Shown: positions 1 to 64,000 of the stretch, piece by piece | Layout: each line of letters starts with the position of its first letter | Numbering within the stretch: the first letter of the stretch is position 1 | From: a virus | Virus record (IMG/VR): IMGVR_UViG_3300029337_000071 | Coordinates: 11,801-75,800 of that record | DNA length: 64,000 bases | Reading direction: 5' to 3' (one strand) | Notes under the pieces: generated by a model | Seen by the model: the letters and a program-made list of their open reading frames with translations, nothing else | Told to the model about the DNA's origin: nothing | Database searches by the model: none | Position numbers and translations under genes: made by a program

Positions 1-343
1 ATCCATCAATACAGTTTTGCTCATTAGCATAACCATCAAAATTAACCAATGCATCTTGTGGTTTCTTTCCTCGTGGAGTATCATCGACCAATCTATCATC
101 TCTTTGAGAGCTAATAAATTTTTCAAATTTATGTCTTGACCATTCTGTACTCAGCCAATAATAAATACCTTTCCATGACCAATCAAATTCAAGTAATCTA
201 ATTGGCGAATGTTCAGATATAAGCAACTTCTTTTTAAAAGTATCTGTTGCTTCGTTCTCTGTAAAATCTTTATTATCCGTGGTTCTACAATGATTCTTTA
301 CTCTCTTCCAATCATCACCAAACCAGTTAAAAACTGTTTTCAA
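1..343 (-). CDS. FAD-dependent thymidylate synthase ThyX-like protein, partial. Only the N-terminal part is in the window. TTG start at 343
   Basis: Minus-strand ORF running off the window start. AGGAGG sits 7 nt upstream of TTG. Translation reads EHSP..LLEFDWSWKG..WSRHKFEKFISSQRDDR, resembling the ThyX segment HESPLEH...VRHR..SQQSQRY. Confidence 0.35.
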   Translation of the reverse strand, partial: MKTVFNWFGDDWKRVKNHCRTTDNKDFTENEATDTFKKKLLISEHSPIRLLEFDWSWKGIYYWLSTEWSRHKFEKFISSQRDDRLVDDTPRGKKPQDALVNFDGYANEQNCIDG

Positions 344-394
344 AATTAATCCTCCTATTTTTTTAATCTAATGAAAGTTTAGTTTCCTATGAAT

Positions 395-655
395 TTATTC
401 AAATAACATCTTCAATCTCTCAATAAATGATTTATCTGATTTCACTTTTGCAATCCTAACCCCGTAATGCGATTTTTCATTTAGTTGTTTTAGAATTTTG
501 TTGAGTGTATCTGTATCTTTGACTCTAATTGTAACAAGTGGATAAATAGACATTCCCTGTTTCGTTTTAATTACTTCTACATTGTTCAAAGCTAATACTC
601 CAAAAACATTCTTATCGTCACGCATACAATCCGTATACTGTAAAATTGCTTTCAT
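395..655 (-). CDS. hypothetical protein (86 aa)
   Basis: ORF with GGAGG RBS upstream of the start. Confidence 0.5.
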   Translation of the reverse strand: MKAILQYTDCMRDDKNVFGVLALNNVEVIKTKQGMSIYPLVTIRVKDTDTLNKILKQLNEKSHYGVRIAKVKSDKSFIERLKMLFE

Positions 656-695
656 TATCTACCTCCTAATATCCACATGAAATAATTAATGTTTA

Positions 696-848
696 TTATT
701 TCAATTCAAAATAATTAATAATTTTCCCACAATCTTTTAGTCTATTCATATCTTTTAATGCATCATTTATACTATTAAATTTACATGAACAAATATGTTC
801 TTTTGTTAGATTAATAAAAGAATATGTTTCATCAGATTTATTCTTCAT
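696..848 (-). CDS. small Cys-containing hypothetical protein (50 aa)
   Basis: Short ORF in a 290-bp gap with a weak RBS. Confidence 0.2.
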   Translation of the reverse strand: MKNKSDETYSFINLTKEHICSCKFNSINDALKDMNRLKDCGKIINYFELK

Positions 849-946
849 TATCGTCACAATAACATTATCGTGTTGTCGTTTTACTAACCATGTTTTCGTT
901 ATCTCATCTCCTTATAAACACATGAAATAATGGTTTCCTGCTACTT

Positions 947-1567
947 TTAATCATCATCTTTACTGCTTCCTAACAGTCTTAAAAACAAATTGATGATATC
1001 AAGATATAAAGCAACTGCACTATCTATAGCATTATCTAAAGTTTTTGCATTATTTTGTGCTTCTGCCCAATCATATCCAATATATCCGCAGAATAACAAT
1101 GCGACAATCCAATCCCACCATTTAGGTACATTACCAAATAAAATCATAATAAATTCAATTACTATAACTGCTGATAAACAAATAAATAATGTTTTTCCCA
1201 TTGATAGAAATATTTCTGGTTTAATACTTGATACAATGATAAGCACAATGGTAATCAAAGTAGTCAAAATAAAAGCTTGTACAATGGATGACATATAATA
1301 ATCCTTTAAGCAAATACTTAAAACTACACCAACTGGCAATACAACTAAGTTATATCCTATAAAACTCACAATTGGGTTGTCTGAAAACTCACTCATACCA
1401 ATACCTGCTAATGCAACTACAAAGTAGCCAATTAATACCATTGTTGGATTTAAGTTGCAAAATGTGTCTTGAAAAAATACACACATTATTGTATTCACTA
1501 AAAATCCCCAAAGTAAGATAATACCAATGGCAATGTTATACTGTTTGTCTGTTAATTTGTTATACAT
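947..1567 (-). CDS. BAX inhibitor-1/YccA (TMBIM) family membrane protein
   Basis: 206 aa with about 7 hydrophobic segments. C-terminal DWAEAQ..AKT.DNAIDSAVALYLDIINLFLRLL motif is typical of the BI-1 family. Confidence 0.5.
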   Translation of the reverse strand: MYNKLTDKQYNIAIGIILLWGFLVNTIMCVFFQDTFCNLNPTMVLIGYFVVALAGIGMSEFSDNPIVSFIGYNLVVLPVGVVLSICLKDYYMSSIVQAFILTTLITIVLIIVSSIKPEIFLSMGKTLFICLSAVIVIEFIMILFGNVPKWWDWIVALLFCGYIGYDWAEAQNNAKTLDNAIDSAVALYLDIINLFLRLLGSSKDDD

Positions 1568-1580
1568 TATGTTATTCTCC

Positions 1581-1904
1581 TTATCTTCTACATCTCACAC
1601 TTCCACCAGCATCTATATCACCTAATACGTTACCACAAGTTACAGAGCCACCTGCATCTATATCTCCTTTGACATCTCCACTGACTTCACAACTACCACC
1701 GCAATCAATACTTCCTGAATTGCCATGAACTTCTACTGATCCACCACAATCAATTTTGTTGACATCTCCTTCGATGACGACTTTAATATCACCACTATTA
1801 CACTCTTGAATTGTTTTACCATCTACAATAACCTTTCCATTGTTGATGACAACATTAGCTCCTGAACATGTGATTGTTTTACCATTAATAGTTATTCTGT
1901 TCAT
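1581..1904 (-). CDS. beta-helix repeat protein (bactofilin/DUF4097-like GDIDAGGSV repeats)
   Basis: Tandem DxxGGSV/CGGS repeats. The internal ATG at 1904 has AGGAGG 5 nt upstream, whereas the track start at 1925 lacks an RBS. Confidence 0.45.
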   Translation of the reverse strand: MNRITINGKTITCSGANVVINNGKVIVDGKTIQECNSGDIKVVIEGDVNKIDCGGSVEVHGNSGSIDCGGSCEVSGDVKGDIDAGGSVTCGNVLGDIDAGGSVRCRR

Positions 1905-1946
1905 TTTTGCCTCCTTAATTTTCACAAGAAACTATCGCTTTTTAAC

Positions 1947-2108
1947 CTATCTCTCATCAACCAATTCTTCTAACACTCCACCAACTTCAGCAACAATAAT
2001 TCCTACTGCTAATGGAATAATCGAACCGTTCACTAATGTTACAATTCCACCAATTACTCTGATTGCTGATTTTCCTAAACTAATAAATAAATGTCCTTTA
2101 CTGTTCAT
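1947..2108 (-). CDS. small hydrophobic Gly-rich protein (53 aa)
   Basis: Unlisted ORF. GGAGGAAATTAGAA lies upstream of the ATG. Sequence MNSKGHLFISLGKSAIRVIGGIVTLVNGSIIPLAVGIIVAEVGG.. Confidence 0.35.
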   Translation of the reverse strand: MNSKGHLFISLGKSAIRVIGGIVTLVNGSIIPLAVGIIVAEVGGVLEELVDER

Positions 2109-2634
2109 TTCTAATTTCCTCCATAACTTCTTCCACTATGTATTCACAATTTGATTCTGTAGAAGCAATCTCTTCATATTTAATATTGTACTGATTTAAC
2201 TTATCAATAATTTCTTTTCTCACTTCTTTTGCTTCGTCTTCATTCTGGAATCTTCCTTCGTTTTCATAAGAATGGTGTCTTGTGAGTAAATAATTTCTAT
2301 TATTATATGAATTGAATACATTTAACACAGTCTTGTTAAAATCTTCTCCTAATACTTCATCTCTGTTATATATAGCACCTAAGATTAATGGGGAATCAAC
2401 TACTATTACTTGTACTTTTCCTTTGACTCTTCCCATCTTGAATGACTGTTTACCAAAAAGATATTCTTGGTGTTTAAATACCTCATCATTATTTTCATAG
2501 ACTTTATCTTTGGCAAATTCTGAAACATATTCAGCATTAATTCCGTTTCTTTTTAATCTTGCTGCAATATCCATAGCACAGGTGCTTTTACCTACCGATG
2601 GTTCGCCAAACAAATTTACAACAATTGTGTTCAT
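2098..2634 (-). CDS. P-loop NTPase or kinase, AAA_28-like (NadR ribosylnicotinamide-kinase-like fold)
   Basis: Walker A GEPSVGKST followed by AARLKRNGINAEYVSEFAKD. Start moved to MNTIVV, which has a GAAAGGAAGGAAATT RBS. Confidence 0.45.
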   Translation of the reverse strand: MNTIVVNLFGEPSVGKSTCAMDIAARLKRNGINAEYVSEFAKDKVYENNDEVFKHQEYLFGKQSFKMGRVKGKVQVIVVDSPLILGAIYNRDEVLGEDFNKTVLNVFNSYNNRNYLLTRHHSYENEGRFQNEDEAKEVRKEIIDKLNQYNIKYEEIASTESNCEYIVEEVMEEIRNEQ

Positions 2635-2925
2635 AATTTCCTTCCTTTCTTCCAAAGAAACTGTCGTTATATTTAATAATATGTGGGTAGGGATTTTCAC
2701 CCTACATATACATTACTGTACAAACAGAGGTATTATTAACGTGACCGCCATGGGAAAAGAACTTCCGTACTCTTGGTTAACAGCCAAGCGCATTGTTCAG
2801 TCGTACACTTAAGTACATTTCTCGCTACATAACGGATATTTCGTGTCTACATATTCCACCACCACATTTATTTATTCTCTTTTTTAATATGAAGCAGAAG
2901 CTTCATCTAAGTTGTTATTATTTTT

Positions 2926-3267
2926 TCACTTAATTTCTTTCTTTGTCTTATTTAATAGTTTCTTTAAATACCATTTTTGTAATTTTGAAAATTTAATATC
3001 ATCATACATTTCTTCAAAAAGTCCAACACCATCTCTTTCGAGCATTCTTCTATAAGACCATATTTTATCTTCTTTGGCAGTATTTTTATTGTTTTTAAAA
3101 TCATCACGCATAACAACTCCATCTTCACGAGTAATTTTTACTCTTGAATTTGGACAACTCATACAGTCATCTACATAACATAATCCGAATGGATTGTACT
3201 TGGCACATTCTTTTTGATCACAAACTTTAATCAGAAGTTTATATTTAGTAATCGCTCTATTGTCCAT
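2926..3267 (-). CDS. Cys-rich hypothetical protein
   Basis: ORF with CxxC pairs. The ATG start has AAGAGG upstream; the track start is TTG. Confidence 0.4.
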   Translation of the reverse strand: MDNRAITKYKLLIKVCDQKECAKYNPFGLCYVDDCMSCPNSRVKITREDGVVMRDDFKNNKNTAKEDKIWSYRRMLERDGVGLFEEMYDDIKFSKLQKWYLKKLLNKTKKEIK

Positions 3268-3453
3268 CAACTTCAACCTCTTAACATTATGATTATTTTG
3301 TCATTTTTACGAATCAAAAGAAAGAACGGTTTCAAAGGATTTTTCAACCTCGGAAACCCTTATAAATCAAGGGTTTTGAGAATCGAGTTTTCCAATTTTG
3401 CGTTTAATCCTCTAAATCTATCATTAATATTACCTCCTACTATATTATTCTCT

Positions 3454-3951
3454 CTATCGAAGGTAATTCTTTAAGAAATATTCAAAGTATTCACGAATGA
3501 ATAAACCCGAATATTGATTATTTGGCATAAACATAACTGGAATGTTATACTTGAACCAAAAACTATGAATAGATGCTATAAAAGATTTTCGATTATACTT
3601 TGTATCATAATTGCCTGTGGCAATGTCTTCATAAGAAGCATTTTCGATTAACAATACTTTAGTCTTTGGTGCAAGACATAATTCTTTCTCAAATCTGTCA
3701 CGCTCTTTTGTCAAATTATTACTAATTTCTTCGAGACTTGCTTTTCGTTCAATTACGCAAGTGGTATTAAAATACAAATCACGAGGTATTGATAATTTCT
3801 CGTTAGCAGGAATCATAAAACTATAATCACCATAGTCAAGAGCTTTCTTCTTATAAGAAATTTCTTTTCTATCAAAATAATCTGTAATGTGAGAGTTTAC
3901 TTTCTCACGAGTATCTATAAGGATTACGATGGAAGATATTAACTCTTCCAT
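3454..3951 (-). CDS. ERCC4 (XPF/Mus81)-type nuclease, possible junction resolvase
   Basis: Motifs IDTREK ... LDYGDYSF ... VIERKASLEEIS match the ERCC4 D.RE...GDY...ERK pattern. Start at MEEL has TAAGGAG immediately upstream. Confidence 0.5.
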   Translation of the reverse strand: MEELISSIVILIDTREKVNSHITDYFDRKEISYKKKALDYGDYSFMIPANEKLSIPRDLYFNTTCVIERKASLEEISNNLTKERDRFEKELCLAPKTKVLLIENASYEDIATGNYDTKYNRKSFIASIHSFWFKYNIPVMFMPNNQYSGLFIREYFEYFLKNYLR

Positions 3952-3976
3952 CTCCTTATCTGTGTATTTATACTTG

Positions 3977-6900
3977 CTAAATATCGTCTTCGTCCTCCTC
4001 AATATCATTCTTAATTGCAAATTTACTCAACCAAAACTCGAATTTATCAGGAACTTCCTTATAAATCTTCTTTCCTGTTTGTGGATTTATTTCACCTGTT
4101 GGCTCTTTTTTATTTTTCTTTTCAAGGGAAATTATGTAAAGGACAGAACCCAAATCGAAGGGGTTACGATTATACTGACTTGTCCACATTTTTACATCTC
4201 TTGTTTTCCCACTATAAATTTCAAACAAGTGAACATTTACTATGGATTTTTTGATATCCAATTCAGATACATAATACAAACGTTTGCTTACTTTTGAATC
4301 TGAATCACTTACAATTCCAAGAACTTCTCGTTGGTTGTCTAATCTTTCTTTTAATGTCAATTCTCTATATGGAATTTTTGAAATTAGCTCATTAATAATT
4401 TTGTTAGAATCAAGTTTATTAAACTGCTTTGCAGTCTCATTCCCATATTTTTCAAGAACATCAAATGGCAAGTTATTCTTTTCAGCTTTATCTTTTGCAA
4501 TTTGCTTTGCTCCATTGAGAAGATCATAATATCGTGTAATTTCAAGTAGAGTATTTACATCTCCATATTTCTTAAAATAATTAATCCTAATGAGCTTATT
4601 AACAATGGTTTTATTGATTGAATTAGAAAACAATGCAGTCAAAACGCCTGTAAAAGTTTCATATTCCTTTTGTCCTAATTCATATAAAGTATCAACTACA
4701 CCTTCACCAAAACCTTTGACACTGGATAGATTAGGATATATTAGTTTATTCTCTTCGCTGATTGTAACCCTTCGATTATCTGCACCAAATTCATAATCAC
4801 CTAATTTATATCCCCAAAATTTAATAGCCTCTTTTACAAGAGCATCAATTTTATCCTTTTTATTTTTCTCTTGATAATGGTTAATAGCCACTTCGTAAAA
4901 TGTTTTTGTGTGATGTGCTTTAAACCAAGCTTGATAAGCAGAGTCCCCTCCCATTGAATAAGCATGTGGAGAATTGAAGGCGTATCTCGCAGAATCCTCA
5001 ATTACATTCCATACATTCTTGAAATTATCTGTATTGCCAAATTCATCATTCCATGAGTGATTTAACTCAGAAAGTAAATGTTCTTTCTTCTCGCCCTTTA
5101 ATTTCTTTTTGGAAATAGATTTAATGACACCATATGTTTCACCCATTTGTAATTGCAGGAATGAAAGAACTTTCATAATAGATTCCTGATAAATCATAAA
5201 GTGGGCAGTGTCGGATAACAAGTCATCAATCTTCTTTTCACCTGTTGTATAAGGTTCACGATTTAAGAATGTACTAAGCAATGAGGCAAAACCAGGTCTA
5301 ATTGCTGCAATAAAACTACTTAATTCAGCCAAATTCTGTGGCTTATATTTTTTCACACGATTAGTTGTGGCTTCTTTTTCGCATTGATTGACACAACAAG
5401 TTATACCGTTCGCATAAATATCCCATGTCTTTTTATCATTGTCTATCATATGTCTTAATTCATCAAATGTAGGAACTTCCATACCGATACTATGAAAGAA
5501 TTTATATGTAAGATAAACACTATCTACAATAAGGAAATCTTCTTTAACATATCCAAATTCATCAAGATAACCACCCTCGATAGCTGCACATACTGTTCTT
5601 TTACCAGTTGATTCAGACACAGCACTTATCAGCCCTACTTCTCTTCGTATATCACCATCAAAAATAAAATGTCCACAAGCATGTACTTTTAAGTTAATAG
5701 TAATACCTTGATATTCATTACTTTGTTTGAATAAAGAGATATATTCTTCTGGTATGTAATCTTCAACATGAATATCCTCTTTTTCATCATCATCGGCATA
5801 TTTCAAAGCTTTGTTATATTCATCAAGATATTTTGAAATCTGATTGGCATCTTCAGGTTTAACATCGTTTGCACCTGCGTATAACTGCCATGCTGCTTTT
5901 TCTTTCAATTTTTCTATTGCCATCAAAGGATAACAACCATGTTCACCAAGTAATTTCCTTGCTGCTTTAACAAATGGTTCTTGTGTGGCAACATTCAAAT
6001 CTATATCTGGCATCTGACCTGCTAATACACGTTCCTTAGTTAAAAATCTTTCAGGATAAATTGGAATATCAGCATTGAATCTATCAACGGTTGTTAATCC
6101 TAAAAGCTTATTTGTAATGAATGAAGCCGCACTACCTCTTGATGTAGTTGTTAAAATACCACCTTCATTTTGGATTGCATCATCTACAATAGCTTTACTT
6201 GTCAAGAAATAATCAACAACCCCAGCTTCCATAACTTGTTTTGCTTCATATCTAATTCCATTTGCTTTTTCTTTAGACTTTTCCTTTTCTTTGGCATATG
6301 CTTTATTCAAAGTATCTTTGTAGATTTTACATTTTTCTTTATATGTTTTATTCTTATAAACACTAGGAATCTTAAATTTTCTATCAAGAACAATTTCTTC
6401 ACACTCAGATATAAAAACATTCGTATTCATAATTGCCTTATATATTTCTTCCCTATTCAAGATTCCTTGTTCTTCAAATCTTTTTATAACAGTCTTAGTA
6501 TCTGGATAATCAAGATACCATCCTTCCTCGTCAGGATAATTAATATTCTTATATTTAAGAATCTGATCACGCTTGATTGAATTCTCATCTTTTACATAAT
6601 GACTATCAAGACCACAAATAATCTGGATATTATGCTCTTTTGCAATCCTTAGTATCTTTTTATTCAATTCCTTTTGTTTGTCTGTATTATGATACTGTAC
6701 TTCTAAAAAGAAATTGTTACCAAAATATCTATGCACCTTTAACCATATATCCTCTGCATCCTCATAATTCCATCCAGCAACACAAGCAGATGTTACAATT
6801 ACATTATCTTTGGGAATATTAAATAGTAATTCCAAATCAATACGTGGCTTATAATAATATCCGTCTATATTAGCCATTGATAGAGCAAAATTAATATCTC

Positions 6901-7300
6901 CACGACCTTCAGCATTTTTAGCTGCAATAATCATATGACAATTTGCTCTATCTTTCTCTTTCCTATCTTTTACCCAATAAACTTCAGAAGAATGAATATA
7001 TTTCAGATATTCACTCTCTGCGACCTTATATACTTGAAACTGATTGCCTTGTGAACCATGTTCTCCAGAATATAAACATTTTGCACCAAATTCATGAATT
7101 CTTTCTGCATAGGCATTAATAGATTCAGCACAATCTGGTGTAGATGTATTACTAAAATCTTTATGACAATGATAATTTTCAAGATATAGATTCTTTTCAT
7201 ATTCTTCTGGTGAATATGGGAACTTAAATGTAAGAGTAGGAATTATTTTTTTTATTAATTCAATGTCCGAAATATCAAGCCACCTCCTTAATCTCATCAC
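3977..7300 (-). CDS. DNA polymerase III alpha-like (family C, DnaE-type) replicative polymerase with N-terminal PHP-like segment
   Basis: 1107 aa. PHP-like NYHCHKDFSNTS..D; catalytic PDIDLNVA (DnaE PDIDxDF); AAIRPGFASLL (DnaE RPGP). Exact start uncertain because there is no clear SD. Confidence 0.65.
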   Translation of the reverse strand: MMRLRRWLDISDIELIKKIIPTLTFKFPYSPEEYEKNLYLENYHCHKDFSNTSTPDCAESINAYAERIHEFGAKCLYSGEHGSQGNQFQVYKVAESEYLKYIHSSEVYWVKDRKEKDRANCHMIIAAKNAEGRGDINFALSMANIDGYYYKPRIDLELLFNIPKDNVIVTSACVAGWNYEDAEDIWLKVHRYFGNNFFLEVQYHNTDKQKELNKKILRIAKEHNIQIICGLDSHYVKDENSIKRDQILKYKNINYPDEEGWYLDYPDTKTVIKRFEEQGILNREEIYKAIMNTNVFISECEEIVLDRKFKIPSVYKNKTYKEKCKIYKDTLNKAYAKEKEKSKEKANGIRYEAKQVMEAGVVDYFLTSKAIVDDAIQNEGGILTTTSRGSAASFITNKLLGLTTVDRFNADIPIYPERFLTKERVLAGQMPDIDLNVATQEPFVKAARKLLGEHGCYPLMAIEKLKEKAAWQLYAGANDVKPEDANQISKYLDEYNKALKYADDDEKEDIHVEDYIPEEYISLFKQSNEYQGITINLKVHACGHFIFDGDIRREVGLISAVSESTGKRTVCAAIEGGYLDEFGYVKEDFLIVDSVYLTYKFFHSIGMEVPTFDELRHMIDNDKKTWDIYANGITCCVNQCEKEATTNRVKKYKPQNLAELSSFIAAIRPGFASLLSTFLNREPYTTGEKKIDDLLSDTAHFMIYQESIMKVLSFLQLQMGETYGVIKSISKKKLKGEKKEHLLSELNHSWNDEFGNTDNFKNVWNVIEDSARYAFNSPHAYSMGGDSAYQAWFKAHHTKTFYEVAINHYQEKNKKDKIDALVKEAIKFWGYKLGDYEFGADNRRVTISEENKLIYPNLSSVKGFGEGVVDTLYELGQKEYETFTGVLTALFSNSINKTIVNKLIRINYFKKYGDVNTLLEITRYYDLLNGAKQIAKDKAEKNNLPFDVLEKYGNETAKQFNKLDSNKIINELISKIPYRELTLKERLDNQREVLGIVSDSDSKVSKRLYYVSELDIKKSIVNVHLFEIYSGKTRDVKMWTSQYNRNPFDLGSVLYIISLEKKNKKEPTGEINPQTGKKIYKEVPDKFEFWLSKFAIKNDIEEDEDDI

Positions 7301-8891
7301 ACACTGCTTTTAAAACAAATTTTCTACCCAGAAAGCCACTATCAAGAGTACATACAACCTCTAATTCATCGTTCATCATACTATGATCTTCCATTTCATC
7401 AAATGAACCATCAAAATTCCACTTGATAATCTGTAAATAATCATTGGGTTTTACAACCAAATGTTTATAATCACTCATTTGTCCAATTTCGTATTCATTT
7501 ATTCCATTGATAAATACCTTTACTGGCTTAAAATTTGTTCCAGATATTCTATCTATCTTCTTTATATTCTCCACAAGCTTACGAGTAATATCAGAAACAT
7601 CTAATCGAATATCAACATCCACTGAAACATCAGTATTTAATTCTGGAAGAGTTTCTTCTATATATAATGTAAATCTATCTATATCAGATTTTTCGATTGT
7701 GATTCCTGCCGCAAGTTCATGACCATCACATTTTGCTAAACCACTCTCATTACATATTTTTCTAAAGTCATCCACTCCTACAGCCCTCATAGAACCAGAG
7801 TAATTTTCTCCTGTATCTTTCAATACAAGGATTGGCTTTTGATACTTTTCTAGTAATTTATTGCCCAACAAACCACTGATACCATATGGAGTATTTATAT
7901 ATGTAATAATCATTTTTTTATCTGATTGCAAATTGCATTGTTCCAATACATCTGGTAACAATCTATCAACTTCAACATTCTGATCTTCCTTACATTTTTT
8001 TAATTCCTTTACATAAGCCAATACTTGCTTATTTTCATTTTCCAAAAAGGCTTTCATAGCCACATCATTCTTACCCATACGGTTACTTGCATTTACAATA
8101 GGAGCGACACTAAAAGCAATAGCTGTACTGTTAAATTCAAATCCACCAACTATCTTCTTAACTGCTGGATTATATATTTTCTCCAATCCCTTAGAGACAA
8201 TATATCTATTCTCCATAACAGTCATATCCATCATATCTCCAACGATTCCACAAGCTGCTAAATCAACAAGTTCGTCTGCATAATCTGTAATATATTGCTC
8301 ATCAAGATATTTGCAAAACTTCCATACGACACCTGCTCCTGATAACTGTGGATTCTCATAATTTCTTTGCGAAGATACTAAAATTGAAACTTCATCATAT
8401 AGTTCATTCTCTTTAATTGCATGATGATCAAGGATAATTATGTCTACCCCTATCTCTTTCAGCTTTTTATATTGAGAAATATCTTTATCCAAGCTATCTA
8501 CAATAATCAATAAATCAATTCCATTGAACTGAGCTAAATCTTGTCCTATCAAACCATGCATCTTACCTTCATCTATATAAGTCTTAATGTTATTAGTAAA
8601 ATGCTTTAGATATCTTGTCATTTCTGTTCCAGACGTAATACCATCTAAATCAGTATCAAACAAAATTCCTATACATTCATTGTTTGTAATTGCAAAGTCT
8701 ACTCTTTGATATGCTTCATCTATACGAGATAATGAATCTAATGGTAATAAATCTTCTTCTGTTGGATTTAAGAAATGTTCAACATTTTCAACCCCTCTTT
8801 GATTAAGAATCGTATCAAATACTTCATCTTCATACATTCCACGACAATCGTTTAATATTTTATAATTCGTCTTCGTCATCCTCATCTCCAA
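7275..8891 (-). CDS. DHH-family phosphoesterase (RecJ/NrnA-like)
   Basis: DTDLDGITSG (DHH motif I/II), IIILDHHAIKE (DHH), CDGHELAAG (DHHA1 GGGH-like). Confidence 0.6.
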   Translation of the reverse strand: MEMRMTKTNYKILNDCRGMYEDEVFDTILNQRGVENVEHFLNPTEEDLLPLDSLSRIDEAYQRVDFAITNNECIGILFDTDLDGITSGTEMTRYLKHFTNNIKTYIDEGKMHGLIGQDLAQFNGIDLLIIVDSLDKDISQYKKLKEIGVDIIILDHHAIKENELYDEVSILVSSQRNYENPQLSGAGVVWKFCKYLDEQYITDYADELVDLAACGIVGDMMDMTVMENRYIVSKGLEKIYNPAVKKIVGGFEFNSTAIAFSVAPIVNASNRMGKNDVAMKAFLENENKQVLAYVKELKKCKEDQNVEVDRLLPDVLEQCNLQSDKKMIITYINTPYGISGLLGNKLLEKYQKPILVLKDTGENYSGSMRAVGVDDFRKICNESGLAKCDGHELAAGITIEKSDIDRFTLYIEETLPELNTDVSVDVDIRLDVSDITRKLVENIKKIDRISGTNFKPVKVFINGINEYEIGQMSDYKHLVVKPNDYLQIIKWNFDGSFDEMEDHSMMNDELEVVCTLDSGFLGRKFVLKAVCDEIKEVA

Positions 8892-9888
8892 TCATTGTTA
8901 TCTCATTTTGTAAAACATTTTCTAAACACTCTTTTCCTAAATCAGATGGCGAAACTTTATTCTCATATCCTCGACCGAAGTAACCCCAATATCCAAGTTC
9001 AACTTCTGTAAACCTGGAATAATTTTTAACCATATCAATATTTCTCATAATATTTTCAAGTCCATATCCTACATCATGTAGGAAGATTATTCGTTTGGGA
9101 TTTAATTCGAGAAGCATTTTGACTTGTTGAATAGAAATAGATCCGCTTCCAAGAGACACGCAATTTCTTATTCCGTATGAATAACACTGCATACAACTCT
9201 TCTCAGCTTCAAAGATATAGATAGTATTATCTACTAAAAATTCATAGTTCTGAGAATATCCAAATAATGTTTGGCTCATGCTGCAAGGAACAGCATAAAA
9301 ATATTTCATTTCACCATCAGGAACATCATAATTGAATCGTTCCTTAACACCCATTAACTGTCCAAATTGATTTCTTATGGGAATAACAATTCCTTGTGAT
9401 TCTACATCGTACTTTATGTTAAAAAATTTTTGTGAAAGAAGTGATATATTATCAGCAAGAAACCTTGTATTCCCACAATTAACATAGCAATCTAAGATGG
9501 AATCATCGTATGTATTAACTTTATTAGTTCTTCGCTTTCTAATCTTTTCATAAAATCCTCCAAAAATTCCTTTATTATCAAAAAAATCATAATAATCTGT
9601 AATCCCTAATGCATGTCTTACTTCATTAAGGACATCTATAAATTCAACTTTTCTTTGCTCGATAATATATGAAAAAATATCTTTTCTTATATTTCTCGCA
9701 TAATCAATGGTGTATAAATACTCGTTATTTTCAAGATTGATTACTATACTTTTCTTTGATGACTTTTCATCTCGTCCAAAAGATATATATTTAGGACGAA
9801 TTACTATGTTACAATAGCCAAAATGTTCTAACACATCTTTAAGCTTATCTGGGTGATTTATCAGTTCTTTCTTAATATCTGCTAACAT
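8860..9888 (-). CDS. TOPRIM-domain DNA primase-like protein
   Basis: IYIFEAEKS ... IIFLHDVGYG resembles the Toprim E...DxD pattern. Lies in the replication module next to the helicase and has an acidic C-terminus. Confidence 0.45.
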   Translation of the reverse strand: MLADIKKELINHPDKLKDVLEHFGYCNIVIRPKYISFGRDEKSSKKSIVINLENNEYLYTIDYARNIRKDIFSYIIEQRKVEFIDVLNEVRHALGITDYYDFFDNKGIFGGFYEKIRKRRTNKVNTYDDSILDCYVNCGNTRFLADNISLLSQKFFNIKYDVESQGIVIPIRNQFGQLMGVKERFNYDVPDGEMKYFYAVPCSMSQTLFGYSQNYEFLVDNTIYIFEAEKSCMQCYSYGIRNCVSLGSGSISIQQVKMLLELNPKRIIFLHDVGYGLENIMRNIDMVKNYSRFTEVELGYWGYFGRGYENKVSPSDLGKECLENVLQNEITMIGDEDDEDEL

Positions 9889-9906
9889 ATATCACTCCAA
9901 AAGTTA

Positions 9907-11466
9907 TTATTTTATTTCTCCATGTCGAGGTCTGCACTGTGCCACTTCACGGAATATACAATGATCTCCTGAAAACTTCAAAAGATATGCAATACCCGTA
10001 TCACTAGAATTATTTCCATTTCTTGTTTTCTCAACAAAAATCATACGCCATACGGCATTAGGATCAGGTTTATATTCTTCTTCTATCCATTTATCATTGA
10101 CTTTTTTTAATCGGAATGGGCGACAATAGAATTTACTTTTTTCATCCAATTCCTCTGGGTATACAGTTCTCATCAGAAATAGATTTTCCAATATTTCCTT
10201 AATCTGTTTAGCATTACTCAAACAGCTCGCATCCAAGAATAATTTTCCTTTCATATACTCTGCCAACTGCACAGAAGCAAGCATAATCAGATTGTATTTC
10301 ATTGCTAATTTGTCTAATTCACGACTATCTCTTACAAGAGATAAGTCTTGTCTTGCAGATGAAAAATCTCCTTCTTGTATCTTAAATGTGTCATATAATA
10401 CAGTGTCATATCCATATCTCAATACATTTTCACGAATTTTTTTCTTTACAACTCGCATGTCAGCATCGTTAATGGAAATAAATTTAACTCTGCCCTTATA
10501 ATTCTCTCTCCAAAATTTCTGTACATCTGTTAACTGTTCTCTGCTTTCAGCATTAATATCGCCAGATGCCATTTTCTTTTTTGTGAGTTTAAAATATCTA
10601 TTACGCTTTCCAAGCAACCAAACCATGAATTTAATCTTGAATTTTTTGATATTCTCCTCATTGGAGATAATAAGAATTTTTCGATCATAATGCAGAAGTG
10701 CCATAAGAATTGTAATCCACCAAGTAGATTTACCTGCACTTGAGAATCCACCCATCATTGTAAGTGTTCCTTCAAGCAATCCCATAATCTGTCGTGATAA
10801 AAACGGAAAACAGTTCATCTCTTCACCATTTTTATCATAGCCAGCAATATCAAATGGTACACCATTTTCTTCGCCATCTTTACAAGACTCTATGAATTCA
10901 TCATCAAAATCAATTTCTTCCTCTTCAAGTATTTTACTGCTATAACCAGTTCCATAACTAGATATACGAGCTTCATACCAATCTGTTACTTCTTCAGCAG
11001 TCATCTTTCTGAACAATTTCAAAGGTATTACCTTTTTATCTCCCACAGTTATTTCCTGCAAAAGATTAAAACCATCCTTATACATATTCAACATAATATT
11101 TTCTCTATATAGAATATCTATATATGTATCAAAATTCTGAGTATTGATAATATCAATTTGGTGTTGAATTGTATCCCAACCACCCCTATCCTCAAATTTC
11201 TCAATAACTTCTTCATTCATATTTGATAAGATGGTTATCTCATCTAAGGAATAAAACCCTTTTTTTCTCAGATTTTTTAACAATGAAAAATAAAAAAGAC
11301 CATCTGCTGTAATAAAATCTTTTTGTTCAAATGTTGTATCATCAAGCAGAAGCATATCCTTGAAAAAACAACTGATAACATTACCTTCATACTCAATTCT
11401 ACCTTTTAATAATTGAGCAGGATATTTTTCTTTTACACCTGTAATAAATTCACTTATGTTAATCAC
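9907..11466 (-). CDS. DnaB-like replicative helicase
   Basis: Walker A MMGGFSSAGKST, Walker B-like VLYDTFK, IMLASVQL (DnaB sensor-like); 519 aa. Confidence 0.5.
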   Translation of the reverse strand: MINISEFITGVKEKYPAQLLKGRIEYEGNVISCFFKDMLLLDDTTFEQKDFITADGLFYFSLLKNLRKKGFYSLDEITILSNMNEEVIEKFEDRGGWDTIQHQIDIINTQNFDTYIDILYRENIMLNMYKDGFNLLQEITVGDKKVIPLKLFRKMTAEEVTDWYEARISSYGTGYSSKILEEEEIDFDDEFIESCKDGEENGVPFDIAGYDKNGEEMNCFPFLSRQIMGLLEGTLTMMGGFSSAGKSTWWITILMALLHYDRKILIISNEENIKKFKIKFMVWLLGKRNRYFKLTKKKMASGDINAESREQLTDVQKFWRENYKGRVKFISINDADMRVVKKKIRENVLRYGYDTVLYDTFKIQEGDFSSARQDLSLVRDSRELDKLAMKYNLIMLASVQLAEYMKGKLFLDASCLSNAKQIKEILENLFLMRTVYPEELDEKSKFYCRPFRLKKVNDKWIEEEYKPDPNAVWRMIFVEKTRNGNNSSDTGIAYLLKFSGDHCIFREVAQCRPRHGEIK

Positions 11467-11938
11467 CTACGCTTTCTTCAATTTCAGATAAACTTCTACG
11501 TTTATTTCTTCTCTTATAATTCATAATTGGCATATCAACTTCAACTTCTCTCGGTTTTTCAGACTCTTTCATTTTAAAGTCAGTCAAATTATTTTTAAGT
11601 ATTGCAGCGAAATACCGAATTTTTGCATATTCACTTACAAAATCCTTTTCAAGAACCCTTGTTATATACTCTTTATTCTCTGTTAGATATGCCAAAATAT
11701 GTTCATAAGAATATACATCTAATAAAAGATTTATCTCTTTGAACAAAGCGGAATTTAAAACTTTATATCCAAATATCTGATTAATACATTCGTATGTATT
11801 ATCTTTTACTTCCTTTTCGTGCAATACTTTCTGATATTCAGATTCATTGCAATAGTAGGTGTTTTTGCCACCTACTACCACTTTGAATGCTTCATTTCTA
11901 TCTACTTTAGTACCACACAGTCTGCATTTAACCAGCAT
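11459..11938 (-). CDS. zinc-ribbon hypothetical protein
   Basis: N-terminal CRLCGTK...YYCNESEY. Confidence 0.45.
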   Translation of the reverse strand: MLVKCRLCGTKVDRNEAFKVVVGGKNTYYCNESEYQKVLHEKEVKDNTYECINQIFGYKVLNSALFKEINLLLDVYSYEHILAYLTENKEYITRVLEKDFVSEYAKIRYFAAILKNNLTDFKMKESEKPREVEVDMPIMNYKRRNKRRSLSEIEESVGD

Positions 11939-11950
11939 GTGTTACTCCTT

Positions 11951-13096
11951 TTAGTTCATCATGTCGTAGATTCTCTTTAATCCGTCCTCATTGACATCAT
12001 TAAGCTTGCCATACTCAGCAATTACATTCTTAACAGATGCCTTTAGTTCTGCATCTTTGCACTCCTTGTACATCTTACGAATAACAGCATCTAAATCATC
12101 TGGATATGCAGAAGTTTCTGTTGTCTCTTCGATTGTATCCTCTACGGGTGTGTCGATATCATCAATATCGTCTTCCTCAATAGGATCAGGTTCAGTAACC
12201 TTTTCTTCCTTAACTGGCGTTGTCTTCTTAGGGGTAGACTTCTTACCGATAGTAGACTTTGACTTTTCCATACCTTCCTCGACTACTCTAATAAAATCAG
12301 CCGCCATATTAGGCTTATCAAATACCATATATTCTGGCACTGCACCATCTGCAAAACGTCCACCTGCATCAATAAGTGTTGTTCCTCTAAAATAAAGTTT
12401 ACGAACTGTATCTGTTGCATACTTCTTTACTTTATCCCCAACCTTCTTTTCTTCAAGGTCACGATCAATAACACCTGTAAGAGTTACATCAAAAATGTCA
12501 CCAAAAGCAGCTTCATAATCTGCTCCCATATTTGAAGATAACTGCATATATCCATCCTCTTCAAGACCACCCTTTTCCTTAATTGTCTTAAATTTAGTAT
12601 GTGCAATTACCCATACACCAAAACCTGCATCTTCAAGCTTTGTCATATAAGGCTTAATAATATCATTTGCAGAATACTTCTCTCCTGCTGTATATCCACC
12701 AAATGCAGCCTTAATTGACTTACACTTCTTGTTAGGATTTTCAACATTGCTTTGACGAATAGTTTCTGTATCTGCAATAAGTGCAAGCTCATCACCAGTA
12801 TCAAAAGCTACCATTTCAATATTGTGTTCCTTACCCTTCTCGTTAATTAACCAATCAGCTAATTCCTGTAAATCCTTATATGTCTTAACCTGAGTAGCAT
12901 TCAGATTATCAAGCATCTTATAACCTTTCTCATTTCCACAACCTACAAGCAAACCTCTTGATGGATCTCCATACTTTTCAAGAATTACATCTCTAAATAA
13001 TGTTGACTTGCCGAATTTCTTTGTACTCCTAAGATAGATTGATAAGTTCTTAATATCTGGTTTAATTACATTAATTGTTGGTTTCTGAAATGCCAT
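11951..13096 (-). CDS. AAA_24 (Sak4-like) recombination ATPase with acidic C-terminal extension
   Basis: Walker A STKKFGKSTL near the N-terminus and Walker B MVAFDTGDEL, typical of phage Sak4/AAA_24. Confidence 0.55.
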   Translation of the reverse strand: MAFQKPTINVIKPDIKNLSIYLRSTKKFGKSTLFRDVILEKYGDPSRGLLVGCGNEKGYKMLDNLNATQVKTYKDLQELADWLINEKGKEHNIEMVAFDTGDELALIADTETIRQSNVENPNKKCKSIKAAFGGYTAGEKYSANDIIKPYMTKLEDAGFGVWVIAHTKFKTIKEKGGLEEDGYMQLSSNMGADYEAAFGDIFDVTLTGVIDRDLEEKKVGDKVKKYATDTVRKLYFRGTTLIDAGGRFADGAVPEYMVFDKPNMAADFIRVVEEGMEKSKSTIGKKSTPKKTTPVKEEKVTEPDPIEEDDIDDIDTPVEDTIEETTETSAYPDDLDAVIRKMYKECKDAELKASVKNVIAEYGKLNDVNEDGLKRIYDMMN

Positions 13097-13141
13097 ATGT
13101 ATATCTCCTTTTAAATAATCATATTTTTATTTGTTATTATC

Positions 13142-13169
13142 GAGAGAGGGGCATTTGCCCTCATCTCTT
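13142..13169 (-). terminator. GC-rich hairpin (GAGGGCAAATGCCCCTC) immediately downstream of the 403-aa gene
   Basis: A GC stem-loop seen directly in an otherwise AT-rich region, with a T-rich flank. Confidence 0.35.
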
Positions 13170-14381
13170 TTAAAGTTCATCATCGTCATCTTCAAAGAGG
13201 TCTTCTGTTCCTTCTGGAAGCTCCTCTTCAAGTGGCTTAATTACCATATCATCTTCTGTATATACCGTGTCCTGTCTGCCCTTAGTGAATCCCTTTGCTG
13301 ACTTTAAGAACTGATACTCTCTAATTCTTTCACCATACACACTTCCACCAAGTTCTGCACGAATATCATCCATAGTAATAAGACCACACTCTAAGTCATC
13401 CTTCTGTTCATCAGTAAGCATGTCCTCTGTAATCTCTGTCTTTTGAGCACCATTAAGCATATTAACGACTGCACCATATTCCTTGAACGTATCATCATCA
13501 ACAATAAATTTATGCTTGATTGACTCTGCTCTCTTCTTAGCCTTTTCATCAGCATCATCTGAAGGAACTGGAATTGTAATTGTAACTGGCACAGCAATAT
13601 TACCCTTACGATTATTGTCATATTCCATCATGTATCCATTCACATAATACTTCCCCTTCTCTTCTACACTCATATCATCTAAACTCTCTGAGTTAAATAA
13701 GACATTAATTGTAGCTGTTGAACTCTCTTCTGCATCGTCTGCTGCGAGATAAATACGATTAGGAACATATGATTCATAAACTCTCTGATTTTTGTCTGAA
13801 TACTGATACTCGCCATTTCCACGAATGAAGAACTTCTTATCAGAATACTCTCCACTATCAATAACCTTCTTAATAAAGTCGATGAAATCCCATTCTGAAA
13901 TAAATTCATGTCTTCTTTTGTTACTCTTTTCAAGCTCCGCATTTACATCTGCTTCATTCTCAAGACCAATCTCTTTTAACTCTTCATCAGTAAGGTTTGT
14001 TCCTTCCTTAACCTTTTCAGCAGCCTTTTCAAGCTTATATCTACGACCTGGCTTTTCAAGATCAAAGATGAACTTCTTGAACTCTGCAACTTCTGCTAAT
14101 TTTGATGATGTAAGTCTCTCCTTAAATGGAATCTTTAATGATTCACCTTTAACCTTATTGCCATTTTCATCTACACCACTCTTAGAAAATGTGTACACAT
14201 CACCATGACCATCCGCAAAAGCACCTGATGTAACAGTCATCATATGTCTGTTATCTCCACAAGCTACATTAAACATTAACTGCTTGCGTACCCAACCAGA
14301 ATCAAACTGCTTTTCCTGATAAGGATGGAACTTTTCACTCTCCTTACCGATACTTAACTTTCCTGTCATTTCAAAATTCAT
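13170..14381 (-). CDS. hypothetical protein with acidic C-terminal tail (possible ssDNA-binding/annealing partner of Sak4)
   Basis: 403 aa; C-terminus EDLFEDDDDEL resembles SSB tails; located upstream of the Sak4-like gene. Confidence 0.4.
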   Translation of the reverse strand: MNFEMTGKLSIGKESEKFHPYQEKQFDSGWVRKQLMFNVACGDNRHMMTVTSGAFADGHGDVYTFSKSGVDENGNKVKGESLKIPFKERLTSSKLAEVAEFKKFIFDLEKPGRRYKLEKAAEKVKEGTNLTDEELKEIGLENEADVNAELEKSNKRRHEFISEWDFIDFIKKVIDSGEYSDKKFFIRGNGEYQYSDKNQRVYESYVPNRIYLAADDAEESSTATINVLFNSESLDDMSVEEKGKYYVNGYMMEYDNNRKGNIAVPVTITIPVPSDDADEKAKKRAESIKHKFIVDDDTFKEYGAVVNMLNGAQKTEITEDMLTDEQKDDLECGLITMDDIRAELGGSVYGERIREYQFLKSAKGFTKGRQDTVYTEDDMVIKPLEEELPEGTEDLFEDDDDEL

Positions 14382-14420
14382 TAAATGAATCCTCCTTATA
14401 TGTAAATAATTTTTGATAAC

Positions 14421-14448
14421 TTATATATAAACGCCCTTCTCAGGACGG
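14421..14448 (-). terminator. hairpin CCGUCCUGAGAAGGGCG followed by a U-tract
   Basis: GC-rich stem plus TTTATATATAA on the minus strand, between genes. Confidence 0.35.
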
Positions 14449-14599
14449 AACATAGAGATTAAATCTATATAAAATCTATATTCAACAGTGATTTTTGAGC
14501 GCAAAAGCCCAAGGGTATGCTGTTCTTTCACCCATTCATATATTCACTATTCAGTTATTTGTTTTGGAATTTTTGAACTGAATTGTTCAAGACTAATTA

Positions 14600-15034
14600 C
14601 TAAGCAGTAATCTTTACTTTTATAAGTCTATATGGCTGATAAGCGTTTGGATATTTCTCTCTATCCACTTTACTGATAAACATATCATATGGTCTAGTCC
14701 ATACTCTCTGATCCTTTAAGCTCTGATATACAACCATCTTTTCTTCTGTTTCTGTATTAGTTCCAATAGCAACAATCTTATAGAAATCACCTTTGAAATG
14801 TTGTACTGTGTCTCCTGGTTGAAAATCTCTATCATACATGAATACACCATTTGATTCCATATGTCCCAATATCTGAACATTCATTGTGATAAATTCACCA
14901 TGTTTCAGAAGTTCTTCCTTTTTAATAAATACAATTTTATCAACTAAATAACCATCCTCTTTTTCTTCACAAGTAACTGTCTGCCCTGACTTCCAATTAT
15001 TTGCAAAGTCTTCATTAAATCTAAATTCTGTCAC
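14600..15034 (-). CDS. DUF1653-family protein
   Basis: VQHFKGDFYKIV...MVVYQSLKDQRVWTRPYDMF matches the DUF1653 signature. Confidence 0.45.
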   Translation of the reverse strand: MTEFRFNEDFANNWKSGQTVTCEEKEDGYLVDKIVFIKKEELLKHGEFITMNVQILGHMESNGVFMYDRDFQPGDTVQHFKGDFYKIVAIGTNTETEEKMVVYQSLKDQRVWTRPYDMFISKVDREKYPNAYQPYRLIKVKITA

Positions 15035-15095
15035 TTTCTCACCTCCTAATAACCAATGAAACAGTGAATTACTTCACTTACTTATTCTCCCGTTT

Positions 15096-15308
15096 TTAAG
15101 ATAAACTTTCTTCAACCAATATATTTAATTTTTTCCAACAAGGAATACATATATGGAATGGTTGACTTTGTAATCTGAACGATTTTAGATATATGATCTT
15201 TTCATTATTTAATTCTTTATCACAAATTTTACATCTACATTTTTTAGTATTTCTTACTTCAAATTCGTTAAATTCATGTATAAAACTTTTATCCATTTTT
15301 CCCTCCAT
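15096..15308 (-). CDS. zinc-ribbon protein (70 aa)
   Basis: CRCKICDKEL...CIPCWKKL. Confidence 0.4.
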   Translation of the reverse strand: MEGKMDKSFIHEFNEFEVRNTKKCRCKICDKELNNEKIIYLKSFRLQSQPFHICIPCWKKLNILVEESLS

Positions 15309-15382
15309 ATATGTTTATTCTCTATTCGATTTTCATTTTTATTGGAAATTGTGATTCGAACGAATCATAGATAATTCAAATT

Positions 15383-15766
15383 TTACTTGTTAAATAAATA
15401 TTCATCACATTTAAATCCGTTTTTATTTAACCAATCAGCTACTAAATGACGATGGCAAAAATCTGTAGGTTTTTCATAGCAAATCAAAGCAATATCATTT
15501 TCTCCAACATTATATCCATAGCAAATTCTTGAAAAATCTAAGACAACATCAGTAGCGTTTAATTTATTTAATACCTGTTCATTAAAGCACTTTATGTAAT
15601 AGTCATTATCATGATTTTCTTTCCACTTCATAAAGAAGTCATATTTGGGTGCAAGTTTCTTATACTGTAACCCTGCGTACCAATTAGGTGCTTTTCCGCA
15701 AATCGAAATTGGGACTATATTATCTGGTAACGATTTAAGTTTTGCAAAATAACTTGTATATATCAC
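15383..15766 (-). CDS. DUF488-family protein
   Basis: YTSYFAKLKSLP...LAPKYDFFMKWKE...LICYEKPTDFCHRHLVADWL matches DUF488 (CHR..la.wl). Confidence 0.55.
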   Translation of the reverse strand: MIYTSYFAKLKSLPDNIVPISICGKAPNWYAGLQYKKLAPKYDFFMKWKENHDNDYYIKCFNEQVLNKLNATDVVLDFSRICYGYNVGENDIALICYEKPTDFCHRHLVADWLNKNGFKCDEYLFNK

Positions 15767-15780
15767 ATTCTCACCTCCAA

Positions 15781-16209
15781 CTATATATTCTCTGTTTCAG
15801 GTTCTTCTAAAACCGCAATGCTTAAAGTTCCTGTATCACAATTTCTACCCATTCTTGTCTTAAATCCAAGTTTATTCAACTCTTTGTCTAATTCGTATAG
15901 ATCGTTCTCATCTGTACTGTAAATCTTACTACCCTTACAAATCTCGACAGCTCTTACATAATTTTTATCTCGCCAAGCCGAACTAATATACAACCATTGG
16001 TCTGTATCTACTTTAGATATTTTATTTCGTGGAACTATTGTGAATGGTTTAAGAACTTCTTCGATTTCATCTCTATGTTCTATGTAATTATCTACTGGAT
16101 CTCGTATCAAATTAAGAAACGCCCTACGACCTCTTTTATATTCCATAATAATATTCTCCAATCTGCACCAAGAAATGTCAGTTTCATTCGGTCTTGATTT
16201 CCATACCAT
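15781..16209 (-). CDS. hypothetical protein (142 aa)
   Basis: ORF in the operon. Confidence 0.45.
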   Translation of the reverse strand: MVWKSRPNETDISWCRLENIIMEYKRGRRAFLNLIRDPVDNYIEHRDEIEEVLKPFTIVPRNKISKVDTDQWLYISSAWRDKNYVRAVEICKGSKIYSTDENDLYELDKELNKLGFKTRMGRNCDTGTLSIAVLEEPETENI

Positions 16210-16295
16210 ATATAGTGTTTGTTGTGCTTTACGCTCACTATATATGGTATGTTATTTACTCTTCACCAATAAATACCAATCTATCAATATATTCT

Positions 16296-16571
16296 CTACT
16301 TTTCAGAAGATTTCTTTAAGTCTGTTAATGCATAATCTAAATCCTTAACCGTCTGAATAGCTTCCTTCATACTATTCATACCAGCAACAGCACTTGAAAA
16401 AGCTTTAATACTTTCAAACTCCATCTCTGAAATAGTCTTTAAAACATCGACCAATTTCATATTGCCAATTCCAGATACCTTTGCTGCATTTTCGATTGTT
16501 TCTTCTTCATTGACAAGTAAATCAATAAACTGTCTTACCTTATTATTCTCCATCGTGTTTAACTCCTTCAT
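16296..16571 (-). CDS. hypothetical protein (91 aa)
   Basis: ORF. Confidence 0.4.
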   Translation of the reverse strand: MKELNTMENNKVRQFIDLLVNEEETIENAAKVSGIGNMKLVDVLKTISEMEFESIKAFSSAVAGMNSMKEAIQTVKDLDYALTDLKKSSEK

Positions 16572-16725
16572 ATATTCTTTTTAATCTTTCTTTGCATTCC
16601 TTACTTGGATAACCAGAATTAGATAAAGCTAGTTTTATCCATTCTATCGTCTGTTTATCTACTTGTTCTTTGTCAAGTTCAGCATCTTTTACTTCACCAT
16701 CATAAGACTCGTCATACTTCTTCAT
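16543..16725 (-). CDS. hypothetical protein (60 aa)
   Basis: ORF overlapping the downstream gene. Confidence 0.35.
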   Translation of the reverse strand: MKKYDESYDGEVKDAELDKEQVDKQTIEWIKLALSNSGYPSKECKERLKRIYEGVKHDGE

Positions 16726-16799
16726 TTCTTCAACTAAGTAATTTGATACATCTTCGATACTTGGATATTTTTCGATATGTCATGCACCTCCCTAATAAG

Positions 16800-17240
16800 T
16801 TATTCTCCATACTTTTCAAATAATTCTGCCATTGTCATATCATTGTATTTTGCAAGATCCACACAACAAGCACATACATTTTTAGGTTGCGATGCTCCAA
16901 TTCCATAGCATAGATAATCAGTCAATTTAGCATACTGAAAATTTTCATATTCTCCTCTTGTATTCCAACCTACCATTTCTTCACCACTAATAATGAATTT
17001 TGTATCAGGAACACTAAGTACACTGCCATTACACTGTCTCCACCATGCCTCTTCACCTGCTAATTTAACAAATTCATCTTCTGACATATCACACATCTTA
17101 TTAAATAGGTTTTTAGATATTTCCCATACCTCATATCTATTCCCAGCATATGTAATTTCAGCATCATTTGGTGGATTATCTACAATGTCAAAAAATCTTT
17201 TTAATTTATTTCCTAAAATCTCCATTATTTTACCTCTCAA
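16800..17240 (-). CDS. hypothetical protein (146 aa)
   Basis: ORF. Confidence 0.45.
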   Translation of the reverse strand: MRGKIMEILGNKLKRFFDIVDNPPNDAEITYAGNRYEVWEISKNLFNKMCDMSEDEFVKLAGEEAWWRQCNGSVLSVPDTKFIISGEEMVGWNTRGEYENFQYAKLTDYLCYGIGASQPKNVCACCVDLAKYNDMTMAELFEKYGE

Positions 17241-17821
17241 GGAAACCGATATTTATTCTTTGATTCAAATTCTTCAAGTGCTTTATAAAATTCACTGCCT
17301 TTAATTTCTATAAAGCCTGTACTATCATCTGGTGTAATAGTTTCATATTTTGTTGTAGAAATTTTTAAATATAATTTATTCTCATGTTCAAATCTTGAAA
17401 TTGAATATCCCCCAAAATGTAATTCTTTGAAATAATCTCCTTCTTGAATTGGATGATTATTAATAACAATTTCTTTTTCAACGCACAAATCCTGGAACTC
17501 TTTTGATGTTTTGCTATTGGCTCTAAATTTTCTCATTAATACATTAGAATCGCAGAATAACTTAGTTGGTTTTAGTAATTCCTTACCAAATTTCTGATTG
17601 TTTTCATCGCAATGGGCAATATATAATCTAATATTATGTTTCTCATGCTCTTTAAATGGACAATTTACAAATCCATCTCCACTAATATGATATTCTTTTC
17701 CAGCAATACCTTTATTCTCAAAAAAATTATTTACTAATATTCTTCTTTCTTCCTCATGTTTTCTATAATCATCAATCTCTTTGAGGAATTTCTCATTTGT
17801 TACAATATAAAATTTCTCCAT
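17237..17821 (-). CDS. hypothetical protein (194 aa)
   Basis: ORF with a 4-nt overlap onto the downstream gene. Confidence 0.45.
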   Translation of the reverse strand: MEKFYIVTNEKFLKEIDDYRKHEEERRILVNNFFENKGIAGKEYHISGDGFVNCPFKEHEKHNIRLYIAHCDENNQKFGKELLKPTKLFCDSNVLMRKFRANSKTSKEFQDLCVEKEIVINNHPIQEGDYFKELHFGGYSISRFEHENKLYLKISTTKYETITPDDSTGFIEIKGSEFYKALEEFESKNKYRFP

Positions 17822-17866
17822 TTTTTATCTCCACATTTCCACAAGAATCGAATCATTCTTATTAAT

Positions 17867-18154
17867 TTATTCTCTCAATCCATCCAATACTCTCATCAAA
17901 ACGTGTCTTGTAAGTTTTTTAACATCACCACTGTACAATCCACATTCAATGTCACAAGCCTTTAGAACTTCATCAAGAGTTTTATTCTTCTCTTCACTTA
18001 GTAACCTCTTACAGTTCTCATATTCAATATCATTTGTCTCATGAGCATTTCTAAGATTACTTTCTAAGCAGCGAATAATATCAATTAGTTCATCTTTTGT
18101 CATAGATTTTAATGTACTGTCGGAATATGTTTTTCTTCCATCACCTATTGACAT
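17867..18154 (-). CDS. hypothetical protein (95 aa)
   Basis: ORF. Confidence 0.4.
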   Translation of the reverse strand: MSIGDGRKTYSDSTLKSMTKDELIDIIRCLESNLRNAHETNDIEYENCKRLLSEEKNKTLDEVLKACDIECGLYSGDVKKLTRHVLMRVLDGLRE

Positions 18155-18417
18155 GTTCCACCTGCCTTTACTATCTCAATCGCCTTTTCAAGAGGAATAA
18201 GATAATTATTGCTGTTGCCACTTCCATACAGTTTTACAGAAGAGTCCGTTTTCAACTGTCCTACAACACCATCAATATAATAAGCTGTTGATTGGTCTTT
18301 TATGTCTCTATAATCTAACACATAGTTACTACACTCTTGGCAGTGTGATATATCTCCTGAACAATCACCTTCATAGTTGCAATAAAAACTCAACTTATCT
18401 GCATCAATTAATCTCAT
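18145..18417 (-). CDS. Cys-rich hypothetical protein (90 aa)
   Basis: ORF. Confidence 0.4.
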   Translation of the reverse strand: MRLIDADKLSFYCNYEGDCSGDISHCQECSNYVLDYRDIKDQSTAYYIDGVVGQLKTDSSVKLYGSGNSNNYLIPLEKAIEIVKAGGTCQ

Positions 18418-18427
18418 TTTATTTCTC

Positions 18428-18622
18428 CTATTTGTAATCTTCTGGATGTTCTTTATAGTTATCTACCACGCTTTTCATATAACTAAAATAATCTCTTACA
18501 GAATCACTACTATCAGAAAATCCACTTGTCACTTCGTATCCATTATCGAACACTGCAAAGGTTAAGAAACCTGAGCTATCTAGTCCTACTTCTATGTCAC
18601 AGCCTTTATATTTACCTTTCAT
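18428..18622 (-). CDS. hypothetical protein (64 aa)
   Basis: ORF. Confidence 0.35.
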   Translation of the reverse strand: MKGKYKGCDIEVGLDSSGFLTFAVFDNGYEVTSGFSDSSDSVRDYFSYMKSVVDNYKEHPEDYK

Positions 18623-18786
18623 GATGTTATTCTCCTAATCATCCTTATCTATAATGAACCAATATAAGAAACTTAAAAGTGTAAAAATGATTCCAAGTAT
18701 CTTATTTTCTGCTTGATATGAATACATCGTTACACCACTACAGAACCATACCAAAAGAAATGCGATTGCTTGTCTATAATACTTTT

Positions 18787-19017
18787 TCATTTCACACCTC
18801 CAATTTTCTCAGCTACTTTTGCCTCACATATTCCACAAATGCAGCCATTTTTCTCATCATACTTTTCAAGTTCACTAATGAGATTACTACAACACCAGCT
18901 TGATTCATTAAGATGAAACTCAATCATGTCGTCATCCCAATCCGAAGGAAAATCCATTGGTAGATTTATTATCCACTGTATGGTTTTGGTCTGTCTATCT
19001 GCCATATTATTCTCCAA
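18787..19017 (-). CDS. Cys-rich hypothetical protein (76 aa)
   Basis: ORF. Confidence 0.4.
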   Translation of the reverse strand: MENNMADRQTKTIQWIINLPMDFPSDWDDDMIEFHLNESSWCCSNLISELEKYDEKNGCICGICEAKVAEKIGGVK

Positions 19018-19324
19018 TTTCTATCTTCTGACCGATAAACTTCTGAAGCTGTTCATTTACATCATCAGGATAAGTTTTCACAACATAATCAGCGCAAACA
19101 TGAATTTTTGTAATAATCTTATTCTCATCATACTCAATACTTCCAAGTGTTCCACCTGGAATTCTGATAGGCAAACAACTATTCTCATAATCACAAAGCA
19201 CATAATGTTTCCAATGTCCATTAGGATCAAGTCTAGCAAGTTTATCCAGCTCTGTTGTGATTTCACAATAATATTCATTCATTTTTGAATATCTTGAATT
19301 CGCATATTTGTTAATCAGCTTCAT
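19007..19324 (-). CDS. hypothetical protein (105 aa)
   Basis: ORF. Confidence 0.4.
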   Translation of the reverse strand: MKLINKYANSRYSKMNEYYCEITTELDKLARLDPNGHWKHYVLCDYENSCLPIRIPGGTLGSIEYDENKIITKIHVCADYVVKTYPDDVNEQLQKFIGQKIEIGE

Positions 19325-19361
19325 AATGTTATTCTCCTAACTATGTTCATATATTTGTTGT

Positions 19362-19640
19362 TTATATCTTGATTTTATATACTCTGATTGGTTCTCCTTC
19401 ACTTTTATTGCTTTCTTGTGGATAATACGTATTACCAACCCATTTAAATTTTAAATAGACCAACTCAAAATCGTTTTTATCAATACTACACTTTTCAAGT
19501 AATCCATGAAAATTTTTACTCAGCCTAAAACAAGTTTCTACATCATTGTCTTTGTACCAATTCATATTTATCAAAAATTGCGTTCTGTCATTACTAATAC
19601 CACTATAAAAATTTCTCATTCGCACCTCCAATCTATCCAA
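19362..19640 (-). CDS. hypothetical protein (92 aa)
   Basis: ORF. Confidence 0.4.
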   Translation of the reverse strand: MDRLEVRMRNFYSGISNDRTQFLINMNWYKDNDVETCFRLSKNFHGLLEKCSIDKNDFELVYLKFKWVGNTYYPQESNKSEGEPIRVYKIKI

Positions 19641-19707
19641 AGGAAAGAAAAATTTCCTTCGACTTTTGAGATTTTAAAAGCCTTATTTTTCAAGGCTTTC
19701 GTGACCT

Positions 19708-20484
19708 CTAATTATTTATTCTCTGTTTTGCAATATCAAAATACTTTTCATCAAGCTCAATTCCGATAAACTTACGTTTATTATTCATACATGCTACACC
19801 TGTCGTTCCACTTCCCATACAAAAATCAAGCACAACATCTTCCTCATTTGAGAATGTTTTTACAAGATAATCCATTAAAAGCAATGGTTTTTGTGTTTCG
19901 TGAACTCTAATATCAATATCTGGACTATATGTTTTGGATTTAGCTGCCGTGATAGGACATTTATATGCTACTACGCTGATTGGATTTCTTGTTCCATCAT
20001 CAGGTTTTCTATTGCGTTTCATATTCCCATAAACATTATTTGTTTCACCATAAATACTCATTGTTTTTCTCTGTGTTAAAAACTCTTTTTCTTTAACTTC
20101 CCATTTCTGAGGATTGTATGTATATTTACCATTCTTAGCAAATACAATGATATTTTCGTGGACTTTCAAATGCTTCTGTTTATATTGCATACCACTCGCA
20201 GATTTATTTTTAAGCCAAATTATCTCTTCTCTAAAATTGTTGATATTGGAATTTATTAATTTTGAAGTAAATGGTTGGCTAGAAAATAGAACGATTGGCG
20301 AATCATCGTATGTGATTTTATAAAGCAAATCCCACATCTTATCAAATGGAATTACTTCATCCCAAGAACAAGCTGTTGTTCCGTATGGGATATCACATAT
20401 GACTGAATTTACTTTTACACCGTCATCAATTAGTTCTTGTAGTTTTACAAGACAATCTCCTTGCCATAATTCAATATTTTGCAT
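19708..20484 (-). CDS. DNA methyltransferase, beta class (N6-adenine or N4-cytosine; motif IV before motif I)
   Basis: VICDIPYGTT (DPPY-like motif IV) lies upstream of FCMGSGTTGVA (FxGxG motif I). Paralog of 36642..37400. Confidence 0.6.
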   Translation of the reverse strand: MQNIELWQGDCLVKLQELIDDGVKVNSVICDIPYGTTACSWDEVIPFDKMWDLLYKITYDDSPIVLFSSQPFTSKLINSNINNFREEIIWLKNKSASGMQYKQKHLKVHENIIVFAKNGKYTYNPQKWEVKEKEFLTQRKTMSIYGETNNVYGNMKRNRKPDDGTRNPISVVAYKCPITAAKSKTYSPDIDIRVHETQKPLLLMDYLVKTFSNEEDVVLDFCMGSGTTGVACMNNKRKFIGIELDEKYFDIAKQRINN

Positions 20485-20496
20485 TTATCTATTCAA

Positions 20497-20538
20497 AAAG
20501 TGACATGTCCTTAGTAGCTACCTAACTTTTCCTTTCTG
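20497..20538 (-). repeat. 42-bp conserved element (copy 1), shared 5' leader/RBS cassette of two methyltransferase genes
   Basis: AAGTGACATGTCCTTAGTAGCTACCTAACTTTTCCTTTCTG also occurs at 35243..35284 with one T insertion. Confidence 0.6.
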
Positions 20539-20628
20539 ATATTCTCTTATTTACTGGGATTCCCATAGCCGAATGGCTTAGATATGTTCAAAAATTTCCG
20601 AATGAAAGATTGGTTTACTGCGAAACCA

Positions 20629-20940
20629 TTACTTACTCTTCTTTACGGAAGTATTATTAACTGACTTCTGAATGTTCTTCAAAAGCTGAATATTATCGTT
20701 AATCATAAGTGCTAATGCCTGATCCTCTGTAAAACCAACACTTACATATGCATCAAACATATTCTTCTTGATTCTCGCCTGAATTGCAGGATATTCAGTA
20801 TTCTCAGAATAATCCTTTGCAATAATCATGAGTTCCTTCAGAACATCATATACAGGCTCTTTATACTTTGTAATGTATGTCTTTACTACCTCTCCTAAAC
20901 TTTCTGGGTTCTCTGCTAATAATCTTAAAATTGTTTCCAT
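20629..20940 (-). CDS. hypothetical protein (103 aa)
   Basis: ORF. Confidence 0.45.
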   Translation of the reverse strand: METILRLLAENPESLGEVVKTYITKYKEPVYDVLKELMIIAKDYSENTEYPAIQARIKKNMFDAYVSVGFTEDQALALMINDNIQLLKNIQKSVNNTSVKKSK

Positions 20941-20968
20941 GTTTAATATTCTCCTTTATAATTTTTTG

Positions 20969-21262
20969 TTATTCTCCAAACTCACAAGTGTCACATGTTG
21001 AAAAATACTTATCGTGATCTATGCAACATTGTGGTCTGTTATCGTCTTCATCAGTTTCTTCATTAAATTTAATATAAAATGGAGTACAATCACAGACCAA
21101 CATTGATGCGATTGACATTCCGTAAATAATAGCAGATTTACACTCTTGATTATCCTTGAATATTGAACAATTGACCATCTTGTTAAATTCTTCAGAACCA
21201 ATGAAATTCAATACTGTTTTCTGTAATTCGGTTGAATCAATTAGCTTTTTATAATCTTCCAT
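20969..21262 (-). CDS. Cys-rich hypothetical protein (97 aa)
   Basis: ORF. Confidence 0.4.
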   Translation of the reverse strand: MEDYKKLIDSTELQKTVLNFIGSEEFNKMVNCSIFKDNQECKSAIIYGMSIASMLVCDCTPFYIKFNEETDEDDNRPQCCIDHDKYFSTCDTCEFGE

Positions 21263-21319
21263 TTGATACCTCTTTTCTATAATCCAATGATATGTTGCAT
21301 TCTTGTGAAGTTACCACAA

Positions 21320-21940
21320 CTAATTACAATATTTTTCAATACCTTGTGTCATAATATCTCTTAATTCGTCTTCTTCATATGTAGAGCCAAACTGCGACCA
21401 ACTACATTCTGTATCATTGTGTACTAACGCAAGTTTAAATACACTGCCACCATAATTCTTATATGCATCTAATTTGATAGCTTTAATATGAGGAATTTCT
21501 AAATACCAATTATGCTCTTTATATTCAAACTGGATATTAGTAGCTTGACCAAAATTATAATCAATGAATTTAACGTTATTCATATACTCAATATCAAGAA
21601 GTTTTTTAATATAATCAATATACCAATCATACATTTCCCTTTCTTTATACTTCTTTCTTTTATCAAGCTTGTTACCATCAGTATCCTGATTCTTTGATAA
21701 CATATTTAACCATTCTCTACACATTTTAATCGTAGACGACTGATCGAGCAGCATATACTGAATGTTCTCTTTATAAGTGCGAAATGCCTGTTGTTCAATA
21801 AGATCATATTCATTTTTTATGTCATCCAATGCTTGTTTCTTTGCTGACAATCTTCTTTCTGCTTGTGCAAACTTATTTAATGAACCCATTTCATATTCGC
21901 CATTATAGCTATATGTATCATTTTTATATACTAAAGACAT
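21320..21940 (-). CDS. hypothetical protein (206 aa)
   Basis: ORF. Confidence 0.45.
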   Translation of the reverse strand: MSLVYKNDTYSYNGEYEMGSLNKFAQAERRLSAKKQALDDIKNEYDLIEQQAFRTYKENIQYMLLDQSSTIKMCREWLNMLSKNQDTDGNKLDKRKKYKEREMYDWYIDYIKKLLDIEYMNNVKFIDYNFGQATNIQFEYKEHNWYLEIPHIKAIKLDAYKNYGGSVFKLALVHNDTECSWSQFGSTYEEDELRDIMTQGIEKYCN

Positions 21941-22009
21941 TAATTCACCTCTTTTATCTTTTCTAACTCCTATCCTCTCTTTACGTCCAAAGGAAACCTG
22001 AATTTACTT

Positions 22010-22192
22010 TTAAATTTGTTCTCCTAACTTCCTGCCACACCAAGGACAATACGAAATATATTCTCGCTGATGAACAAACCCATCGTCATATTCATCCCAT
22101 TCAGAAGTTTCAATATCCAAATAGTATTCATTCGTTAATGGATCTACGTATATTTGATTATCAGGCGAGTTATAATCACAACGGTTACACAT
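22010..22192 (-). CDS. zinc-ribbon protein (60 aa)
   Basis: CNRCDY...CPWCGRKL. Confidence 0.4.
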   Translation of the reverse strand: MCNRCDYNSPDNQIYVDPLTNEYYLDIETSEWDEYDDGFVHQREYISYCPWCGRKLGEQI

Positions 22193-22194
22193 AT

Positions 22195-23121
22195 TTATTC
22201 TCCAAAAATAATCTTCTTAGCCCAATTCATAGTTGTAGAGCCACACATCTTTCCAAAGAATTCACCAGCTTCAACAACCAATTCATTCTCTTCTTTCACA
22301 CAATCCTCAAAAATTCTCTTAGGTAAATTTTGTGCAACAATCTTCATATCTTGTGGTTCAATCTTTTCAGACAAAATGCCTTCATCAATCATTTTATGTA
22401 ATTCTTTCTGAACCCTATTCTTTGTAACAATTTGTTCTACTATATCAGAAGCTTTTGCTTTGGCAGCTAATTTCTGCGGATCTTCTACTTTCTGTTTGTG
22501 ATTGTCCTTCTTGATTTCACTGAATTGTGAGTTTACAATCTTTAAAACAAATGGGGTTCTTGAATTTGGATTGTTAAGTTCTGTCTGATTCTTAACAACA
22601 ATTCCTTCAGGAACATCAACTGCAATATCTGACTTGTACATAAACGACATACAATGCTCCCAAGAGATAAATTCTCCATCATAAAATGTCTGTACATATC
22701 TTAAATTCAACTCATCAGCGAGTCTCTTAACCTTTGACTGTGGTAGATAACACTCGTTTTCCTTATCATATACATCATAAAAATAAAATTTCTTATATGC
22801 ATCCTGAATATATTTAATGGTATGAGAAGTCAACCATTCACCAAAGAATACATAGTTTGGATATTTTGAAAATGGTTTGACTGCTAACATCTGTACCCAA
22901 TTCCAAAATCCATTTAATGTATTGTTGTAATCAAGAGTCTGTCTTCTTGAAAATGCAACTAATTTATTTGTTTCTATGTCATATGCAATAGCTGAATTGC
23001 TTCCATCTACCTTTTCCTGAATTACAATATGATCTCCTACATGAAAACCACCTGTGTTTGCTACTGTTAATTCCGTATCTTCTTTGATACGTGATATATC
23101 CATAAATTTCTTCTGATCCAA
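22195..23121 (-). CDS. ATP-dependent RNA ligase, Rnl2-like (T4 RnlB family)
   Basis: Nucleotidyltransferase motif I EKVDGSN (KxDGxN), motif III FFGEW, motif IV EGIVVKN, Lys-rich motif V. Confidence 0.6.
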   Translation of the reverse strand: MDQKKFMDISRIKEDTELTVANTGGFHVGDHIVIQEKVDGSNSAIAYDIETNKLVAFSRRQTLDYNNTLNGFWNWVQMLAVKPFSKYPNYVFFGEWLTSHTIKYIQDAYKKFYFYDVYDKENECYLPQSKVKRLADELNLRYVQTFYDGEFISWEHCMSFMYKSDIAVDVPEGIVVKNQTELNNPNSRTPFVLKIVNSQFSEIKKDNHKQKVEDPQKLAAKAKASDIVEQIVTKNRVQKELHKMIDEGILSEKIEPQDMKIVAQNLPKRIFEDCVKEENELVVEAGEFFGKMCGSTTMNWAKKIIFGE

Positions 23122-23186
23122 GTTCCTCTTACCTTAGTAAGTAGTGCGCACTTTATCCTATAGGAACTTTTCTATTTTCCTTTCTT

Positions 23187-23888
23187 TTAATCTTCTAATT
23201 TGTTACCTTTAGCTTCATTACAAAGCTTACACATTGTTTGATAGTTACTAATATCATCAATACCACCTTTTGAACGTGGTAAAATATGATCTTTTGTCAT
23301 TAAAATTTCATTACCATTATCATCGACTGCATATAAATTCAGATGATAAGTTTTATCCTGTAAATGTCTTTCTTTAGCAAAATATTTGCCTTCAACTCCA
23401 CAAACTACACATTTACAGCCTTTTGTGAAAAATGTTTGGTATCTTTGACTATTACCTTTAATCAAATCACCATCAAAATCAACTTTTGCATTTCTTTTAT
23501 CTTTTTCAAACAAAACATCCTTTGTTTTTTCTCTAACTTCATCAATAGAGTAAATTTCTTTGCGAATCAAATCCTCATGTTTTAATTTTTGCTTTAGTTT
23601 TGATTTGCAAAATTGCTTAGTTAATAAAACATTACAAATATCTTCATTACTCAAAATATTCAACAAATCATCTACTGTTTTAATCTGGTTAGGAATATAA
23701 TCAGAAAGTAAATGTCTATTCCAAACAATCTTAAAAATTTCTGTATCCAAATTTGGTGATAATGGATTATTATTTTTAGGAAAACTCGTATTTAAGAAAT
23801 CTTCAATAGTTTCATATTTGTCTAATAACTCCTTATCATTAAAACGATAATGAAATTTAAGACCTTTAAAAAATTTCTTTTTGCTCAT
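23187..23888 (-). CDS. HNH endonuclease
   Basis: CKCVVCG...DHILPRSKGG...NYQTMCKLCNEAKGNK matches the HNH motif. Confidence 0.6.
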   Translation of the reverse strand: MSKKKFFKGLKFHYRFNDKELLDKYETIEDFLNTSFPKNNNPLSPNLDTEIFKIVWNRHLLSDYIPNQIKTVDDLLNILSNEDICNVLLTKQFCKSKLKQKLKHEDLIRKEIYSIDEVREKTKDVLFEKDKRNAKVDFDGDLIKGNSQRYQTFFTKGCKCVVCGVEGKYFAKERHLQDKTYHLNLYAVDDNGNEILMTKDHILPRSKGGIDDISNYQTMCKLCNEAKGNKLED

Positions 23889-23994
23889 AGTGACATCTCC
23901 TTTAAAATTTTATTGTCACTTATATATTCTCTCTTTTATTTGGGAATCGTGAGCAGAAACGCTCTTAGATGGAATCATTTGAAATGCTTCTTTC

Positions 23995-24219
23995 TTATTT
24001 CTCATATAAAGCTTTCTGAAATTGTTTTCTAAATTTCTTACAAGCTGATTCATTTTGACTATCTGTTAATACTCCATGTATATAACAATACTGAATTGAA
24101 TATAATAACTTTTGTAATCTCTCAGCGTCTTTACCGAGAGTACACCCTTGTTTATTCACATACTTTTCCAAATTATCAAATAACGGATCAAAATTACTCA
24201 TATCTACAACTTTACCCAT
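23995..24219 (-). CDS. hypothetical protein (74 aa)
   Basis: ORF. Confidence 0.4.
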   Translation of the reverse strand: MGKVVDMSNFDPLFDNLEKYVNKQGCTLGKDAERLQKLLYSIQYCYIHGVLTDSQNESACKKFRKQFQKALYEK

Positions 24220-24223
24220 ATTC

Positions 24224-24511
24224 TTATTCCCCCATCTGATCTACAATACTTTGTAACTTGTCAATATACATCTGTGCATATTTTTTATGTGATAACTGTT
24301 TAATATTAGCAGGTACAAAAGCTAACTTTGCTTCACCAAAAACATCATTATTTGAATAAACTTTCATAAACTGGCACATAGTTTCAGCATCAACCTGATC
24401 TAAATCTAGCTGAAAACAAATTACATCGCCCTTCTGTGGATGCAGTTTTCTAACCTTAATAAGTGTCTGTTTAAATAATTTCTTTCTCTGTCTCTTATTC
24501 ATAATTTTCAC
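24224..24511 (-). CDS. hypothetical protein (95 aa)
   Basis: ORF. Confidence 0.4.
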   Translation of the reverse strand: MKIMNKRQRKKLFKQTLIKVRKLHPQKGDVICFQLDLDQVDAETMCQFMKVYSNNDVFGEAKLAFVPANIKQLSHKKYAQMYIDKLQSIVDQMGE

Positions 24512-24515
24512 CTAC

Positions 24516-24779
24516 CTACATAACTTCTAAATGATATTCTTCAACATATTTTCTTCTCTTCCAAAACTTCCACCACGGAAATTTCACATATTCTATTTCT
24601 ATAACTCGAAGCATCTTATCCTCATTTTTATCTCTGTCTAACCTTAAAGCAGGTGAATCAAACATTGCTTTGGCTAATTCGTTAATAGAAATATGTTCTC
24701 CAATTTGATATTTCTTCTTGTGTGGTTGTGGAGGATAATAAGAAATTACGTCATGTTGTTGTAATTCATATGCTCTCAT
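24516..24779 (-). CDS. hypothetical protein (87 aa)
   Basis: ORF. Confidence 0.4.
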   Translation of the reverse strand: MRAYELQQHDVISYYPPQPHKKKYQIGEHISINELAKAMFDSPALRLDRDKNEDKMLRVIEIEYVKFPWWKFWKRRKYVEEYHLEVM

Positions 24780-24791
24780 ATTGTTATTCTC

Positions 24792-25265
24792 CTATTCGCT
24801 CACTCTAAGTACATTTGTATCACCAACTGCCAAATCTTTCTCTTCCACAAAAGAATTAAAATACTCATTATTCTTAAAATTATCTTCTAATGCTTCGGTA
24901 ATAATATCATCCAACCGACCAAAGAATTTTACAGAAGGATAAAACGCTGGATATTTCTTTAAACGGTATTTATTAACATTCCCCCTTAATACAGATAATC
25001 CATGTCTTCTACGCTTATTGTTGTTCCAATGAATAGGATCAGCATAGAAAGCATTTTTGTTTCTTTCATACTCTTCTTTTTCTTCCTTCGCCAATCTGTC
25101 AAGTTCTTTTTCTCGTTCAGTTTTTGGACGAGGTTTCATAATTTCTTTGACATTTTCTCGAATTTTATCATTCGCTTCTGCTTTTTCTGAATCACTCATC
25201 TTGTTATAGTTCATAGCAGCTTCTAAAAATATATTTTTCAATTTCTCACCTACTTTCATGACCAA
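24792..25265 (-). CDS. hypothetical protein (157 aa)
   Basis: ORF. Confidence 0.45.
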   Translation of the reverse strand: MVMKVGEKLKNIFLEAAMNYNKMSDSEKAEANDKIRENVKEIMKPRPKTEREKELDRLAKEEKEEYERNKNAFYADPIHWNNNKRRRHGLSVLRGNVNKYRLKKYPAFYPSVKFFGRLDDIITEALEDNFKNNEYFNSFVEEKDLAVGDTNVLRVSE

Positions 25266-25281
25266 AGGAAACGTGGTTTTC

Positions 25282-25827
25282 TTACTTTACTTCTAAGTCT
25301 TCCATAATAATTTGCTTTTGAAGGAAATTCCAACAATAATAACTACTACTAAATGTTATTTTGTTTTGAACTTCTCCGTTATTCATAAATTTCATTCTTT
25401 TATCAAACATCAACAACTGTAAATCTCTTTCCTTAAATATCTGTTTTGGAGCAGCGTCATTTAACCATGTATTACTCATAATAAGTGCGAATGGCTTTCC
25501 AAAACTTAAAGCTCTTTCAAATATCTTACGCTTGTTTGTAAATGGAGGATTTGACACAATACAATCCCAGTTATCATCGGGTTCATATGTATAGAAATCT
25601 TGTCCATTATCTATATGAGTAGCGATTACTTTGTGACCTGCTTCTCTAATTTGTTTAACAAATTCACTATTTTCTTTATCGAATGGACACCACACCACTG
25701 CATTTTGTGGGATATATTTAATAATTGGCTTCACTCCATAAGCAGGTGTTAAGCATTCGTCATTGTTTCCTTTGCTATATAAGACTTCTTTACTATTAAT
25801 CATTATTATTTTTTCAAAAAGGTACAA
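25282..25827 (-). CDS. putative small N6-adenine DNA methyltransferase (NPPF motif)
   Basis: DCIVSNPPFTNKRK (amino-MTase motif IV NPPF); about 180 aa. The start is probably the internal MINSKE. Confidence 0.4.
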   Translation of the reverse strand: MYLFEKIIMINSKEVLYSKGNNDECLTPAYGVKPIIKYIPQNAVVWCPFDKENSEFVKQIREAGHKVIATHIDNGQDFYTYEPDDNWDCIVSNPPFTNKRKIFERALSFGKPFALIMSNTWLNDAAPKQIFKERDLQLLMFDKRMKFMNNGEVQNKITFSSSYYCWNFLQKQIIMEDLEVK

Positions 25828-25968
25828 CGTTGTTTAATTCTTGCAAGAAACCTATACCTTTCTTAATATTTTTTGTAATTACATTTATATATTCTTTTAA
25901 TTCTTGCTGTTTTCAACCTCTGAAAGCCTTGATTTTAGGGCATTTCAGAGATTGGGATTTTAATAAAA

Positions 25969-26169
25969 CTATCCGTATTGCTCAAAATTATTTTTTAATA
26001 AATTTTCACATAGAATAAGTTCTATTTTGTTATTACTTAGAATATATCTACCATCTGATAATTTTTTTGCTACAAACCAAACAGAACCAATTTCTATTTT
26101 TATTCTTTCTAACTCATTTTTATCAAATAGAGTTGTTTTAAATTCTTTGGTGCATTCATACATTCTCAT
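25969..26169 (-). CDS. hypothetical protein (66 aa)
   Basis: ORF. Confidence 0.35.
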   Translation of the reverse strand: MRMYECTKEFKTTLFDKNELERIKIEIGSVWFVAKKLSDGRYILSNNKIELILCENLLKNNFEQYG

Positions 26170-26185
26170 GTTTTTATTCTCCTAT

Positions 26186-27058
26186 TTAATAATTTGTGAT
26201 TAATACCTCGCAATCGGCACTCTTGTCCTTTTTCTGATAATTACAGTTGCTATAATCACCATTAAGATAATGAATGTTATATTTATTTTTCCATTCATCT
26301 AATAACGGATTATCATATTTAAGATTGTTGCTTAGTGCAAATCTGCCATGCTTGTCCACAACATCTAACACACTTAACAAATCTTTCTCGTCCTGTTCTG
26401 ACCAACCGCCATTTTCGTTATAAGTAGCAACTGAGTTGTAATATGGTGGATCAACATATATAAAATCGTCTGCAAAAAAATTACATTCTCTAAAATCTTT
26501 ATTCCAAAATTGAATGTCTTTTTTATGCATTTCATCAACAAAAGTCTTTAATTTTTCTTGTAGGGAAATATTATAATCACGTTTTCCATAAGGCATATTA
26601 AATTCACCTTTAGAATTGAATCGTATCTGATTACTAAACGAACACGTTATAAGTGTATAGAATTTAATCCAATCAGGATTAGAGTTGTATGCTTTTCTTA
26701 ATTCAAAGTATTTAGGCTTATTATATTCGCCAAGACCTTTACTTGACTCACATCCATATACTTCATAACCATTAAGATCAGACCTGCTTAATCCAAAATC
26801 AGATATGGTTTTTAAAATCATATTATGAATATACTCAGAATCATTATTGTAGAAATGTTCCAATAAATCTACCACCTGTTTACAAATATCATTGTAAACC
26901 AAATGCTTTACTTCAATGTTAATCCCAACATTAAATCCACCACCAAATAAATCTACAAATGTATTAATATCTTTTGGTATAAGGGGTATAATCTGTGGCA
27001 GTAACTTATACTTGCCTCCGACATAATTTAGAGGCGATTTGATATATGTATTTTTCAA
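26186..27058 (-). CDS. Dam-family (D12 class) N6-adenine DNA methyltransferase
   Basis: N-terminal NYVGGKYKLLPQI...VDLFGGGFNV (motifs X/I) and FIYVDPPYYNS (DPPY). Confidence 0.65.
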   Translation of the reverse strand: MKNTYIKSPLNYVGGKYKLLPQIIPLIPKDINTFVDLFGGGFNVGINIEVKHLVYNDICKQVVDLLEHFYNNDSEYIHNMILKTISDFGLSRSDLNGYEVYGCESSKGLGEYNKPKYFELRKAYNSNPDWIKFYTLITCSFSNQIRFNSKGEFNMPYGKRDYNISLQEKLKTFVDEMHKKDIQFWNKDFRECNFFADDFIYVDPPYYNSVATYNENGGWSEQDEKDLLSVLDVVDKHGRFALSNNLKYDNPLLDEWKNKYNIHYLNGDYSNCNYQKKDKSADCEVLITNY

Positions 27059-27200
27059 ATTTGTTCACCTGGTAGCTGCGCAGCTTTACTCACATGTGAA
27101 CTCTAATCCTTTCATTAATTTGTAATTATATTGTTATATTCTCTTTTTGTCTCGAATATTGTGTAGTTTTCGTGACAAGCCAAGAAACCAAAATTTCTTC

Positions 27201-27554
27201 TTACTTTTGCAAATTCGCCAATCTCTTATGGCTCAATACATTCAGTGTATCCTCAATACCTTCATAATAAGCAGACTGTTTATCAACATCGTGGTAATTT
27301 CTTGCCTTATCAAATACCTCTTGTATGTACTTCTCTTCATCCTTTTTATCTATTGATAAACGCTTGATTTTACCAATGCAATCATCACATATATCTAAGC
27401 TGTTAAATAACTTATTCCAAAGTCGACAACCATTAATATATCTTTTAGCAATTCCCGCAATGTCAAGTTCAAAACCAGGAATTCTATTTCCACAAATATC
27501 ACATACTCTATAATTTATCTTTGACACTAATTTACCTCCTGTAATGGACACCAT
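27201..27554 (-). CDS. zinc-ribbon hypothetical protein (117 aa)
   Basis: CDICGNRIPGF...CDDCIGKIKRL. Confidence 0.4.
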   Translation of the reverse strand: MVSITGGKLVSKINYRVCDICGNRIPGFELDIAGIAKRYINGCRLWNKLFNSLDICDDCIGKIKRLSIDKKDEEKYIQEVFDKARNYHDVDKQSAYYEGIEDTLNVLSHKRLANLQK

Positions 27555-27727
27555 TCAGGTTTATTCTGACAATATCCATCTTTACAATCAATCATTCTGC
27601 ATAGAGTGTTGTCGTCTGGTTCATCCATTACTTCGCAACAAGCCTCAATACCTTCATCAATTTCTCTACAAAACCTACAGTCAAGACATGTTTCAGGCAT
27701 ATCAATGAACAACGCTGCTTTACTCAT
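27527..27727 (-). CDS. Cys-rich protein, paralog of 40014..40319
   Basis: MSKAALFIDMPETCLDCRFCREIDEGIEACCEVMDEPDDNTLCRM is about 70% identical to the 40-kb copy. Start at MSK has GAAAGGAGAATAT upstream. Confidence 0.5.
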   Translation of the reverse strand: MSKAALFIDMPETCLDCRFCREIDEGIEACCEVMDEPDDNTLCRMIDCKDGYCQNKPEWCPLQEVN

Positions 27728-27768
27728 ATATTCTCCTTTCTCGATCCTAAGAAATATCGCATTCATTT

Positions 27769-28101
27769 TTATTTTAGTCTGTTCTTATATCGCTCAATAC
27801 CATATCTTTCAAGCGAACTACTTGTCATAGTAGCCATTTCCACGTTTGTATTTAACAGAATTGACAACACAAGTGGAAGCTCATCGATCAGAATATTTTT
27901 ATCTCTTTTCATTGCATCAATATCAGCAAATTCATATGCAGAATAAATCTTAACCTCTTTATCAGTAATTCTTTCTGCTAAATCACAAAGATACTGTTTC
28001 ATACTCTCCGTTCCTACGATAATTGGATATCCCGTCTCTACTGCTTTCATAATCAGTCTTGTTGATTTACCGTATCCTCTTGGTACATTTAAAATTTCCA
28101 T
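27769..28101 (-). CDS. small P-loop protein (110 aa)
   Basis: Walker A-like PRGYGKST. Confidence 0.4.
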   Translation of the reverse strand: MEILNVPRGYGKSTRLIMKAVETGYPIIVGTESMKQYLCDLAERITDKEVKIYSAYEFADIDAMKRDKNILIDELPLVLSILLNTNVEMATMTSSSLERYGIERYKNRLK

Positions 28102-28122
28102 GTGTATATTCTCCTATCGTTT

Positions 28123-28857
28123 TTAGAAATTTGGATAGAATGAAGGCATAAGCTGAAGCTTGAACAAATTCTTTTCATGCATTGAATCAATCTTAGCTTT
28201 TACATCCTCATCATCAATCTCTCCTGTTCTGATATATCTATCAAGAGTGTCATAAGTGAATCCAAGGTTATCCTCGTCAGTCTTTCCACAAAGACCGTCA
28301 GTAGGTGTCTTATCTACTAACTCAGATGGAAGTCCTAATTCACGACCAATAGCCTTAACTTCCGAAACTGTAAGCTGTGATAGTGGTGCAAATGAACCAA
28401 ATCCGTCACCTCCGAAGGTCGCATAACCAACCCAATCCTCGGAAAGATTACAATTACAACTTGGGATGCCGTTATTACACTGAGCATAGAAATACAATTC
28501 TGTCATTCTAACTCTTGCAGGAGCATTTACTTTAGCCTGTTCTGTAACAACTACTCCATTTGATTCCATTTCAGAAATAATAGAATCAACGGTTGAACCA
28601 ATATTAATAATTTTGTATTCAATCCCAAGATGATTTGCACATAGAATACTACAGTCAATATCTGACTGTTCATGCTGCGGTAGCATAATAGCTTTTACTC
28701 TATCTTTTCCCAATGCCGCAACACATATAGCCGCAACTACAGACGAATCTTTCCCACCAGATAGTGCGATACAACAATTCTTATCTGGGAATTTTTCTTC
28801 AAACAAATTTTTAACCCATTCAATCACGTCATTTGTTACTGTTTTTGCATCAAACAT
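28123..28857 (-). CDS. nadE: NH3-dependent NAD+ synthetase
   Basis: PP-loop ALSGGKDSS; NAPARVRMTELY; GYATFGGDGFGSFAPL...KTPTDGL parallels E. coli NadE GNEKARERMKAQY / TKYGDGG...PTADL. Confidence 0.7.
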   Translation of the reverse strand: MFDAKTVTNDVIEWVKNLFEEKFPDKNCCIALSGGKDSSVVAAICVAALGKDRVKAIMLPQHEQSDIDCSILCANHLGIEYKIINIGSTVDSIISEMESNGVVVTEQAKVNAPARVRMTELYFYAQCNNGIPSCNCNLSEDWVGYATFGGDGFGSFAPLSQLTVSEVKAIGRELGLPSELVDKTPTDGLCGKTDEDNLGFTYDTLDRYIRTGEIDDEDVKAKIDSMHEKNLFKLQLMPSFYPNF

Positions 28858-28874
28858 TTATATATTCTCCTTCC

Positions 28875-29501
28875 TTACATTCGATTCATTACATCATAAA
28901 ATCGTATCAAATATTCATATACATTCTCAGGAACTAACTCTTTTACCTTTTCAAATTCGCCCTTTTCACACAAATTTCTAACCAAACTTGATGAAGTATG
29001 ATTTTCTGGTATTTGAATTTCTGTAAAATGATCCTTATATTCCATTAAATTAGCTTCTTCTAAAGCATCGTTAAGATTCTGCCCTTCTCTGACACAAGCA
29101 ACAAAATGATATTCTTCTACAAATGGTTTCCAGTTGTACCAACTTGTCAGAGTTTGAATATTGTCCATCCCTAAACAGATATAATATTCGTTGAATTTAT
29201 ACTCTTTTTCTACTTCATCTCTTAGCTGTGTTATTGTATTGTATGTTCTTTGTGGAAAGAAACTCGTTGTCTCTATATCTAATGCTTTCATGTTATACTT
29301 ATCACAATTTGGCATTGAATTTATTAATGATACTCGACAATAACCAGGGATTAATGTTCTTTTCTTTGCCACATAAGTATCATGAGCTGGAATAAAATAT
29401 ATCATGTCGGCATTAACTGCATTTTTAGCAGCCAATGCCATACCCACATGAGCATTTGTAATAGGATTAAAACTTCCTGGAATAAGCAAAATCTTATTCA
29501 T
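28875..29501 (-). CDS. nadD: nicotinate/nicotinamide mononucleotide adenylyltransferase
   Basis: IPGSFNPITNAHV (nucleotidyltransferase (H/T)xGH motif). Start at MNKILL has GGAGAA 7 nt upstream. 8-nt overlap with pncB. Confidence 0.6.
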   Translation of the reverse strand: MNKILLIPGSFNPITNAHVGMALAAKNAVNADMIYFIPAHDTYVAKKRTLIPGYCRVSLINSMPNCDKYNMKALDIETTSFFPQRTYNTITQLRDEVEKEYKFNEYYICLGMDNIQTLTSWYNWKPFVEEYHFVACVREGQNLNDALEEANLMEYKDHFTEIQIPENHTSSSLVRNLCEKGEFEKVKELVPENVYEYLIRFYDVMNRM

Positions 29502-30702
29502 GTGACATTCTCCAATCAATACATCTGTTCAGATAATCTACATATTCAGGATTCTTACACATACCTTTGCCTGTTACATCTGAAACCTTTGCAACATCCA
29601 TACCATTACATTTTGTTGTTTTCATAACAATATTAAGTGCAGGAACATCTGTATCATTGCTTAAATAAGTACCAATTCCAAAAGCAACATTAACTCTATC
29701 GTGGAAATATCTGAATAACTTGTCGGCTCTTTCAAAATCAAGACTATCGCTAAATAACAATGTCTTCGTCTTAGGATTGATGCCTAAAGACTCATAATGA
29801 GCAATCATCTTTGCGCCCCACTCATAAGGATCTCCACTATCATGTCTGACACCACTAAACAATGTTGCATAAGTCAACTGGAAATCTTTAAGGAAACAAT
29901 CTGTTGTAATTGTATCTGTAAGAGCAATACCATTTAATACTCCATACTCCTTAACCCATGCATCAAGAGCATACCAATTTGAATATGCAGGATTGTGCTT
30001 ATGATTCCCCTGTCCTGTACACATAATCCATTCATGAGCCATTGTTCCAACAGGTGTAAGATTATATTTCTTTGCAAGATACACGTTACTTGTACCTACA
30101 AATTTTGAAGGACTATGTAATGTATCATTTAAATGTGAAAACTTCTCAACAGCTAACTCCTGTGCTTCAGCAGAAAGTCTACGTCTCAGACCAAATTCTG
30201 AAAAAGTACCTGCATACCAATGACCACTTCTAAGATTTTCATACTTCTCATCAAGTCTCTTTTTAAAACTTTCAAATAATTCATCATAGTTATAAGCCAT
30301 TCTGAAATAAACTTCATTGACGATAGCAAGAGTTGGAATCTCATACATAGAAGTATTAAGCCATGTTCCTCTTGTCTCAATCGCCAATCCACACTCCGCA
30401 TCAGTTGTTATTTCAAAATCTTCATATCTTGGCTGCCATAATCTCAGAAAATCTACATATGAACCTTTCATCCACTTGATATTATCAATATAAGACAGTT
30501 CTTCTTCTGTAAATCTAAGACCACAATATAATTTAATCTGTCTCTTGATTTCCTCTACCATTTCGGGTGTAAAGAATACATCCTTGTTACGACATTTAAA
30601 ACTCCAAGTAGTCTTGTAATCGCTAAACTGATGATAAATCGCTTGTCCCATACTGAACTTATACGCATCTGTTTCTAACAAACTGTTAATGATCTGCTCC
30701 AT
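29494..30702 (-). CDS. pncB: nicotinate phosphoribosyltransferase
   Basis: Collinear similarity to E. coli PncB: LLETDAYKFSMGQAIYH; FVGTSNVYLAKKYNLTPVGTMAHEW; GIALTDTITTD; SGVRHDSGDPYEWGAKMIAHYESLGINPKTKTLLFSDSLD; AFGIGT; NIVMK..CNG..VAKVSD. Confidence 0.75.
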   Translation of the reverse strand: MEQIINSLLETDAYKFSMGQAIYHQFSDYKTTWSFKCRNKDVFFTPEMVEEIKRQIKLYCGLRFTEEELSYIDNIKWMKGSYVDFLRLWQPRYEDFEITTDAECGLAIETRGTWLNTSMYEIPTLAIVNEVYFRMAYNYDELFESFKKRLDEKYENLRSGHWYAGTFSEFGLRRRLSAEAQELAVEKFSHLNDTLHSPSKFVGTSNVYLAKKYNLTPVGTMAHEWIMCTGQGNHKHNPAYSNWYALDAWVKEYGVLNGIALTDTITTDCFLKDFQLTYATLFSGVRHDSGDPYEWGAKMIAHYESLGINPKTKTLLFSDSLDFERADKLFRYFHDRVNVAFGIGTYLSNDTDVPALNIVMKTTKCNGMDVAKVSDVTGKGMCKNPEYVDYLNRCIDWRMSHE

Positions 30703-30704
30703 AA

Positions 30705-31271
30705 TTATTTTCCTTCTTTCTTAATTAAATTGAATATTGTCCCAATATCATATTCTCTCTTTTCACATTCATAAAATAAATTTATGTATTTATCAATGAA
30801 CGCTTTATCATTTGGGTGCATAGCAATCGGTTTACTCTTCTTTGATTTCCACCATTGCAACTCTTTTTCAAAATTAAAAGCTTTCCCATGATATGCTCTG
30901 CCAGCACCAAGATAATCACATAACATTTCTTTTTTATACTTCATTGGCATTTCAATCGGATTCCCACCATTATCAAAATTATCTTGCCAATATTCGTAAT
31001 GGTGTTTATTTCTTCCCTTATGATGCATCCAAGCTGCTGACCAACCATTTACCTTCTTACAAGCATCAATCGGACTTGAAGTGCCTTGATAATACTTAAC
31101 ACTTTCCCAAAACTCTGTCGGAGAAAACTTTGATAAATCATGTACTAATCCTTGAAATGGGATTCCTGCTTTACAACAGTAATAGAATACCCAATACTTA
31201 TGAACGCATATCTTTTTGAAATGTTTAAAGATATTTGATATATAATTACTGTACTTCATATTATTCTCCAA
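30705..31271 (-). CDS. hypothetical protein, possibly an HD-domain hydrolase, embedded in the NAD operon
   Basis: H...(20)...HDLSKF...HHKG...HH pattern, weakly reminiscent of the HD motif. Overlaps both neighbours. Confidence 0.3.
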   Translation of the reverse strand: MENNMKYSNYISNIFKHFKKICVHKYWVFYYCCKAGIPFQGLVHDLSKFSPTEFWESVKYYQGTSSPIDACKKVNGWSAAWMHHKGRNKHHYEYWQDNFDNGGNPIEMPMKYKKEMLCDYLGAGRAYHGKAFNFEKELQWWKSKKSKPIAMHPNDKAFIDKYINLFYECEKREYDIGTIFNLIKKEGK

Positions 31272-31773
31272 TCACATTAATCTGACACATCTTCATTGTC
31301 TCTAATGCAGCCTTATGTGTCTCAGGTGTTACACCTGCACAGCAACTTGCATCTACTGTAATATCAATGTTAGGGTAATTTGCTCTAATCATAAGTACAT
31401 TTGACACTACACAAATATCTGTGCAAAGACCACAAACTTCTACTTCTGTAAAATCAAAATCATCCCAATGTGTCCATCCGAAAGTTGTCTTATCAATAAC
31501 TACGTCATTGTCAATATCAAAATCTAACTTATCTGATATCTGCCATCCGATTGTATTTTTTACACAATGAACAACAGGAAGATGCTTTCCTTCATATGTT
31601 TCTAAATAATTATTTGGGTGTGTATCTCTTGTAAAAATTACACTATTACTATTTTCTCTATACTTCTTGATTTTCTTTGCCACATTAGGTACAATACTCT
31701 GTGCTTCCTTTGTGCCGAGTGAGCCATCAATAAAATCATTCTGCATATCAATTACAATTAGTGTTTTACTCAT
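31261..31773 (-). CDS. pncA: nicotinamidase (isochorismatase family)
   Basis: LIVIDMQNDFIDG...; Cys-containing catalytic region GLCTDICV. Start at MSKTLIV has AAGGAAGGG upstream. Confidence 0.6.
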   Translation of the reverse strand: MSKTLIVIDMQNDFIDGSLGTKEAQSIVPNVAKKIKKYRENSNSVIFTRDTHPNNYLETYEGKHLPVVHCVKNTIGWQISDKLDFDIDNDVVIDKTTFGWTHWDDFDFTEVEVCGLCTDICVVSNVLMIRANYPNIDITVDASCCAGVTPETHKAALETMKMCQINVIGE

Positions 31774-31862
31774 AATATCCCTTCCTTTCTTTACTATATA
31801 TTGTGTTTTACAATTCATTCAACCACTATATGTAGCTTCAAACTTGCCATGAAATGTCGGTT

Positions 31863-32165
31863 TCAATTCTCGCCATCTTGAAATGCTTTTATTCTATTTT
31901 CAAGACAATCTATCTCATCTTCCCAATGCTCAACTAACATATCTTCAATCTGTTGTTTTGCATCTTCTATGCTATCAGCAATAATTGTGTCATATTCTAC
32001 ATTTAATTCTTCTGAAACATAAATATAAACATTCTCATCCGTTTCATCTTGAACAAATCCAGCTACTACATTCTCATTTTCTTCTTCATAGAACTGACTG
32101 AAATGTAGTTTATAACATTCTTTGCCAAATTCGTTTTTCTCTCCTACTTCCCAATATTTATTCAT
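31863..32165 (-). CDS. hypothetical protein, paralog of 42349..42651
   Basis: KYWEVGEKNEFGKECYKLHFSQFYEE...VAGFVQDETDEN is about 80% identical to the 42-kb copy. GAGGTG RBS upstream. Confidence 0.5.
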   Translation of the reverse strand: MNKYWEVGEKNEFGKECYKLHFSQFYEEENENVVAGFVQDETDENVYIYVSEELNVEYDTIIADSIEDAKQQIEDMLVEHWEDEIDCLENRIKAFQDGEN

Positions 32166-32178
32166 AAACACCTCACAA

Positions 32179-32403
32179 TTAATTATTCTCTTCATATTTC
32201 TGATCAAATAAGATCATTACAAAAGTAAAAGTGAATATACCTAAAACAATACCACCAACTAAGGCAATTGATTGTGGCAGGAATAAAGATAGTAAAAGAC
32301 TAAATCCTAAAACTAATCCAATTGCCATAGCACATATAATTGCAACTACTAATAATACAGTACAAGTCATTTTAAACGCTTCCTTCAAGTTATCACCTCC
32401 CAA
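32179..32403 (-). CDS. small membrane protein (2 TM), holin-like topology
   Basis: 74 aa with two hydrophobic helices and a charged C-terminus. Confidence 0.4.
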   Translation of the reverse strand: MGGDNLKEAFKMTCTVLLVVAIICAMAIGLVLGFSLLLSLFLPQSIALVGGIVLGIFTFTFVMILFDQKYEENN

Positions 32404-32467
32404 TGAAAGACAGGTTTCTTGTCAAAATTCAATCGCTAAAAGCCTTATTTTTAGCCACTTTTGAAGT

Positions 32468-32662
32468 TCAATTTTTCTCAATTTTATATTTGAATGACAA
32501 TGGGCAGCCAAAACCTAATTCGCCACCCAAACATGGATAGTCATTCTCATCACCAGTTATAAAACTGCAACCATATTCACGATACCCAGTGTCGCTTTCA
32601 TAGCATGTCGTTTCACAGTAATCACAATTTTCATAATTGTTTTCGTAGATTTCTTCTTCCAT
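32468..32662 (-). CDS. Cys-rich hypothetical protein (64 aa)
   Basis: ORF. Confidence 0.35.
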   Translation of the reverse strand: MEEEIYENNYENCDYCETTCYESDTGYREYGCSFITGDENDYPCLGGELGFGCPLSFKYKIEKN

Positions 32663-32665
32663 AGG

Positions 32666-33280
32666 CTATACCTGTTTGTCTGCAATGCACTTAATATTAT
32701 TCTCTATCTGTCTGTAAGTTTCATTTGCACCAAGAATACTAAGAACTGCATTCGACAACATACTCTTTGTTGAGTTATCAAAAGTTTCCTTCATAGTCTT
32801 ATTGACCTGTTTACGAATATCGTCCATAAACTTATCAAGATCCTTTTTAATCATGTCATCAAAATCAAACTGTCTGTTGATATATTCCTCAAATGATACA
32901 TTTTCAAAATCATCACTGTATGAACTTGAGCGACCTTTCTTCTTAGCTCTAAGCTTCTTAGAATCAAGTCTTTCCTTTAGTTCCTTCTTAATATACTGTT
33001 CTACTGTATATTCCTTTTCTTCAGTATCACCCCAATAATCTCCACCGACTTTGATTTTGGTATTTGTTATGTACTCATCAACAAAACGCTGAAAATTCTC
33101 AGAAACCTTTTCTTCAATAATTTTCTTAGCGAGATTATAAGCAACCTTTCTAACAGTTCCTTCAATCTGTTCTTTAACAATGTTCTCAATGTTTTTCTCC
33201 ATTGTTGTCTGAACAAGTGTTTCTAAGTTTTCCATATCAATCGTTACCTTCATATAATCATTCTCCTTCAAAATATTCAC
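32666..33280 (-). CDS. hypothetical protein (204 aa)
   Basis: ORF. Confidence 0.45.
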   Translation of the reverse strand: MNILKENDYMKVTIDMENLETLVQTTMEKNIENIVKEQIEGTVRKVAYNLAKKIIEEKVSENFQRFVDEYITNTKIKVGGDYWGDTEEKEYTVEQYIKKELKERLDSKKLRAKKKGRSSSYSDDFENVSFEEYINRQFDFDDMIKKDLDKFMDDIRKQVNKTMKETFDNSTKSMLSNAVLSILGANETYRQIENNIKCIADKQV

Positions 33281-33443
33281 AATCTTTCAAGCTATTATCA
33301 TTTACAGTTGATAATAATGCTCTACCAAGGGTGTTGTCAGTTCCAATACCAAGATAAATCTCGTTTACAATTCTCTTGTAAGAAGCATACCAACCACAAT
33401 CATCTTTACAATTACATTTTTCACAAATCATAGTATTATTCTC

Positions 33444-33656
33444 CTAATTAATTTCTTCAAACGCAACACTATTAAATTCCACATCTGGAAACTCTTTTAT
33501 ATATACAATTGTATGCCAAGAATGAACTACAATATCTTCCAATGTATATTCTTTACCAACTTCCAATAAGTGATGATTTTCACCACCACCACCCCATACG
33601 TCATCATCGTTTCTAACACATTTAATTTTTCTTCGTTTTGTATTATAAATATCCAT
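33444..33656 (-). CDS. hypothetical protein (70 aa)
   Basis: ORF. Confidence 0.35.
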   Translation of the reverse strand: MDIYNTKRRKIKCVRNDDDVWGGGGENHHLLEVGKEYTLEDIVVHSWHTIVYIKEFPDVEFNSVAFEEIN

Positions 33657-33899
33657 TTAATTTCCACTCCTCTTCCAAACACCTATATATTCCTGTGACT
33701 CCTGTTTGAATCTTTTTAACATATCAATTAATGCATCTACTTCTGTCAAATCATCAAAAACAATCTCAACTGGGTCTTTTTCTTTTAAATCCAATCTTTC
33801 TGCGTAAGGAAATGGTTTGATAAAACATTCAAATTTCATATCTCTGCCATTATGTCTGAGTGTGATTTCATTAACATTTTCTTTGTCACCAATCCTCAA
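33657..33899 (-). CDS. hypothetical protein (80 aa)
   Basis: ORF. Confidence 0.4.
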   Translation of the reverse strand: MRIGDKENVNEITLRHNGRDMKFECFIKPFPYAERLDLKEKDPVEIVFDDLTEVDALIDMLKRFKQESQEYIGVWKRSGN

Positions 33900-33930
33900 T
33901 ATTTTGCCTCCTTGTGAAATGCGAGTTTCA

Positions 33931-34485
33931 TTATGTCTCGTACTTCTCTTTTAATCTTGCTAACTCAGCTAATTCCTTTTCTCTTAACATTCTTTCTTTT
34001 TCTAATCGTTCCATTTCCTTAAATGGTGCTGCAAATTTCTCATTCATCAATTCAATATTTTCATTGCAAACCTCTCCATCGCCATAAGAACGCAGTTCAG
34101 CTAAGTAATCCTGTGCGATTTTTTCTGCAAGTTTTCTATTATCATGGTCAATATTAATTGTAAATGCTACCCAATTAGTCCAAGCTCTATTTGGATCTCC
34201 TCTTCGTATACTATTACAATGCAACTTACTATCAACATAACATTTATATCTATCTGGTTCTTCACGCATGATCCATTTATTATCTTTATAATCAAACAGA
34301 ACCTCATGTACATATTTTAATTCTACTTGTGATAAATCTTTCTCATTTGTTAAATCTTTTAACGGTTTTACATAATAATCGTCATCACCACAAACACAAC
34401 AATATTTGTCTGCATCTTCACGATTATTAAAATAACCAACTATATACCAGTCACTATAGCAACCACCAAATACTCCATATACCAT
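33931..34485 (-). CDS. hypothetical protein with C-terminal coiled coil (184 aa)
   Basis: ORF. Confidence 0.45.
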   Translation of the reverse strand: MVYGVFGGCYSDWYIVGYFNNREDADKYCCVCGDDDYYVKPLKDLTNEKDLSQVELKYVHEVLFDYKDNKWIMREEPDRYKCYVDSKLHCNSIRRGDPNRAWTNWVAFTINIDHDNRKLAEKIAQDYLAELRSYGDGEVCNENIELMNEKFAAPFKEMERLEKERMLREKELAELARLKEKYET

Positions 34486-34498
34486 ATTATTTACCTCT

Positions 34499-35251
34499 TC
34501 ATTCTCTTATCTCAAACAACTTTTCTACAGCTTTCTCACCTGTGACTCTATCTGACTTCTGTAACACTTTACGTTCTTTCTGCCAAATACACTTAAAATC
34601 ATCAGGCATATTATATTCACTTACTAACACTATATTATTCTCTGAAAGTTTACGAAGAAAATCGTAGAATTCGTCATAGTCGATTGACTGTTTAGAATAC
34701 TGTTTTGTATTACGATATGGTGGATCGAAATAGAAGAGGCAGTTCTTATAATCTGCAAAGTCTTTATAATCACAACATCTAAATTCAATATCATTCAAAT
34801 CAGGAATTTGTGTCCTAAAGTTCTTCAGTCTCTCATTGTAAATACTTCTACCACCCTTAGAATCTCTGCCATATCCACCATCAAAATATCTGCCACCATA
34901 AGATGCACAATATCCAATAAGTGCTATATACTCTTTTGAATATTTATGTGTTCCAAGTTTCCTATCTTCTCTCACATCGGCATAATGTTCAAATGTGCAT
35001 ACATCTGGTGCAATAGATAAATCATTATCAGACTGAGCATATTTCAATAAAGCAATTAGTTCTTCGTTGATGTCAGCTCCTATCTTCTTATCACATTTAA
35101 TCTTATCAATTAAATTTGCTCCACCCACCATAGGTTCTATGTAAGTTGTAATATTGTTATCATCAATATACTTCTGAATAATTGGCACTAAAAATTTTGC
35201 CAATCTGTTTTTACTTCCTTGATATACCATTCCATTACCAGAAAGTGACAT
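34499..35251 (-). CDS. Dam-family (D12 class) N6-adenine DNA methyltransferase
   Basis: MVYQGSKNRLAKFL...EPMVGGANL and FYFDPPYRNT. Paralog of 40388..41113. The start codon lies inside the 42-bp conserved element. Confidence 0.6.
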   Translation of the reverse strand: MSLSGNGMVYQGSKNRLAKFLVPIIQKYIDDNNITTYIEPMVGGANLIDKIKCDKKIGADINEELIALLKYAQSDNDLSIAPDVCTFEHYADVREDRKLGTHKYSKEYIALIGYCASYGGRYFDGGYGRDSKGGRSIYNERLKNFRTQIPDLNDIEFRCCDYKDFADYKNCLFYFDPPYRNTKQYSKQSIDYDEFYDFLRKLSENNIVLVSEYNMPDDFKCIWQKERKVLQKSDRVTGEKAVEKLFEIRE

Positions 35252-35284
35252 GTCCTTAGTAGCTACCTAACTTTTTCCTTTCTG
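35243..35284 (-). repeat. 42-bp conserved element (copy 2)
   Basis: Near-identical to 20497..20538. Confidence 0.6.
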
Positions 35285-35296
35285 TTTTAATATTTT

Positions 35297-36121
35297 CTAC
35301 TTCACATATAAACTTTCATACACAATACTATCATTTGATTTACCAATAGTACGCTTAAAGCTGCTATTACCACTAAGTAAATATTCGTGTCGTGTATATA
35401 CATCTTCTGGAACATTCCATGTATTGTCTATATCCCCACTCTTACCATCGAATGATAAAGCATACTTGCAAGGTAAACTCCTCAAATAATTCCAAAACTT
35501 CTCATAATCAATTGTTCCATAATACATACCCTTTGTATTGGCATAAGGTGGATCAAGATACAAGAAGTCGTTATCTGTTGGGTTAATATCTTCATAAGAA
35601 CAACTGATAAACTCTACATTATTTTTCTTCAGCATATGACTCCACTCAAAAATAATCTTTTCAAAAGTTTCAGGAATAATACCATTTCTTGTTACATGAA
35701 AAGAATTATTAAATTCACCATCACGATTATATCTTGGCATACCATTAGTAGTAGTTCTCATAATGAACATAAAATCTAATGGATTATGTTCTTTATTGTA
35801 TCGTTCTCTTACACTTGCAAAATATTCTTTTTTACGTTGTTTGTCATCATCAACATTTAACTCATTCCAGAGTTTCTTATAATAAAAATAAACTTCTAAT
35901 GGATTATTGATAATCTCTTTCCATAAATCAATTAACCCGCTATTCAAATCACTACATACATAATGATTAACTTTGATGTCGCTATCTAATAATCTCCTTA
36001 ATACAGACGCTCCACCACAAAACGGTTCATAATATGTATCAATTTCTTTTGGAAAGAATGTCAGTATCTTTTCTGCCTGACTTCTTTTACTTCCACTCCA
36101 TTTAATTACTGGTTCGTACAT
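35297..36121 (-). CDS. Dam-family (D12 class) N6-adenine DNA methyltransferase
   Basis: KWSGSKRSQAEKIL...EPFCGGASV and LYLDPPYANT. Confidence 0.6.
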   Translation of the reverse strand: MYEPVIKWSGSKRSQAEKILTFFPKEIDTYYEPFCGGASVLRRLLDSDIKVNHYVCSDLNSGLIDLWKEIINNPLEVYFYYKKLWNELNVDDDKQRKKEYFASVRERYNKEHNPLDFMFIMRTTTNGMPRYNRDGEFNNSFHVTRNGIIPETFEKIIFEWSHMLKKNNVEFISCSYEDINPTDNDFLYLDPPYANTKGMYYGTIDYEKFWNYLRSLPCKYALSFDGKSGDIDNTWNVPEDVYTRHEYLLSGNSSFKRTIGKSNDSIVYESLYVK

Positions 36122-36198
36122 TTAATCTACTCAGAGCGAAATTTCTTTAAGGCTGCCACTCACTCCTTTCGTATTTTGTTCACATATATATTTTCTAT

Positions 36199-36396
36199 TT
36201 ATTCAACAAATCCAAGAATAATTTTTGCAATACACTTTGCATTATGAGAATCCATATCTTGAATAATCGCTTTTGCAAGATTGATATTATGATATTCTAT
36301 AATTTCAATCTCTTCGTCTGTTGGATTATTACGATCTTCAATCGCTGAGTTAAACTTCTGACAAGTTGATATAATATTTTCAAGCATATTTTTCAC
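36199..36396 (-). CDS. hypothetical protein (65 aa)
   Basis: ORF. Confidence 0.35.
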   Translation of the reverse strand: MKNMLENIISTCQKFNSAIEDRNNPTDEEIEIIEYHNINLAKAIIQDMDSHNAKCIAKIILGFVE

Positions 36397-36467
36397 CTCG
36401 CTAACTTCAAATGAAAGATTTCTTTCAATGTATTATTCTCCGAAGTTTCCTTCAGATTACTATGAAG

Positions 36468-36632
36468 TCAAATTCCAATCTTTTTCATAAATTCAATAGT
36501 TTTCTTGTACTTGTCCAACTCTTCATCTATGTCCACTGAAAAATCACTTGTTAATTCTGCTAATTTCTTACTATCAGCACTAATTCTTTCCTGTAGTTCT
36601 CGTATTTTTCTTTCAGTCTCTTCTTTCTTCAT
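36468..36632 (-). CDS. small coiled-coil protein (54 aa)
   Basis: Unlisted ORF. AGGAGAATAAT lies upstream of the ATG. Confidence 0.3.
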   Translation of the reverse strand: MKKEETERKIRELQERISADSKKLAELTSDFSVDIDEELDKYKKTIEFMKKIGI

Positions 36633-36641
36633 ATTATTCTC

Positions 36642-37400
36642 CTATGTTGCACTCATTAATAAATCCTGATGAGCATATTCAGCTACTCTCTTACTTCCAA
36701 CCTCAAAAATATCCTTATCTTTCTCAAAACATATGTAATTTCTACCTGTATTTAAAGCTGCGACTGCCGTTGTACAACTTCCTGCACATGAATCAAGAAC
36801 TAAATCTCCTGGGTTGGTGTATGTCTTGATAAAATATTCACATGCTTCAACAGGTTTTTGACACTGATGCAAGCTACTTTTCTGAGTATCCCACTTAAAC
36901 TGCAGAACATCTCTTGGATATCTTTGTGTACTACCACCACCTGAAATGCCAGTCTTTGTAGCACCATAACAATTACCATCTGTTGTATGTTTTGTATAAG
37001 AATGGACAGGTGTATGTCCTTCTGTCATTTGTGGATTGTAAGTAGGGAGTTTCTTATAGAAAATCAAGACATTTTCATGAGCCTTCATCGGCATTTTCTT
37101 TGCGTTTAGATGACCAGTTGCTTTGGTCTTTTCAATAACCCATTCATAACGATATAGCTTTTCATTACTACAAGCGAGTCTCTTATCAAATGGTGACTGT
37201 GCCCATAATGCAATACAGCCATTATCTTTGATAATTCTCTCGTATTGTTCCCATAACGACTCGAATGGAATTAGCACATCCCATGAATTCTGGGTTGTTG
37301 AAAACGGCAGATCCGTGAAGATAAAATCAATTGATTTATCATCAATCTTTTTCATACCTTCAAGACAATCTTCGTTGTATATTTTGTTAATCTCTAACAT
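36642..37400 (-). CDS. DNA methyltransferase, beta class (N6A/N4C)
   Basis: IFTDLPFSTTQNSWD (motif IV) precedes DSCAGSCTTAVA (motif I). Paralog of 19708..20484. Confidence 0.6.
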   Translation of the reverse strand: MLEINKIYNEDCLEGMKKIDDKSIDFIFTDLPFSTTQNSWDVLIPFESLWEQYERIIKDNGCIALWAQSPFDKRLACSNEKLYRYEWVIEKTKATGHLNAKKMPMKAHENVLIFYKKLPTYNPQMTEGHTPVHSYTKHTTDGNCYGATKTGISGGGSTQRYPRDVLQFKWDTQKSSLHQCQKPVEACEYFIKTYTNPGDLVLDSCAGSCTTAVAALNTGRNYICFEKDKDIFEVGSKRVAEYAHQDLLMSAT

Positions 37401-37469
37401 TTCTTACTCAGAGCAAATCCAGATTTAATGCTGCAGCAAATCTCATGCTCCTTTCAATGTATTATTCTC

Positions 37470-37670
37470 TTATTTGTGATAGGTTACATCAATATGTTCC
37501 ATACACCATTTCCAATATGGAATTACTTTAACACCACCAGCTTCGTTCCAATCTTTCTTTAACTGCGTTTGTGTATCTTTGTCTAAACAAGAAACTAAAT
37601 ACAAAGAACACTCCATTGGTGCTGTTTTTCTGTATTCTTCACTAAAATCTTCTAAATTTAAATTCGCCAT
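37470..37670 (-). CDS. hypothetical protein (66 aa)
   Basis: ORF. Confidence 0.35.
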   Translation of the reverse strand: MANLNLEDFSEEYRKTAPMECSLYLVSCLDKDTQTQLKKDWNEAGGVKVIPYWKWCMEHIDVTYHK

Positions 37671-37732
37671 TTCTACCTCCTAACTCCAAAGAAACTTCGG
37701 TTTACTATGTCTTTTGTAATATCATTTATTTA

Positions 37733-38092
37733 CTATGGTAAGTCAACAATATTGTACCTAACAGTACCATCGTCATATTTCTTGGTTTCTAATATTCCAT
37801 CAACATATTCTCCAATTTTGTCTGAATATTTGTTATATGTATTACTACCAGAAATATTATATTCTACACCGTTATATTCAACAGTGATTCTATAAACTGC
37901 TGGATGCGATTGTGGCATCATTGTTTTAGTCGCAGGACTATAATACATTGTTGTATAAGCAGCCCTGTGATATTCATCTATTATTTTTACTTGAACTGTA
38001 GATGTTTCGGTACTAATGCATTTTGCACAGCCAGTTAATATAAACATAAATGCTAATAGCAAAGCCAAACTATATAAAATTTTCTTCTTCAT
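37733..38092 (-). CDS. putative lipoprotein
   Basis: Signal peptide MKKKILYSLALLLAFMFILTGC with an LTGC lipobox. Confidence 0.5.
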   Translation of the reverse strand: MKKKILYSLALLLAFMFILTGCAKCISTETSTVQVKIIDEYHRAAYTTMYYSPATKTMMPQSHPAVYRITVEYNGVEYNISGSNTYNKYSDKIGEYVDGILETKKYDDGTVRYNIVDLP

Positions 38093-38252
38093 ATGTTTTA
38101 TTCATCCTCCTTTAACACAAGAATTGCTTTATAGTATCTACTATTACATGAGCTGGATTCTACTTTATATCCATCATCCAAATAATCATTCATAGCATTC
38201 TCAAAATCATTACTATTTTCCATTTCTAAAATTACACAGTTCTTCATATAGA

Positions 38253-38513
38253 TTATTCTCCTTTGTTATATCCAGTCTCTTCAAGAAATTCATCAAATTC
38301 CTCTTTTGTCATATTGTTTGGATAATACATATCTACCACCATATCAAACGGCTTCAAATAATTATCCAACACATCTTCAGCATCTTCTTTTGCTTCCTGC
38401 ATTTTCATATTGATATAATCTTCTCGTATCATGTTCCATGCCGTAGGACAATCCGTGACACTCGAAAATCTACAATATAATCCATTTGGCTGTTTTGATA
38501 CAAACCCTGCCAT
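38253..38513 (-). CDS. hypothetical protein (86 aa)
   Basis: ORF. Confidence 0.4.
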   Translation of the reverse strand: MAGFVSKQPNGLYCRFSSVTDCPTAWNMIREDYINMKMQEAKEDAEDVLDNYLKPFDMVVDMYYPNNMTKEEFDEFLEETGYNKGE

Positions 38514-38514
38514 A

Positions 38515-39153
38515 TTATTCTCCTAACTCTTTTAGTGCATTAACAAGTTCAGCGAGTCTTGGATTCTCAGGATGCTCCTTTGCCATTTTTTCATATAAAG
38601 CAATATTATTCATCTTTTCAATCTCAGACTTTAATTCCTTCTCAATAGAAGCTTTCTGCTTTGCAATTTCTTTCTGACGATTTTCCTCATCAATTCTTGC
38701 ATTGTATGCGTTCATATTAACTACACCGACAACCTGAGCTGTCACACCTTTACCATATTCTTCGACTGTCTTAATTTCTTTCAAAATTCCAAGAACTCTG
38801 TTGTCTTTTCCTCTTGCATTTACAATCAAATATAACGGATGGTTGGTATCATACTTAACAATTTCATTAATATCTTCATCATATAAAGCAAATCCATAAT
38901 CCTTCTTATTGTAATCATCTACCAAATTTACAATCGCCACTTTGCTAAATCCTGTCATTTTATTATCCTCACTTTCAACTTTTTCTACTGATAAAACGTT
39001 ATATCCTTGTTTTCTATTCTTTAATTGAACCATAACATATTTCTGTGTACCTACATTATATGTATCTATAACAAATCCAGTTTGTCCCTTGCTATTACAA
39101 GAACTTTTTATTATAACTTTGTCATTTATCTGAATATTCCTCATAGGCTGCAC
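38515..39153 (-). CDS. hypothetical protein (212 aa)
   Basis: ORF. Confidence 0.45.
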   Translation of the reverse strand: MQPMRNIQINDKVIIKSSCNSKGQTGFVIDTYNVGTQKYVMVQLKNRKQGYNVLSVEKVESEDNKMTGFSKVAIVNLVDDYNKKDYGFALYDEDINEIVKYDTNHPLYLIVNARGKDNRVLGILKEIKTVEEYGKGVTAQVVGVVNMNAYNARIDEENRQKEIAKQKASIEKELKSEIEKMNNIALYEKMAKEHPENPRLAELVNALKELGE

Positions 39154-39175
39154 CTCCTGTTATATTATTCTCTAC

Positions 39176-39427
39176 TTAATATGGATCAGATTCCCATTTA
39201 CACCCACACGTACAACATTCATATGAATCAGTACGATAATATCTAAATAACTTATGATGTTCTGTGATAAAAAGATATTTTAGAACACCTTTAGATTTTC
39301 CTTTTGAGGTTATATAAAACGGCTTACTTTCTCCACAATTAGGGCATATATTACAACCCTTATTTGCTTGCATACATTTCAATTCTTCTTTTGTATAATC
39401 TGTTTTGTTTTGTCTAGTTATTTTCAA
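39176..39427 (-). CDS. zinc-ribbon hypothetical protein (83 aa)
   Basis: CNICPNCG...CCTCGC. Confidence 0.4.
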   Translation of the reverse strand: MKITRQNKTDYTKEELKCMQANKGCNICPNCGESKPFYITSKGKSKGVLKYLFITEHHKLFRYYRTDSYECCTCGCKWESDPY

Positions 39428-39467
39428 TTAATATTACCTTGTTTCTATCCAAAGAAATCTATGATTC

Positions 39468-39665
39468 TTACCCTTCAAGAACTATATAACTTTTATTATT
39501 TATGGTTAATGTACCTGCAACTTTAGACGATTTGAGTAAAGTTATTGCTGCATCTAGTGCTACATTGGCATCGTTTATATCATCTGCATATTCATACTCA
39601 TCCCAATTTTCATTTACATAAGATTTCAGGTCTTCTAATACCTCAATTTGTTTTTCTTTATTCAT
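39468..39665 (-). CDS. hypothetical protein (65 aa)
   Basis: ORF. Confidence 0.35.
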   Translation of the reverse strand: MNKEKQIEVLEDLKSYVNENWDEYEYADDINDANVALDAAITLLKSSKVAGTLTINNKSYIVLEG

Positions 39666-40013
39666 TTATTCTATCCTTTCTGTCTTATACAAATCTTCTA
39701 CACCTATAAATTCAACACATTCTGGAATAACAAGCACACCTTTCTTAATACTTTTATAAATCCATTCACCTATTTTCTCGGCATCGTCAAATGGTAAATC
39801 AGTTTTAAAAAGAAATACTCTTGGAATCGTACCTGTAACAGTAGATGAAACATTTGGTATTTTAATTAAATTCTCTTTTTGAATAATAGGATCTCTGAAT
39901 ATGAGCTTTAGGTATCCTTCACCCACATTTTCTTCACCAACAAATCTATACCCAAGGTTTTCGTATTTCTTAATTGTATCTTTTGCTTCATATATTTTTA
40001 CACCAACTGTCAT
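39666..40013 (-). CDS. hypothetical protein (115 aa)
   Basis: ORF. Confidence 0.4.
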   Translation of the reverse strand: MTVGVKIYEAKDTIKKYENLGYRFVGEENVGEGYLKLIFRDPIIQKENLIKIPNVSSTVTGTIPRVFLFKTDLPFDDAEKIGEWIYKSIKKGVLVIPECVEFIGVEDLYKTERIE

Positions 40014-40319
40014 CTACTTATTCTCCTCATCTTCGCCTAAAATTTCCTTTCTTAATGAGTTCCAACCATTATCATAGCCATCACAATATTCATCCATATA
40101 TTCATCATTGTGAGTCTCTTCTGGTAATTCTTTTAATGGACACCAATTTGGTTTTTCTTGACAATATCCATTTTTACTATCAACCATTCTACAAAGAGTA
40201 TTATCATTTGGCTCATCCATTAATTCACAACATGCTTCGATACCTTCTTGTATTTCTCTACAAAAATTACAATCACAACAAGTTCCAGGCATATCTAACA
40301 CTAAAACAGCTTTACTCAT
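40014..40319 (-). CDS. Cys-rich protein, paralog of 27527..27727
   Basis: MSKAVLVLDMPGTCCDCNFCREIQEGIEACCELMDEPNDNTLCRM. Confidence 0.5.
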   Translation of the reverse strand: MSKAVLVLDMPGTCCDCNFCREIQEGIEACCELMDEPNDNTLCRMVDSKNGYCQEKPNWCPLKELPEETHNDEYMDEYCDGYDNGWNSLRKEILGEDEENK

Positions 40320-40387
40320 ATATTTAATCCTCTTTTTCTTTATTTTTATATGTATTTGTTCTCTGAAAACTCAGAAGAAATTCCGCT

Positions 40388-41113
40388 TTACTTAGAACTT
40401 TTATTTTTATACACAAACAGCTTTTCTCTTCGAAAATCCTTAATGCTATTACACTTTCTATTGCTGTCAAATGTAATCTTAACTTGTTTCTCCCAAATGC
40501 AATCAAAGTCATCTGGCATTGAATATTCACTTATAATGACAATATTGTCTTTAGACATTTCTCTACACCATTGATAAAATTGTTCATATGGAAATTCACC
40601 TGTTTTATATTTTGTTGTATTTTTATACGGTGGATCGCAATATATTACATACCCATGTAAGTTAGAATAATCTAAAAATGAAGCTGTTCTAAAATGGATA
40701 TCTTTAAGATTTGGAGCTTGCTTCATACATGATTTGTAAGAATAAATATCTCCACGATGTTTAGCATCATCACGCTTTGCATAACCCCCAAACCACTTTG
40801 CTCCAAAACTAAGTTCATATCCTATATACCCTGTTATAAAATCAGAATACTTGTCAGGATTATTTTTTACATCAATATAAAATTCTTTCGATACTTCTTT
40901 TGGTGGTTCAATTCCTTGCTGCAAACCAATAAGTACAGAGATTACATATTTATCAATATCGCTTCCTATCTTATTGTCGCATTCAATTTTATCAATAATA
41001 TTTGCACCACCTACGAATGGTTCTAAATAACCATTGCATCCATTGTCTATGTAATTCTGTATAATCGGTACAATTTGTTTTGATAACCGATTTTTGCTTC
41101 CCATGTAAATCAT
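40388..41113 (-). CDS. Dam-family (D12 class) N6-adenine DNA methyltransferase
   Basis: MIYMGSKNRLSKQIV...EPFVGGANI and IYCDPPYKNT. Paralog of 34499..35251. Confidence 0.6.
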   Translation of the reverse strand: MIYMGSKNRLSKQIVPIIQNYIDNGCNGYLEPFVGGANIIDKIECDNKIGSDIDKYVISVLIGLQQGIEPPKEVSKEFYIDVKNNPDKYSDFITGYIGYELSFGAKWFGGYAKRDDAKHRGDIYSYKSCMKQAPNLKDIHFRTASFLDYSNLHGYVIYCDPPYKNTTKYKTGEFPYEQFYQWCREMSKDNIVIISEYSMPDDFDCIWEKQVKITFDSNRKCNSIKDFRREKLFVYKNKSSK

Positions 41114-41186
41114 TATATATCAGGAGTAAACGCTGCGTTTTCGGTATACCAAACCTCTTACTCCTTCCTTTTATGTTATTCTCTAT

Positions 41187-42155
41187 TTAATATTCCCAAT
41201 CATCATTTCTAACCTGGAATACATCGCCACACTCTTCAATATCTGGATAATTATATGTGGCAACATTCATAGCATATTTATCTATTTCATACGCTTTATA
41301 TATAATATTTGTAAATCCCATTTTTTCTAAACAATATCTACCAGTAGCAATACCATCATATAAGCTTAGAACTTCAATAGGATAATCTCGTGGAACATTC
41401 TTTAATCCCTGATTTAAAATATGAATAATTACCTCTGACGTCCATCCATTACCAATACATTTATAACGTTGCGTTTCAGGAACACCATTACATAATGTAT
41501 AATTATCAGGTAACGTCTGTAATCTTTCTGCTTCTAAGGGATTTAATTTTCTTACTTCTCCATTGATAAGATACAATCCAGTTTTTGCACCTCTTCCACC
41601 ACCATTGGCAGACAAAGTGCATGATTTACCATTTATGGAATATACTCTTTCACCTTGTCCACCTTTACCAATAGTGCCAATTCTAACAAGTTTATTGTTA
41701 TCCTTAGTATCATCTCTGTTATTAAATTTGACCTCATTTATTAAGTTTTCTTTGTGGAATTCAACATCAAGAATATCTTTCACTCTTATACCTTTATCTA
41801 TAATGTTTTTTAGATCAATATTGAGATTAGTAGCATAAATACGATGTCGAGTTTGTGCTGATAATAATGCACTGTTGATATGTAATAGATTAACATTTAA
41901 TCGTTTTTCGATTTCCTTTTGAATTTCTTTTGATATACTTTCGTTGTTTTCATATAAAAATATATCTGGTTGCCATTTTTCTTTCGCAATTAAATAATTT
42001 TTAAATAATTCCCATCCTGTACCTTCACAAGTGGTTTCTCTTCTTTCGGGTGATTGTGAGATTGACCAAAATGTACAAGGCGAACCACCTATTAACAAAC
42101 GTAATGGTCGTCCATTAAGCTCACAATAATTATTTTTTTCTTTATTCTCTGTCAA
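41187..42155 (-). CDS. C5-cytosine DNA methyltransferase with permuted motif order (IV-VI-VIII ... X-I-II); TTG start without SD
   Basis: Motifs in order: GGSPCTFWS (IV, PC), LYENNES (VI, ENV), QTRHR (VIII), IGNGW (X), then C-terminal LSLYDGIATG (I) and AYEIDKYAMNVATYNYP (II). Confidence 0.5.
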   Translation of the reverse strand: MTENKEKNNYCELNGRPLRLLIGGSPCTFWSISQSPERRETTCEGTGWELFKNYLIAKEKWQPDIFLYENNESISKEIQKEIEKRLNVNLLHINSALLSAQTRHRIYATNLNIDLKNIIDKGIRVKDILDVEFHKENLINEVKFNNRDDTKDNNKLVRIGTIGKGGQGERVYSINGKSCTLSANGGGRGAKTGLYLINGEVRKLNPLEAERLQTLPDNYTLCNGVPETQRYKCIGNGWTSEVIIHILNQGLKNVPRDYPIEVLSLYDGIATGRYCLEKMGFTNIIYKAYEIDKYAMNVATYNYPDIEECGDVFQVRNDDWEY

Positions 42156-42348
42156 AATACACTATTTTACAGAGGTTACGTAACCATAATTACCTAGGAG
42201 TTACTGCTTAATTCCTTTCTTCTTAATTATTTTGTTGTAAAATCCTATGGAATTAACACGTCTGCTAAAACCATAGGAAAAAATAATTCTTGTTACTTTT
42301 ATTTGGAAAATTTGGCTGAATCGCCAAGATAGAAATTTCTATATATGA

Positions 42349-42651
42349 TTATTCTTCGCCTTGAAATGATTTAATTCGATTTTCTAAATAATCAATCTCT
42401 TCATTCCAATGGTCTATTAACATCTCTTCAATTTGATGCTTTGCATCTTCTATACTGTCTGCAAACAATGTATCATATTCAACATTTAGTTCTTTTGATA
42501 CATATATAAATATGTTTTCGTCTGTCTCATCTTGTACAAAACCAGCTACTACATTTTTTTCATCATCTTCTTCATAAAATTGACTAAAATGTAATTTATA
42601 ACATTCCTTACCAAATTTATTCTTTTCACCTGTTTTCCAATATTTCTTCAC
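42349..42651 (-). CDS. hypothetical protein, paralog of 31863..32165 (GTG start)
   Basis: KKYWKTGEKNKFGKECYKLHFSQFYEEDDEKNVVAGFVQDETDEN. GAGGTG RBS upstream of GTG. Confidence 0.45.
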   Translation of the reverse strand: MKKYWKTGEKNKFGKECYKLHFSQFYEEDDEKNVVAGFVQDETDENIFIYVSKELNVEYDTLFADSIEDAKHQIEEMLIDHWNEEIDYLENRIKSFQGEE

Positions 42652-42717
42652 TTTATCACCTCGCTTAATTTGGCTGACCAACCTTTGAATAGAATTACTT
42701 CTATATTAGATTATTCT

Positions 42718-43107
42718 CTACTTTACAAATGGATTATCCATAATATGGTCATTAATCATATTTTTAAATCCAAAAGGTGAATCAATCACCCTATCTGAAT
42801 ATTTGAATTGTTGTAAAAATCTGATTACATCACGAGCATCACCAGATGATAATGGCATAAATGATACGTACTCTGGGTGACCTTTAATACATACAACAGC
42901 CCAAGAATGGTCGCTATGTAAATGAATATCAGTTCCGACATCCATCATTGAATTTATTAATTGATGACAATCATTGACTAATCTATATGCGTCTGAATAT
43001 TGGTTTCGTGCCATTTGCATCTGTATAGTAGATTTTTGCAAGTCCTTTAATTCAGTCTCAAAGAACCAAGTTCTTAATTTATTTCGTATTTTATCTTTTA
43101 TTTTCAC
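42718..43107 (-). CDS. hypothetical protein (129 aa)
   Basis: ORF. Confidence 0.45.
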   Translation of the reverse strand: MKIKDKIRNKLRTWFFETELKDLQKSTIQMQMARNQYSDAYRLVNDCHQLINSMMDVGTDIHLHSDHSWAVVCIKGHPEYVSFMPLSSGDARDVIRFLQQFKYSDRVIDSPFGFKNMINDHIMDNPFVK

Positions 43108-43121
43108 GTTCTCACCTCACT

Positions 43122-43895
43122 TTACAATATCCTAACAATCTGTTCATACAAACAAATATCTCTGTCATTGATTGCCTTATTTAAATGCATATGACCAAAC
43201 AGATGTTTTTTGTATTCAGTTGTAGCTTTCACTTCTTCCAAATAATTAGTCAATATATCTGATTCATATAATCCTTTACCACCCATAAGATACAAATCTG
43301 ATGTAGAAGGGCTATGTGTAATAATATAATCAACTATATTGTTATTTTCTTTTAAAACCTCTAGTCCATACTGCATTTCTTCATCTGTTGGCAATTCCTC
43401 TTTCCACCAAGATAAATCCTTGATACGATACATATACTTACCTTGCTTATCAAGCTTCTTGGCTTCTTCTCTCCAATCCTCATCATTATAATCAAGAATG
43501 CCATCTTGAATATCATGACTTGATGCTCCACCAAAAGCAAAAAATTTCTTATCTTCGATAGTGAAAACCTCACCACGCATTAAGTGAAGTACATTGGATC
43601 TTATTTCATGAACCTTACCTCCATGCCATTCTTTTACAGGATAAGTCACAAGCCTTTTATGATTCTCGTGATTTCCGTCAACAAATATAGTTGTGAATGG
43701 TTTCTGATTTAACCAATCCAACCAATATTTTTCCTGTTTGCTTTCACCATCTCTGTTCCATACAAGACCAAAATCGCCAAGAATAATTACAATGTTCTCA
43801 TCTTTATTTCCAGAGAAATCTTTCTGTTCATAGAAACTATCTTTACTTAATCTTACAGGATTTCCATGTATATCGCCTGTTACAAATACTGCCAT
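43122..43895 (-). CDS. calcineurin-like metallophosphoesterase
   Basis: N-terminal VTGDIHGN, ILGDFG, VDGNHENH (GDxHG...GNHE motifs). Confidence 0.6.
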   Translation of the reverse strand: MAVFVTGDIHGNPVRLSKDSFYEQKDFSGNKDENIVIILGDFGLVWNRDGESKQEKYWLDWLNQKPFTTIFVDGNHENHKRLVTYPVKEWHGGKVHEIRSNVLHLMRGEVFTIEDKKFFAFGGASSHDIQDGILDYNDEDWREEAKKLDKQGKYMYRIKDLSWWKEELPTDEEMQYGLEVLKENNNIVDYIITHSPSTSDLYLMGGKGLYESDILTNYLEEVKATTEYKKHLFGHMHLNKAINDRDICLYEQIVRIL

Positions 43896-43898
43896 AAT

Positions 43899-44342
43899 TT
43901 ACCTCTTACACACTAAAATCTCAACATCCATATCTGCAAAAACATCTTTAATCTGTTCTGAGACATCATTCCAGTTCAACCTATCTAACCCACAACCAAT
44001 TACAGGCATTGCAATCTTTTTGATATTATTCTCTAAACAAATCTGTTTCATCTTTTCGAGTGCGAATTTCATTGTGATAATTGTTGGCTTGTGAAAATAT
44101 CTCTCTTTTGTAATAAGATTAAATACTCTACCCTCTAATAGACAGTCACCACCAATTCTCTTATGAGTATACTGGTTAAGATAATCTGGATATTTTGTCT
44201 GCAATTTTCGTTTCATATCAAATCTTTTATTGAATTCAACTACAATTCCTTTACCCATTCCAAAATCTGCACTAATACAATGTGCTAAATAATAATCTTC
44301 TGGTACTTTAAATAAGTCTTTGCGATCTTCTCTATACGTCAT
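43899..44342 (-). CDS. macro domain protein (ADP-ribose binding/processing)
   Basis: LAHCISADFGMGKGIVVEFNKRF ... IAMPVIGCGLDRLNW; 147 aa. Confidence 0.55.
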   Translation of the reverse strand: MTYREDRKDLFKVPEDYYLAHCISADFGMGKGIVVEFNKRFDMKRKLQTKYPDYLNQYTHKRIGGDCLLEGRVFNLITKERYFHKPTIITMKFALEKMKQICLENNIKKIAMPVIGCGLDRLNWNDVSEQIKDVFADMDVEILVCKR

Positions 44343-44352
44343 TTATTTCACC

Positions 44353-44562
44353 TCACTCTATGTACATCATTCTCGCTATGTTATCACCCATATATTCAAC
44401 CGCATGATAATCTTCAATTGGCTTTAAAAAATCACATCTATTAGGTTCACATCCTCTTCCTTGATATAAATTACATGCATAGATACCATGCAACTGATTT
44501 GTACATTCAGAAAAGATACATCCTTTTGGCTCATTAGGCATTTTATCTACAATAATTTTCAT
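44353..44562 (-). CDS. Cys-rich hypothetical protein (69 aa)
   Basis: ORF. Confidence 0.4.
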   Translation of the reverse strand: MKIIVDKMPNEPKGCIFSECTNQLHGIYACNLYQGRGCEPNRCDFLKPIEDYHAVEYMGDNIARMMYIE

Positions 44563-44571
44563 AATCTCACC

Positions 44572-44730
44572 TCACTTGTCTTCTTTCCAATCAACCATAA
44601 TAAATGATAAAAATCCCAAACATGTCTCTATTAATAAAAATTTCCATAATTCAACTGGTTCGGGAAAAATAAAATTCATTAATAAGTTTAATGTCATAAG
44701 CCATATTAAAAATCTTATTGTAGATTTCAT
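44572..44730 (-). CDS. small membrane protein (52 aa)
   Basis: Unlisted ORF. TGGAGGATAACT lies upstream of the ATG. Two hydrophobic segments. Confidence 0.35.
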   Translation of the reverse strand: MKSTIRFLIWLMTLNLLMNFIFPEPVELWKFLLIETCLGFLSFIMVDWKEDK

Positions 44731-44790
44731 AGTTATCCTCCATTCGTAATCATATCTAAAAACAACAGCTCATCTTTCTTCAATGCGATG

Positions 44791-45027
44791 TCATAATCTT
44801 TCCTCTTGATTTTTAATTTTACTAAATTTTATCACTATTCTTTCTGTATGATAAAATTCTTTTTCGCACCTTATTTCATGTAAGTATCCTTTTTTCATAA
44901 AGTCACATATAACATCAAGATCATCAGCACTTCTATCTCCATCTCTAATATATTCAATGTCTTCACCTTGAGATTCTTTTATAATATCATCTATATCAAT
45001 TCTACAAATTCTATCATATGATTTCAT
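44791..45027 (-). CDS. hypothetical protein (78 aa)
   Basis: ORF. Confidence 0.4.
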   Translation of the reverse strand: MKSYDRICRIDIDDIIKESQGEDIEYIRDGDRSADDLDVICDFMKKGYLHEIRCEKEFYHTERIVIKFSKIKNQEERL

Positions 45028-45141
45028 ATTTTACCTCCAAAAATTTCGCAAGAAATGTGCGTTTCTTTCTAATGTAAAATATATACCATATATAGTATAC
45101 ATTGCTTATTTTTAATACTATATATGGTATATTTGTAACAA

Positions 45142-45531
45142 TTACTCACTTAATTCTGCAAGTGTCTTATCCAGTTCCTCATCAGACATATTTTCAAGTG
45201 CTGCATCCTGTCTCTTAGCCTTGATTTCAAGCAATCTCTGTCTCATCTCAGCATTTTTCTTAGCGTCTTCTCTCTTCTTTTTCTCATCCAGCTTCACACT
45301 AACAATATACTTGACAATTTCAATCTTATTAGAAATCTCCTCATCTTCCTTTGACTTGATATTCAGAAGACTTTCTTCCTCAGACTTCTTTGCTTCTGCA
45401 TTGAGTGTTTTAAACACTGAGTCCAGATTTGTGAGAGACAAATCCCACAAATCAATTACGTTAATCATTCCTCTAAATGGGAACTGATAGTTTGCTCTTG
45501 TTGCATTGATAAATAATTCGTTGTTTGTCAT
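45142..45531 (-). CDS. coiled-coil hypothetical protein (129 aa)
   Basis: ORF. Confidence 0.45.
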   Translation of the reverse strand: MTNNELFINATRANYQFPFRGMINVIDLWDLSLTNLDSVFKTLNAEAKKSEEESLLNIKSKEDEEISNKIEIVKYIVSVKLDEKKKREDAKKNAEMRQRLLEIKAKRQDAALENMSDEELDKTLAELSE

Positions 45532-45552
45532 AATAATAATCTCCTTTTCTAA

Positions 45553-47664
45553 TTAAAACTTAATCTTCATTACACGCTCTGTTGCGCCCTTAACCTTAAC
45601 AACTAAATCTGCTCTCTTTGTCATAGAGAATCCAATTCCTGAAAGCTGATCATCAGTATCTTCTACATGACACTTAGCACCTAAAGCCTCAAATACTCTC
45701 TTGTGCTTTTCAAGGTCACTCTTTAAGAACTCATTGTAATAGCCATTAGGACTTTCGTTGTTTACACAATCCTTCAGGAAGAAGAATAAATGTCTATGAC
45801 CAATTCCATCCTGTTCATCAAAATAATTTGGGCTATAACTGATTACTGATACAGGAACAAACTGATTCGTTTTGATATTCCACTTTTCAATAGGTGTACT
45901 ATCATTCTCTGCCATTTCAAGAATACTAAACTCGCCATTTTTTAATTCTAATTTTGCAAGAGTAATCCATTCCTTGTGCTGTAATGGTTCTCTTCTTACA
46001 AATCTATAAACATTACCGCCAAATGCAATTTCTGCTTTAAAGCCACCTGTTGTCGGATTTCTAAAATTCCAATTATGGATTTTAAAAGTGTATACACCCT
46101 CTTTCAATTTATCAATTGAAGGAAATGTTGTGTTTTCAACTGGAACATATCCAATAGGAGCAGGAGCGGTATAATCTACATCCTGAACTCCACCAGAAGC
46201 ATAATGTCTTCTATGATTCCATCCAACTCTTTCATCATTCCCATAATTATCATGAATTTCTTTCCCATTCTTGATAACAACATTCTGATTTGAACCAGGC
46301 ATAAACACATGTAAATCCATAAGAGAAGCATTTCTCATTCCATCATAATTCCAACTATGTGAAAATCTAAGAACCCCATCCGTTCTTCCACCAGCGGCTC
46401 TAACCTTTTCTGTAATCTCTGAGTCTGTAATATTTCCTGAATAAGCCCAAGATAATCCATTATTCCACTTAAACATTGTTTTAGCATCTGGATTAACTGG
46501 TGCAATCATAGATACAAAGTTCTTCTCATGCTTATTCTCTACAAATGCTTCAATCTCCTTTGCAGTTGGAAGTACCTTATCAATGAAATCCTGTGCTGAA
46601 ATCTCCTCAACCTTAGAAAACTTCTTAGGACTTACAGCAACATCTTTTTCCATCTGACCAAAAATATCATCTGCGCCAACCATTCTTCTTGCAGCACTTT
46701 TATTTGAGAACAGTACATTATTTACAGTAATATCATTCAGATTAGCAAATCTTCTCTGTAATGAATCCATATATCCAAGTTCTGTAATGGTCTTCTTTGC
46801 ATCCTCAAGCATTTTCTTTGTAAAAATAGCCTTTGGACGCTTATAATTGCTTGGAGCGACAATCTGCTCATACTTCTTAACTGCTGTGTCAAGATCCATA
46901 TCCTCACTTACATTAATAAGAAGTGTTCCAATGGAATGATTTCTAATTCTACCGATAGCCATACCTGCTGTTACCGACTTCTCCCAAGCATATAAATCCT
47001 TTTCAGTATCAGAAGTCAGCTTATCATATTCCTTCTTATACTTCTTGAACTCTGTGAGTACGCCTTTCCACTCTTCGCCCTTGTAAAGTGTATTTGAATT
47101 GATAAGTTCAAGAATTGTATCAAGTGCTTCCATAGTAATCTCATCGAGAGAACGCTTAAATACATTTCTTGTATCTCTGAACTGTCCTTTAACTTCCTCG
47201 TTAGAACGACTACTTCTATTTACGAACTTGCTTGGAAGCTCTAAGAAGAAATGATCCCACTGATGAGACTTTCCATTGATTTCCTCAAAGTTAAAATCTG
47301 TACCAATTTTAGGGAACTTAGTTGTATAAATATCTGTAACTGTATGAGCTTTTACGAAAGCATCAAGTGCATCACATACTGGCTGATATGTTGTATCACC
47401 AAGATTCAGTTCCCAAATCGTATGAATCTGGTTATCCTTGATAGTGACAGCAGAACCAATATTCTTAATAAACTGTCTACAACAACTACAATCATGTTCT
47501 CTACGCTCTCTGAAAATCTCATTTGTACCAGCAGGGAAGCTATCAAGATATGTATTCCATAATTCATTCTTATCTACATTTACTTCAAATAAATGTGTTG
47601 CCTCTTTCTGCATTTCATCGAAGTGCTTCTGTAAAGCCTTCTTAAACATCATAAATCCATCCAT
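45553..47664 (-). CDS. large hypothetical protein (about 703 aa), function unknown
   Basis: Long ORF. Start set at MDGFMMFKK, which has AGAAGAGG 8 nt upstream. Contains HDCSCCRQF; no family recognised. Confidence 0.5.
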   Translation of the reverse strand: MDGFMMFKKALQKHFDEMQKEATHLFEVNVDKNELWNTYLDSFPAGTNEIFRERREHDCSCCRQFIKNIGSAVTIKDNQIHTIWELNLGDTTYQPVCDALDAFVKAHTVTDIYTTKFPKIGTDFNFEEINGKSHQWDHFFLELPSKFVNRSSRSNEEVKGQFRDTRNVFKRSLDEITMEALDTILELINSNTLYKGEEWKGVLTEFKKYKKEYDKLTSDTEKDLYAWEKSVTAGMAIGRIRNHSIGTLLINVSEDMDLDTAVKKYEQIVAPSNYKRPKAIFTKKMLEDAKKTITELGYMDSLQRRFANLNDITVNNVLFSNKSAARRMVGADDIFGQMEKDVAVSPKKFSKVEEISAQDFIDKVLPTAKEIEAFVENKHEKNFVSMIAPVNPDAKTMFKWNNGLSWAYSGNITDSEITEKVRAAGGRTDGVLRFSHSWNYDGMRNASLMDLHVFMPGSNQNVVIKNGKEIHDNYGNDERVGWNHRRHYASGGVQDVDYTAPAPIGYVPVENTTFPSIDKLKEGVYTFKIHNWNFRNPTTGGFKAEIAFGGNVYRFVRREPLQHKEWITLAKLELKNGEFSILEMAENDSTPIEKWNIKTNQFVPVSVISYSPNYFDEQDGIGHRHLFFFLKDCVNNESPNGYYNEFLKSDLEKHKRVFEALGAKCHVEDTDDQLSGIGFSMTKRADLVVKVKGATERVMKIKF

Positions 47665-47727
47665 ATTTTGTACCTCTTCTTTCTTATATTTATTTTTGTT
47701 AATTGTTTCTACCGTTATATTCTCCAT

Positions 47728-48039
47728 TTATATCAAACCAGTTGCCTTATCCGGATTTTCATTAGCCCATTTTATCCATCTTTCAGCATAAGATTCAGTT
47801 TTATTATTTAGTCCAAACACTTCTCTTACGATGATATATCCTTCACAAATCGACTCTTCCATATCTTTTGTATTGTTATCTACATCATCTGCATCTAATG
47901 GTCGAAACACTGTTTTGGTAAAATATCTTCTACCATATTTCTTTGTTGTAGTGATTTTATTTATCTTATCCTTATATAACTTCCATACACCAGATGAATC
48001 TTTATTGATCTGCCCTACATAATCTCCAACGTTTAGCAT
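47728..48039 (-). CDS. hypothetical protein (103 aa)
   Basis: ORF. Confidence 0.45.
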   Translation of the reverse strand: MLNVGDYVGQINKDSSGVWKLYKDKINKITTTKKYGRRYFTKTVFRPLDADDVDNNTKDMEESICEGYIIVREVFGLNNKTESYAERWIKWANENPDKATGLI

Positions 48040-48081
48040 ATTGTCTCCTTTCTTAATTTCGCATGAAACGAAGTTTTCTTA

Positions 48082-48507
48082 CTACTTCCAACCACTACAA
48101 TCTCTACAACCTAATGCATATACATCACACTCTTTAACCGCACAAGTTTCACATTTATATGGTTCTCTGTATGATGTAATTTTATCTTGTAGTTCATTAA
48201 TTTCTTTCATAATAGTATCAATATCTTTTAACTTAATTCCAAAAAGAATCTTCTTCAATTCTTCATACATAAGTTTTTTTGATACATTTTTATCACTCTT
48301 ATTTGGTTTATATTTAAAATCATATTTCCATTGGTCTATTTCTCCATATCTACAATTCTTAACAATTGGGGAATCTGCTATTGGATGGCAACTGTTCTTA
48401 TTTGAACAATAATAATTATTTCTCACATAATCATGTTCACATCCATATTTACAAATATCACATGATACTCCCATATAAAATCTCCTTTCCAATTTACCAA
48501 ATTCCAT
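48082..48507 (-). CDS. Cys-rich hypothetical protein (141 aa)
   Basis: Multiple CxxC pairs. Confidence 0.45.
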   Translation of the reverse strand: MEFGKLERRFYMGVSCDICKYGCEHDYVRNNYYCSNKNSCHPIADSPIVKNCRYGEIDQWKYDFKYKPNKSDKNVSKKLMYEELKKILFGIKLKDIDTIMKEINELQDKITSYREPYKCETCAVKECDVYALGCRDCSGWK

Positions 48508-48721
48508 TTACCGTCTTATCAATAACTTCTTTCATCACTCCACCAGTCATTTTATTCATTGTATCTGTAACAAGACCTTTAAATTCTGCTCTTATTCGCC
48601 TATTATGACGAGTACAGGGTTTTGAACAATAATTGTTTCTTCTACATTTTTCACAATTACCATTTAATTTCCACTGTTCGTTTTCCTGAATCTGTTCCAT
48701 AATCTTTTCTCCTCTCTTCAA
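48494..48721 (-). CDS. Cys-rich hypothetical protein (75 aa)
   Basis: ORF. Confidence 0.4.
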   Translation of the reverse strand: MKRGEKIMEQIQENEQWKLNGNCEKCRRNNYCSKPCTRHNRRIRAEFKGLVTDTMNKMTGGVMKEVIDKTVNGIW

Positions 48722-48728
48722 AAAAATT

Positions 48729-49100
48729 CTACTTCGATATTTCTATTTTAATTTCAGTACCTTCATAATTACCTGTTATTTGCCTTTTTTCTACAGATAT
48801 TCCCTCTTGATATTCATTGATAACATTTTCTAAATATTTCATAATATCATAAAAATCTTTAAGCAACCAAGGATGTGTATAAGATATATGAATTCCATCA
48901 CATAAAAATCTCCAAAGAAAATCTTTTGCTTCGCTTTTACAATGCCACTCATCTTCATATTTAAATTCCATAGAACCAACATAATCATAATATTCAGAAT
49001 CATCAACTACTACGTCTCTATTAGTACAGCCAAAATCTTCGGCATTCCTTAAACTGTAATCACCGTCTGTATATAATGTATAACTAATATTTATTTGCAT
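48729..49100 (-). CDS. hypothetical protein (123 aa)
   Basis: ORF. Confidence 0.4.
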   Translation of the reverse strand: MQINISYTLYTDGDYSLRNAEDFGCTNRDVVVDDSEYYDYVGSMEFKYEDEWHCKSEAKDFLWRFLCDGIHISYTHPWLLKDFYDIMKYLENVINEYQEGISVEKRQITGNYEGTEIKIEISK

Positions 49101-49131
49101 CTTTTCACCTTTCTTCCTATGAAACCTAACA

Positions 49132-49377
49132 TTAATATGGCAATAAATACTCTCTTTCCTCTATATAAAATTCTTTTTGCCATCTATCCATTAAGTCATA
49201 ATGATTTTGTTCCATATAACAAGATGAACCATTATATCCATCATAATCTTTCCAGATTATTTCTTCTGCCAAGATATGTAATTCCTTATGTGATAACGAT
49301 GATAAAAAATCTCTAAATGTCACATAATTTATTCTCTTGTCTAATATTTTCTCAAGTTTTGTTTTTCTTCTAAACAT
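49132..49377 (-). CDS. hypothetical protein (81 aa)
   Basis: ORF. Confidence 0.4.
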   Translation of the reverse strand: MFRRKTKLEKILDKRINYVTFRDFLSSLSHKELHILAEEIIWKDYDGYNGSSCYMEQNHYDLMDRWQKEFYIEEREYLLPY

Positions 49378-49425
49378 CTTTTTCTACCTCTCTTCCAAAA
49401 AAAATCGGACATTTAATTCTTGTTA

Positions 49426-49704
49426 TCATTTACCTATTTTCATCCAACCATTTAAAAAATTCTTGTCATATAAATTCGGAATATCATTTCTGTTTCCTTC
49501 TACAAAATTAATAATATCCTGAATTAATTCTTGCATTCCACGAACGTTTAATTCAAATTTGTAATACTCTATGCAAAAAATAATATACTCTTTAATTTTT
49601 CTGCTTCCATATTTTCTATTTTGGTTTATTAAACTATGATATTCGTCCTCTGTTAAGATATATTTTTTTACTGTTTGATGTACTTCCATTTCTTGTATCT
49701 CCAT
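49426..49704 (-). CDS. hypothetical protein (92 aa)
   Basis: ORF. Confidence 0.4.
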   Translation of the reverse strand: MEIQEMEVHQTVKKYILTEDEYHSLINQNRKYGSRKIKEYIIFCIEYYKFELNVRGMQELIQDIINFVEGNRNDIPNLYDKNFLNGWMKIGK

Positions 49705-49734
49705 ATTTCACCTCATAATTCAAAGAAAAGAATT

Positions 49735-49899
49735 TTACTCTTTAAATGCATAGTCGCTTGCTACCCATTTATATCCACCAAATTCAAAATGCCAAAGATT
49801 ATCTTTTCCTAATTCTGCATCAACGACCTTTCCTTCGACTTGTTTCGCAATTCCACAATGTTTTCCGTATTCCATATAGCTTTTAATTATCTTTTTCAT
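49735..49899 (-). CDS. small hypothetical protein (54 aa)
   Basis: Unlisted ORF. GGAGGTAGAATTGT lies upstream of the ATG. Confidence 0.3.
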   Translation of the reverse strand: MKKIIKSYMEYGKHCGIAKQVEGKVVDAELGKDNLWHFEFGGYKWVASDYAFKE

Positions 49900-50014
49900 A
49901 CAATTCTACCTCCTGAAATGCTACGTTACTTTCATCTTGATTAGTTTCTTTGCATTTCTGTCTTCCAACATCTTAAAAATCAAATGCTCTACCAACTGAT
50001 TTAATGATTCAAGA

Positions 50015-50087
50015 CTAGGCTGGTGGGACTTGAATCCACGAATGTCAGAATCAAAATCTGATGTGTTGACCACTTCACCACATCCCA
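50015..50087 (-). tRNA. tRNA-Gln(UUG)-like, 73 nt, with non-canonical pairs; no encoded CCA
   Basis: Hand-folded. Acceptor UGGGAUG/CAGCCUA pairs 6 of 7. D-arm GUGA-AGUGGUCA-ACAC. Anticodon arm UCAGA-UUUUGAU-UCUGA is perfect, with U33 and A37. Variable loop is 5 nt. T-arm GUGGA-UUCAAGU-CCCAC. Confidence 0.4.
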
Positions 50088-50133
50088 TTAGTAAGGTGTG
50101 AGTTATATCACACCTTTTAATTAATATTAATAA

Positions 50134-51003
50134 TTACTTATCTGTTACAACTGTATTGTTAGTTCCAGAAATAGTAACCCAACCAAATTTATTTCTTGCT
50201 TCGGCTTCCTTCATTCTTATAAGCTCATCTGTAATAGAAGAACTTAACTTATTATTCGCCTCTGCCTGTGCTTTGGCTTCGATTAACTGTGCATCAGCCT
50301 TTGCTTGTGCTTCTGCCTTAGTTACTTCTGCATCAGCCTTTGCCTTATTAATAGCTGTCTGATTATTAATTTCCTGAGTTTCGGCTGCCTGCTGTGCTGT
50401 AATCTTTGCATTAATAGCTTCCTGTGTCTTTGTATCAACGGAAATATTAATCAATGATACATTACTAATCGCTATACCATATGGTTCAAACTTCTTATTA
50501 AGATAATCAGTTAATGCTGTATTTACATTTGCTCTTTCAGAACCAAGAATATCTGACACCTTATAGTTAGCAACAATTTCTTTAGTCCAAGAAATAATGT
50601 TAGGTTTAATAAAACTGTCTCTTACTTCCTTTCCAGATTGTCCTCTAAATCTTGTAAATAGATCAGCTACCTTATCAGGACTATACTGATATGTAAATGT
50701 AAGATCTATCTGCATAGCCTTACCCTCAGATGAACTCGCTGAAAAGCTGTCATCATCTTTAGAGTCTCCGTCCTTACCAGATGTTAAATAACTCTGTTCA
50801 AGACTCACCGAGTAAAGTGTCGTTTTTACAGTTGGTGACTTTAAATGCCATCCTTGTGTAAGAATATCGCCTTTTACTCCACCCGACATACTGTACTGTA
50901 CGGCAATATAGCCAGCAGGTACACGCACACTTGACATAAATAATAATATTGCTACAACAACAATTACTACTACTGTTACTACTCCTCCGATTGTTTTCTT
51001 CAT
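50134..51003 (-). CDS. SPFH/band-7 (prohibitin/HflC-like) domain membrane protein
   Basis: N-terminal TM helix, then an SPFH-like core and a C-terminal Ala/Lys/Glu-rich coiled coil. Confidence 0.55.
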   Translation of the reverse strand: MKKTIGGVVTVVVIVVVAILLFMSSVRVPAGYIAVQYSMSGGVKGDILTQGWHLKSPTVKTTLYSVSLEQSYLTSGKDGDSKDDDSFSASSSEGKAMQIDLTFTYQYSPDKVADLFTRFRGQSGKEVRDSFIKPNIISWTKEIVANYKVSDILGSERANVNTALTDYLNKKFEPYGIAISNVSLINISVDTKTQEAINAKITAQQAAETQEINNQTAINKAKADAEVTKAEAQAKADAQLIEAKAQAEANNKLSSSITDELIRMKEAEARNKFGWVTISGTNNTVVTDK

Positions 51004-51161
51004 TCTTTTGTCTCCTTTTCTTCGTTATTATTTATTTCATCTGTCGAAAATACTTTATTTATAACATTGATAACAAACTTACCAATTTTTTCAAATAAAG
51101 GTGACAGTAGAAACCATAAAATTATTAATCCTATTAAAACTAATATAAAAAATACTGACAT
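51000..51161 (-). CDS. small membrane protein (53 aa), translationally coupled (ATGA overlap) to the SPFH gene
   Basis: Unlisted ORF MSVFFILVLIGLIILWFLL... with GGAGAATAGTTAA upstream. Its stop overlaps the SPFH start. Confidence 0.4.
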   Translation of the reverse strand: MSVFFILVLIGLIILWFLLSPLFEKIGKFVINVINKVFSTDEINNNEEKETKE

Positions 51162-51276
51162 TTAACTATTCTCCTTTTCGTATTATATTTTTCTTCCATT
51201 AGCTTGATAATCTCAACATTTCTGTAGTATCTATATTGAATAATCATTTTACTGAGTAAAATGTTGTCTTAACCGT

Positions 51277-51312
51277 GTTTTGTATCTATGTTAAATTAAA
51301 CATATCTAAAAC
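51277..51312 (-). CRISPR. orphan degenerate CRISPR-like repeat (unit C) downstream of the nuclease gene
   Basis: GTTTTGTATCTATGTTAAATTAAACATATCTAAAAC is about 26 of 36 identical to the array repeat. Confidence 0.5.
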
Positions 51313-51420
51313 CTCAAATCACACAGATACTATTAACATAGATTCTAACGAGTGCCATTAATTAACAACCTCGCCATTCAGGTGCAAAATCACCTGCAAT
51401 CTTACGATTGATTAAGTAGC
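51313..51420 (-). ncRNA. conserved structured RNA element E1 (candidate tracrRNA/omega-RNA-like scaffold), directly after the nuclease stop codon
   Basis: Starts CTCAAA; contains hairpin CAGGTG-CAAAAT-CACCTG (51379..51396). Homologous to E2 and E3. Confidence 0.45.
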
Positions 51421-51422
51421 AC

Positions 51423-52811
51423 TTAAGCTACTTTATTATTCTCTGAACCATTCTTACTTTGTTCATATTTTTCAGAGATATCATAATATTCTCTTGCTTC
51501 CTGTTTACTCTTTTCAGTAACTTGTCCACTTCCCATCCAAAGAGTTGACATTGCAATGTTTCTGGCAGCATTGAAGTCTGCATTAAAACCAGTTTTTTCA
51601 TATTTTTTATGACTATCACAATTCTCATTTGCACATTCAAATACTGACTGTGACTTTCTCTGACCAAACTCCCAATTACCACATACACTACAAATCTGTG
51701 ATGTATAACAAGGATTGATTTTTCTTACTTCTATTCCGTATTTAGCTGCTTTATATGTAATATAATCTTGAAGTTTATAATAACTCCAATTTCTCAGGAT
51801 AAAATCACTTGTATCATATCCTGTTAAATTCTCAATATTTATGTATTTAGCATTATGTTTTAAAGCAAAATCAACGACTCTTTTACTTATCATATGACAA
51901 TATGTTTCAACAAAATGTACTTCTGCTTTCTGCAATCTTTCTAATGCTTTCAGTTTCTTTGCTCTACCATGACCACCAGAAGTATTTCGTAATGACTTCT
52001 GTAATCTTTTTCTCTGAGCTTGCATTTTAGTTCTTATTCTTAGAAAATCATCTGCATTTCCAATTGCCAATCTCTCGTAAAGATTATTGTTTAAAGCACA
52101 CATAGCAGGAACTGCAATGCCTAAATCAACACCTACTACTATATTTTCATCCAGCTCTCTAAGTTGTTTTGGAATAGATATTGAGAGATTTAAAATGATT
52201 GACTTACCATCAATTTCAATGCTACTTCCTTGCACTTTATAATTCTCTTCTAATATATTCTGAATAACAGATCTTAACTCTAATGACCTATGCGGATTGC
52301 CAAACACAACCTTAAATACAATTTTATTAACCCACTTGACATATACCGCCAAATCAGAATCATTAATCTTGTCTAAAAAATCATGATATGTTTCATACTC
52401 ATGATAAAAAGTTAAGTTTCTGCCTCTTGTAATAAGTGGATTAGTTCTCTTATAATTTGTTACAGTTCGTTCACCTTTAGCCAATCCATTCTTTAAAGCT
52501 GTGCTGAAATCCTGCTTGACTTTCTGAGTAACGGCTGATGGAGTGTCTACACCAGTTGCAAAATCAATATCTTTTAATATGATATTAGAGTTTGTCATTA
52601 TTTCTTTCTGTCTTGCCTTAAATTCTTCATTCTTAATATCACGATTATATTTGTAATATTCACTCATAAGCTGTCCCATAAGCAGGTTACAAGCCTGATA
52701 TTGAGCATACTGACCATTTCTAATAAAATCATATACTCTATTGATTTCATCCTTATCTCCTACTGGAAATAATTTAATTTTTCTACAAATTGTCATTCTA
52801 TTGTTTCCCAT
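51423..52811 (-). CDS. cas12f: Cas12f (Cas14)/TnpB-family RNA-guided nuclease, 462 aa
   Basis: RuvC-I VGVDLGIAVPAMCALNN; Arg/Lys-rich bridge QRKRLQKSLRNTSGGHGRAKKLKALERLQK; RuvC-II INIENLTG; zinc finger CYTSQICSVCG...ECANENC; RuvC-III NADFNAARNIA; N-terminal KIKLFPVGD. Collinear with Cas14a/Un1Cas12f1 from memory. Confidence 0.7.
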   Translation of the reverse strand: MGNNRMTICRKIKLFPVGDKDEINRVYDFIRNGQYAQYQACNLLMGQLMSEYYKYNRDIKNEEFKARQKEIMTNSNIILKDIDFATGVDTPSAVTQKVKQDFSTALKNGLAKGERTVTNYKRTNPLITRGRNLTFYHEYETYHDFLDKINDSDLAVYVKWVNKIVFKVVFGNPHRSLELRSVIQNILEENYKVQGSSIEIDGKSIILNLSISIPKQLRELDENIVVGVDLGIAVPAMCALNNNLYERLAIGNADDFLRIRTKMQAQRKRLQKSLRNTSGGHGRAKKLKALERLQKAEVHFVETYCHMISKRVVDFALKHNAKYINIENLTGYDTSDFILRNWSYYKLQDYITYKAAKYGIEVRKINPCYTSQICSVCGNWEFGQRKSQSVFECANENCDSHKKYEKTGFNADFNAARNIAMSTLWMGSGQVTEKSKQEAREYYDISEKYEQSKNGSENNKVA

Positions 52812-52892
52812 AATTTGTAAATCTCCTTTTATATTTTTTGTAATTTTAAATATCTCTAAAATTAAACAGTTTACAAGTACAACAACGCAAGT

Positions 52893-53059
52893 GTTTTATA
52901 CCTATGTAATTTTATATGTATCTAAAACTGTCATTAACTTTTATTTTCATATTTTTAGTTTTATACCTATGTAATTTTATATGTATCTAAAACGTATAGT
53001 TTGCCACTATATCTGCAAATGGTGTTTTATACCTATGTAATTTTATATGTATCTAAAAC
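52893..53059 (-). CRISPR. mini CRISPR array 1: three identical 36-nt repeats (GTTTTATACCTATGTAATTTTATATGTATCTAAAAC) and two spacers of 29 and 30 nt
   Basis: Repeats at 52893-52928, 52958-52993 and 53024-53059. Spacers are tgtcattaacttttattttcatattttta and gtatagtttgccactatatctgcaaatggt. Strand is uncertain; minus is inferred from the co-oriented gene and leader-like E elements. Confidence 0.7.
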
Positions 53060-53158
53060 CTCAAACTTATTACATAGATTTTCATGAGTTGCATTGCACT
53101 CACGATTCGGCAGTAAAATCTACCGCAATAGAATTGATTTTAATTTCATTTATATATT
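53060..53158 (-). ncRNA. conserved structured RNA element E2 (candidate scaffold/tracr-like or leader) between the two arrays
   Basis: Starts CTCAAA; hairpins GAGTTGCATTGCACTC and CGGCAG-TAAAAT-CTACCG (53108..53125); contains an inverted copy (ATTACATAG) of the repeat core. Confidence 0.45.
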
Positions 53159-53322
53159 CTTTTAATGAGATGTAATTTTATATACTTCTAAAATTTTATA
53201 ACTTGTGTCGATATATATCATGTAATTTTGCTAGTATGTAACTATACTTCCAAAACAACTGAAACATCTCCTCTCTGTTGCCAGGTATTTTGTTAGTATG
53301 TAATTTCATATACTTCCAAAAC
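53159..53322 (-). CRISPR. mini CRISPR array 2: three degenerate repeats (36, 32 and 36 nt) and two 30-nt spacers
   Basis: Repeats at 53159-53194, 53225-53256 and 53287-53322 (ATTTTGTTAGTATGTAATTTCATATACTTCCAAAAC type). Spacers are tttataacttgtgtcgatatatatcatgta and aactgaaacatctcctctctgttgccaggt. Confidence 0.55.
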
Positions 53323-53405
53323 TTCAAATTACATATAAATTACATACTTTTCAGTGAGTGATATAATCCTCACTATTCGGACTCAAAATAGCCCGTAGTC
53401 AAAAG
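53323..53405 (-). ncRNA. conserved structured RNA element E3
   Basis: Starts TTCAAA; hairpins GTGAGTGATATAATCCTCACT and CGGACT-CAAAAT-AGCCCG (53378..53395); contains an anti-repeat-like ACATATAAATTACATA. Confidence 0.45.
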
Positions 53406-53487
53406 ACTAATTGTTATAGGATAAACTGGCTTGAATTAGCCAAATAGATTTGTTATAATAGAACATATATAGTTTATCCTATATTTT

Positions 53488-53530
53488 ATTCTCTGAGCAG
53501 ATTGTTTAGGTCGGCAAACTTTTGCAATCT
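53488..53530. terminator. long imperfect hairpin (GAGCAGATTG...CAATCTGTTC) flanked by T-rich sequence on the plus strand
   Basis: 10-bp stem with one mismatch, located between the CRISPR region and the next gene. Confidence 0.3.
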
Positions 53531-53538
53531 GTTCTCTT

Positions 53539-53682
53539 CTATTTAATATCTTCCCAATCGGTTTCATCCTTATCATTAGAAAAATTCATGAATAAGTGAA
53601 TATATAATTCAATAATTCGCTCCTTTGATAAGGCTTGTAACTGTTTTCTAAGTTCATTTCGCTTATTTGTATCTTTATCCAT
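53539..53682 (-). CDS. small hypothetical protein (47 aa)
   Basis: Unlisted ORF. AGGAGAATAATAAA lies upstream of the ATG. Confidence 0.3.
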   Translation of the reverse strand: MDKDTNKRNELRKQLQALSKERIIELYIHLFMNFSNDKDETDWEDIK

Positions 53683-53701
53683 TTTATTATTCTCCTGTAT
53701 T

Positions 53702-53902
53702 TTAGCATCTTACTAACAAGCTACTTATATCATCAGCAAGTACTTCTCTGTCAGTAACAATCCATTGACACCTAAAATCTCTATCTGCACATAACGAAGT
53801 AAAATCAGCATAACTTTGTATCTTATCTGGCTTTGCTATTGCTCTATAACACTGTTTTCTTCTTTCACATGTTTTGCTTGTACACATTGTAATATCTGGC
53901 AT
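53702..53902 (-). CDS. Cys-rich hypothetical protein (66 aa)
   Basis: ORF. Confidence 0.4.
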   Translation of the reverse strand: MPDITMCTSKTCERRKQCYRAIAKPDKIQSYADFTSLCADRDFRCQWIVTDREVLADDISSLLVRC

Positions 53903-53904
53903 AG

Positions 53905-54099
53905 TTATTTTTCTCCCTTATACTCTTTTAAAATATCCTGTAAATTGCTATAATGTATATACATAAATTGACCATACCCATTATCTTTTTTGAATCCGTC
54001 TAATTGCATATATAAACAAATATCAGACAAGGTTTCCATTATTTCAATTTGCATTTTCTTTTTTAATACAATACTTTTTAACAATGTTTTAATTAACAC
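53905..54099 (-). CDS. hypothetical protein (64 aa)
   Basis: ORF. Confidence 0.35.
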   Translation of the reverse strand: MLIKTLLKSIVLKKKMQIEIMETLSDICLYMQLDGFKKDNGYGQFMYIHYSNLQDILKEYKGEK

Positions 54100-55633
54100 T
54101 AGCTGTTCTTCCTTTCTCCATATTATTTAAGAAATTTATGTAATTATCAAAATCTCTCTTCATATATCTATAATTTACTTCCTGCGAAGAACTATATGTC
54201 TTATCAATTGAATTCTTCTGATACTGTTCAATCCAAGTTGCAAGTTCTTCATCCTTATCAGTTTTATAAGCATAAGCTGTTAATGCCATTAACGCTGCTT
54301 CACACTGTTTATATAACGATGAATTTATATCAATATATACATCAACAAAATCTTGATATTCACTTATATCTTCATTCTCTATATCTTCTGCCACACTATT
54401 TTGAACAAACTGTAATACATCAGAACTACCCGTATTCTGTTCTGATATATTACTATCTGTTTCATCGTCTTCATTAGAAGACATAGTATTATTCTCTGTT
54501 TCAGAGATAATTTGTACTGTGTTTTCTGTTGTATTTTCAACAACTTCTTCGATTTCTGAATGAGTTTCTTCCTTATTTATATGTAAATATTCTTCCATAA
54601 GCTTAGTAACCATATCTAACTTAGCCATTACAACTTTTTTATCCTTTGTGCTTCGGTTGCTATCATATGTATCAAATGATTCATTATCATATTCTTTAAA
54701 TGTCATGCTATGTAATATTCCCTGAAATTCATTTAAGAAATCAGCAAATTTAATATCTTCTATGTTATATGAAGTAAACTTATGAAAAGCTGCCAACCAA
54801 ATAAAGCTATTCTTGCTATTAAATAACTGTCCGTTAGTATCTTGATCTATTACTTTTTGTAATCTATTAAGTTCCTCTTCTAATATATTGAATTCCTCTT
54901 CTGCGGCATTTTCATTAAGATACTTAGCCATAGCTGCGTTTTTCTTCCAAGAATCAGAATGGAACATTAACATTAATGACTCTTCAACTACTCTATTTAA
55001 TACTTCTTTCTTTCTTTCAGGTGCTGTATATTCACCACAGTCCAAGAAGAATCTATTCTTTGTAACCCTTTTAAGTGAATCTACCACTTTATACATCATC
55101 AAAACATTTTTCTGATTTGTATTCATACTTGTCTGCTTATTATATCTATCAATATGATAAGCTATCTCTTCATTAGTACAATCAAGATGCTTAACTATAT
55201 CTACCTGGAAATTATCAAATTCTTCTCTTAACTCATCTGGAAGGTCTTTGTATTTCTTACCTCTTAAATCATACTCAACAACATTACCACTTCCATCTTC
55301 AGCTTGATAAGCTATCATAGGCATTCTCAATGATTTTCCCATTGCAAAGACATTATTTTTAAACTCTTCCAATACAGTTAATCTCTGTAATCCATCAATA
55401 AGCCAGTTTGTGAAACTATTTTCGTAAATCTGTTCACATAATTTAATTGAATCAATATCTTCATGTTTAATTACACTGGCAGCAAGTCCAGATTTTGCTT
55501 CGTCCGACCACTGATCAGGTTTTCTCTGTAATGGATGATTCTTATTGATTACATTTGTTCTAAACTGCTTAATCACCGTTCCTAACATTAATTGTGTCTT
55601 TACTACCTTATCTCTTCCTAACATTACTGCCAT
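54089..55633 (-). CDS. DUF262 (ParB/Srx-like nuclease domain) protein with acidic C-terminal region
   Basis: IDGLQRLT (DGQQR motif of DUF262) near the N-terminus; 514 aa; AAGGGAGAATATTACA RBS upstream. Confidence 0.5.
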   Translation of the reverse strand: MAVMLGRDKVVKTQLMLGTVIKQFRTNVINKNHPLQRKPDQWSDEAKSGLAASVIKHEDIDSIKLCEQIYENSFTNWLIDGLQRLTVLEEFKNNVFAMGKSLRMPMIAYQAEDGSGNVVEYDLRGKKYKDLPDELREEFDNFQVDIVKHLDCTNEEIAYHIDRYNKQTSMNTNQKNVLMMYKVVDSLKRVTKNRFFLDCGEYTAPERKKEVLNRVVEESLMLMFHSDSWKKNAAMAKYLNENAAEEEFNILEEELNRLQKVIDQDTNGQLFNSKNSFIWLAAFHKFTSYNIEDIKFADFLNEFQGILHSMTFKEYDNESFDTYDSNRSTKDKKVVMAKLDMVTKLMEEYLHINKEETHSEIEEVVENTTENTVQIISETENNTMSSNEDDETDSNISEQNTGSSDVLQFVQNSVAEDIENEDISEYQDFVDVYIDINSSLYKQCEAALMALTAYAYKTDKDEELATWIEQYQKNSIDKTYSSSQEVNYRYMKRDFDNYINFLNNMEKGRTASVN

Positions 55634-55651
55634 TGTAATATTCTCCCTTCT

Positions 55652-56308
55652 TTAATTAAATAATAATGATATGTATTCGTATGACTTTAGAATCTTCATA
55701 CAGTCTAATAATTGTTGTTCTGTTATATGTAATAATTCCATAATTTCATCTCGATTGTATTCTTGAGAAAATAACTTTGCTACGCCTCTAACTCTTTTAG
55801 GTAAATTGCTAAGATATAGTTCAACCTTATCTGTATATTCCTCCGCAATGAGAATATCTTCTATGTTTATCTTGGATGATAGTGTTTCTTTTAAATTCTG
55901 TGTTTCGTCACTATCCAAGTCAAATGAAACATTGTCAATTCTTATAGGTCTTTTCTTGCCATTAACATCTTCATATATAATCTTTCCATTACCATCTCTG
56001 GCAAGATTATTTCGGCAGCCTGTATATTTATTATCCCGAAACCAACTGTAAGACGATCTTGAAATATTACTCGTTAGGTAAGTTTCAAATTTTGCCTTAC
56101 TTTTAGCGTCATATGTAACTAAAGATTCTATTAATACTTCTATAGCATCGTCAAGCAATTCATCTTCTTCGTAATTATCAACCTTACCTTTCCATATTTT
56201 ATAGCAAATATTTTTTAACTTCTTCATTTCATTTGCCATATATAAATCAAGTATTTCTGACAATTTAGGATTGTTTTTAATAACCAACATCATTTCTTTA
56301 TTAATCAT
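55652..56308 (-). CDS. sigma-70 family RNA polymerase sigma factor-like protein
   Basis: C-terminal region-4-like HTH LSNLPKRVRGVAKLFSQEYNRDEIMELLHITEQQL. Confidence 0.45.
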   Translation of the reverse strand: MINKEMMLVIKNNPKLSEILDLYMANEMKKLKNICYKIWKGKVDNYEEDELLDDAIEVLIESLVTYDAKSKAKFETYLTSNISRSSYSWFRDNKYTGCRNNLARDGNGKIIYEDVNGKKRPIRIDNVSFDLDSDETQNLKETLSSKINIEDILIAEEYTDKVELYLSNLPKRVRGVAKLFSQEYNRDEIMELLHITEQQLLDCMKILKSYEYISLLFN

Positions 56309-56344
56309 GCCATCTACCTACCTTTCCATTTATATATTCTCGAT

Positions 56345-56938
56345 TTACTTCGCACTTTTTTCATCTTCTTCTATTTCCGTAACACGATACTTATATTTTC
56401 TATGTAATAATCCATCAACAGCTTTCTGAATACGCTCTTTTTGAAATTTTGATGGTTGCTTTATTTCATCCAATACATCAGATATAATCATTAGTTCATC
56501 CTTTAATTCACGTCTTCTTCTACGATTCTTACGAAGTCTGACATATAACAGATATCCTTTATACATATTCATATCATTCTCTAATTCAGCATCATGAACA
56601 ATATCTATAAGTTCATCATCACAAGTATTAAGTTCAGCTATGAGTATGTTACTTCTCGCTTCCGCTTCATTTAACGTCTGTCCAATTGAACCGAATTTAT
56701 CAATCCATTGTGAAACGGATTCGGGTATTTTATATGTATTATTTTCTATGGTTTTAGGTGGTATATCAGGTATTGCTTCGATATGAAAACCATATCTCTT
56801 TAATGTTTTTGGTAATGAATGTAATATATTTCTTGCTTTTGTTTCACTAAATATACCTTTCATTTTTTCTGCACAAGTTTCTGTTTTCCCATTATTGACA
56901 CGGATATAAACTTTGCCACTTCTTATTACATAATCCAA
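56345..56938 (-). CDS. hypothetical protein with basic/coiled-coil C-terminus (start uncertain, TTG)
   Basis: ORF. AAGGGAGTGA lies upstream of the TTG at LDYVIRSGK. Confidence 0.35.
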   Translation of the reverse strand: MDYVIRSGKVYIRVNNGKTETCAEKMKGIFSETKARNILHSLPKTLKRYGFHIEAIPDIPPKTIENNTYKIPESVSQWIDKFGSIGQTLNEAEARSNILIAELNTCDDELIDIVHDAELENDMNMYKGYLLYVRLRKNRRRRRELKDELMIISDVLDEIKQPSKFQKERIQKAVDGLLHRKYKYRVTEIEEDEKSAK

Positions 56939-57051
56939 AAAAATCACTCCCTTCTGATTTTTGGCGTACTTTAATAAACTTTGGGTATACCAAAGAAAAA
57001 TTAAAACACTATTAAATTTGGTAATTTTTGGAAAAAATGTACGAAAGTACA

Positions 57052-57081
57052 TTGACTAAAAATAAAGAAATATCATATAAT
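57052..57081 (+). promoter_or_regulatory. near-consensus sigma-70 promoter, TTGACT-18-TATAAT
   Basis: Seen directly in the 340-bp non-coding region; faces a 14-codon ORF (MMMFKKCLVARASV) and an AT-rich tract. Confidence 0.45.
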
Positions 57082-57393
57082 AAATGTGAGTAGAGTACAT
57101 TGTTGCTCTTCTCCTTCGTAGAAAGAGGCTATATATGATGATGTTCAAAAAGTGTTTGGTCGCACGAGCATCCGTATAGTCTCTTTTATTTCTTATTTCC
57201 ATTTCCATATTGCATATTATAATCCGAACATGTATTCGATGTCAATAGAACACAAACATATATTCGAAACAATTTTGCATTTTATTTTATACACACTGCA
57301 TAAAATCTCAAATTATGTAAAGATAAAATATAGCAGAATTATTACGAATACTATATTTTATCATATTTTCTATTCTATTATCTGGACAAATTA

Positions 57394-57693
57394 TTATAAT
57401 AGTATGTCATGCATTATTCCTCTTCTAATGATATTCTTTATATTCTGTTCTGTATTAAAAAGCTGCATGTGTGGAATATATTCATCTTCATTCATAATAA
57501 TTGTCTTTGACTTCTTTACTAAAAGACATCCATCATCAGGTGACGCAATTTTTTTTGACGAAGTATTATTATCAAAATCCATTGTAAGTATTACTACATT
57601 TTTAGGATTTTTACCTTCAGTTTTCAACTTCTGTAATCTTTCTATAGCTTCATCAATTGTTGAATAATCATATGCTTCTGTCTTCATAAACAT
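57394..57693 (-). CDS. hypothetical protein (99 aa) immediately downstream of the mazF-like gene
   Basis: ORF; possible antitoxin in reversed order. Confidence 0.4.
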   Translation of the reverse strand: MFMKTEAYDYSTIDEAIERLQKLKTEGKNPKNVVILTMDFDNNTSSKKIASPDDGCLLVKKSKTIIMNEDEYIPHMQLFNTEQNIKNIIRRGIMHDILL

Positions 57694-57708
57694 ATTCTCT
57701 CCTCTCTC

Positions 57709-58059
57709 CTATATCATAGCCAGACTTATTTTCATCGCTTCCATAACACGAACATTATCATCATTAGATAAATTACCAATCTTAAACTTTAGTCTATCTT
57801 TATCTATTGTGGTAATTTGTTCAAGAGCTACAACAGAATCGTGTTTTAATCCGTTGAATTTATCTTTATGTAACTCAACGTGAGTTGGTAATTCCCTTTT
57901 AGACTTCGTAGTTATAATGGCAATAATAGTGGTAGGGCTAAATTTATTTCCAATGTCATTCTGAAGTATTAACACTGGTCTTCTACCACTCTGTTCAGAA
58001 CCCTGAGAATCATATCTACCTACATCTGCGAAGTATATTTCACCACGTTTTATGTCCAT
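57709..58059 (-). CDS. mazF: MazF/PemK-family endoribonuclease toxin
   Basis: RGEIYFADVG...GSEQSGRRPVLILQND...SPTTIIAIITTK...GLKHDSVVALEQITTID. Start at MDIKRG has AAGGAGGG upstream. Confidence 0.6.
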   Translation of the reverse strand: MDIKRGEIYFADVGRYDSQGSEQSGRRPVLILQNDIGNKFSPTTIIAIITTKSKRELPTHVELHKDKFNGLKHDSVVALEQITTIDKDRLKFKIGNLSNDDNVRVMEAMKISLAMI

Positions 58060-58207
58060 TGCTTTAGCCCTCCTTTCTCTGTTTGTTCCTTTGATATTTT
58101 GTATTATATACTTCACTATATATATTGTCAAGTATTATTACAATTATTTTTTATATTTATTTTTTCTTTTATATATGGTACTCTATGTATATAGGAGGAT
58201 TGCATTT

Positions 58208-58474
58208 ATGAGATTATCTATTCAAAATAAGTTAAAAGAAAAAAATATGACACGTTATGAACTGGCTAAAAAAATAGGAGTAACATATCCAACAATCGAC
58301 AAAATCTATAAAGGTGAATCAACCTCGATTAAATTTGATATTTTAGAATCAATCTGCAAAGAATTAAACTGTTCACCAATTGAAATACTTGATACAGATG
58401 ATGCTCAAATGAAACGATTACTAGCTTATACAAATGAATTTTATAAATTAAATAATAAGGACGACACAAACTAA
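58208..58474 (+). CDS. XRE-family helix-turn-helix transcriptional regulator
   Basis: MTRYELAKKIGVTYPTIDKIYKG HTH. Start at MRLSIQ has AGGAGGATTGCATTT upstream. It is the only convincing plus-strand gene. Confidence 0.55.
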   Translation: MRLSIQNKLKEKNMTRYELAKKIGVTYPTIDKIYKGESTSIKFDILESICKELNCSPIEILDTDDAQMKRLLAYTNEFYKLNNKDDTN

Positions 58475-58494
58475 TCTGTATTGTCCTTTACATA

Positions 58495-59511
58495 TCACAT
58501 ATTATTTAGTACATCTTTCATTCCCACTGCTCCATTTGCATAATTTTTGACAGTTGTTTTTACACTACTATGCCCAAGCTGCTGTTGTACGAATGCAAGA
58601 TTTCCATTTTGATTCATTACAGTAGCATAATAATGTCTCATCATATGTGCAGTAATACCATTTCCGTAATTTTCAAATATCTGCTTAATATTTTTCTCTG
58701 TTGTACGTGTTCCGTTTTTATTAATAAAAACTGCTTCTGTATCAATAATATTATCCAATGTCAACCTATACTCTAACCACTCTTTCAATGCTTTTAAGGC
58801 TGATCCGCTAAGATATACGGTTCTATTTTGCATTTCTCTGTACACACCTTTGCCAAGAATAGTAATGTATGGCATTTCTTCCTTCAAATGTAAATCAGAT
58901 AAATCTAAGCCAGCAAGCTCTGACTCTCTTATACCAGTGCCCCTTAATACCCTAAAGATAGCAATATTCCTATTTTTTACTGCAATATCCTTTTTCCACA
59001 TTATCTTCTCTTCCATGTCATTAAGCTGCTTTTCTGTTGGAAGTTTTTTTATTAAGTTGTTTCCAGATGGGATTCCCTTATATTTAATCATTTTGTAAAA
59101 ATCTTCTATATTACTATAAACTTCTCTTAACAAACACTCTCTGTATGAATAAATATCCTGTATAAAACTTTTAATGATATTTTTCCTTGTTTCTGTTGTG
59201 GTTGGTGACATTCCATTTGTTTCCTTATATCTAAGATATGAACTAATATTTTGTGGTCTTAGGTCATTAAAATCAGAAACTTCTATTTCAGAAATTGATT
59301 TCTTATTAATAATATTACTTTCAATCAACCACTGTAAAAAATCTTTAATTGCCACTAAATAATTTAGCGCTCCGTTTTTGCTTTCCAACTCATTTAAGTA
59401 ATCTCTTAAAAATTGTGGTGCATTTAACTCATCTAATTTTTTATTAAGCTTCTCCGCATTTTTATTCTGCACTTCTATTTTATAACACATTATCATCAAC
59501 CTACCTTTCAT
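58495..59511 (-). CDS. tyrosine recombinase/integrase
   Basis: C-terminal catalytic region TAHMMRHYYATVM...LGHSSVKTTVKNYANGAV (R..H..R/H..Y). Confidence 0.6.
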   Translation of the reverse strand: MKGRLMIMCYKIEVQNKNAEKLNKKLDELNAPQFLRDYLNELESKNGALNYLVAIKDFLQWLIESNIINKKSISEIEVSDFNDLRPQNISSYLRYKETNGMSPTTTETRKNIIKSFIQDIYSYRECLLREVYSNIEDFYKMIKYKGIPSGNNLIKKLPTEKQLNDMEEKIMWKKDIAVKNRNIAIFRVLRGTGIRESELAGLDLSDLHLKEEMPYITILGKGVYREMQNRTVYLSGSALKALKEWLEYRLTLDNIIDTEAVFINKNGTRTTEKNIKQIFENYGNGITAHMMRHYYATVMNQNGNLAFVQQQLGHSSVKTTVKNYANGAVGMKDVLNNM

Positions 59512-59758
59512 AATTGTCTATGTAATAATTCTCTCTTTTTATCTTTGCAACCTCAAAAATTTCTTCATAAGAATCACAAAATCTTACTTCGATGCACTTC
59601 GTTACCTCTCCACACTTCAAACAATACAAATCCTTAATATGTTTTCGTTCTCTTTGTCTCTGTCTCTGAATTCCACTGGCTAACATATTTTCATTCATAC
59701 ATTTTAAACATATGAATCGACTTGCATGTTTTGGGTTTCCATTCTTATATCTACTCAA
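59501..59758 (-). CDS. zinc-ribbon protein (85 aa)
   Basis: CLKCMNE...CLKCGEV. Confidence 0.4.
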   Translation of the reverse strand: MSRYKNGNPKHASRFICLKCMNENMLASGIQRQRQRERKHIKDLYCLKCGEVTKCIEVRFCDSYEEIFEVAKIKRENYYIDNYER

Positions 59759-59817
59759 ACATTATTCACCTCATTTTTGCAATAAAAAAGAAGCAGTTGA
59801 TTTCTGCTTCCTTATGA

Positions 59818-60153
59818 TTAATATTTATTACTCTTTCTTTCTTTTACTTTATCAATTATTTCTTCTCTATGATCTTTATAGTATTGATCTGAAATTTCCT
59901 TTACATGTATTTTATGTGCTTTCTCAGAACACTCTTCTGAACAATATGTTCTTCTAAGTGTTTCAAACTTTTCTCCACAAATAGGACAGATTTTAATTAT
60001 TGGTGTATTCGATTCCTTACTATATCTTCTTTTATTCGAATTTTCATCTTGTCGTTTCTTTTTTTCTATTTTACATTGTTCACTACATACATTTATTCCA
60101 TGGTAACTTGTAAACCTCTTACCACAAATAACACAATCTCTAATTCTTGGCAT
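59818..60153 (-). CDS. tandem zinc-ribbon protein (111 aa)
   Basis: CVICGKRF...CSEQC / CPICGEKF...CSEEC. Confidence 0.45.
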   Translation of the reverse strand: MPRIRDCVICGKRFTSYHGINVCSEQCKIEKKKRQDENSNKRRYSKESNTPIIKICPICGEKFETLRRTYCSEECSEKAHKIHVKEISDQYYKDHREEIIDKVKERKSNKY

Positions 60154-60170
60154 TTTTCCTTCCTTTCAAA

Positions 60171-60785
60171 TCAGTCTTTTTTATACTTATCTATAATCGG
60201 TTTAAAAAATCTATCTTCTGCATCTTTTCTAGCTTTTTCTGCATCTTCAATTTTTTTAAATTTACCGAGACTATAATTCTTTCCTTGAAATCCAATTTGA
60301 GCAACCCACAATTTTCTGGTTTTGTCAAAAGAAACTCCTTTTATACCTGAAGTATTATTTTTTGAAACTTTTTGAGTTAAAGTTTGTACAATCGTTCCAT
60401 CGACCTGTGTACGCTTTTTTCTATTTTCATTTAATGTTTTCCCATCTCTATGATTTCCACAAGTACCAACCTTTTTTGCCTCAGATACCGTTCTGTAGCA
60501 CATTCTTCCACATTTTAGACATTTACATTTCCATATAACTTTTCCATTTTCATAGCCAAAAGGCTCTAAAAACAATAAATCTTTTACGATTTTCCTAGTC
60601 ATATCTAATTTTCTTTTACAACCACAAGACTTAGACTTTCCTGAAATTAATTTTCCTTTGTTAATTGCTCTAATTGTCCCACACACACATTGACATGTGT
60701 AATACTTATTGTGTGACGAATCCGTTTTATCTGACAAAGCTAGTACAGTCCAATTACCAAATTTATCACCTATATTTATTTCCAT
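60171..60785 (-). CDS. AP2-domain DNA-binding protein with N-terminal Cys-cluster repeats
   Basis: C-terminal GVSFDKTRKLWVAQIGFQGKNYSLGKFKKIEDAEKARKDAE (AP2/ERF-like). Paralog of 62117..62977. Confidence 0.5.
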   Translation of the reverse strand: MEINIGDKFGNWTVLALSDKTDSSHNKYYTCQCVCGTIRAINKGKLISGKSKSCGCKRKLDMTRKIVKDLLFLEPFGYENGKVIWKCKCLKCGRMCYRTVSEAKKVGTCGNHRDGKTLNENRKKRTQVDGTIVQTLTQKVSKNNTSGIKGVSFDKTRKLWVAQIGFQGKNYSLGKFKKIEDAEKARKDAEDRFFKPIIDKYKKD

Positions 60786-61008
60786 ATAATTACTTTCCTC
60801 TTGAAAACAATCTTCAACTGTCTTTATTTTACCACTATAGTATCAACTTGGAAAGGAGCTTCTTCTAAACTATCCAAAAACTAATTCATCAACTGTTTGT
60901 CCATGAAACAAATCTTTGTCATCAACCGTTATTGTCACTTCTACAATGTACTGTCTTTCCATTTTTATTATCCTCCGTTCTGCTATTGAAAGCAATTTTT
61001 CTTTGGGT

Positions 61009-61323
61009 TTAATATCCCAACTTCTTCATGCTTTCTATATTAAATTTCCAATATGTCTCAACCATATTTCCATATTTCTTTATAGCAGCCTGTCTTAATC
61101 CTTCACTTGTAAAAATTAATTCTGTATTTTTCAAATCATTGAATAATTTTTTGCTCATTATAGGACACGCTTTATTAAATCCACTTCCTATTCTTTGTGT
61201 TATGATCTGATAACAAGCTCCATTATCAAGTATCAAATCATTTTCACTTATATCTAATATTTTTCTTCCAACTTTTAACTTAACCATAATATTATATCCT
61301 TTCTTTTGAAACAACTCTTTCAA
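61009..61323 (-). CDS. hypothetical protein (104 aa)
   Basis: ORF. Confidence 0.4.
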   Translation of the reverse strand: MKELFQKKGYNIMVKLKVGRKILDISENDLILDNGACYQIITQRIGSGFNKACPIMSKKLFNDLKNTELIFTSEGLRQAAIKKYGNMVETYWKFNIESMKKLGY

Positions 61324-61544
61324 TCTTTTTTAGAATTGTTGTATTTGATTATTCTCTTAACAATCTCACTACCATTTGGAAGTTTTTCTAACTGATTAAC
61401 ACTAATATGTCTACAATCGTCTGGATTATCACAATTATCAAATCTTACAATAGCTTCATCATCACTATTCCATACATATTCGATGAAAACTCCAAATAAA
61501 TGCAATCCTTTATGAAAAACTCTATCTCCATTATTAAATTTCAT
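61320..61544 (-). CDS. hypothetical protein (74 aa)
   Basis: ORF. Confidence 0.4.
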   Translation of the reverse strand: MKFNNGDRVFHKGLHLFGVFIEYVWNSDDEAIVRFDNCDNPDDCRHISVNQLEKLPNGSEIVKRIIKYNNSKKD

Positions 61545-61870
61545 ATTCTTTCCTCCAATCTACCTTTTAAATCGCCTATAATTTCATGAAGAGTCTCACA
61601 ACGTGCTAATAGCATATTATTCGTGGTTTCTGCTTCAATACCATTATCAATAATACATTGTTCACATCTATCAATTTCCATTTCAAGCTCACCAATATAT
61701 TCATCAACCTTCTCTCTCATATTAGGCTGATTCTCATACTGATACAGCTTTTCTAATGGTTCTTGCATTGCTTTGTTTGCCTCAAAATTAGCTTCGCCAT
61801 ATATATACATTTCTATATTAGAACCATCTAAATTCCATTTGACTTTCTGTACTAATTTACTCATTGACAT
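61541..61870 (-). CDS. hypothetical protein (109 aa)
   Basis: ORF. Confidence 0.4.
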   Translation of the reverse strand: MSMSKLVQKVKWNLDGSNIEMYIYGEANFEANKAMQEPLEKLYQYENQPNMREKVDEYIGELEMEIDRCEQCIIDNGIEAETTNNMLLARCETLHEIIGDLKGRLEERI

Positions 61871-62116
61871 TGCTCTCCTTGTATAGTTTTATAATAATAT
61901 TTCCATCCTTATCATAAAAAAATTCCATAGGTGTACCTTCTACATTATATTTTCCAAACACCTTTTTTCTAATTTCTTTTGGAATATGTATTCTCCCTAA
62001 ATCGTCAAAGCGTCTTACAATCCCTGTTGTTATCATTCATATCACAACCTTTCTTATATTCTATATTATAATATTCTCTCTTACAAAAAATAACTGCTAG
62101 CATTTCTACTAGCAGC

Positions 62117-62977
62117 TCATTTATTATATTTACAATTATACCATTCTAAAAAATCTCTATACAAATGATGTTCAGCTTCTTTTCTTGCCGTAATAGCATC
62201 TTTCTTTTCATCAAAAGTACCAAGCCAATATGTTTTCTTTTGGAAGGTAATTCTTGCTCCCCATTTTCCATTAGCTCTTAAAACACCTCTAACACCACTT
62301 GTATTATCACTTCTAAGTTTTTGTCCATTGTTTACTACCCATGTCAATTTAGTGTGTTTAGTTTCTTCTATATCACCCATACATCCACAAGAACGTCTCC
62401 AACATAAATCAGAAACAGTAACAATTATTTCATTTCCACATTCACATTTGCATTTGCATTTTCCGTTAGTAACTCCAACAACAGTTAATAATCCAATCTT
62501 ATTATTAAGTAACTTATATGCAGATGACTGACATTCGCATCTTGATATAGTGTTATTTACAAGCTTATAAACTGAAAATTCTTTAATTCTTCCACATTTG
62601 ACACATTTACATTTCCACATTTGTATGCCGTTTTGATAAGTACTCTTTTCTATAACTTTCCAATCTCCAAAACGCCGATTCATCAAGTCTTCCTTGCTTA
62701 TGCTTTCTGTATTCACATGTTTTTCTATTAAAGCAATACTTTTTTCTTTTTTTGCACAAGCCGAACACATTTTAATAGCTCCGCTATTCAAGAATTTTGC
62801 AGAGACATTTCTAATATTTCCACAATCACAAACACATTCCCAGATTGCATACCGATTTTTAATTTCTATTACTTTATTTGCTGTTAATTTACCAAATCGC
62901 TGCCCTTGTAGGTTCTTAATTCTACTTCCGTTATAAAAAATATAATTATCCATAATTAAGTTCATAAATAAGTTCAA
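62117..62977 (-). CDS. AP2-domain DNA-binding protein with three Cys-cluster repeats
   Basis: C-terminal SGVRGVLRANGKWGARITFQKKTYWLGTFDEKKDAITARKEAE. Confidence 0.5.
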   Translation of the reverse strand: MNLFMNLIMDNYIFYNGSRIKNLQGQRFGKLTANKVIEIKNRYAIWECVCDCGNIRNVSAKFLNSGAIKMCSACAKKEKSIALIEKHVNTESISKEDLMNRRFGDWKVIEKSTYQNGIQMWKCKCVKCGRIKEFSVYKLVNNTISRCECQSSAYKLLNNKIGLLTVVGVTNGKCKCKCECGNEIIVTVSDLCWRRSCGCMGDIEETKHTKLTWVVNNGQKLRSDNTSGVRGVLRANGKWGARITFQKKTYWLGTFDEKKDAITARKEAEHHLYRDFLEWYNCKYNK

Positions 62978-63242
62978 TATTTGTAATTTTTATTTTTGTT
63001 TCAAGAATATCATCATTCTCTTCAATAATATTAAACTCATAATTTATCCATATATCAAGATTTCCATTACCATCTTCATCAGAATCTGTGATTTTATAAC
63101 TTATACTTTCAGTTGGCGTTTCGCCATTTCCATCCCAAATATCATTAAGAGTAAGCATATCTCCTATTTCACATTCAGGAATATCTATATTCCAATCTAC
63201 ATTTTTGTTTATTTCTATTGCTTTTTCTATTGTCTTATTCAT
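62946..63242 (-). CDS. acidic hypothetical protein (98 aa)
   Basis: ORF. Confidence 0.4.
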   Translation of the reverse strand: MNKTIEKAIEINKNVDWNIDIPECEIGDMLTLNDIWDGNGETPTESISYKITDSDEDGNGNLDIWINYEFNIIEENDDILETKIKITNIELIYELNYG

Positions 63243-63460
63243 AATTATACCTACCTTTCTTGAATCAATTCTTTCATCAGATTTTTATTTCACTTGAACT
63301 GAATTTACTAAGTCCAAAATTTCCTTTTCATACATCACTTTCCCAATGTCAGTTCTTGCACAATATGGGTTAGAAAAATGCTTTGATATAGCTTGCAATA
63401 CTCTTTCCTTATATTCTTCTATTTCAGTCTTCATAATTGTATTCATATCTACCATATATA

Positions 63461-63724
63461 TCACTCTTCAATATCTACAGGATTTTCAAGCTGTAAAATC
63501 TCATCTCTGTGTTCTACCAATGCCGCACTTGCAATCGCATTAATCTTATTCTGACAGAATGATTCAATTTCACCTTTCGCTTCCATTACAGTTTTATCCA
63601 TCTGCTCATTAAATGAATCGGCTATAAAATCCATATTACATCCAATATCAGAATTTAACATATTAAGTTTCTTTAAAATATTCTCTTTATCTGCCTTTGT
63701 CAGAGTCATCTGGAAGATGCTCAC
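63461..63724 (-). CDS. hypothetical protein (87 aa)
   Basis: ORF. Confidence 0.4.
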   Translation of the reverse strand: MSIFQMTLTKADKENILKKLNMLNSDIGCNMDFIADSFNEQMDKTVMEAKGEIESFCQNKINAIASAALVEHRDEILQLENPVDIEE

Positions 63725-64000
63725 TGACGAAGTAGAATTTAACCTCGAATAAGAGGTCTGTATACCAATATCGATAGATCTTGAAAAAGCACCCTAAGGG
63801 AGCTCTATTAAAGTTACCTTTTTACCACCGATATGAAAAAGAAATTTTTTGCTAATTTATGGTTGACTTTTCATAGCTGGTCTCCTTTAATTAATTTAGT
63901 TATTTAATTTATTTGTCCATTTTTTATTAATTTTAATATAGCTTTGACATACTAACTCCCATGCTTTGCTAAGTTCTTCTTCTTGTTCTGTTACGGATTC

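Follow-up and report, generated by a model that had tools for sequence, protein, structure and literature searches.

A tightly packed five-gene cluster in a large gut phage is predicted to encode deamidating nicotinamide salvage to NAD+

Five adjacent genes in a 64-kb stretch of viral DNA (hereafter the window) raise the question of whether a phage carries its own pathway from nicotinamide to NAD+, and what it would gain from doing so. The cluster occupies positions 28123–31773 on the minus strand, where co-directional genes encode a PncA-type nicotinamidase (31261–31773), a DUF5662 protein (30705–31259), the nicotinate phosphoribosyltransferase PncB (29494–30702), a NadD-like NaMN adenylyltransferase (28875–29501) and an NH3-dependent NAD+ synthetase, NadE (28123–28857). 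All five open reading frames listed by a first-pass annotation are present, with profile matches far beyond chance. Their starts were then refined from ribosome-binding site (RBS) positions and from gene calls made independently on identical metagenomic contigs, which give 170, 184, 402, 208 and 244 aa for pncA, DUF5662, pncB, nadD and nadE, respectively. The pncA gene begins at the ATG at 31773, not at 31818, to which the longest open reading frame extends; the start is preceded by the RBS AGGAAGGG and agrees with the 170-aa gene calls. The nadD-like gene begins at the ATG at 29501 and overlaps the pncB stop by 8 nt. With these starts, the earlier description of the genes as tightly overlapping holds for their tight packing, but the pncB/nadD junction is the only true overlap, and the remaining junctions are spacers of 1, 2 and 17 nt. 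The five genes are probably translationally coupled, and we infer that they are co-transcribed. An 89-nt intergenic spacer upstream of pncA (31774–31862, minus strand) contains a weak sigma-70-like match, TTGAAT-18-TATAGT, at 31822–31793. This match is a candidate only, because promoter-like matches near the spacer are no commoner than in shuffled sequence (36 observed versus 33.8 expected).

The window represents the early or replication region of a large Clostridia-type gut phage with many orphan DNA methyltransferases. Its 103 open reading frames all lie on one strand, many being small orphans, and include homing endonucleases and PHROG replication genes; the nearest relatives of its PolIII-alpha, at ~36% identity, belong to the Clostridium phages phiCD211 and c-st. 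The alternative of a bacterial salvage operon, on a chromosome or a plasmid, would be in keeping with the integrase-like and transposase genes of the window and with the fact that no capsid, portal, terminase or other structural gene was identified within its 64 kb. Such an origin is nevertheless very improbable. This PncB occurs on at least 161 viral contigs of IMG/VR. A contig matching the window over ~3.9 kb at 99.5–99.8% carries tape-measure and holin genes, no plasmid match was found, and the closest DUF5662 from a reference genome shares only 59% identity. Most of the related IMG/VR contigs measure 90–215 kb, and a few longer ones extend to 302 kb. Together with near-identical sibling contigs, these relatives bear out the first-pass assignment of the locus to a phage.

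The entry step of the route depends on the identity of the first gene product. It matches the Isochorismatase family across the full-length domain (PF00857, 5.8e-30, residues 19–182; PncA residue numbers follow the long open reading frame), and its best solved relative is the pyrazinamidase/nicotinamidase of P. horikoshii (1ILW, 1.3e-16). The triad D24/K110/C136 and the metal site D65/H67/H84 are invariant among 60 distinct phage homologues of 40–100% identity. D24 and C136 align with D10 and C133 of 1ILW, and D65, H67 and H84 with D52, H54 and H71, an Asp-x-His...His metal-binding site; we take these 1ILW residues to be catalytic and metal-binding, respectively. K110 aligns with the strand-end lysine of 3S2S and 5ZN8, its position in the 1ILW alignment being shifted by an indel. 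The isochorismatase family is functionally diverse, and the first enzyme could act on a substrate other than nicotinamide, which would leave a nicotinate-only, classical three-step Preiss-Handler route as in jumbo phages. Consistent with that alternative, the NCBIfam pncA equivalog NF008623 scores 44.8 bits (cutoff 174), matching only the 56 N-terminal residues 16–71, and the PHROG family of the protein has no annotated function. We nonetheless consider a different substrate improbable, given the invariant nicotinamidase-typical metal site and triad, the nicotinamidases among the best solved relatives, and a pncA-pncB adjacency that is retained over three PncB clades and several gene orders.

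The remaining three enzymes are assigned with differing margins. PncB scores 406.2 bits against the TIGR01514 NAPRTase cutoff of 269.55 and 480 bits with NF003704, contains both NAPRTase domains (PF17767 and PF04095) and matches PDB 1YIR at 1.3e-94. It also weakly matches the PHROG of phage nicotinamide phosphoribosyltransferases (1.6e-19). Its H223, within a GTMAHEW motif that aligns with 1YIR and 3OS4, is invariant in 66 phage homologues and is presumably the conserved phosphohistidine through which the reaction is coupled to ATP. NadE is a single-domain protein of 244 aa, without a glutaminase domain, and matches PF02540 (1.2e-43), TIGR00552 (144.3 bits, cutoff 63.65), the 'NAD synthetase' family phrog_11189 (1.4e-50) and PDB 2E18 (6.4e-33). 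Its SGGxDS ATP-pyrophosphatase loop (S33-G-G-K-D-S38) is invariant in 64 homologues of 41–91% identity. The NadD-like protein falls slightly short of the TIGR00482 cutoff (109.1 versus 112.45 bits) over a full-length alignment, and its top PDB matches are all bacterial NadD (2H29, 2.3e-11). It carries T15-N-A-H18, a PPAT-like N-terminal motif, in place of HxGH, and S170-SSLVR175 where ISxTxxR is expected; both motifs are conserved in 46 phage homologues. Profile annotation and solved relatives agree with the four enzyme names first proposed. The catalytic and metal-binding residues, whose loss on alignment would have spoken against those names, are present and invariant across divergent phage homologues, with TNAH standing for HxGH in the NadD-like protein.

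These four enzymes would give a large phage of gut Clostridia its own deamidating route for the salvage of nicotinamide, transcribed with the rest of its early region. PncA would convert nicotinamide to nicotinate and NH3, and PncB would join nicotinate to PRPP to give NaMN, with ATP coupling through the conserved histidine. The NadD-like enzyme would then adenylate NaMN to NaAD, which NadE would amidate to NAD+, using one NH3 per NAD+, the amount that PncA would release. A functional nicotinamide-to-NAD+ pathway on this phage is highly probable from the sequence. In its favor are the profile matches and solved relatives, consistent for all four enzymes, the active-site and metal residues that are unchanged in homologues down to 40% identity, and the compact arrangement of RBS-preceded starts with 1–17 nt spacers and one 8-nt overlap. 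Counting against it are the sub-cutoff scores of NadD and PncA, the TNAH motif, and an ATP cost above that of the NARP1 or NARP2 pathways. Hosts nearly always possess their own NadD and NadE, and the phage copies may therefore do no more than increase flux. Our literature search found no published activity, expression or infection test of a phage PncA/PncB/NadD/NadE set.

The gene set recurs in related phages. The same five-gene order is present in 62 of 80 sampled related IMG/VR viral contigs, and close relatives carry the variants pncA-pncB-nadD-nadE, pncA-pncB-nadE and pncB-nadE-Nudix, which preserve the logic of the pathway. Since forms without nadD or without pncA exist, the cluster does not behave as an all-or-nothing unit. 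Other lineages fill the adenylyltransferase slot with a NadM-type NMNAT in place of NadD, a non-orthologous replacement that argues for selection on the pathway. In a 225-kb relative (L164), the same five-slot cluster lies ~4 kb from a NadR-like and PnuC pair, and such a pair adjoins pncB-nadE in the 735-kb megaphage LR756501. The former arrangement links the cluster to the experimentally validated NARP3 architecture (PMC13464706) and further supports the predicted pathway.

The first-pass annotation also regarded the route as a distinct phage strategy, a claim that is not supported as worded. Phage pncB-nadD-nadE clusters have already been described in silico in 'NAD-jumbo phages' such as Kuafu_71, in a study that also notes pncA in phages, as well as ligases and other NAD+-consuming genes (Li et al. 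2024, Microbiome, PMC11662467). Those clusters likewise come from gut metagenomes and are known from annotation only. The present cluster adds the pncA entry step and a conserved DUF5662 gene, and its relatives are mostly 130–215 kb, many of them below the 200-kb jumbo threshold, and Clostridia-phage-like as opposed to Bacteroidota-phage-like. Neither the recurrent DUF5662 linkage nor the NadD/NadM slot replacement is part of that description (PMC11662467).

The part of the claim that stands is that experimentally validated phage pathways use other enzymes (10.1101/2024.02.11.579819; PMC13464706). In profile searches, none of the five genes belongs to the families of NARP1 (Adps and Namat), NARP2 (Nampt and Nmnat) or NARP3 (PnuC and NadR), and tblastn found neither PnuC nor NadR in the window. 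NARP2 reaches NAD+ in two amidated steps via NMN (Osterman et al. 2024, 10.1101/2024.02.11.579819). It shares with the cluster a start from nicotinamide, the product of NADase effectors, as well as a type II phosphoribosyltransferase and a HIGH-family adenylyltransferase. In contrast, the route predicted here takes four steps through nicotinate, NaMN and NaAD, consumes more ATP, and requires a nicotinamidase and an NAD+ synthetase. NARP1 makes NAD+ from ADPR and nicotinamide by Adps and Namat, while NARP3, a phage NAD+ restoring module, takes another route from nicotinamide riboside (PMC13464706). Bacterial PncA-PncB salvage leading to NadD-NadE, as in enterobacteria and Bacillus, employs these four enzyme families in the same order of reactions and also features a TIGR01514-type PncB with an ATP-coupling histidine and a single-domain NH3-dependent NadE. 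However, the four bacterial genes are usually dispersed, with nadD and nadE as essential housekeeping genes, whereas the phage holds them in one packed cluster with an extra gene and has TNAH where bacterial NadD has HxGH.

Co-expression of these enzymes during infection would increase or replenish the NAD+ on which the phage depends, with the greatest benefit when NAD+ cleavage makes nicotinamide build up. That the pathway sustains or restores NAD+ during infection, for defence or provisioning alike, appears likely; that resistance to NADase-type defence is its main selective benefit is close to an even call. The neighbourhood has a counter-defence character: the window contains seven orphan DNA methyltransferases along with an RNA ligase, and a sibling genome has Lar-like and PARG-type genes. 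The cluster might instead be an auxiliary metabolic module that boosts salvage of gut nicotinamide and niacin to sustain replication, in hosts that are often niacin auxotrophs, while the phage uses NAD+-consuming enzymes of its own, notably an NAD+-dependent DNA ligase. Such provisioning is quite plausible, if somewhat short of even. Contigs 98.6–100% identical to the low-coordinate 11 kb of the window encode NAD+-dependent LigA, followed by ThyX, guanylate kinase, anaerobic RNR and a dUTPase-family gene. This finding supports provisioning over counter-defence and, because it comes from near-identical siblings, makes general NAD+ provisioning an equally good reading. Jumbo phages are also reported to pair NAD+ synthesis with NAD+-consuming genes and to complement host pathways (Li et al. 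2024, PMC11662467). However, no LigA was found within the window, whose sequence departs from that of the siblings below position 924; on those contigs the gene begins ~1.1 kb beyond the end of similarity. Entry through PncA, and thus from the product of NADases, fits counter-defence at least equally, as do the methyltransferase-rich island and the NARP3-type pair in the relative, and the two roles are compatible with each other.

The fifth gene sets the cluster further apart. Its 184-aa product belongs to DUF5662 (PF18907, 3.1e-32), with H20, H40-D41, H79/H80, H86/H87 and D115 invariant in 51 close sequences; across 28 diverse members the core H, HD, H, H does not vary, and the final Asp reaches at least 90% conservation. 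No HD family of Pfam gave a match in 28 members even at E-values up to 10, and DUF5662 matched no PDB sequence. Its structure model is confident and all-helical with weak HD-GYP-like similarity, the nearest folds being HD-GYP and HD-domain phosphohydrolases (9rbz, 3tm8, 4mcw and PgpH 4s1b). These enzymes share with DUF5662 the invariant H..HD..H..H..D pattern, which is typical of bi- or trinuclear HD sites. The model and motif suggest that DUF5662 is probably a divergent HD-superfamily metal-dependent hydrolase, and we infer that it acts alongside the PncA and PncB steps. The handling of a nucleotide by-product, proposed for this gene in the first-pass annotation, may be one such role. Precedent for an accessory hydrolase comes from NARP1 with the accessory phosphatase Adpp (10.64898/2026.01.28.702374) and from RyDEP (PMC13232231), where operons for phage NAD+ reconstitution have taken on a further hydrolase with ADPR-type substrates. 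Unlike the HD-like DUF5662, Adpp has a macro domain and RyDEP is a glycosidase with an RyR domain.

A bolder proposal would make the cluster a fourth phage system for NAD+ reconstitution, with five components, among them DUF5662 as a novel metal-dependent hydrolase of the HD type specialised for NAD+ conflict. DUF5662 might then either destroy ADPR-derived immune signals or turn ADPR and its derivatives into ribose-5-phosphate and on to PRPP for PncB, while PncA, PncB, NadD and NadE remake NAD+ from the freed nicotinamide. We regard this proposal as unlikely; if true, the DUF5662 genes that stand alone in other large phages would represent a widespread family of counter-defence enzymes that has gone unrecognised.

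Conversely, DUF5662 may be an unrelated accessory passenger that lies in the cluster by chance and has no role in NAD+ metabolism, for which the chances are appreciable but below one half. Most members of the family are located away from NAD genes, which are missing near DUF5662 in 78 of 80 genomic loci and, among distant viral loci, in 75 of 80. One large-phage context contains RtcB, radical SAM and MetK, and another an ATP ligase, PhoH, FolD and gyrase, both without NAD genes. DUF5662 is also undetected in 12 of 80 close relatives and in a whole PncB clade (0 of 24), and its fusion partners are diverse (2-thiouracil desulfurase, an RNA-repair HAD and DMP19). Its recurrence in phage NAD clusters of several lineages, previously unnoted, is nevertheless the new element of this locus, and it speaks against a chance passenger. 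DUF5662 lies inside phage pncA/pncB clusters in three well-separated subclades of the family, in at least seven gene orders, and usually lies directly upstream of pncB, as in ~11 of the 16 DUF5662-positive loci of a second PncB clade. One natural protein fuses DUF5662 to a NadD-like domain, and another relative lies 1.8 kb from an NMNAT gene.

The five-gene cluster that the first-pass annotation had placed on the minus strand is borne out by ORF and profile searches, with its coordinates slightly corrected. Five ORFs lie head to tail (28123-31818, minus strand), separated by spacers of 1, 2 and 17 nt, with an 8-nt overlap between pncB and nadD. Profile searches assign the first two products, an isochorismatase-family (PncA-like) protein (31261-31773) and a DUF5662 protein (30705-31259), to PF00857 (5.8e-30) and PF18907 (3.1e-32), respectively. 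They are followed by PncB (29494-30702), which scores 406 bits against TIGR01514 (cutoff 269.55) and 480 bits against NF003704; a NadD-like adenylyltransferase (28875-29501), at 109.1 bits for TIGR00482 against a cutoff of 112.45; and an NH3-dependent NadE (28123-28857), with 144 bits for TIGR00552 and a match to phrog_11189 'NAD synthetase' (1.4e-50). The true starts of pncA, DUF5662 and nadD likely lie downstream of the longest-ORF starts, given RBS positions and independent gene calls on metagenomic contigs with an identical PncB. A promoter and terminator scan gave matches no better than those in shuffled sequence, and Rfam returned no NAD-related riboswitch, a tRNA being its sole match.

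The PncA-like protein falls below the NCBIfam pncA equivalog cutoff (44.8 bits vs 174). Among solved structures it is closest to 1ILW, the pyrazinamidase/nicotinamidase of P. horikoshii (1.3e-16), with whose triad Asp and Cys its D24 and C136 align, while D65, H67 and H84 align with the metal ligands. K110 pairs with the strand-end Lys of 3S2S and 5ZN8, and an indel shifts it relative to 1ILW. PncB keeps the histidine of GTMAHEW (H223), and NadE keeps the SGGxDS loop and lacks a glutaminase domain. The NadD-like protein aligns over its full length with bacterial NadD structures and contains the C-terminal SSSLVR motif, with T-N-A-H at the position of HxGH, the usual NadD motif. Loss of catalytic residues, which the first-pass annotation had named as evidence against its proposal, was not seen: all of these active-site and metal residues are invariant in phage homologues drawn from 80 viral loci, at identities as low as 40% for PncA, 41% for NadE, 62% for NadD and 83% for PncB. 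Such invariance fits purifying selection on activity, as judged from alignment.

The established biochemistry of the four enzyme families provides a four-step route. PncA would convert nicotinamide to nicotinate and NH3, PncB would couple ATP to the formation of NaMN from nicotinate and PRPP, NadD would convert NaMN to NaAD, and NadE would form NAD+ from NaAD and NH3. We infer that this route is nitrogen-balanced, because PncA would free one NH3 for each nicotinamide and NadE, a single-domain enzyme, would use one for each NAD+.

The order pncA-DUF5662-pncB-nadD-nadE is found in 62 of the 80 closest viral loci. Variants among these 80 lack DUF5662 (seven loci), are reduced to pncA-pncB-nadE (three), or carry pncB-nadE followed by an ADP-ribose-pyrophosphatase-like Nudix gene (five). 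The last group, contigs L075-L079, is without pncA, DUF5662 and nadD; the best matches of its Nudix gene (L075:8036-8644, also in L076-L079) are ADP-sugar/ADP-ribose pyrophosphatases, all under curated cutoffs. This variant raised the idea of Nudix as a substitute for DUF5662, which was rejected on finding no Nudix match in 24 DUF5662-less loci of a third PncB clade. Identity across the 80 loci ranges from 83 to 99% for PncB, 41 to 91% for NadE and 40 to 100% for PncA, and these differing ranges indicate that the modules have been exchanged in a mosaic mode of evolution. Some relatives carry insertions between the cluster genes, namely homing endonucleases and a radical-SAM-like gene. The cluster of L001, a relative with a 99% identical PncB, is interrupted three times (4192-4851, 5398-6000 and 7877-8680); pncA and DUF5662 are separated by a 219-aa CxxxCxxC radical-SAM-like protein with a weak NrdG-type match, an ORF for a GIY-YIG-like endonuclease continues in frame into pncB, and a 267-aa endonuclease-like ORF separates nadD and nadE.

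In more distant relatives, a NadM-type NMNAT occupies the adenylyltransferase slot in place of NadD, so that a non-orthologous enzyme fills a fixed position in the pathway. The 225-kb contig L164 has a pncA-DUF5662-pncB-NMNAT-nadE cluster and, approximately 4 kb upstream (L164:1077-2898), a NadR-like gene (CTP_transf_like and AAA_28) with a PnuC-type NMN transporter. The architecture of this pair is that validated for the phage pathway NARP3 (PMC13464706), and with the pair beside the cluster this phage would carry two NAD+ routes. In the 735-kb megaphage LR756501, pncB-nadE adjoins PnuC and NadR, and in Agrobacterium phage Atu_ph07, pncB lies near an annotated ADP-ribose pyrophosphatase.

The DUF5662 family comprises 2,842 cluster representatives at 50% identity. 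A full-text literature search returned no mention of it, and no source checked gives it a name; among cultured phages it occurs only in Moorella phage MTATph1, annotated as hypothetical. Its invariant residues form an H..HD..HH..HH..D pattern, which would fit a bi- or trinuclear HD-type site. Searches of the PDB by sequence and by profile, and of Pfam with 28 members at E up to 10, were blank, and BFVD gave no significant fold match. The fusion partners of DUF5662 include a NadD-like adenylyltransferase, a 2-thiouracil desulfurase, an RNA-repair HAD domain and DMP19, and these partners point to a predicted role in nucleotide chemistry. Among the individual fusion proteins are P0207, P0246, P0186 and P0198, with 2-thiouracil desulfurase (two cases), a 'Swiss Army Knife' RNA-repair HAD domain and a DMP19-like domain.

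The reading of DUF5662 as a passenger in the cluster carries substantial weight: NAD genes lie within 6 kb of DUF5662 in only 2 of 80 genomic loci and within 7 kb in only 5 of 80 distant viral loci, and its neighbourhoods in other large phages are unrelated. However, a second PncB clade, 48-50% identical to that of the window, has DUF5662 in the cluster in 16 of 19 loci. The gene orders in this clade include NMNAT-nadE-DUF5662-pncB-pncA, pncA-DUF5662-pncB, DUF5662-pncB-pncA, pncA-NMNAT-DUF5662-pncB-nadE and DUF5662-NMNAT-PnuC-pncB, with DUF5662 directly upstream of pncB in about 11 of the 16 positive loci. A rough neighbour-joining tree, which carries no support values, splits the NAD-associated DUF5662 proteins among three subclades that are interspersed with non-associated members. 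Some of the loci behind this linkage were reached via PncB, which biases the sample. None of the 24 loci in the third PncB clade, in which pncA-pncB-nadE occurs alone or together with nadD, has DUF5662, and the gene is therefore dispensable for the pathway. We read DUF5662 as a putative accessory hydrolase, several times recruited to or retained with the PncA and PncB steps. Extended NARP1, with its Adpp phosphatase (10.64898/2026.01.28.702374), and RyDEP (PMC13232231) offer precedents for such an accessory hydrolase.

The window contains 103 non-nested ORFs (at least 60 aa) that cover 87% of its length, every one of them on the minus strand. Its GC content is approximately 31%, and GC skew stays negative (-0.19 to -0.45) throughout the 64 kb. 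It encodes a PolIII-alpha approximately 36% identical to that of Clostridium phages phiCD211 and c-st, RecJ-like, primase, DnaB-like and Sak4-like proteins, and HNH and AP2 nucleases. No virion genes were found inside the 64-kb window; on a contig matching positions 924-5231 at 99.5-99.8%, a tape-measure gene and a holin adjoin the matched region. The PncB of the window is found on at least 161 viral contigs of IMG/VR, many of them 130-215 kb long. An ENA contig is 100% identical to positions 19494-40702. There was no plasmid match to the window, and a DNA search against GenBank phages gave just short, weak matches to unannotated human faecal phage scaffolds. Reference-genome homologues of DUF5662 come almost exclusively from gut Clostridia, which suggests these bacteria as the host group. 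PncB matches labelled 'Acinetobacter phage MD-2021a' (CAKLQH020000008.1, CAKLQF020000012.1) proved to be bacterial chromosome contigs with serB/psd/phoBR neighbours and were discarded.

Nicotinamide is what TIR, SIR2 and similar NADases release. A counter-defence role for the cluster fits this entry point, together with its placement among orphan methyltransferases and an RNA ligase and the Lar-like and PARG-type genes that share the neighbourhood in a sibling genome. Seven DNA methyltransferases are encoded in the window (19708-20484, 26186-27058, 34499-35251, 35297-36121, 36642-37400, 40388-41113 and 41187-42155), of which four are D12-class N6-adenine, two N6/N4 and one C5. No restriction partners for them were recognisable, and they look like an anti-restriction island around the NAD cluster. 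An Rnl2-like RNA ligase with an adjoining HNH endonuclease (22195-23121 and 23187-23888) is a possible tRNA-repair counter-defence gene. In the sibling genome L299 (671-1459), the same methyltransferase island holds a microbial PARG-type (PF10021) ADP-ribose glycohydrolase and a Lar-like restriction-alleviation gene; unlike L299, the window has no PARG gene.

Plain NAD+ provisioning for phage replication, which is compatible with counter-defence, is at least as plausible, because near-identical contigs encode an NAD+-dependent DNA ligase and nucleotide-metabolism genes just past the end of similarity. Contigs L303 and L304 are 98.6-100% identical to window positions 924-11851, below which (from 924) the window diverges. 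Beyond this low-coordinate end, both encode LigA (646 aa; 11751-13691), alongside ThyX, guanylate kinase, the anaerobic RNR NrdD with its activase, and a dUTPase-family gene. LigA was not found within the 64-kb window.

Bacterial anti-phage immunity commonly ends in NAD+ depletion. Three phage pathways that counter it have been proven by experiment, NARP1 (Adps/Namat), NARP2 (Nampt/Nmnat) and NARP3 (PnuC/NadR; PMC13464706), and for these the earlier statement that described phage pathways use different enzymes holds. The Osterman et al. preprint (10.1101/2024.02.11.579819) does not mention nicotinate, nicotinic acid, PncA or NadE, and two Aravind-lab surveys cover the amidated salvage set only. 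The claim of a wholly undescribed phage strategy was overstated, because Li et al. 2024 (PMC11662467), in the portion available, had already described 174 'NAD-jumbo phages' in which a salvage or Preiss-Handler pathway is complete; its examples include a pncB-nadD-nadE cluster, and phage pncA is mentioned. Relative to that portion, what is new is that a nicotinamidase entry step is conserved in the cluster, that the cluster is prevalent in a group of 130-300 kb Clostridia-type gut phages, that NadM replaces NadD in its slot and, most of all, that DUF5662 recurs as a partner.

None of the three proven routes is deamidated. Should the cluster restore NAD+ while NADases are attacking, it would constitute a fourth route, assembled from ordinary bacterial salvage enzymes and common in large gut phages of Clostridia, with a bearing on phage persistence in the human gut. 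After NARP1-3 this would not surprise a specialist, yet the cluster offers a ready candidate for that fourth pathway. If it does not restore NAD+, it is still a conserved viral module of vitamin B3 metabolism in the gut. For DUF5662, the recurrent link to pncA and pncB and the fusion to NadD provide the first clue to the function of a large, uncharacterised family, and a concrete set of candidate substrates.

Elsewhere in the window, a stand-alone AAA_28 P-loop protein (200 aa; 2098-2700) weakly resembles the ribosylnicotinamide-kinase region of NadR (E 4.5e-5, far below the cutoff) and shows no match to the L164 NadR-like protein. The gene may or may not be NAD-related, and it was not retained as a member of the system. 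A 724-aa protein (45553-47727) gave no Pfam match and a very strong one (849 bits) to phrog_1735, whose function is unknown. The window also encodes a Bax1-inhibitor-family membrane protein (947-1567) found in 677 contig-index blocks, an SPFH/Band-7 protein (50134-51003) and a weakly matched sigma-70 region-2 protein (55652-56308). A tRNA-Gln(TTG) (50015-50087), a transposase-like gene (51423-52811) and an integrase-like gene (58495-59511) hint at a temperate or mobile-element-rich genome.

Follow-up and report, generated by a model that had tools for sequence, protein, structure and literature searches.

Does this locus encode a new kind of miniature RNA-guided nuclease, and how does a phage with no adaptation genes of its own come to hold spacers against other genetic elements? 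The starting point was an initial annotation of the window, the whole stretch of 64,000 nucleotides of viral DNA analyzed here, which had described a type V CRISPR locus in a phage genome. The features located at this locus are collected in Table 1.

Table 1. Features of the cas12f locus, listed in the direction of transcription of the gene, with positions in the window
Feature	Position	Strand	Description
Terminator-like hairpin	53426-53443	-	Just upstream of module C
Scaffold C	53323-53414	-	tracrRNA-like leader; ATTTGAA end (53323-53329) abuts the first repeat
Array C	53159-53322	-	Old and degenerate; repeats 53287-53322, 53225-53260 and 53159-53194; fossil spacers 53261-53286 and 53195-53224
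Scaffold B	53060-53146	-	tracrRNA-like; GTTTGAG end (53060-53066) fused to the first array B repeat
Array B	52893-53059	-	Three identical 36-nt repeats (52893-52928, 52958-52993, 53024-53059), gene strand GTTTTAGATACATATAAAATTACATAGGTATAAAAC
Spacer B1	52994-53023	-	ACCATTTGCAGATATAGTGGCAAACTATAC
Spacer B2	52929-52957	-	TAAAAATATGAAAATAAAAGTTAATGACA
Array B trailer end	52827-52892	-	Ancestral spacer B3 (52863-52892) and decayed fourth repeat (52827-52862)
cas12f gene	51423-52811	-	462 aa, Cas12f1/V-U3 clade
Scaffold A	51313-51415	-	Begins 8 nt past the cas12f stop codon; exact ATTTGAG end (51313-51319)
Module A single repeat	51277-51312	-	GTTTTAGATATGTTTAATTTAACATAGATACAAAAC; without a spacer in the window

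Identity of the effector

The gene product had been claimed as a 462-residue nuclease of the Cas12f/TnpB family with RuvC motifs and a zinc finger, and both elements were located. The RuvC triad is intact (D229 in GVDLG, E327 in NIENL and D412 in NADFN) and the zinc finger, of the form CxxC...CxxxxC, is made up of C374/C377/C393/C398. When the protein was compared with profiles and structures, full-length matches were obtained to the PADLOC models Cas12u3 (E 1.1e-110, profile positions 1-390 of 398) and Cas12f PDLC01699 (E 2.5e-110), and the structures of CnCas12f1 (PDB 8HR5, E 1.3e-87) and RhCas12f (PDB 9NZP, E 2e-81) were matched over nearly their full length. The Pfam match was to Cas12f1-like_TNB, that to OrfB_IS605 being weak. 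The NCBIfam model guided_TnpB was passed (161.8 bits against a cut-off of 100), as expected since Cas12f descends from TnpB. Scores for Cas12f2 (107.6 bits against 450) and Cas12k (24 bits against 150) fell below the cut-offs, indicating that the protein is neither of these, and the score for IS200_TnpB was likewise below its cut-off (45.6 bits against 425). Among the PDB matches ISDra2 TnpB appeared only at E 2e-3, the dead Cas12f structure 9n9c was a distant match and TranC chains were absent. Judged from these sequence and structure matches, the effector is a member of the already characterized Cas12f1 clade (type V-F1, formerly V-U3) and no new type, and the proposal of a distinct miniature nuclease was overstated in this respect, the core of the original reading being otherwise upheld. 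Cas12f1 enzymes are characteristically small (about 400-700 aa), act as a homodimer on one guide RNA and cleave double-stranded DNA in a manner dependent on a T-rich or C-rich 5' PAM.

Three scaffold-headed repeat modules

The key feature overlooked in the initial annotation is a tracrRNA-like scaffold of approximately 90 nt, which on the gene strand stands at the head of every one of the three repeat clusters. A covariance model run over the 64 kb detected exactly these three modules and nothing further: module C at 53287-53414 (128.4 bits), module B at 53024-53146 (114.7 bits) and module A at 51277-51415 (115.9 bits). Two lie upstream of cas12f and one just after its stop codon, all on the - strand. 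The perfect array of three 36-nt repeats and two spacers reported upstream of the gene was found as array B (spacers of 29 and 30 nt; TRF score 215), and the orphan repeat reported downstream corresponds to the single repeat of module A. A second, degenerate three-repeat array exists as well, but it is located beyond the perfect array, further upstream, and not in the interval next to the gene where it had been placed. That interval, from array B to the gene, holds instead a decayed fourth repeat, which extends into the cas12f ribosome-binding site, and spacer B3, which is common to the related loci L001-L003 and L019. Repeat-spacer units keep a strict 65-66-nt period, with a spacer length of 29-31 nt in 55 of the 62 spacers.

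Array B alone is clearly current in the window, array C being decayed and module A spacerless. Both fossil spacers of array C are kept in many relatives, and several relatives carry a fresh spacer in this array that is absent from the window. In close relatives (L002, L003, L014-L017 and L019) module A has one spacer and a second repeat; in some others (L005-L010 and L013) it is truncated. All nine of the bacterial relatives (9/9) likewise have a module immediately downstream of the gene. Up to seven scaffold-bearing modules stand in tandem in relatives, and some bacterial relatives have single guides consisting of a collapsed scaffold and a half-repeat. Scaffold A sits in the position that the omegaRNA of a TnpB gene would occupy.

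There is a weak indication that the terminator-like hairpin upstream of module C may close the preceding gene, in which case a separate transcript would start with module C. A promoter scan performed at chance level (20 found, 17.9 expected from shuffles) and is uninformative in AT-rich DNA such as this. No Rfam family was found between 50500 and 54500 at E values up to 1.

Fold and covariation of the proposed guide RNA

Each scaffold is composed of two stems, an anti-repeat and a pseudoknot, and the three units align with one another and out-fold shuffled sequences. In scaffold C (z = -4.86 against shuffles) the layout is stem 0, stem 1 with the pseudoknot loop AUUUUG, the motif CCGAAU, stem 2 and the anti-repeat. 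In an alignment of 21 diverse units 94.7% of cells were paired, and 16 of 27 base pairs showed compensatory changes with both sides altered. The covariation score was 0.463 compared with 0.171 in shuffles, of which 0/500 reached 0.463, and slid controls gave at most 0.063. The pseudoknot helix was 100% paired in the same units, with compensatory changes in three of its five pairs. The covariance model also found modules beside every relative left out of its building. The presence of G-U pairs indicates that the guide RNA strand is the gene strand. We rejected the + strand of the scaffold as a possible Cas9-type tracrRNA, since the anti-repeat stops short of the first repeat bases and A-C mismatches would take the place of the G-U pairs.

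Pairing of the anti-repeat in the tracrRNA-like scaffold with the 3' part of the repeat in cis is predicted, with support from covariation and from the covariance-model matches. In the proposed guide RNA the 3' half of the repeat would be bound by the anti-repeat, and the last five repeat bases, beside the guide, would form the pseudoknot with the loop of stem 1. As the scaffold in this fold pairs with the repeat to which it is fused, the first spacer would already be part of a natural single-guide RNA; the repeat-spacer units that follow it, presumably after RNA processing, would use the same scaffold in trans. The order of motifs is that of the validated RhCas12f1 tracrRNA (ACGG-stem, ATTTnG loop, CCGAA, TGAGG...CACTC stem, anti-repeat), whose loop can also pair with the 3' end of the repeat. 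Local alignment to published Rh and Cn-like tracrRNAs was marginal (z 0.3-5.5), and the case for homology is therefore built on motif order and structure. The extra stem that precedes the anti-repeat in RhCas12f1 is missing here.

Phage setting and adaptation genes

The locus belongs to a large gut phage, was found on IMG/VR contigs of 32-186 kb and occupies the same place in many related phages. Matches to PHROGs in the window included a DNA polymerase, a primase, a helicase, a RecJ-like exonuclease and an integrase, in agreement with the phage setting originally proposed. No blastn match to the locus was obtained among GenBank phages. A PADLOC run on the 84 ORFs of the window was swamped by methyltransferase families, and information on Cas1, Cas2 and Cas4 was for that reason taken from the precomputed Pfam annotation of near-identical contigs. 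None of these families was recorded within 10 kb in contigs carrying an identical protein, as had been stated in the initial annotation, nor in near-identical contigs tiling roughly the rest of the window. The same annotation recorded no cas9, cas1, cas2 or csn2.

Targets and PAM

Among the four spacers originally listed, the two of array B have perfect, PAM-flanked matches in contemporary gut sequences. Protospacers of B1 were found in 20 gut metagenome contigs, adjoining a Rep_3 gene and mostly flanked by 5'-CCA, and the elements targeted are small Rep_3 plasmids of gut Clostridia. Those of B2 were found in seven viral contigs, with 5'-CCA in all, belonging to 24-46-kb temperate siphovirus-like phages. 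Across the natural targets a 5'-CCA flank was present in 7/7 distinct protospacers, adjoining the leader-proximal end of the spacer, whereas a 3' NGG was present in only one of the seven. These natural targets point to a 5'-CCA PAM, as in RhCas12f1, for which the published PAM is NCCD with CCA best.

The Cas12f ribonucleoprotein would recognize DNA carrying the 5'-CCA PAM and then presumably cut it, its current targets being the small Rep_3 plasmids and the temperate phages of approximately 24-46 kb that share its host. The suggestion that the system is used against competing elements is borne out, because matches to the spacers lie in other mobile elements, flanked by one consistent PAM; for its companion, that host defences are targeted, no evidence was found. 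A comparison of INPHARED phages and PLSDB plasmids with 35 and then 62 concatenated spacers gave one 23-nt chance match only, three sequence-collection scans returned array copies and no protospacers, and no self-targets were found when spacers were compared with the window and related loci.

Spacer turnover and acquisition

The window and L001-L003 share 98.6-99.7% identity in flanking DNA but carry different spacers. Such near-identical phages differ in spacers in all three arrays, and new spacers are always scaffold-proximal. Here a phage population can be seen to renew its memory of plasmids and other phages with no adaptation genes of its own, which makes testable the long-standing problem of how type V loci consisting only of an effector obtain their spacers. 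New 30-nt spacers would enter at the junction of scaffold and repeat, ATTTGAG/GTTT (the slash marks the junction), which together with the 36-nt repeat and 30-nt spacers resembles type II-A systems. This junction is among the most conserved columns over 51 modules; TTTGAG/GTTT and the repeat are kept wherever an array exists and are missing in the array-less collapsed guides of relatives. They are a candidate cis element for spacer gain. Given that the phage has no cas1, cas2 or cas4, a host integrase is presumed to insert the spacers, which are probably gained with host enzymes.

The likeness is to type II-A group 1 (Streptococcus thermophilus CRISPR1-like), in which the leader ends ATTTGAG/GTTT (PMC5382924), spacers of 30 +/- 1 nt separate 36-nt repeats starting with GTTTT, and insertion is leader-proximal. 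The locus differs in the position of its PAM, which is found 5' of the protospacer and at the spacer end nearest the leader (the type I/V orientation, opposite to the II-A rule), and in that the "leader" is a structured Cas12f scaffold. A bolder idea, possible but doubtful, is that the scaffold also serves as a CRISPR leader, such that its 3' end and the full 36-nt repeat act as a DNA landing pad that recruits the host integrase by mimicking the II-A junction, Cas12f1 loci then being "adaptation parasites". On this idea spacers would be gained during infection by a phage without cas1/cas2. Such loci would keep only the 3' part of the repeat for their own RNA, the remaining repeat and the junction being free to evolve toward the integrase of the host, and one nuclease would be served by three mutually compensated scaffold-repeat pairs.

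Alternative explanations

We place at about 0.8 the probability that the locus is a phage-encoded, nuclease-active type V-F1 (Cas12f1) CRISPR system for conflict between mobile elements. It is a known kind of system, and its layout, with three scaffold-headed arrays, is unusual and informative. One alternative is an ordinary IS200/605 TnpB accompanied by its omegaRNA, in which the repeats would be left over from transposon ends and the role of the nuclease would be transposon homing. The guided_TnpB score, the weak OrfB_IS605 match and a scaffold starting 8 nt past the stop codon, as an omegaRNA would, fit such an element. Against this, no Y1 or serine transposase family was recorded by Pfam within 10 kb, and no TnpA, IS ends or second gene copy was found, the gene and modules occurring once in the 64 kb and at one location across many related phages. 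The best structural matches are to Cas12f and not to ISDra2 TnpB, the 65-66-nt period is regular, and the diverse spacers vary among related genomes and match foreign DNA with one PAM. This explanation is largely refuted and can be given almost no weight. It is very unlikely, too, that the arrays serve a host type II-A (Cas9) system or that the repeats are RNA anti-CRISPR decoys, with Cas12f a mere neighbor. The 36-nt repeats do begin GTTTTAGA and end AAAAC, the spacers are of 30 nt, the junction equals the group-1 leader end, and cases of huge phages having repeats in common with their hosts have been described (PMC7162821). But the inner part and 3' end of the repeat co-vary with the adjacent anti-repeat and the pseudoknot loop, a constraint typical of Cas12f/TnpB guide RNAs; the 7/7 leader-proximal CCA flanks stand against 1/7 for 3' NGG; and inspection of the scaffolds on both strands revealed no anti-repeat complementary to the repeat's 5' half, which Cas9 would require. 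Loading of the arrays by an NGG-type Cas9 of the host was also considered, 5'-CCN being NGG on the other strand, and was given less weight as the II-A rule needs the opposite spacer orientation.

RNA-guided binding without cutting, in which the protein would act as a repressor or activator with a nearby sigma-like protein after the manner of nuclease-dead Cas12f-sigma pairs, is an unlikely reading. A sigma-70-region-2-like ORF lies two genes upstream (55652-56308), and relatives of 56-70% identity have lost catalytic residues (D to N in P0022 and P0037; D to K and E to M in P0120). The distant match to the dead Cas12f 9n9c and the position of the Cas12f1 clade as parent of sigma-linked inactive forms (PMC10691335) are also in its favor. 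Yet the protein of the window keeps all three catalytic residues (D229, E327 and D412), and matches to the spacers were found in plasmids and other phages but not in the window itself. There is similarly little chance that the locus is a decaying relic without current function in this phage: array C is degenerate with fossil spacers only, and module A is spacerless here and truncated in seven relatives, but the ORF is intact and 95-100% conserved over 19 phages, and array B combines three identical repeats with two spacers having perfect, PAM-flanked matches.

Relation to known systems

Cas12f1 loci lacking adaptation genes were already known (PMC7229846; PMC10691335), and the nuclease-active V-F1 system proposed here shares with CnCas12f1 and RhCas12f1, of the C-rich-PAM branch of V-F1, the tri-split RuvC, the zinc finger and the lack of adaptation genes. 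It differs in being phage-borne, in having three RNA modules versus one tracrRNA and one array, and in the direct fusion of the scaffold to the first repeat; the repeat is of 36 nt, with 30-nt spacers and the ATTTGAG junction, versus the 30-nt repeat of RhCas12f1. V-F and V-U systems that are carried by phages and lack Cas1/2/4 had been described by 2020 (Al-Shayeb, PMC7162821). In the available text of that report the phage type V systems (V-F, V-U, Cas-phi and dCas14) resemble the present one in their compact, phage-borne arrays, in the lack of Cas1/2/4 and in having spacers against other phages, whereas fused scaffold-array modules, spacer turnover and plasmid targets are not described in that text. 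The effector, of approximately 460 aa and from the Cas12f1 clade, also differs from Cas-phi of huge phages.

As in an omegaRNA, scaffold and repeat form one continuous RNA, and one module lies directly 3' of the gene; unlike in TnpB-omegaRNA elements, transposase and transposon ends are lacking and each scaffold is followed by a true, growing repeat-spacer array. A likeness of long direct repeats to omegaRNA arrays has been noted for Cas12f1 and V-U40-43 (Altae-Tran 2023, PMC10691335), a remark which the tandem modules and collapsed single guides of the relatives fit. TranC systems, cited in bioRxiv 10.64898/2026.03.27.714800, are intermediates between transposon and CRISPR. Their effector, of TnpB lineage, can be guided by a reRNA-like single guide as well as by a tracrRNA:crRNA pair, and by analogy the cis-fused scaffold-repeat units with arrays suggest a TranC-like architecture here. 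One gene family spans every stage from an omegaRNA-like fixed guide to tracrRNA plus array, a series relevant to the origin of CRISPR arrays from TnpB guide RNAs. The natural single-guide arrangement, with a 462-aa nuclease and a simple CCA PAM, may be useful for compact genome-editing tools, the scaffold, repeat and natural guides being given directly by the sequence.

Other members of the same effector clade have arrays resembling other CRISPR types. The RhCas12f1 repeat (30 nt, GTTAAAAGCTAACTATAGTGGAATGTAAAT) is presumably type I-B-like in appearance, and we take the repeats of OsCas12f1 and of an Anaerotignum locus (L053, 33-nt repeat) to be type I-C-like.

Effector and locus organization

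Sequence comparison assigns the 462-aa protein to Cas12f1, within the bacterial V-U3 branch, on the basis of profile, structure and catalytic-motif matches. The PADLOC Cas12u3 and Cas12f models matched it end to end (E 1e-110), and the top matches among solved structures were 8HR5 (E 1.3e-87) and 9NZP (E 2e-81), which are CnCas12f1 and RhCas12f, respectively (PMC13186708), followed by Al3Cas12f, AsCas12f and Un1Cas12f; ISDra2 TnpB was matched at E 2e-3 only. Pfam identified a Cas12f1-like TNB domain together with a weak match to OrfB_IS605, and NCBIfam placed the protein in the general guided_TnpB family, with scores for Cas12f2, Cas12k and IS200-TnpB far below the cut-offs. Residues D229, E327 and D412 and the zinc-finger cysteines were retained and aligned with the catalytic motifs of solved Cas12f enzymes. 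The Cas12f/TnpB-family RuvC nuclease of the initial annotation can thus be specified as Cas12f1 by PADLOC, the two structures and the intact D229/E327/D412. Members of the V-U3 group occur without adaptation genes and some have a C-rich PAM (PMC7229846), and the window effector is a new member of this already known family. Three relatives encoded on phage-sized contigs (56–70% identity, alignment A3) lack catalytic residues (both P0022 and P0037 read GVNLG; P0120 has GVKLG and NLMNL) and may be RNA-guided binders, not cutters, like the phage 'dCas14' published in 2020.

Features of the cas12f locus, in window coordinates
Feature	Position	Strand	Remark
cas12f ORF, 462 aa	51423-52811	-	ORF call
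Three identical 36-nt repeats (array B)	52893-52928, 52958-52993, 53024-53059	-	Spacers of 29 and 30 nt between repeats
Third spacer, array B	52863-52892	-	Between perfect array and start codon
Three degenerate repeats (array C)	53159-53322	-	Farther from gene than perfect array
Single repeat (module A)	51277-51312	-	Beyond cas12f 3' end
Scaffolds, one per repeat cluster	53414-53323, 53146-53060, 51415-51313	gene strand (-)	Conserved

The ORF of about 460 aa, the perfect three-repeat array and the single repeat past the gene were found as initially described. The degenerate array had been placed on the gene side of the perfect array but lies on its far side. The stretch before the start codon holds, besides the third spacer of array B, a decayed fourth repeat (52827-52862).

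Predicted scaffold RNAs

The scaffolds, absent from the initial annotation, all run gaplessly into the first repeat of their cluster. The fold of the unit comprises, 5' to 3', a small hairpin, stem 1 (loop AUUUUG or AUUUUA), single-stranded CCGAAU and stem 2 (GUGAG...CACUCA), with an anti-repeat forming a helix with the 3' half of the repeat. Repeat sequence differs among the three modules, with matching changes in each scaffold. Covariation was assessed in an alignment of 21 distinct units drawn from the window and related loci. Pairs were counted against a structure of our own specification, in which the stem-1 loop forms a pseudoknot with the five bases that end the repeat. In total 94.7% of cells were paired, and 16/27 pairs showed changes on both sides. 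The covariation score was 0.463 compared with 0.171 in shuffles (0/500 reached 0.463) and at most 0.063 with slid partners. The pseudoknot was 100% paired, with compensatory pairs at three of its five positions (UUUUG:CAAAA, UUUUA:UAAAA, UUUCG:CGAAA and CUUUG:CAAAG). G-U pairs were frequent in both orientations, which points to the gene strand as the source of the RNA. Trained on this alignment, a covariance model detected three modules and no others in the 64-kb window and one to seven beside every relative, including loci outside its training set, every module being on the gene strand; in 9/9 bacterial relatives a module directly followed the gene. In the published RhCas12f1 tracrRNA the motifs follow the same order, ACGGTTGATTTAGCAACCGAAGTCTGAGG...CCACTCGG, and its loop AUUUA is able to pair with the repeat end UAAAU, whereas plain sequence similarity to the scaffolds is marginal. 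The fold, covariation, covariance-model matches and shared motif order identify the scaffolds as predicted tracrRNA equivalents, cis-fused to the first repeat. Each scaffold plus first repeat would present the first spacer as a natural single guide, and the scaffold may also serve as a trans partner for later repeats.

Tandem scaffold-plus-mini-array modules, up to seven and mostly downstream of the gene, were observed in more distant phage relatives (L022 3276-6121; L023 3276-6150). Collapsed modules consisting of a scaffold and half a repeat, without the TTTGAG junction and without an array, were present in other related loci (L050 9282-9374; L051 7518-7626 and 9330-9429; L006 and L010 5397-5480). 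These look like omegaRNA-style fixed guides or, in L005-L010 and L013, decay products.

Spacer targets and PAM

No spacer matched the window itself, GenBank phages or PLSDB; protospacers were found by exact-pattern scans of IMG/VR and metagenome contigs. Array B spacer B1 (52994-53023) was found in 20 gut metagenome contigs, its protospacer lying in a conserved non-coding stretch adjoining a Rep_3 initiator gene. Homologous stretches occur in small plasmids of Waltera intestinalis, Mediterraneibacter gnavus, Butyricicoccus and others. The stretch spans approximately 260 nt (L074 8948-9177; L064 about 860-1120) and is matched by three independent spacers: an array C spacer of L011/L013 and a spacer of L001, both from related phage loci, match the same 70-bp region as B1, the former shifted by 4 nt, since the target sequence is CCAACCA and so offers two PAMs. 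One copy scored just above threshold as the Streptococcus sRNA SpF66 of Rfam (45.7 vs 42 bits), and the stretch may be a replication-control RNA. Spacer B2 (52929-52957) matched perfectly in seven viral contigs of 24–46 kb encoding a tape-measure protein and a serine integrase. A spacer common to L014-L018 matched three viral contigs of 42–49 kb, and two spacers, from L006-L009 and L010, matched one site, in opposite orientations, in the tyrosine-recombinase gene of a 28.6-kb element.

All seven distinct protospacers carried 5'-CCA next to the spacer end facing the scaffold, and no common 3' motif was seen among them. RhCas12f1 has a published 5'-NCCD PAM, with CCA working best. These foreign targets and the shared 5'-CCA matching the RhCas12f1 PAM provide good support for a function in conflicts between mobile elements, as the initial annotation had proposed, and target cleavage by the window Cas12f would be expected. 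A few target variants had TCA, CTA or CAA instead of CCA, possibly PAM escape mutations; TCA preceded an otherwise perfect protospacer in one target phage (L034 ~3774-3797, compared with L035 and L038), and CTA or CAA occurred in some plasmid variants. A sigma-like 218-aa ORF and a 514-aa ORF lie just upstream of the arrays (54089-56308), and, judging from the translations, appear to have homologues in two targeted elements (L038 4121-5929; L030 3983-5673). The phage and its targets may have a gene module in common and hence be related competitors.

A mobile TnpB is all but excluded: no transposase family is recorded within 10 kb, no element ends are present, the window has one copy of the gene, and the spacers are genuine. 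That a host Cas9 uses the arrays, or that they act as decoys, is unlikely given the covariation of the repeats with the Cas12f scaffold and the 5' position of the PAM. Nuclease-dead relatives in phage contigs provide a precedent for a regulatory, dCas12f-like role, but this is unlikely here, with an intact catalytic triad and foreign targets. Perfect repeats and perfect contemporary targets similarly make a relic locus improbable.

Spacer turnover and the source of new spacers

Among 19 phages with 95–100% identical protein, the content of all three arrays varied, with 0–4 spacers each. Between the window and L001-L003 the flanks and gene are 98.6–99.7% identical, yet the spacers differ in all three arrays. 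Scaffold-distal ends held old spacers and decayed repeats in common, whereas unique spacers were invariably scaffold-adjacent, and nested series were evident in array B (L008 within L006 within L007; L017 within L016) and array C (L016 within L014/L018). Spacer lengths were mostly 30 nt (39/62 distinct spacers), with 29 nt in 11/62 and 31 nt in 5/62. This polarity and these lengths are the signature of polarised, ruler-controlled integration.

Pfam records for Cas1, Cas2 or Cas4 were found neither around the gene, in agreement with the initial annotation, nor in near-identical contigs tiling roughly the rest of the window. The loci of the Cas12f1 clade are as a rule effector-only (PMC7229846; PMC10691335), and a 2024 preprint proposed, on the grounds of shared PAMs, that V-F1 borrows a type I-B adaptation module. 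Array geometry varies among relatives within one effector clade: published sequences give a 30-nt repeat and CCD PAM for RhCas12f1 and a 32-nt repeat and TTC-type PAM for OsCas12f1. The Anaerotignum relative L053 has an array of 15 repeats of 33 nt with no cas genes within 8 kb. We take the RhCas12f1 repeat to be type I-B-like and those of OsCas12f1 and L053 to be type I-C-like. The phage and its relatives L049, L054 and L056 combine 36-nt repeats with 30-nt spacers and the junction ATTTGAG|GTTT, an exact match to the leader end conserved in group-1 type II-A loci (PMC5382924). The TTTGAG|G columns rank with the most conserved of the whole module despite their hairpin-loop position, and together with the repeat 5' half are missing from array-less collapsed modules such as L050 and L051, which argues for a putative DNA-level role in integration. 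In every mapped spacer the PAM-proximal end faces the leader. This orientation follows the type I/V rule and is opposite to that of II-A, arguing against a simple II-A loan, and a II-A-type integrase is a rather doubtful source of the spacers. Host-assisted acquisition is probable (about 0.6).

Relation to known systems

V-F and V-U systems that are carried by phages, lack adaptation genes and have compact arrays directed against other phages have been known since 2020 (PMC7162821). The Cas12f1 clade, its PAMs (PMC7229846) and its structures are also known, and for Cas12f1 and V-U40-43 there is mention of long-repeat arrays that look like omegaRNA arrays (PMC10691335). As far as the searched literature shows, what is new is a layout of three modules whose scaffolds are fused in cis, one of them where an omegaRNA would sit; a junction and array geometry resembling those of II-A; polarised turnover of spacers, seen directly among near-identical phages; and the mapped plasmid and phage targets.

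Phage setting

The window has a G+C content of 29–34% and carries 83/87 ORFs on the - strand. Its products include an integrase (58495-59511) and a phage-type DNA polymerase, primase, helicase and RecJ-like exonuclease; a PemK-type toxin and an HTH gene are also present. Relatives of the cas12f gene were found on 25 IMG/VR viral contigs of 32–186 kb, three of which encode an identical protein. Proteins identical to the window's also occur on two contigs far longer than the IMG/VR records (ERZ27266144 k141_60313, 317 kb; ERZ23880505 NODE_4, 447 kb), suggesting either that a bacterial chromosome carries the element as a prophage or that the phage is much larger. According to annotation taken from L080 and L081, window ~19-41 kb encodes an NAD salvage set (NAPRTase, nucleotidyltransferase, NAD synthase), several DNA methyltransferases, a PARG-like protein, an RNA ligase and an isochorismatase-family protein. 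Some 1.3 kb downstream of the locus is a tRNA-Gln gene (anticodon TTG; 50015-50087, -). The final array A repeat of L014, L015 and L018 runs straight into GGGCTGTGGTGAAGTGGTCAAC, resembling a tRNA start, and the genes from array A to the tRNA may have been deleted there. A Band_7/SPFH gene adjoins cas12f both in the phage (50134-51003) and in the chromosomal Anaerotignum locus (L053 6923-7858), which may reflect coincidence or a conserved partnership.

Follow-up and report, generated by a model that had tools for sequence, protein, structure and literature searches.

A phage cas12f1 gene very probably followed by its tracrRNA gene and a CRISPR array of one repeat without a spacer

The 64,000-nt stretch of viral DNA analysed here (positions 11,801 to 75,800 of IMG/VR record IMGVR_UViG_3300029337_000071; hereafter the window) encodes a miniature RuvC nuclease, and we conclude with high confidence that the region directly downstream of this gene is a tracrRNA gene and a CRISPR array belonging to a phage cas12f1, arranged in the standard V-F1 order, in which the array currently has one repeat and no spacer. 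The preliminary description of this DNA had instead seen a unit resembling a TnpB omega-RNA, with the unique segment in the place of the guide, beside CRISPR-like arrays, and had suggested that the locus may capture a TnpB-to-Cas12 transitional state. Spelled out, that reading makes 51276 to 51247 a fixed guide inherited from a TnpB ancestor. What we find in its place is a regular Cas12f1 with adaptive arrays, a tracrRNA whose helices covary and a PAM of the form 5'-CCN.

Results

The nuclease belongs to the Cas12f1 family

The nuclease is a regular Cas12f1 of the V-U3 branch, near characterised enzymes. It is matched over its full length by the PADLOC models Cas12u3 (368.8 bits; residues 6-430 aligned to positions 1-390 of the 398 in the profile) and Cas12f (367.5 bits), and alignments covering almost the entire protein are obtained with PDB 8hr5 (E 1.3e-87), a 497-aa chain deposited under the name 'Transposase' that we take to be CnCas12f1, and with PDB 9nzp (RhCas12f1; E 2e-81). 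Among 18 homologues, E327 and D412 of the RuvC triad D229/E327/D412 are invariant and D229 is at least 90% conserved, and the zinc-finger cysteines C374, C377 and C393 are likewise invariant. The Pfam model Cas12f1-like_TNB scores 57.4 bits against a cutoff of 26.3, and the Cas12f2 model NF049972 stays below its cutoff of 450 with 107.6 bits. Cas12p ('Cas12 hacker') was considered as the family and rejected, given that its structure 9jfs matches the RuvC region only (E 2.4e-3) and that members of that family measure 500-700 aa. An initial search of genome contigs with a single protein query returned no relatives; an alignment-based search did.

On the side of the protein, the fixed-guide reading can draw on the NCBIfam model NF040570 (guided_TnpB), which the nuclease passes with 161.8 bits against a cutoff of 100; this places it in the TnpB superfamily, a match at the superfamily level only and one to be expected because Cas12f itself descends from TnpB. 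The curated models for TnpB of the IS200/IS605 or IS607 type, however, failed (NF038281, IS605-specific, 45.6 bits against 425; NF038280, 25.3 against 350), and ISDra2 TnpB matches at an E value of 2e-3 only, compared with 1e-87 for Cas12f1 enzymes. Nor did other IS200/IS605 features appear: the ten flanking ORFs include no transposase or tnpA, and tblastn finds one copy of the gene in the 64 kb.

The scaffold downstream of the gene is a tracrRNA gene

Read on the minus strand, the stop codon is followed by the scaffold E1, a 36-nt repeat (R1), a unique segment of about 30 nt and a hairpin, each of which the preliminary description had located correctly (Table 1). A scaffold-repeat unit at this place is far beyond chance. 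The predicted folding energy of the 186-nt stretch is -46.3 kcal/mol, compared with -33.7 +/- 3.4 for shuffled sequences (z -3.7), and a covariance model built from related scaffold-repeat modules matches the window at exactly three places, each on the minus strand: one at E1-R1 (51404-51277; 110 bits, E 1e-18) and the others at 53133-53024 and 53403-53287. Rfam, searched at permissive thresholds over 50500-54500, gave nothing relevant, and a scan for promoter and terminator consensus sequences gave promoters at chance level.

Table 1. Positions of the nuclease gene and of the parts of the three scaffold-repeat cassettes in the window
Feature	Position	Strand	Remarks
cas12f1 gene	51423-52811	minus	462 aa; V-U3 branch of type V-F
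cas12f1 stop codon	51425-51423	minus	
Stop-codon hairpin GTAGCnTAAnGCTAC	51414-51433	minus	spans stop codon; candidate first stem of tracrRNA
E1 tracrRNA-like scaffold	51313-51410	minus	covariation and covariance-model match
E1 stem 0	51397-51410	minus	
E1 stem A	51379-51396	minus	
E1 stem B	51347-51375	minus	with bulged A
E1 anti-repeat	51333-51344	minus	
E1 junction motif ATTTGAG	51313-51319	minus	
R1 lone 36-nt repeat GTTTTAGATATGTTTAATTTAACATAGATACAAAAC	51277-51312	minus	spacer-less mini-array
Array trailer ACGGTTAAGACAACATTTTACTCAGTAAAA	51247-51276	minus	conserved, not variable; previously read as 'guide'
Weak 8-bp hairpin	51245-51263	minus	possible terminator of cassette transcript
R2 array	52826-53059	minus	
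R2 repeats	53024-53059, 52958-52993, 52893-52928	minus	
R2 spacers	52994-53023, 52929-52957, 52863-52892	minus	
R2 degenerate terminal repeat	52826-52861	minus	overlaps cas12f ribosome-binding site
E2 tracrRNA-like scaffold	53060-53133	minus	covariation and covariance-model match
E2 stem A	53108-53125	minus	
E2 stem B	53083-53104	minus	
E2 anti-repeat	53069-53080	minus	
R3 array	53159-53322	minus	
R3 intact repeat	53287-53322	minus	
R3 older spacers	53257-53286, 53195-53224	minus	common to relatives
R3 degenerate repeats	53225-53256, 53159-53194	minus	
E3 tracrRNA-like scaffold	53323-53443	minus	covariation and covariance-model match
E3 upstream hairpin	53426-53443	minus	
E3 stem 0	53396-53409	minus	
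E3 stem A	53378-53395	minus	
E3 stem B	53353-53374	minus	
E3 anti-repeat	53337-53349	minus	

The E modules are tracrRNA genes. Across 27 distinct modules, three helices covary, one of them formed between anti-repeat and repeat, with 93.8% of cells paired, compared with 28-41% when partners were slid along one another as a control; 17 of the 27 pairs show double changes, and the observed values were reached by none of 500 shuffles. In the anti-repeat:repeat helix alone, 90.4% of cells are paired and 7 of the 12 pairs carry double changes, and in the window the 3' half of R1 pairs with the anti-repeat of E1. Since the covarying helices contain 74 G-U cells as opposed to 8 A-C cells, the RNA can be placed on the gene strand, as the preliminary description had it. 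In 18 other loci the model found 38 matches, every one on the gene strand, and in most of these loci, including some from Lachnospiraceae genomes, one match begins about 70 nt or less from the stop codon.

With a length of about 90-100 nt, the tracrRNA shares with the published RhCas12f1 tracrRNA the stem A / linker / stem B motif, which is found in E1. When aligned to the latter by sequence only, E2 (2/500 shuffles scoring as well) and the related module L022_4771 (0/500) are significant and E1 and E3 (120/500 and 56/500) are not, and thus the homology of E1 and E3 to it rests on their common architecture. Known Cas12f1 loci carry the tracrRNA between gene and array, with an anti-repeat that base-pairs to the 3'-terminal ~22 nt of the repeat. 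The gene-tracrRNA-array order is therefore already the ordinary Cas12f1 layout, which weakens the case for a fixed guide even though the succession of ORF end, scaffold, repeat and unique segment is real and the hairpin at the stop codon is much like that of an omega-RNA overlapping the 3' end of tnpB. This hairpin is kept in relatives L001-L025 and shows no covariation. The likeness in order to omega-RNA hence stands as far as scaffold and repeat after the stop codon are concerned, a layout that Cas12f shares with TnpB, and fails for the segment that follows.

The arrays acquire spacers against plasmid-like elements

The window contains three arrays, and, as had been proposed, the scaffold-repeat units upstream of the gene head arrays that bear spacers. 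The repeat of an upstream array is 79% identical to the 38-nt segment 51275-51312. In the lineage, one effector is accompanied by two to seven cassettes, each a tracrRNA with a mini-array; that a locus should hold several mini-arrays, each with its own co-varying tracrRNA, is one of its less ordinary aspects. Among near-identical phages we count at least 52 distinct spacers, whose turnover is polar, the unique ones always lying on the E-proximal side.

All 11 protospacers are flanked by 5'-CCN (CCA in 8, CCT in 2 and CCG in 1), in agreement with the 5'-CCD PAM of RhCas12f1, and a 3' motif is found at none of the 11. Ten of them reside in plasmid-like gut contigs with a Rep_3 replicon. R2 spacer 1 matches plasmid-like contigs at 30 of 30 positions beside a CCA, and one of the Rep_3 targets, likewise perfect and CCA-flanked, belongs to a spacer that sister phages carry in the cassette downstream of the gene. 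Spacers of the lineage also match another gut element, which bears an integrase; together these targets point to conflict between mobile elements. Exact-match scans of IMG/VR with window spacers 1 and 3 and a comparison of all 55 lineage spacers with GenBank phages gave no matches.

A conserved trailer follows the lone repeat

The segment previously taken for a guide is a conserved array trailer. Sister phages whose nuclease is 100% identical (L002/L003) carry at this site E1, a repeat, a 30-nt spacer, a second repeat and then the same trailer, and R1-spacer-R1 is also present in L014-L017 and L019; the window resembles L001, L012 and L018 in having one R1 and no spacer. From the identical-nuclease sisters it follows that the window holds a collapsed or empty mini-array. 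The sequence of the trailer stays unchanged in relatives regardless of whether one repeat or repeat-spacer-repeat precedes it, spacers being inserted ahead of it, and elsewhere in the window it has neither a second copy nor a seed match of 10 nt or more, while its occurrences in IMG/VR are all the same trailer of sister phages. Among close relatives, tRNA genes stand in its place in L014, L015 and L018, and L005-L010 have lost it along with part of the cassette. Conservation of this segment was an outcome that the preliminary description had itself named as refuting its reading, and together with the protein evidence it leaves the fixed-guide reading close to refuted and, in our estimate, very improbable.

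The 8-bp hairpin at the end of the trailer is present as described, at a predicted energy of -5.1 kcal/mol, and does not exceed chance, the window containing 7 perfect 8-bp stems compared with 8.2 +/- 2.6 in shuffled sequences. A hairpin of different sequence occupies the equivalent place in L019.

An empty array next to an effector could also be a decaying remnant that lost its spacers by recombination between repeats, is heading for deletion and plays no present role. The cassette is truncated or deleted in L005-L010, which retain stems A and B alone, and in L013, where an internal deletion fuses stem B to the repeat, so the empty copy of the window may be decaying rather than poised, and the four phages without a spacer at the site would fit such a course. 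On the other hand, the helices of E1 in the window are all intact, R1 equals the consensus repeat of the spacer-bearing relatives, and phages with the very same nuclease sequence hold a spacer there that has a perfect, CCA-flanked target. Moreover, a leader and one repeat are the minimal substrate for spacer integration. Hence we consider decay unlikely and retain the interpretation of an empty array.

The leader-repeat junction resembles that of type II-A systems

Adaptation genes were found neither among the ten flanking ORFs nor among the ten largest other ORFs of the window, as is usual for V-U3 loci, and cas9, csn2, cas1 and cas2 were not found nearby. In a PADLOC scan of all 105 ORFs of the window, methyltransferase models took up the 25 matches listed. 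The junction between E and repeat is less ordinary, in that it resembles the leader-repeat junction of type II-A systems and has the identical motif, ATTTGAG/GTTT (PMC5382924). The likeness extends to the spacers, of 30 nt, to the repeats, of 36 nt and the form GTTTTAGA...AAAAC, and to the place of insertion, which is the repeat nearest the junction. As a guide to effector logic, however, type II-A was rejected, because the PAM is leader-proximal (5'-CCN), the reverse of the type II-A spacer orientation, and a 3' motif is absent; effector and tracrRNA are of type V.

The same repeat ends and junction, and the solitary repeat units of viruses known from a review, would conceivably also suit a lone repeat that acts as an RNA decoy (an RNA anti-CRISPR) against the CRISPR system of the host, or that regulates phage genes in the manner of a crRNA. 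Yet R1 covaries with the anti-repeat of the adjacent tracrRNA and is cognate to the phage's own tracrRNA and effector, and the R1 of sister phages precedes an ordinary spacer whose PAM is of the Cas12f type. The absence of any partial match (seed of at least 10 nt) to the trailer elsewhere in the window, which could have served as a regulatory target, led us to reject the trailer as a crRNA-like guide. We regard a decoy or regulator as very improbable.

Discussion

Our preferred interpretation, a Cas12f1 locus with its tracrRNA genes and arrays, can be cast as the following model. Each cassette, composed of E and its repeats, would be transcribed on the gene strand and the RNA processed. The E RNA would fold into stems 0, A and B, and its anti-repeat would pair with the cognate repeat variant, over the 3' half of the latter; its partner may be the first repeat, which is adjacent and so in cis, or a later one in trans. 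Cas12f1 would then bind the anti-repeat:repeat duplex and cut DNA in which a match to the 30-nt spacer adjoins a 5'-CCN PAM. Since new spacers enter at the E-proximal repeat, the E region would double as the leader; an integrase is not encoded nearby and presumably acts in trans. In the window, the downstream cassette would represent an empty slot, either ready to receive a spacer or idling, and behind its lone repeat the trailer with its weak terminator-like hairpin might end the transcript.

Possible, if still doubtful to our minds, is an extension in which each cassette is a self-contained chimeric guide-RNA unit. In it the type V tracrRNA would be fused in cis to the first repeat, so that the newest spacer would be expressed as part of a natural single guide of omega-RNA-like layout. 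At its 3' end the tracrRNA would also provide a leader end in the style of type II-A (ATTTGAG/GTTT, repeat of 36 nt, spacer of 30 nt), by which an integrase of the host could load spacers in trans, and several mutually diverged tracrRNA/repeat pairs would serve one Cas12f. If this were true, the empty downstream cassette of the window would be an unloaded single-guide slot.

A living intermediate between TnpB and Cas12 would have been notable, and the evidence does not support one. What the locus offers is a well-supported natural example of a miniature Cas12f1 system carried by a phage. Its PAM is CCN, its tracrRNA is short and its arrays are directed against plasmid-like gut elements, and it is of use as a candidate for a compact editor and as a case of phage-versus-plasmid conflict. 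Two of its properties could come to matter more, namely that several co-varying tracrRNA/repeat pairs serve a single effector, and that a type V system has a type II-A-like junction and no integrase of its own, a combination that opens spacer acquisition in trans between CRISPR types to a direct test.

Among known systems, the closest are the V-F1 Cas12f1 loci of the V-U3 branch (RhCas12f1 and CnCas12f1; also Os, As and Sp Cas12f1), with which the present one shares the miniature TnpB-like RuvC nuclease, a tracrRNA encoded immediately after the gene and ahead of the array, pairing of the anti-repeat with the 3' half of the repeat, a homologous stem A / stem B motif, a C-rich 5' PAM (CCN here, CCD for RhCas12f1) and the lack of adaptation genes in the locus. 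It differs in that its carriers are phages of ~80-190 kb, that each of the cassettes accompanying an effector has its own co-varying repeat variant, that arrays contain 0-3 spacers only, that the tracrRNA is shorter and devoid of the extra stem between stem B and anti-repeat, and that the repeat is 36 nt long and adjoined by the ATTTGAG junction, whereas that of RhCas12f1 has 30 nt (GTTAAAAG...GTAAAT).

TnpB and its omega-RNA (IS200/IS605, OMEGA) have a related fold, and their scaffold likewise begins on the gene's strand where the gene has its 3' end and is followed on its 3' side by the guide. Here, by contrast, no transposon ends, TAM or tnpA were noted, the place of the guide is taken by 30-nt spacers that have been acquired and lie between repeats, anti-repeat and repeat form functionally separate parts of the scaffold, and the post-repeat segment is a conserved trailer, not insertion-specific flanking DNA. 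The TranC systems, transposon-CRISPR intermediates as cited in bioRxiv 10.64898/2026.03.27.714800, are, by that secondary description, similarly compact CRISPR-associated TnpB-like nucleases with short arrays and without adaptation genes, some of them phage-borne; so far as this description allows the comparison, the present protein differs in scoring as Cas12f/V-U3 over its full length, near characterised Cas12f1 enzymes, and the locus gives no evidence of a transposon-derived right-end RNA. Finally, viral mini-arrays and solitary repeat units are also very short arrays (0-3 spacers) in phages that target other mobile elements, but the phage described here comes with an effector and, for each mini-array, a tracrRNA of its own, and does not rely on an effector of the host.

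The region downstream of the nuclease gene

Immediately downstream of the nuclease gene, the minus strand carries in succession the stop codon, the scaffold module E1, a repeat, a unique segment and a hairpin, so that what the preliminary description observed here is confirmed. The 186-nt stretch folds better than its shuffles (z -3.7); the 8-bp hairpin alone is unremarkable, as the window holds 7 perfect 8-bp stems versus 8.2 +/- 2.6 in shuffled sequence. The region is the tracrRNA gene, spacer-less array and trailer of a phage-encoded CRISPR-Cas12f1 system. The proposal that it captures a transitional state between TnpB and Cas12 is unsupported, because the protein is a Cas12f1, E corresponds to a tracrRNA and the trailer is conserved.

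Features of the cas12f locus and its surroundings (window positions)
Feature	Position	Strand	Remark
DNA polymerase III alpha	3977-7300		
tRNA-Gln	50015-50087	minus	1.2 kb downstream of cassette
8-bp hairpin	51263-51245	minus	far end of unit
Unique segment (trailer)	51276-51247	minus	30 nt
Lone repeat R1	51312-51277	minus	36 nt
E1 ATTTGAG motif	51319-51313	minus	
E1 anti-repeat	51344-51333	minus	11-12 nt complementary to following repeat; inverted repeat (I16)
E1 stem B	51375-51347	minus	
E1 stem A	51396-51379	minus	
E1 stem 0	51410-51397	minus	
Hairpin	51433-51414	minus	nuclease stop codon inside
Nuclease ORF	52811-51423	minus	462 aa
Degenerate terminal repeat	52826-52861	minus	E2-headed array; overlaps cas12f ribosome-binding site
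E2 scaffold	53133-53060	minus	followed by three perfect repeats and the degenerate terminal one, with three 29-30-nt spacers
E3 scaffold	53443-53323	minus	followed by three repeats, one intact and two degenerate
ATTTGAG-type junctions	51313-51319, 53060-53066, 53323-53329	minus	columns 97-108 of module alignment A2
Tyrosine integrase	58495-59511		

An SPFH/Band_7 gene (50134-51003, minus) follows the cassette, preceded by small ORFs (51003-51160), among them, by eye, a short hydrophobic one that starts at 51160. The window as a whole (1-64000) is a phage replication and nucleotide-metabolism region, which also encodes a DHH/RecJ-like protein, AAA_24, NAPRTase, an RNA ligase, several DNA methyltransferases and HNH endonucleases.

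Identity of the nuclease

By sequence, the nuclease is assigned to Cas12f1, V-U3 branch. It carries the Pfam domains Cas12f1-like TNB and OrfB_IS605, scores 161.8 bits (cutoff 100) with the NCBIfam model of the broad guided_TnpB subfamily, and matches the PADLOC Cas12u3 (V-U3) and Cas12f models over their full length, with about 368 bits each. The RuvC acidic residues and zinc-finger cysteines are conserved (18 homologues). The best match among solved structures is 8hr5 (497-aa chain, E 1.3e-87), deposited as "Transposase", which we take to be CnCas12f1. The second is 9nzp (E 2e-81), RhCas12f1 (PMC13186708), followed by Al3Cas12f and then by more Cas12f-like chains, including Un1Cas12f1 (Cas14a.1). 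Two other identities were rejected: a transposon TnpB, given that the protein falls below cutoff in the NCBIfam IS605 and IS607 models (and likewise in those for Cas12f2 and Cas12k) and matches the ISDra2 TnpB structure only at E about 2e-3, and the phage "Cas12 hacker" (Cas12p), whose structure matches only at that same level.

E modules as tracrRNA genes

For all loci, the DNA preceding each first repeat was extracted, and 27 distinct modules were aligned with their first repeat (alignment A2). On this alignment we tested a structure of three helices: stem A, a stem B in which a bulged A is conserved, and an anti-repeat paired to the 3' half of the repeat. Pairing holds in 93.8% of 707 cells, against 28-41% after the partners are shifted by 1-3 columns. 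Changes on both sides are seen in 17 of 27 pairs (133 cells), and no shuffle out of 500 reached the observed pairing or covariation. Each scaffold's anti-repeat fits its own repeat variant. Compensatory changes are seen within the window itself, where T-A and A-T in E1 become A-T and T-A in E2, and E3 has G-C versus C-G in E1 and E2. The helices contain 74 G-U pairs versus 8 A-C, such that the opposite strand would lose about 9% of the pairs; because of this asymmetry the E RNA is predicted to lie on the gene strand, and transcription from the plus strand only is disfavoured, as far as sequence tells. The gene strand also carries 97 of the 105 window ORFs. Searched with the A2 covariance model, the window yields exactly three modules, each of them on the minus strand; another 18 loci yield 38, without exception on the gene strand. 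In most loci, among them those of Roseburia, Butyrivibrio, Lachnoclostridium and Clostridium genomes, a module starts no more than about 70 nt from the stop codon.

As published, the RhCas12f1 tracrRNA starts with ACGGTTG-ATTTAG-CAACCG-AAGT-CTGAGGGCA...TGCCACTCGG and shares with the E modules a motif made up of stem A, its loop, a linker and stem B; sequence similarity to it is significant for E2 and for a module of the related locus L022 (L022_4771), and not for E1 or E3. We argue that the E modules are tracrRNA genes on the gene strand. Since Cas12f1 tracrRNAs in the literature sit between gene and array, their anti-repeat pairing with about 22 nt of the repeat's 3' part, the order gene-E1-R1 is the usual one for Cas12f1. 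That this order resembles a TnpB omega-RNA is a trait inherited by the entire Cas12f1 subtype and not special to this locus. It is conceivable that the E-repeat-spacer RNA would serve as a natural single guide in cis, or that it would be processed into two RNAs.

The trailer in related phages

The segment behind the lone repeat had been taken for a guide, which the relatives (25 related IMG/VR loci, whose phage contigs span 7-186 kb, mostly 80-186 kb) contradict. In L002 and L003, whose nuclease is 100% identical to that of the window, E1 is followed at this site by two repeats with a 30-nt spacer between them, and L014-L017 and L019 share this layout with different spacers; a single repeat is found in the window, L001, L012 and L018. 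The post-repeat sequence (ACGGTTAAGACAACATTTTACTCAGTAAAATG...) is identical after either one or two repeats. No second copy occurs in the window (up to 3 mismatches, or a seed of at least 10 nt), and its only recurrence in IMG/VR is as this trailer, in seven sister contigs. It behaves as conserved plain flanking sequence, the result that the preliminary description had itself set as refuting its reading; the variable part is the repeat-flanked spacers. In L014, L015 and L018, tRNA genes abutting the last repeat stand in place of the trailer; in L014 (4614-4764) and L018 (4548-4620) a tRNA-Gln, joined in L014 by a tRNA-Lys, lies about a dozen bases or less behind the last downstream repeat. The cassette is cut off after stem B in L005-L010 and bears an internal deletion in L013. 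The best-supported reading is that the downstream cassette is spacer-less in the window phage, with a tracrRNA gene, an empty array and a trailer.

Upstream cassettes

The scaffold-repeat unit occurs twice more, upstream of the nuclease gene, where E2 and E3 head spacer-bearing arrays as originally described. As its degenerate terminal repeat overlaps the cas12f ribosome-binding site, the E2-headed array is probably co-transcribed with cas12f. Among more distant phage relatives, L022 (2289-5121), L023 (2289-5150) and L024 (2513-4984) have four to seven tracrRNA and mini-array cassettes around a single cas12f gene, as many as six in L022 and seven in L023, each with its own repeat variant and matching anti-repeat. 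A limited literature search turned up no account of a single Cas12f served by multiple co-varying tracrRNA/repeat pairs. The locus is best read as a phage-borne V-F1 system with a separate tracrRNA gene at the head of every mini-array.

Spacer turnover and targets

Phages whose nucleases are 95-100% identical together carry more than 52 distinct spacers, and the arrays are live. Wherever arrays share spacers, those in common sit at the E-distal end and those unique to one array on the E-proximal side, for example in the R3 arrays of L014, L016 and L018 and in the R2 arrays when L016 is compared with L014 and L007 with L006; insertion is therefore polarised at the scaffold side, with the E region doubling as leader. 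Window spacer 1 and a spacer of L011/L013 overlap with a 4-nt offset, and spacers of L010 and L006-L009 derive from opposite strands of one site, both representing independent acquisitions. The L010 and L006 protospacers lie inside a tyrosine-recombinase gene of a 28.6-kb IMG/VR viral contig (L038, 1493-1526).

The core of window spacer 1, when used to scan metagenomes, retrieved 20 human-gut contigs with perfect or near-perfect matches to several spacers from different phages and all three cassette types, the downstream-cassette spacer of L002/L003 included. These contigs (L042-L061, one family) encode Rep_3 initiators beside the protospacer cluster, with five protospacers within 300 bp (e.g. 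L048 788-1090), and the lineage appears to direct Cas12f at plasmid-like elements. L048 also has GH66, GH31 and GH97 genes; there, the spacer 1 target overlaps a small ORF on the opposite strand (about 965-1030), ending ...IMAGIVCHYICKWLDGDE*, which by eye resembles an Fst-like type I toxin. No self-targets were found in the window. All 11 of 11 protospacers are flanked by 5'-CCN (CCA 8, CCT 2, CCG 1), none showing a 3' motif, in agreement with the 5'-CCD PAM measured for RhCas12f1.

Leader-repeat junction and comparison with known systems

The ten ORFs flanking the locus and ten further large ones showed no cas1, cas2, cas4 or cas9; in a window-wide PADLOC scan the 25 matches listed were taken up by methyltransferase models. 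V-U3 loci are known from the literature to lack adaptation genes, and spacer acquisition in trans has a precedent in type IV-A3 systems (review). The main interest of the locus lies in its multi-cassette architecture, its type II-A-like leader junction and its anti-plasmid targeting. The repeats are 36 nt long, begin GTTTTAGA (GTTT(T)AGA) and end AAAAC, with 30-nt spacers, whereas RhCas12f1, a close bacterial homologue, has a different, 30-nt repeat. Every first repeat is preceded by (A)TTTGAG and opens with GTTT, and ATTTGAG/GTTT is the conserved type II-A (group-1) leader end required for II-A adaptation (PMC5382924); this junction may point to the integrase that loads the arrays. These type V cassettes share their leader-repeat junction with type II-A but differ from it in PAM orientation, the 5'-CCN being leader-proximal, as in types I and V.
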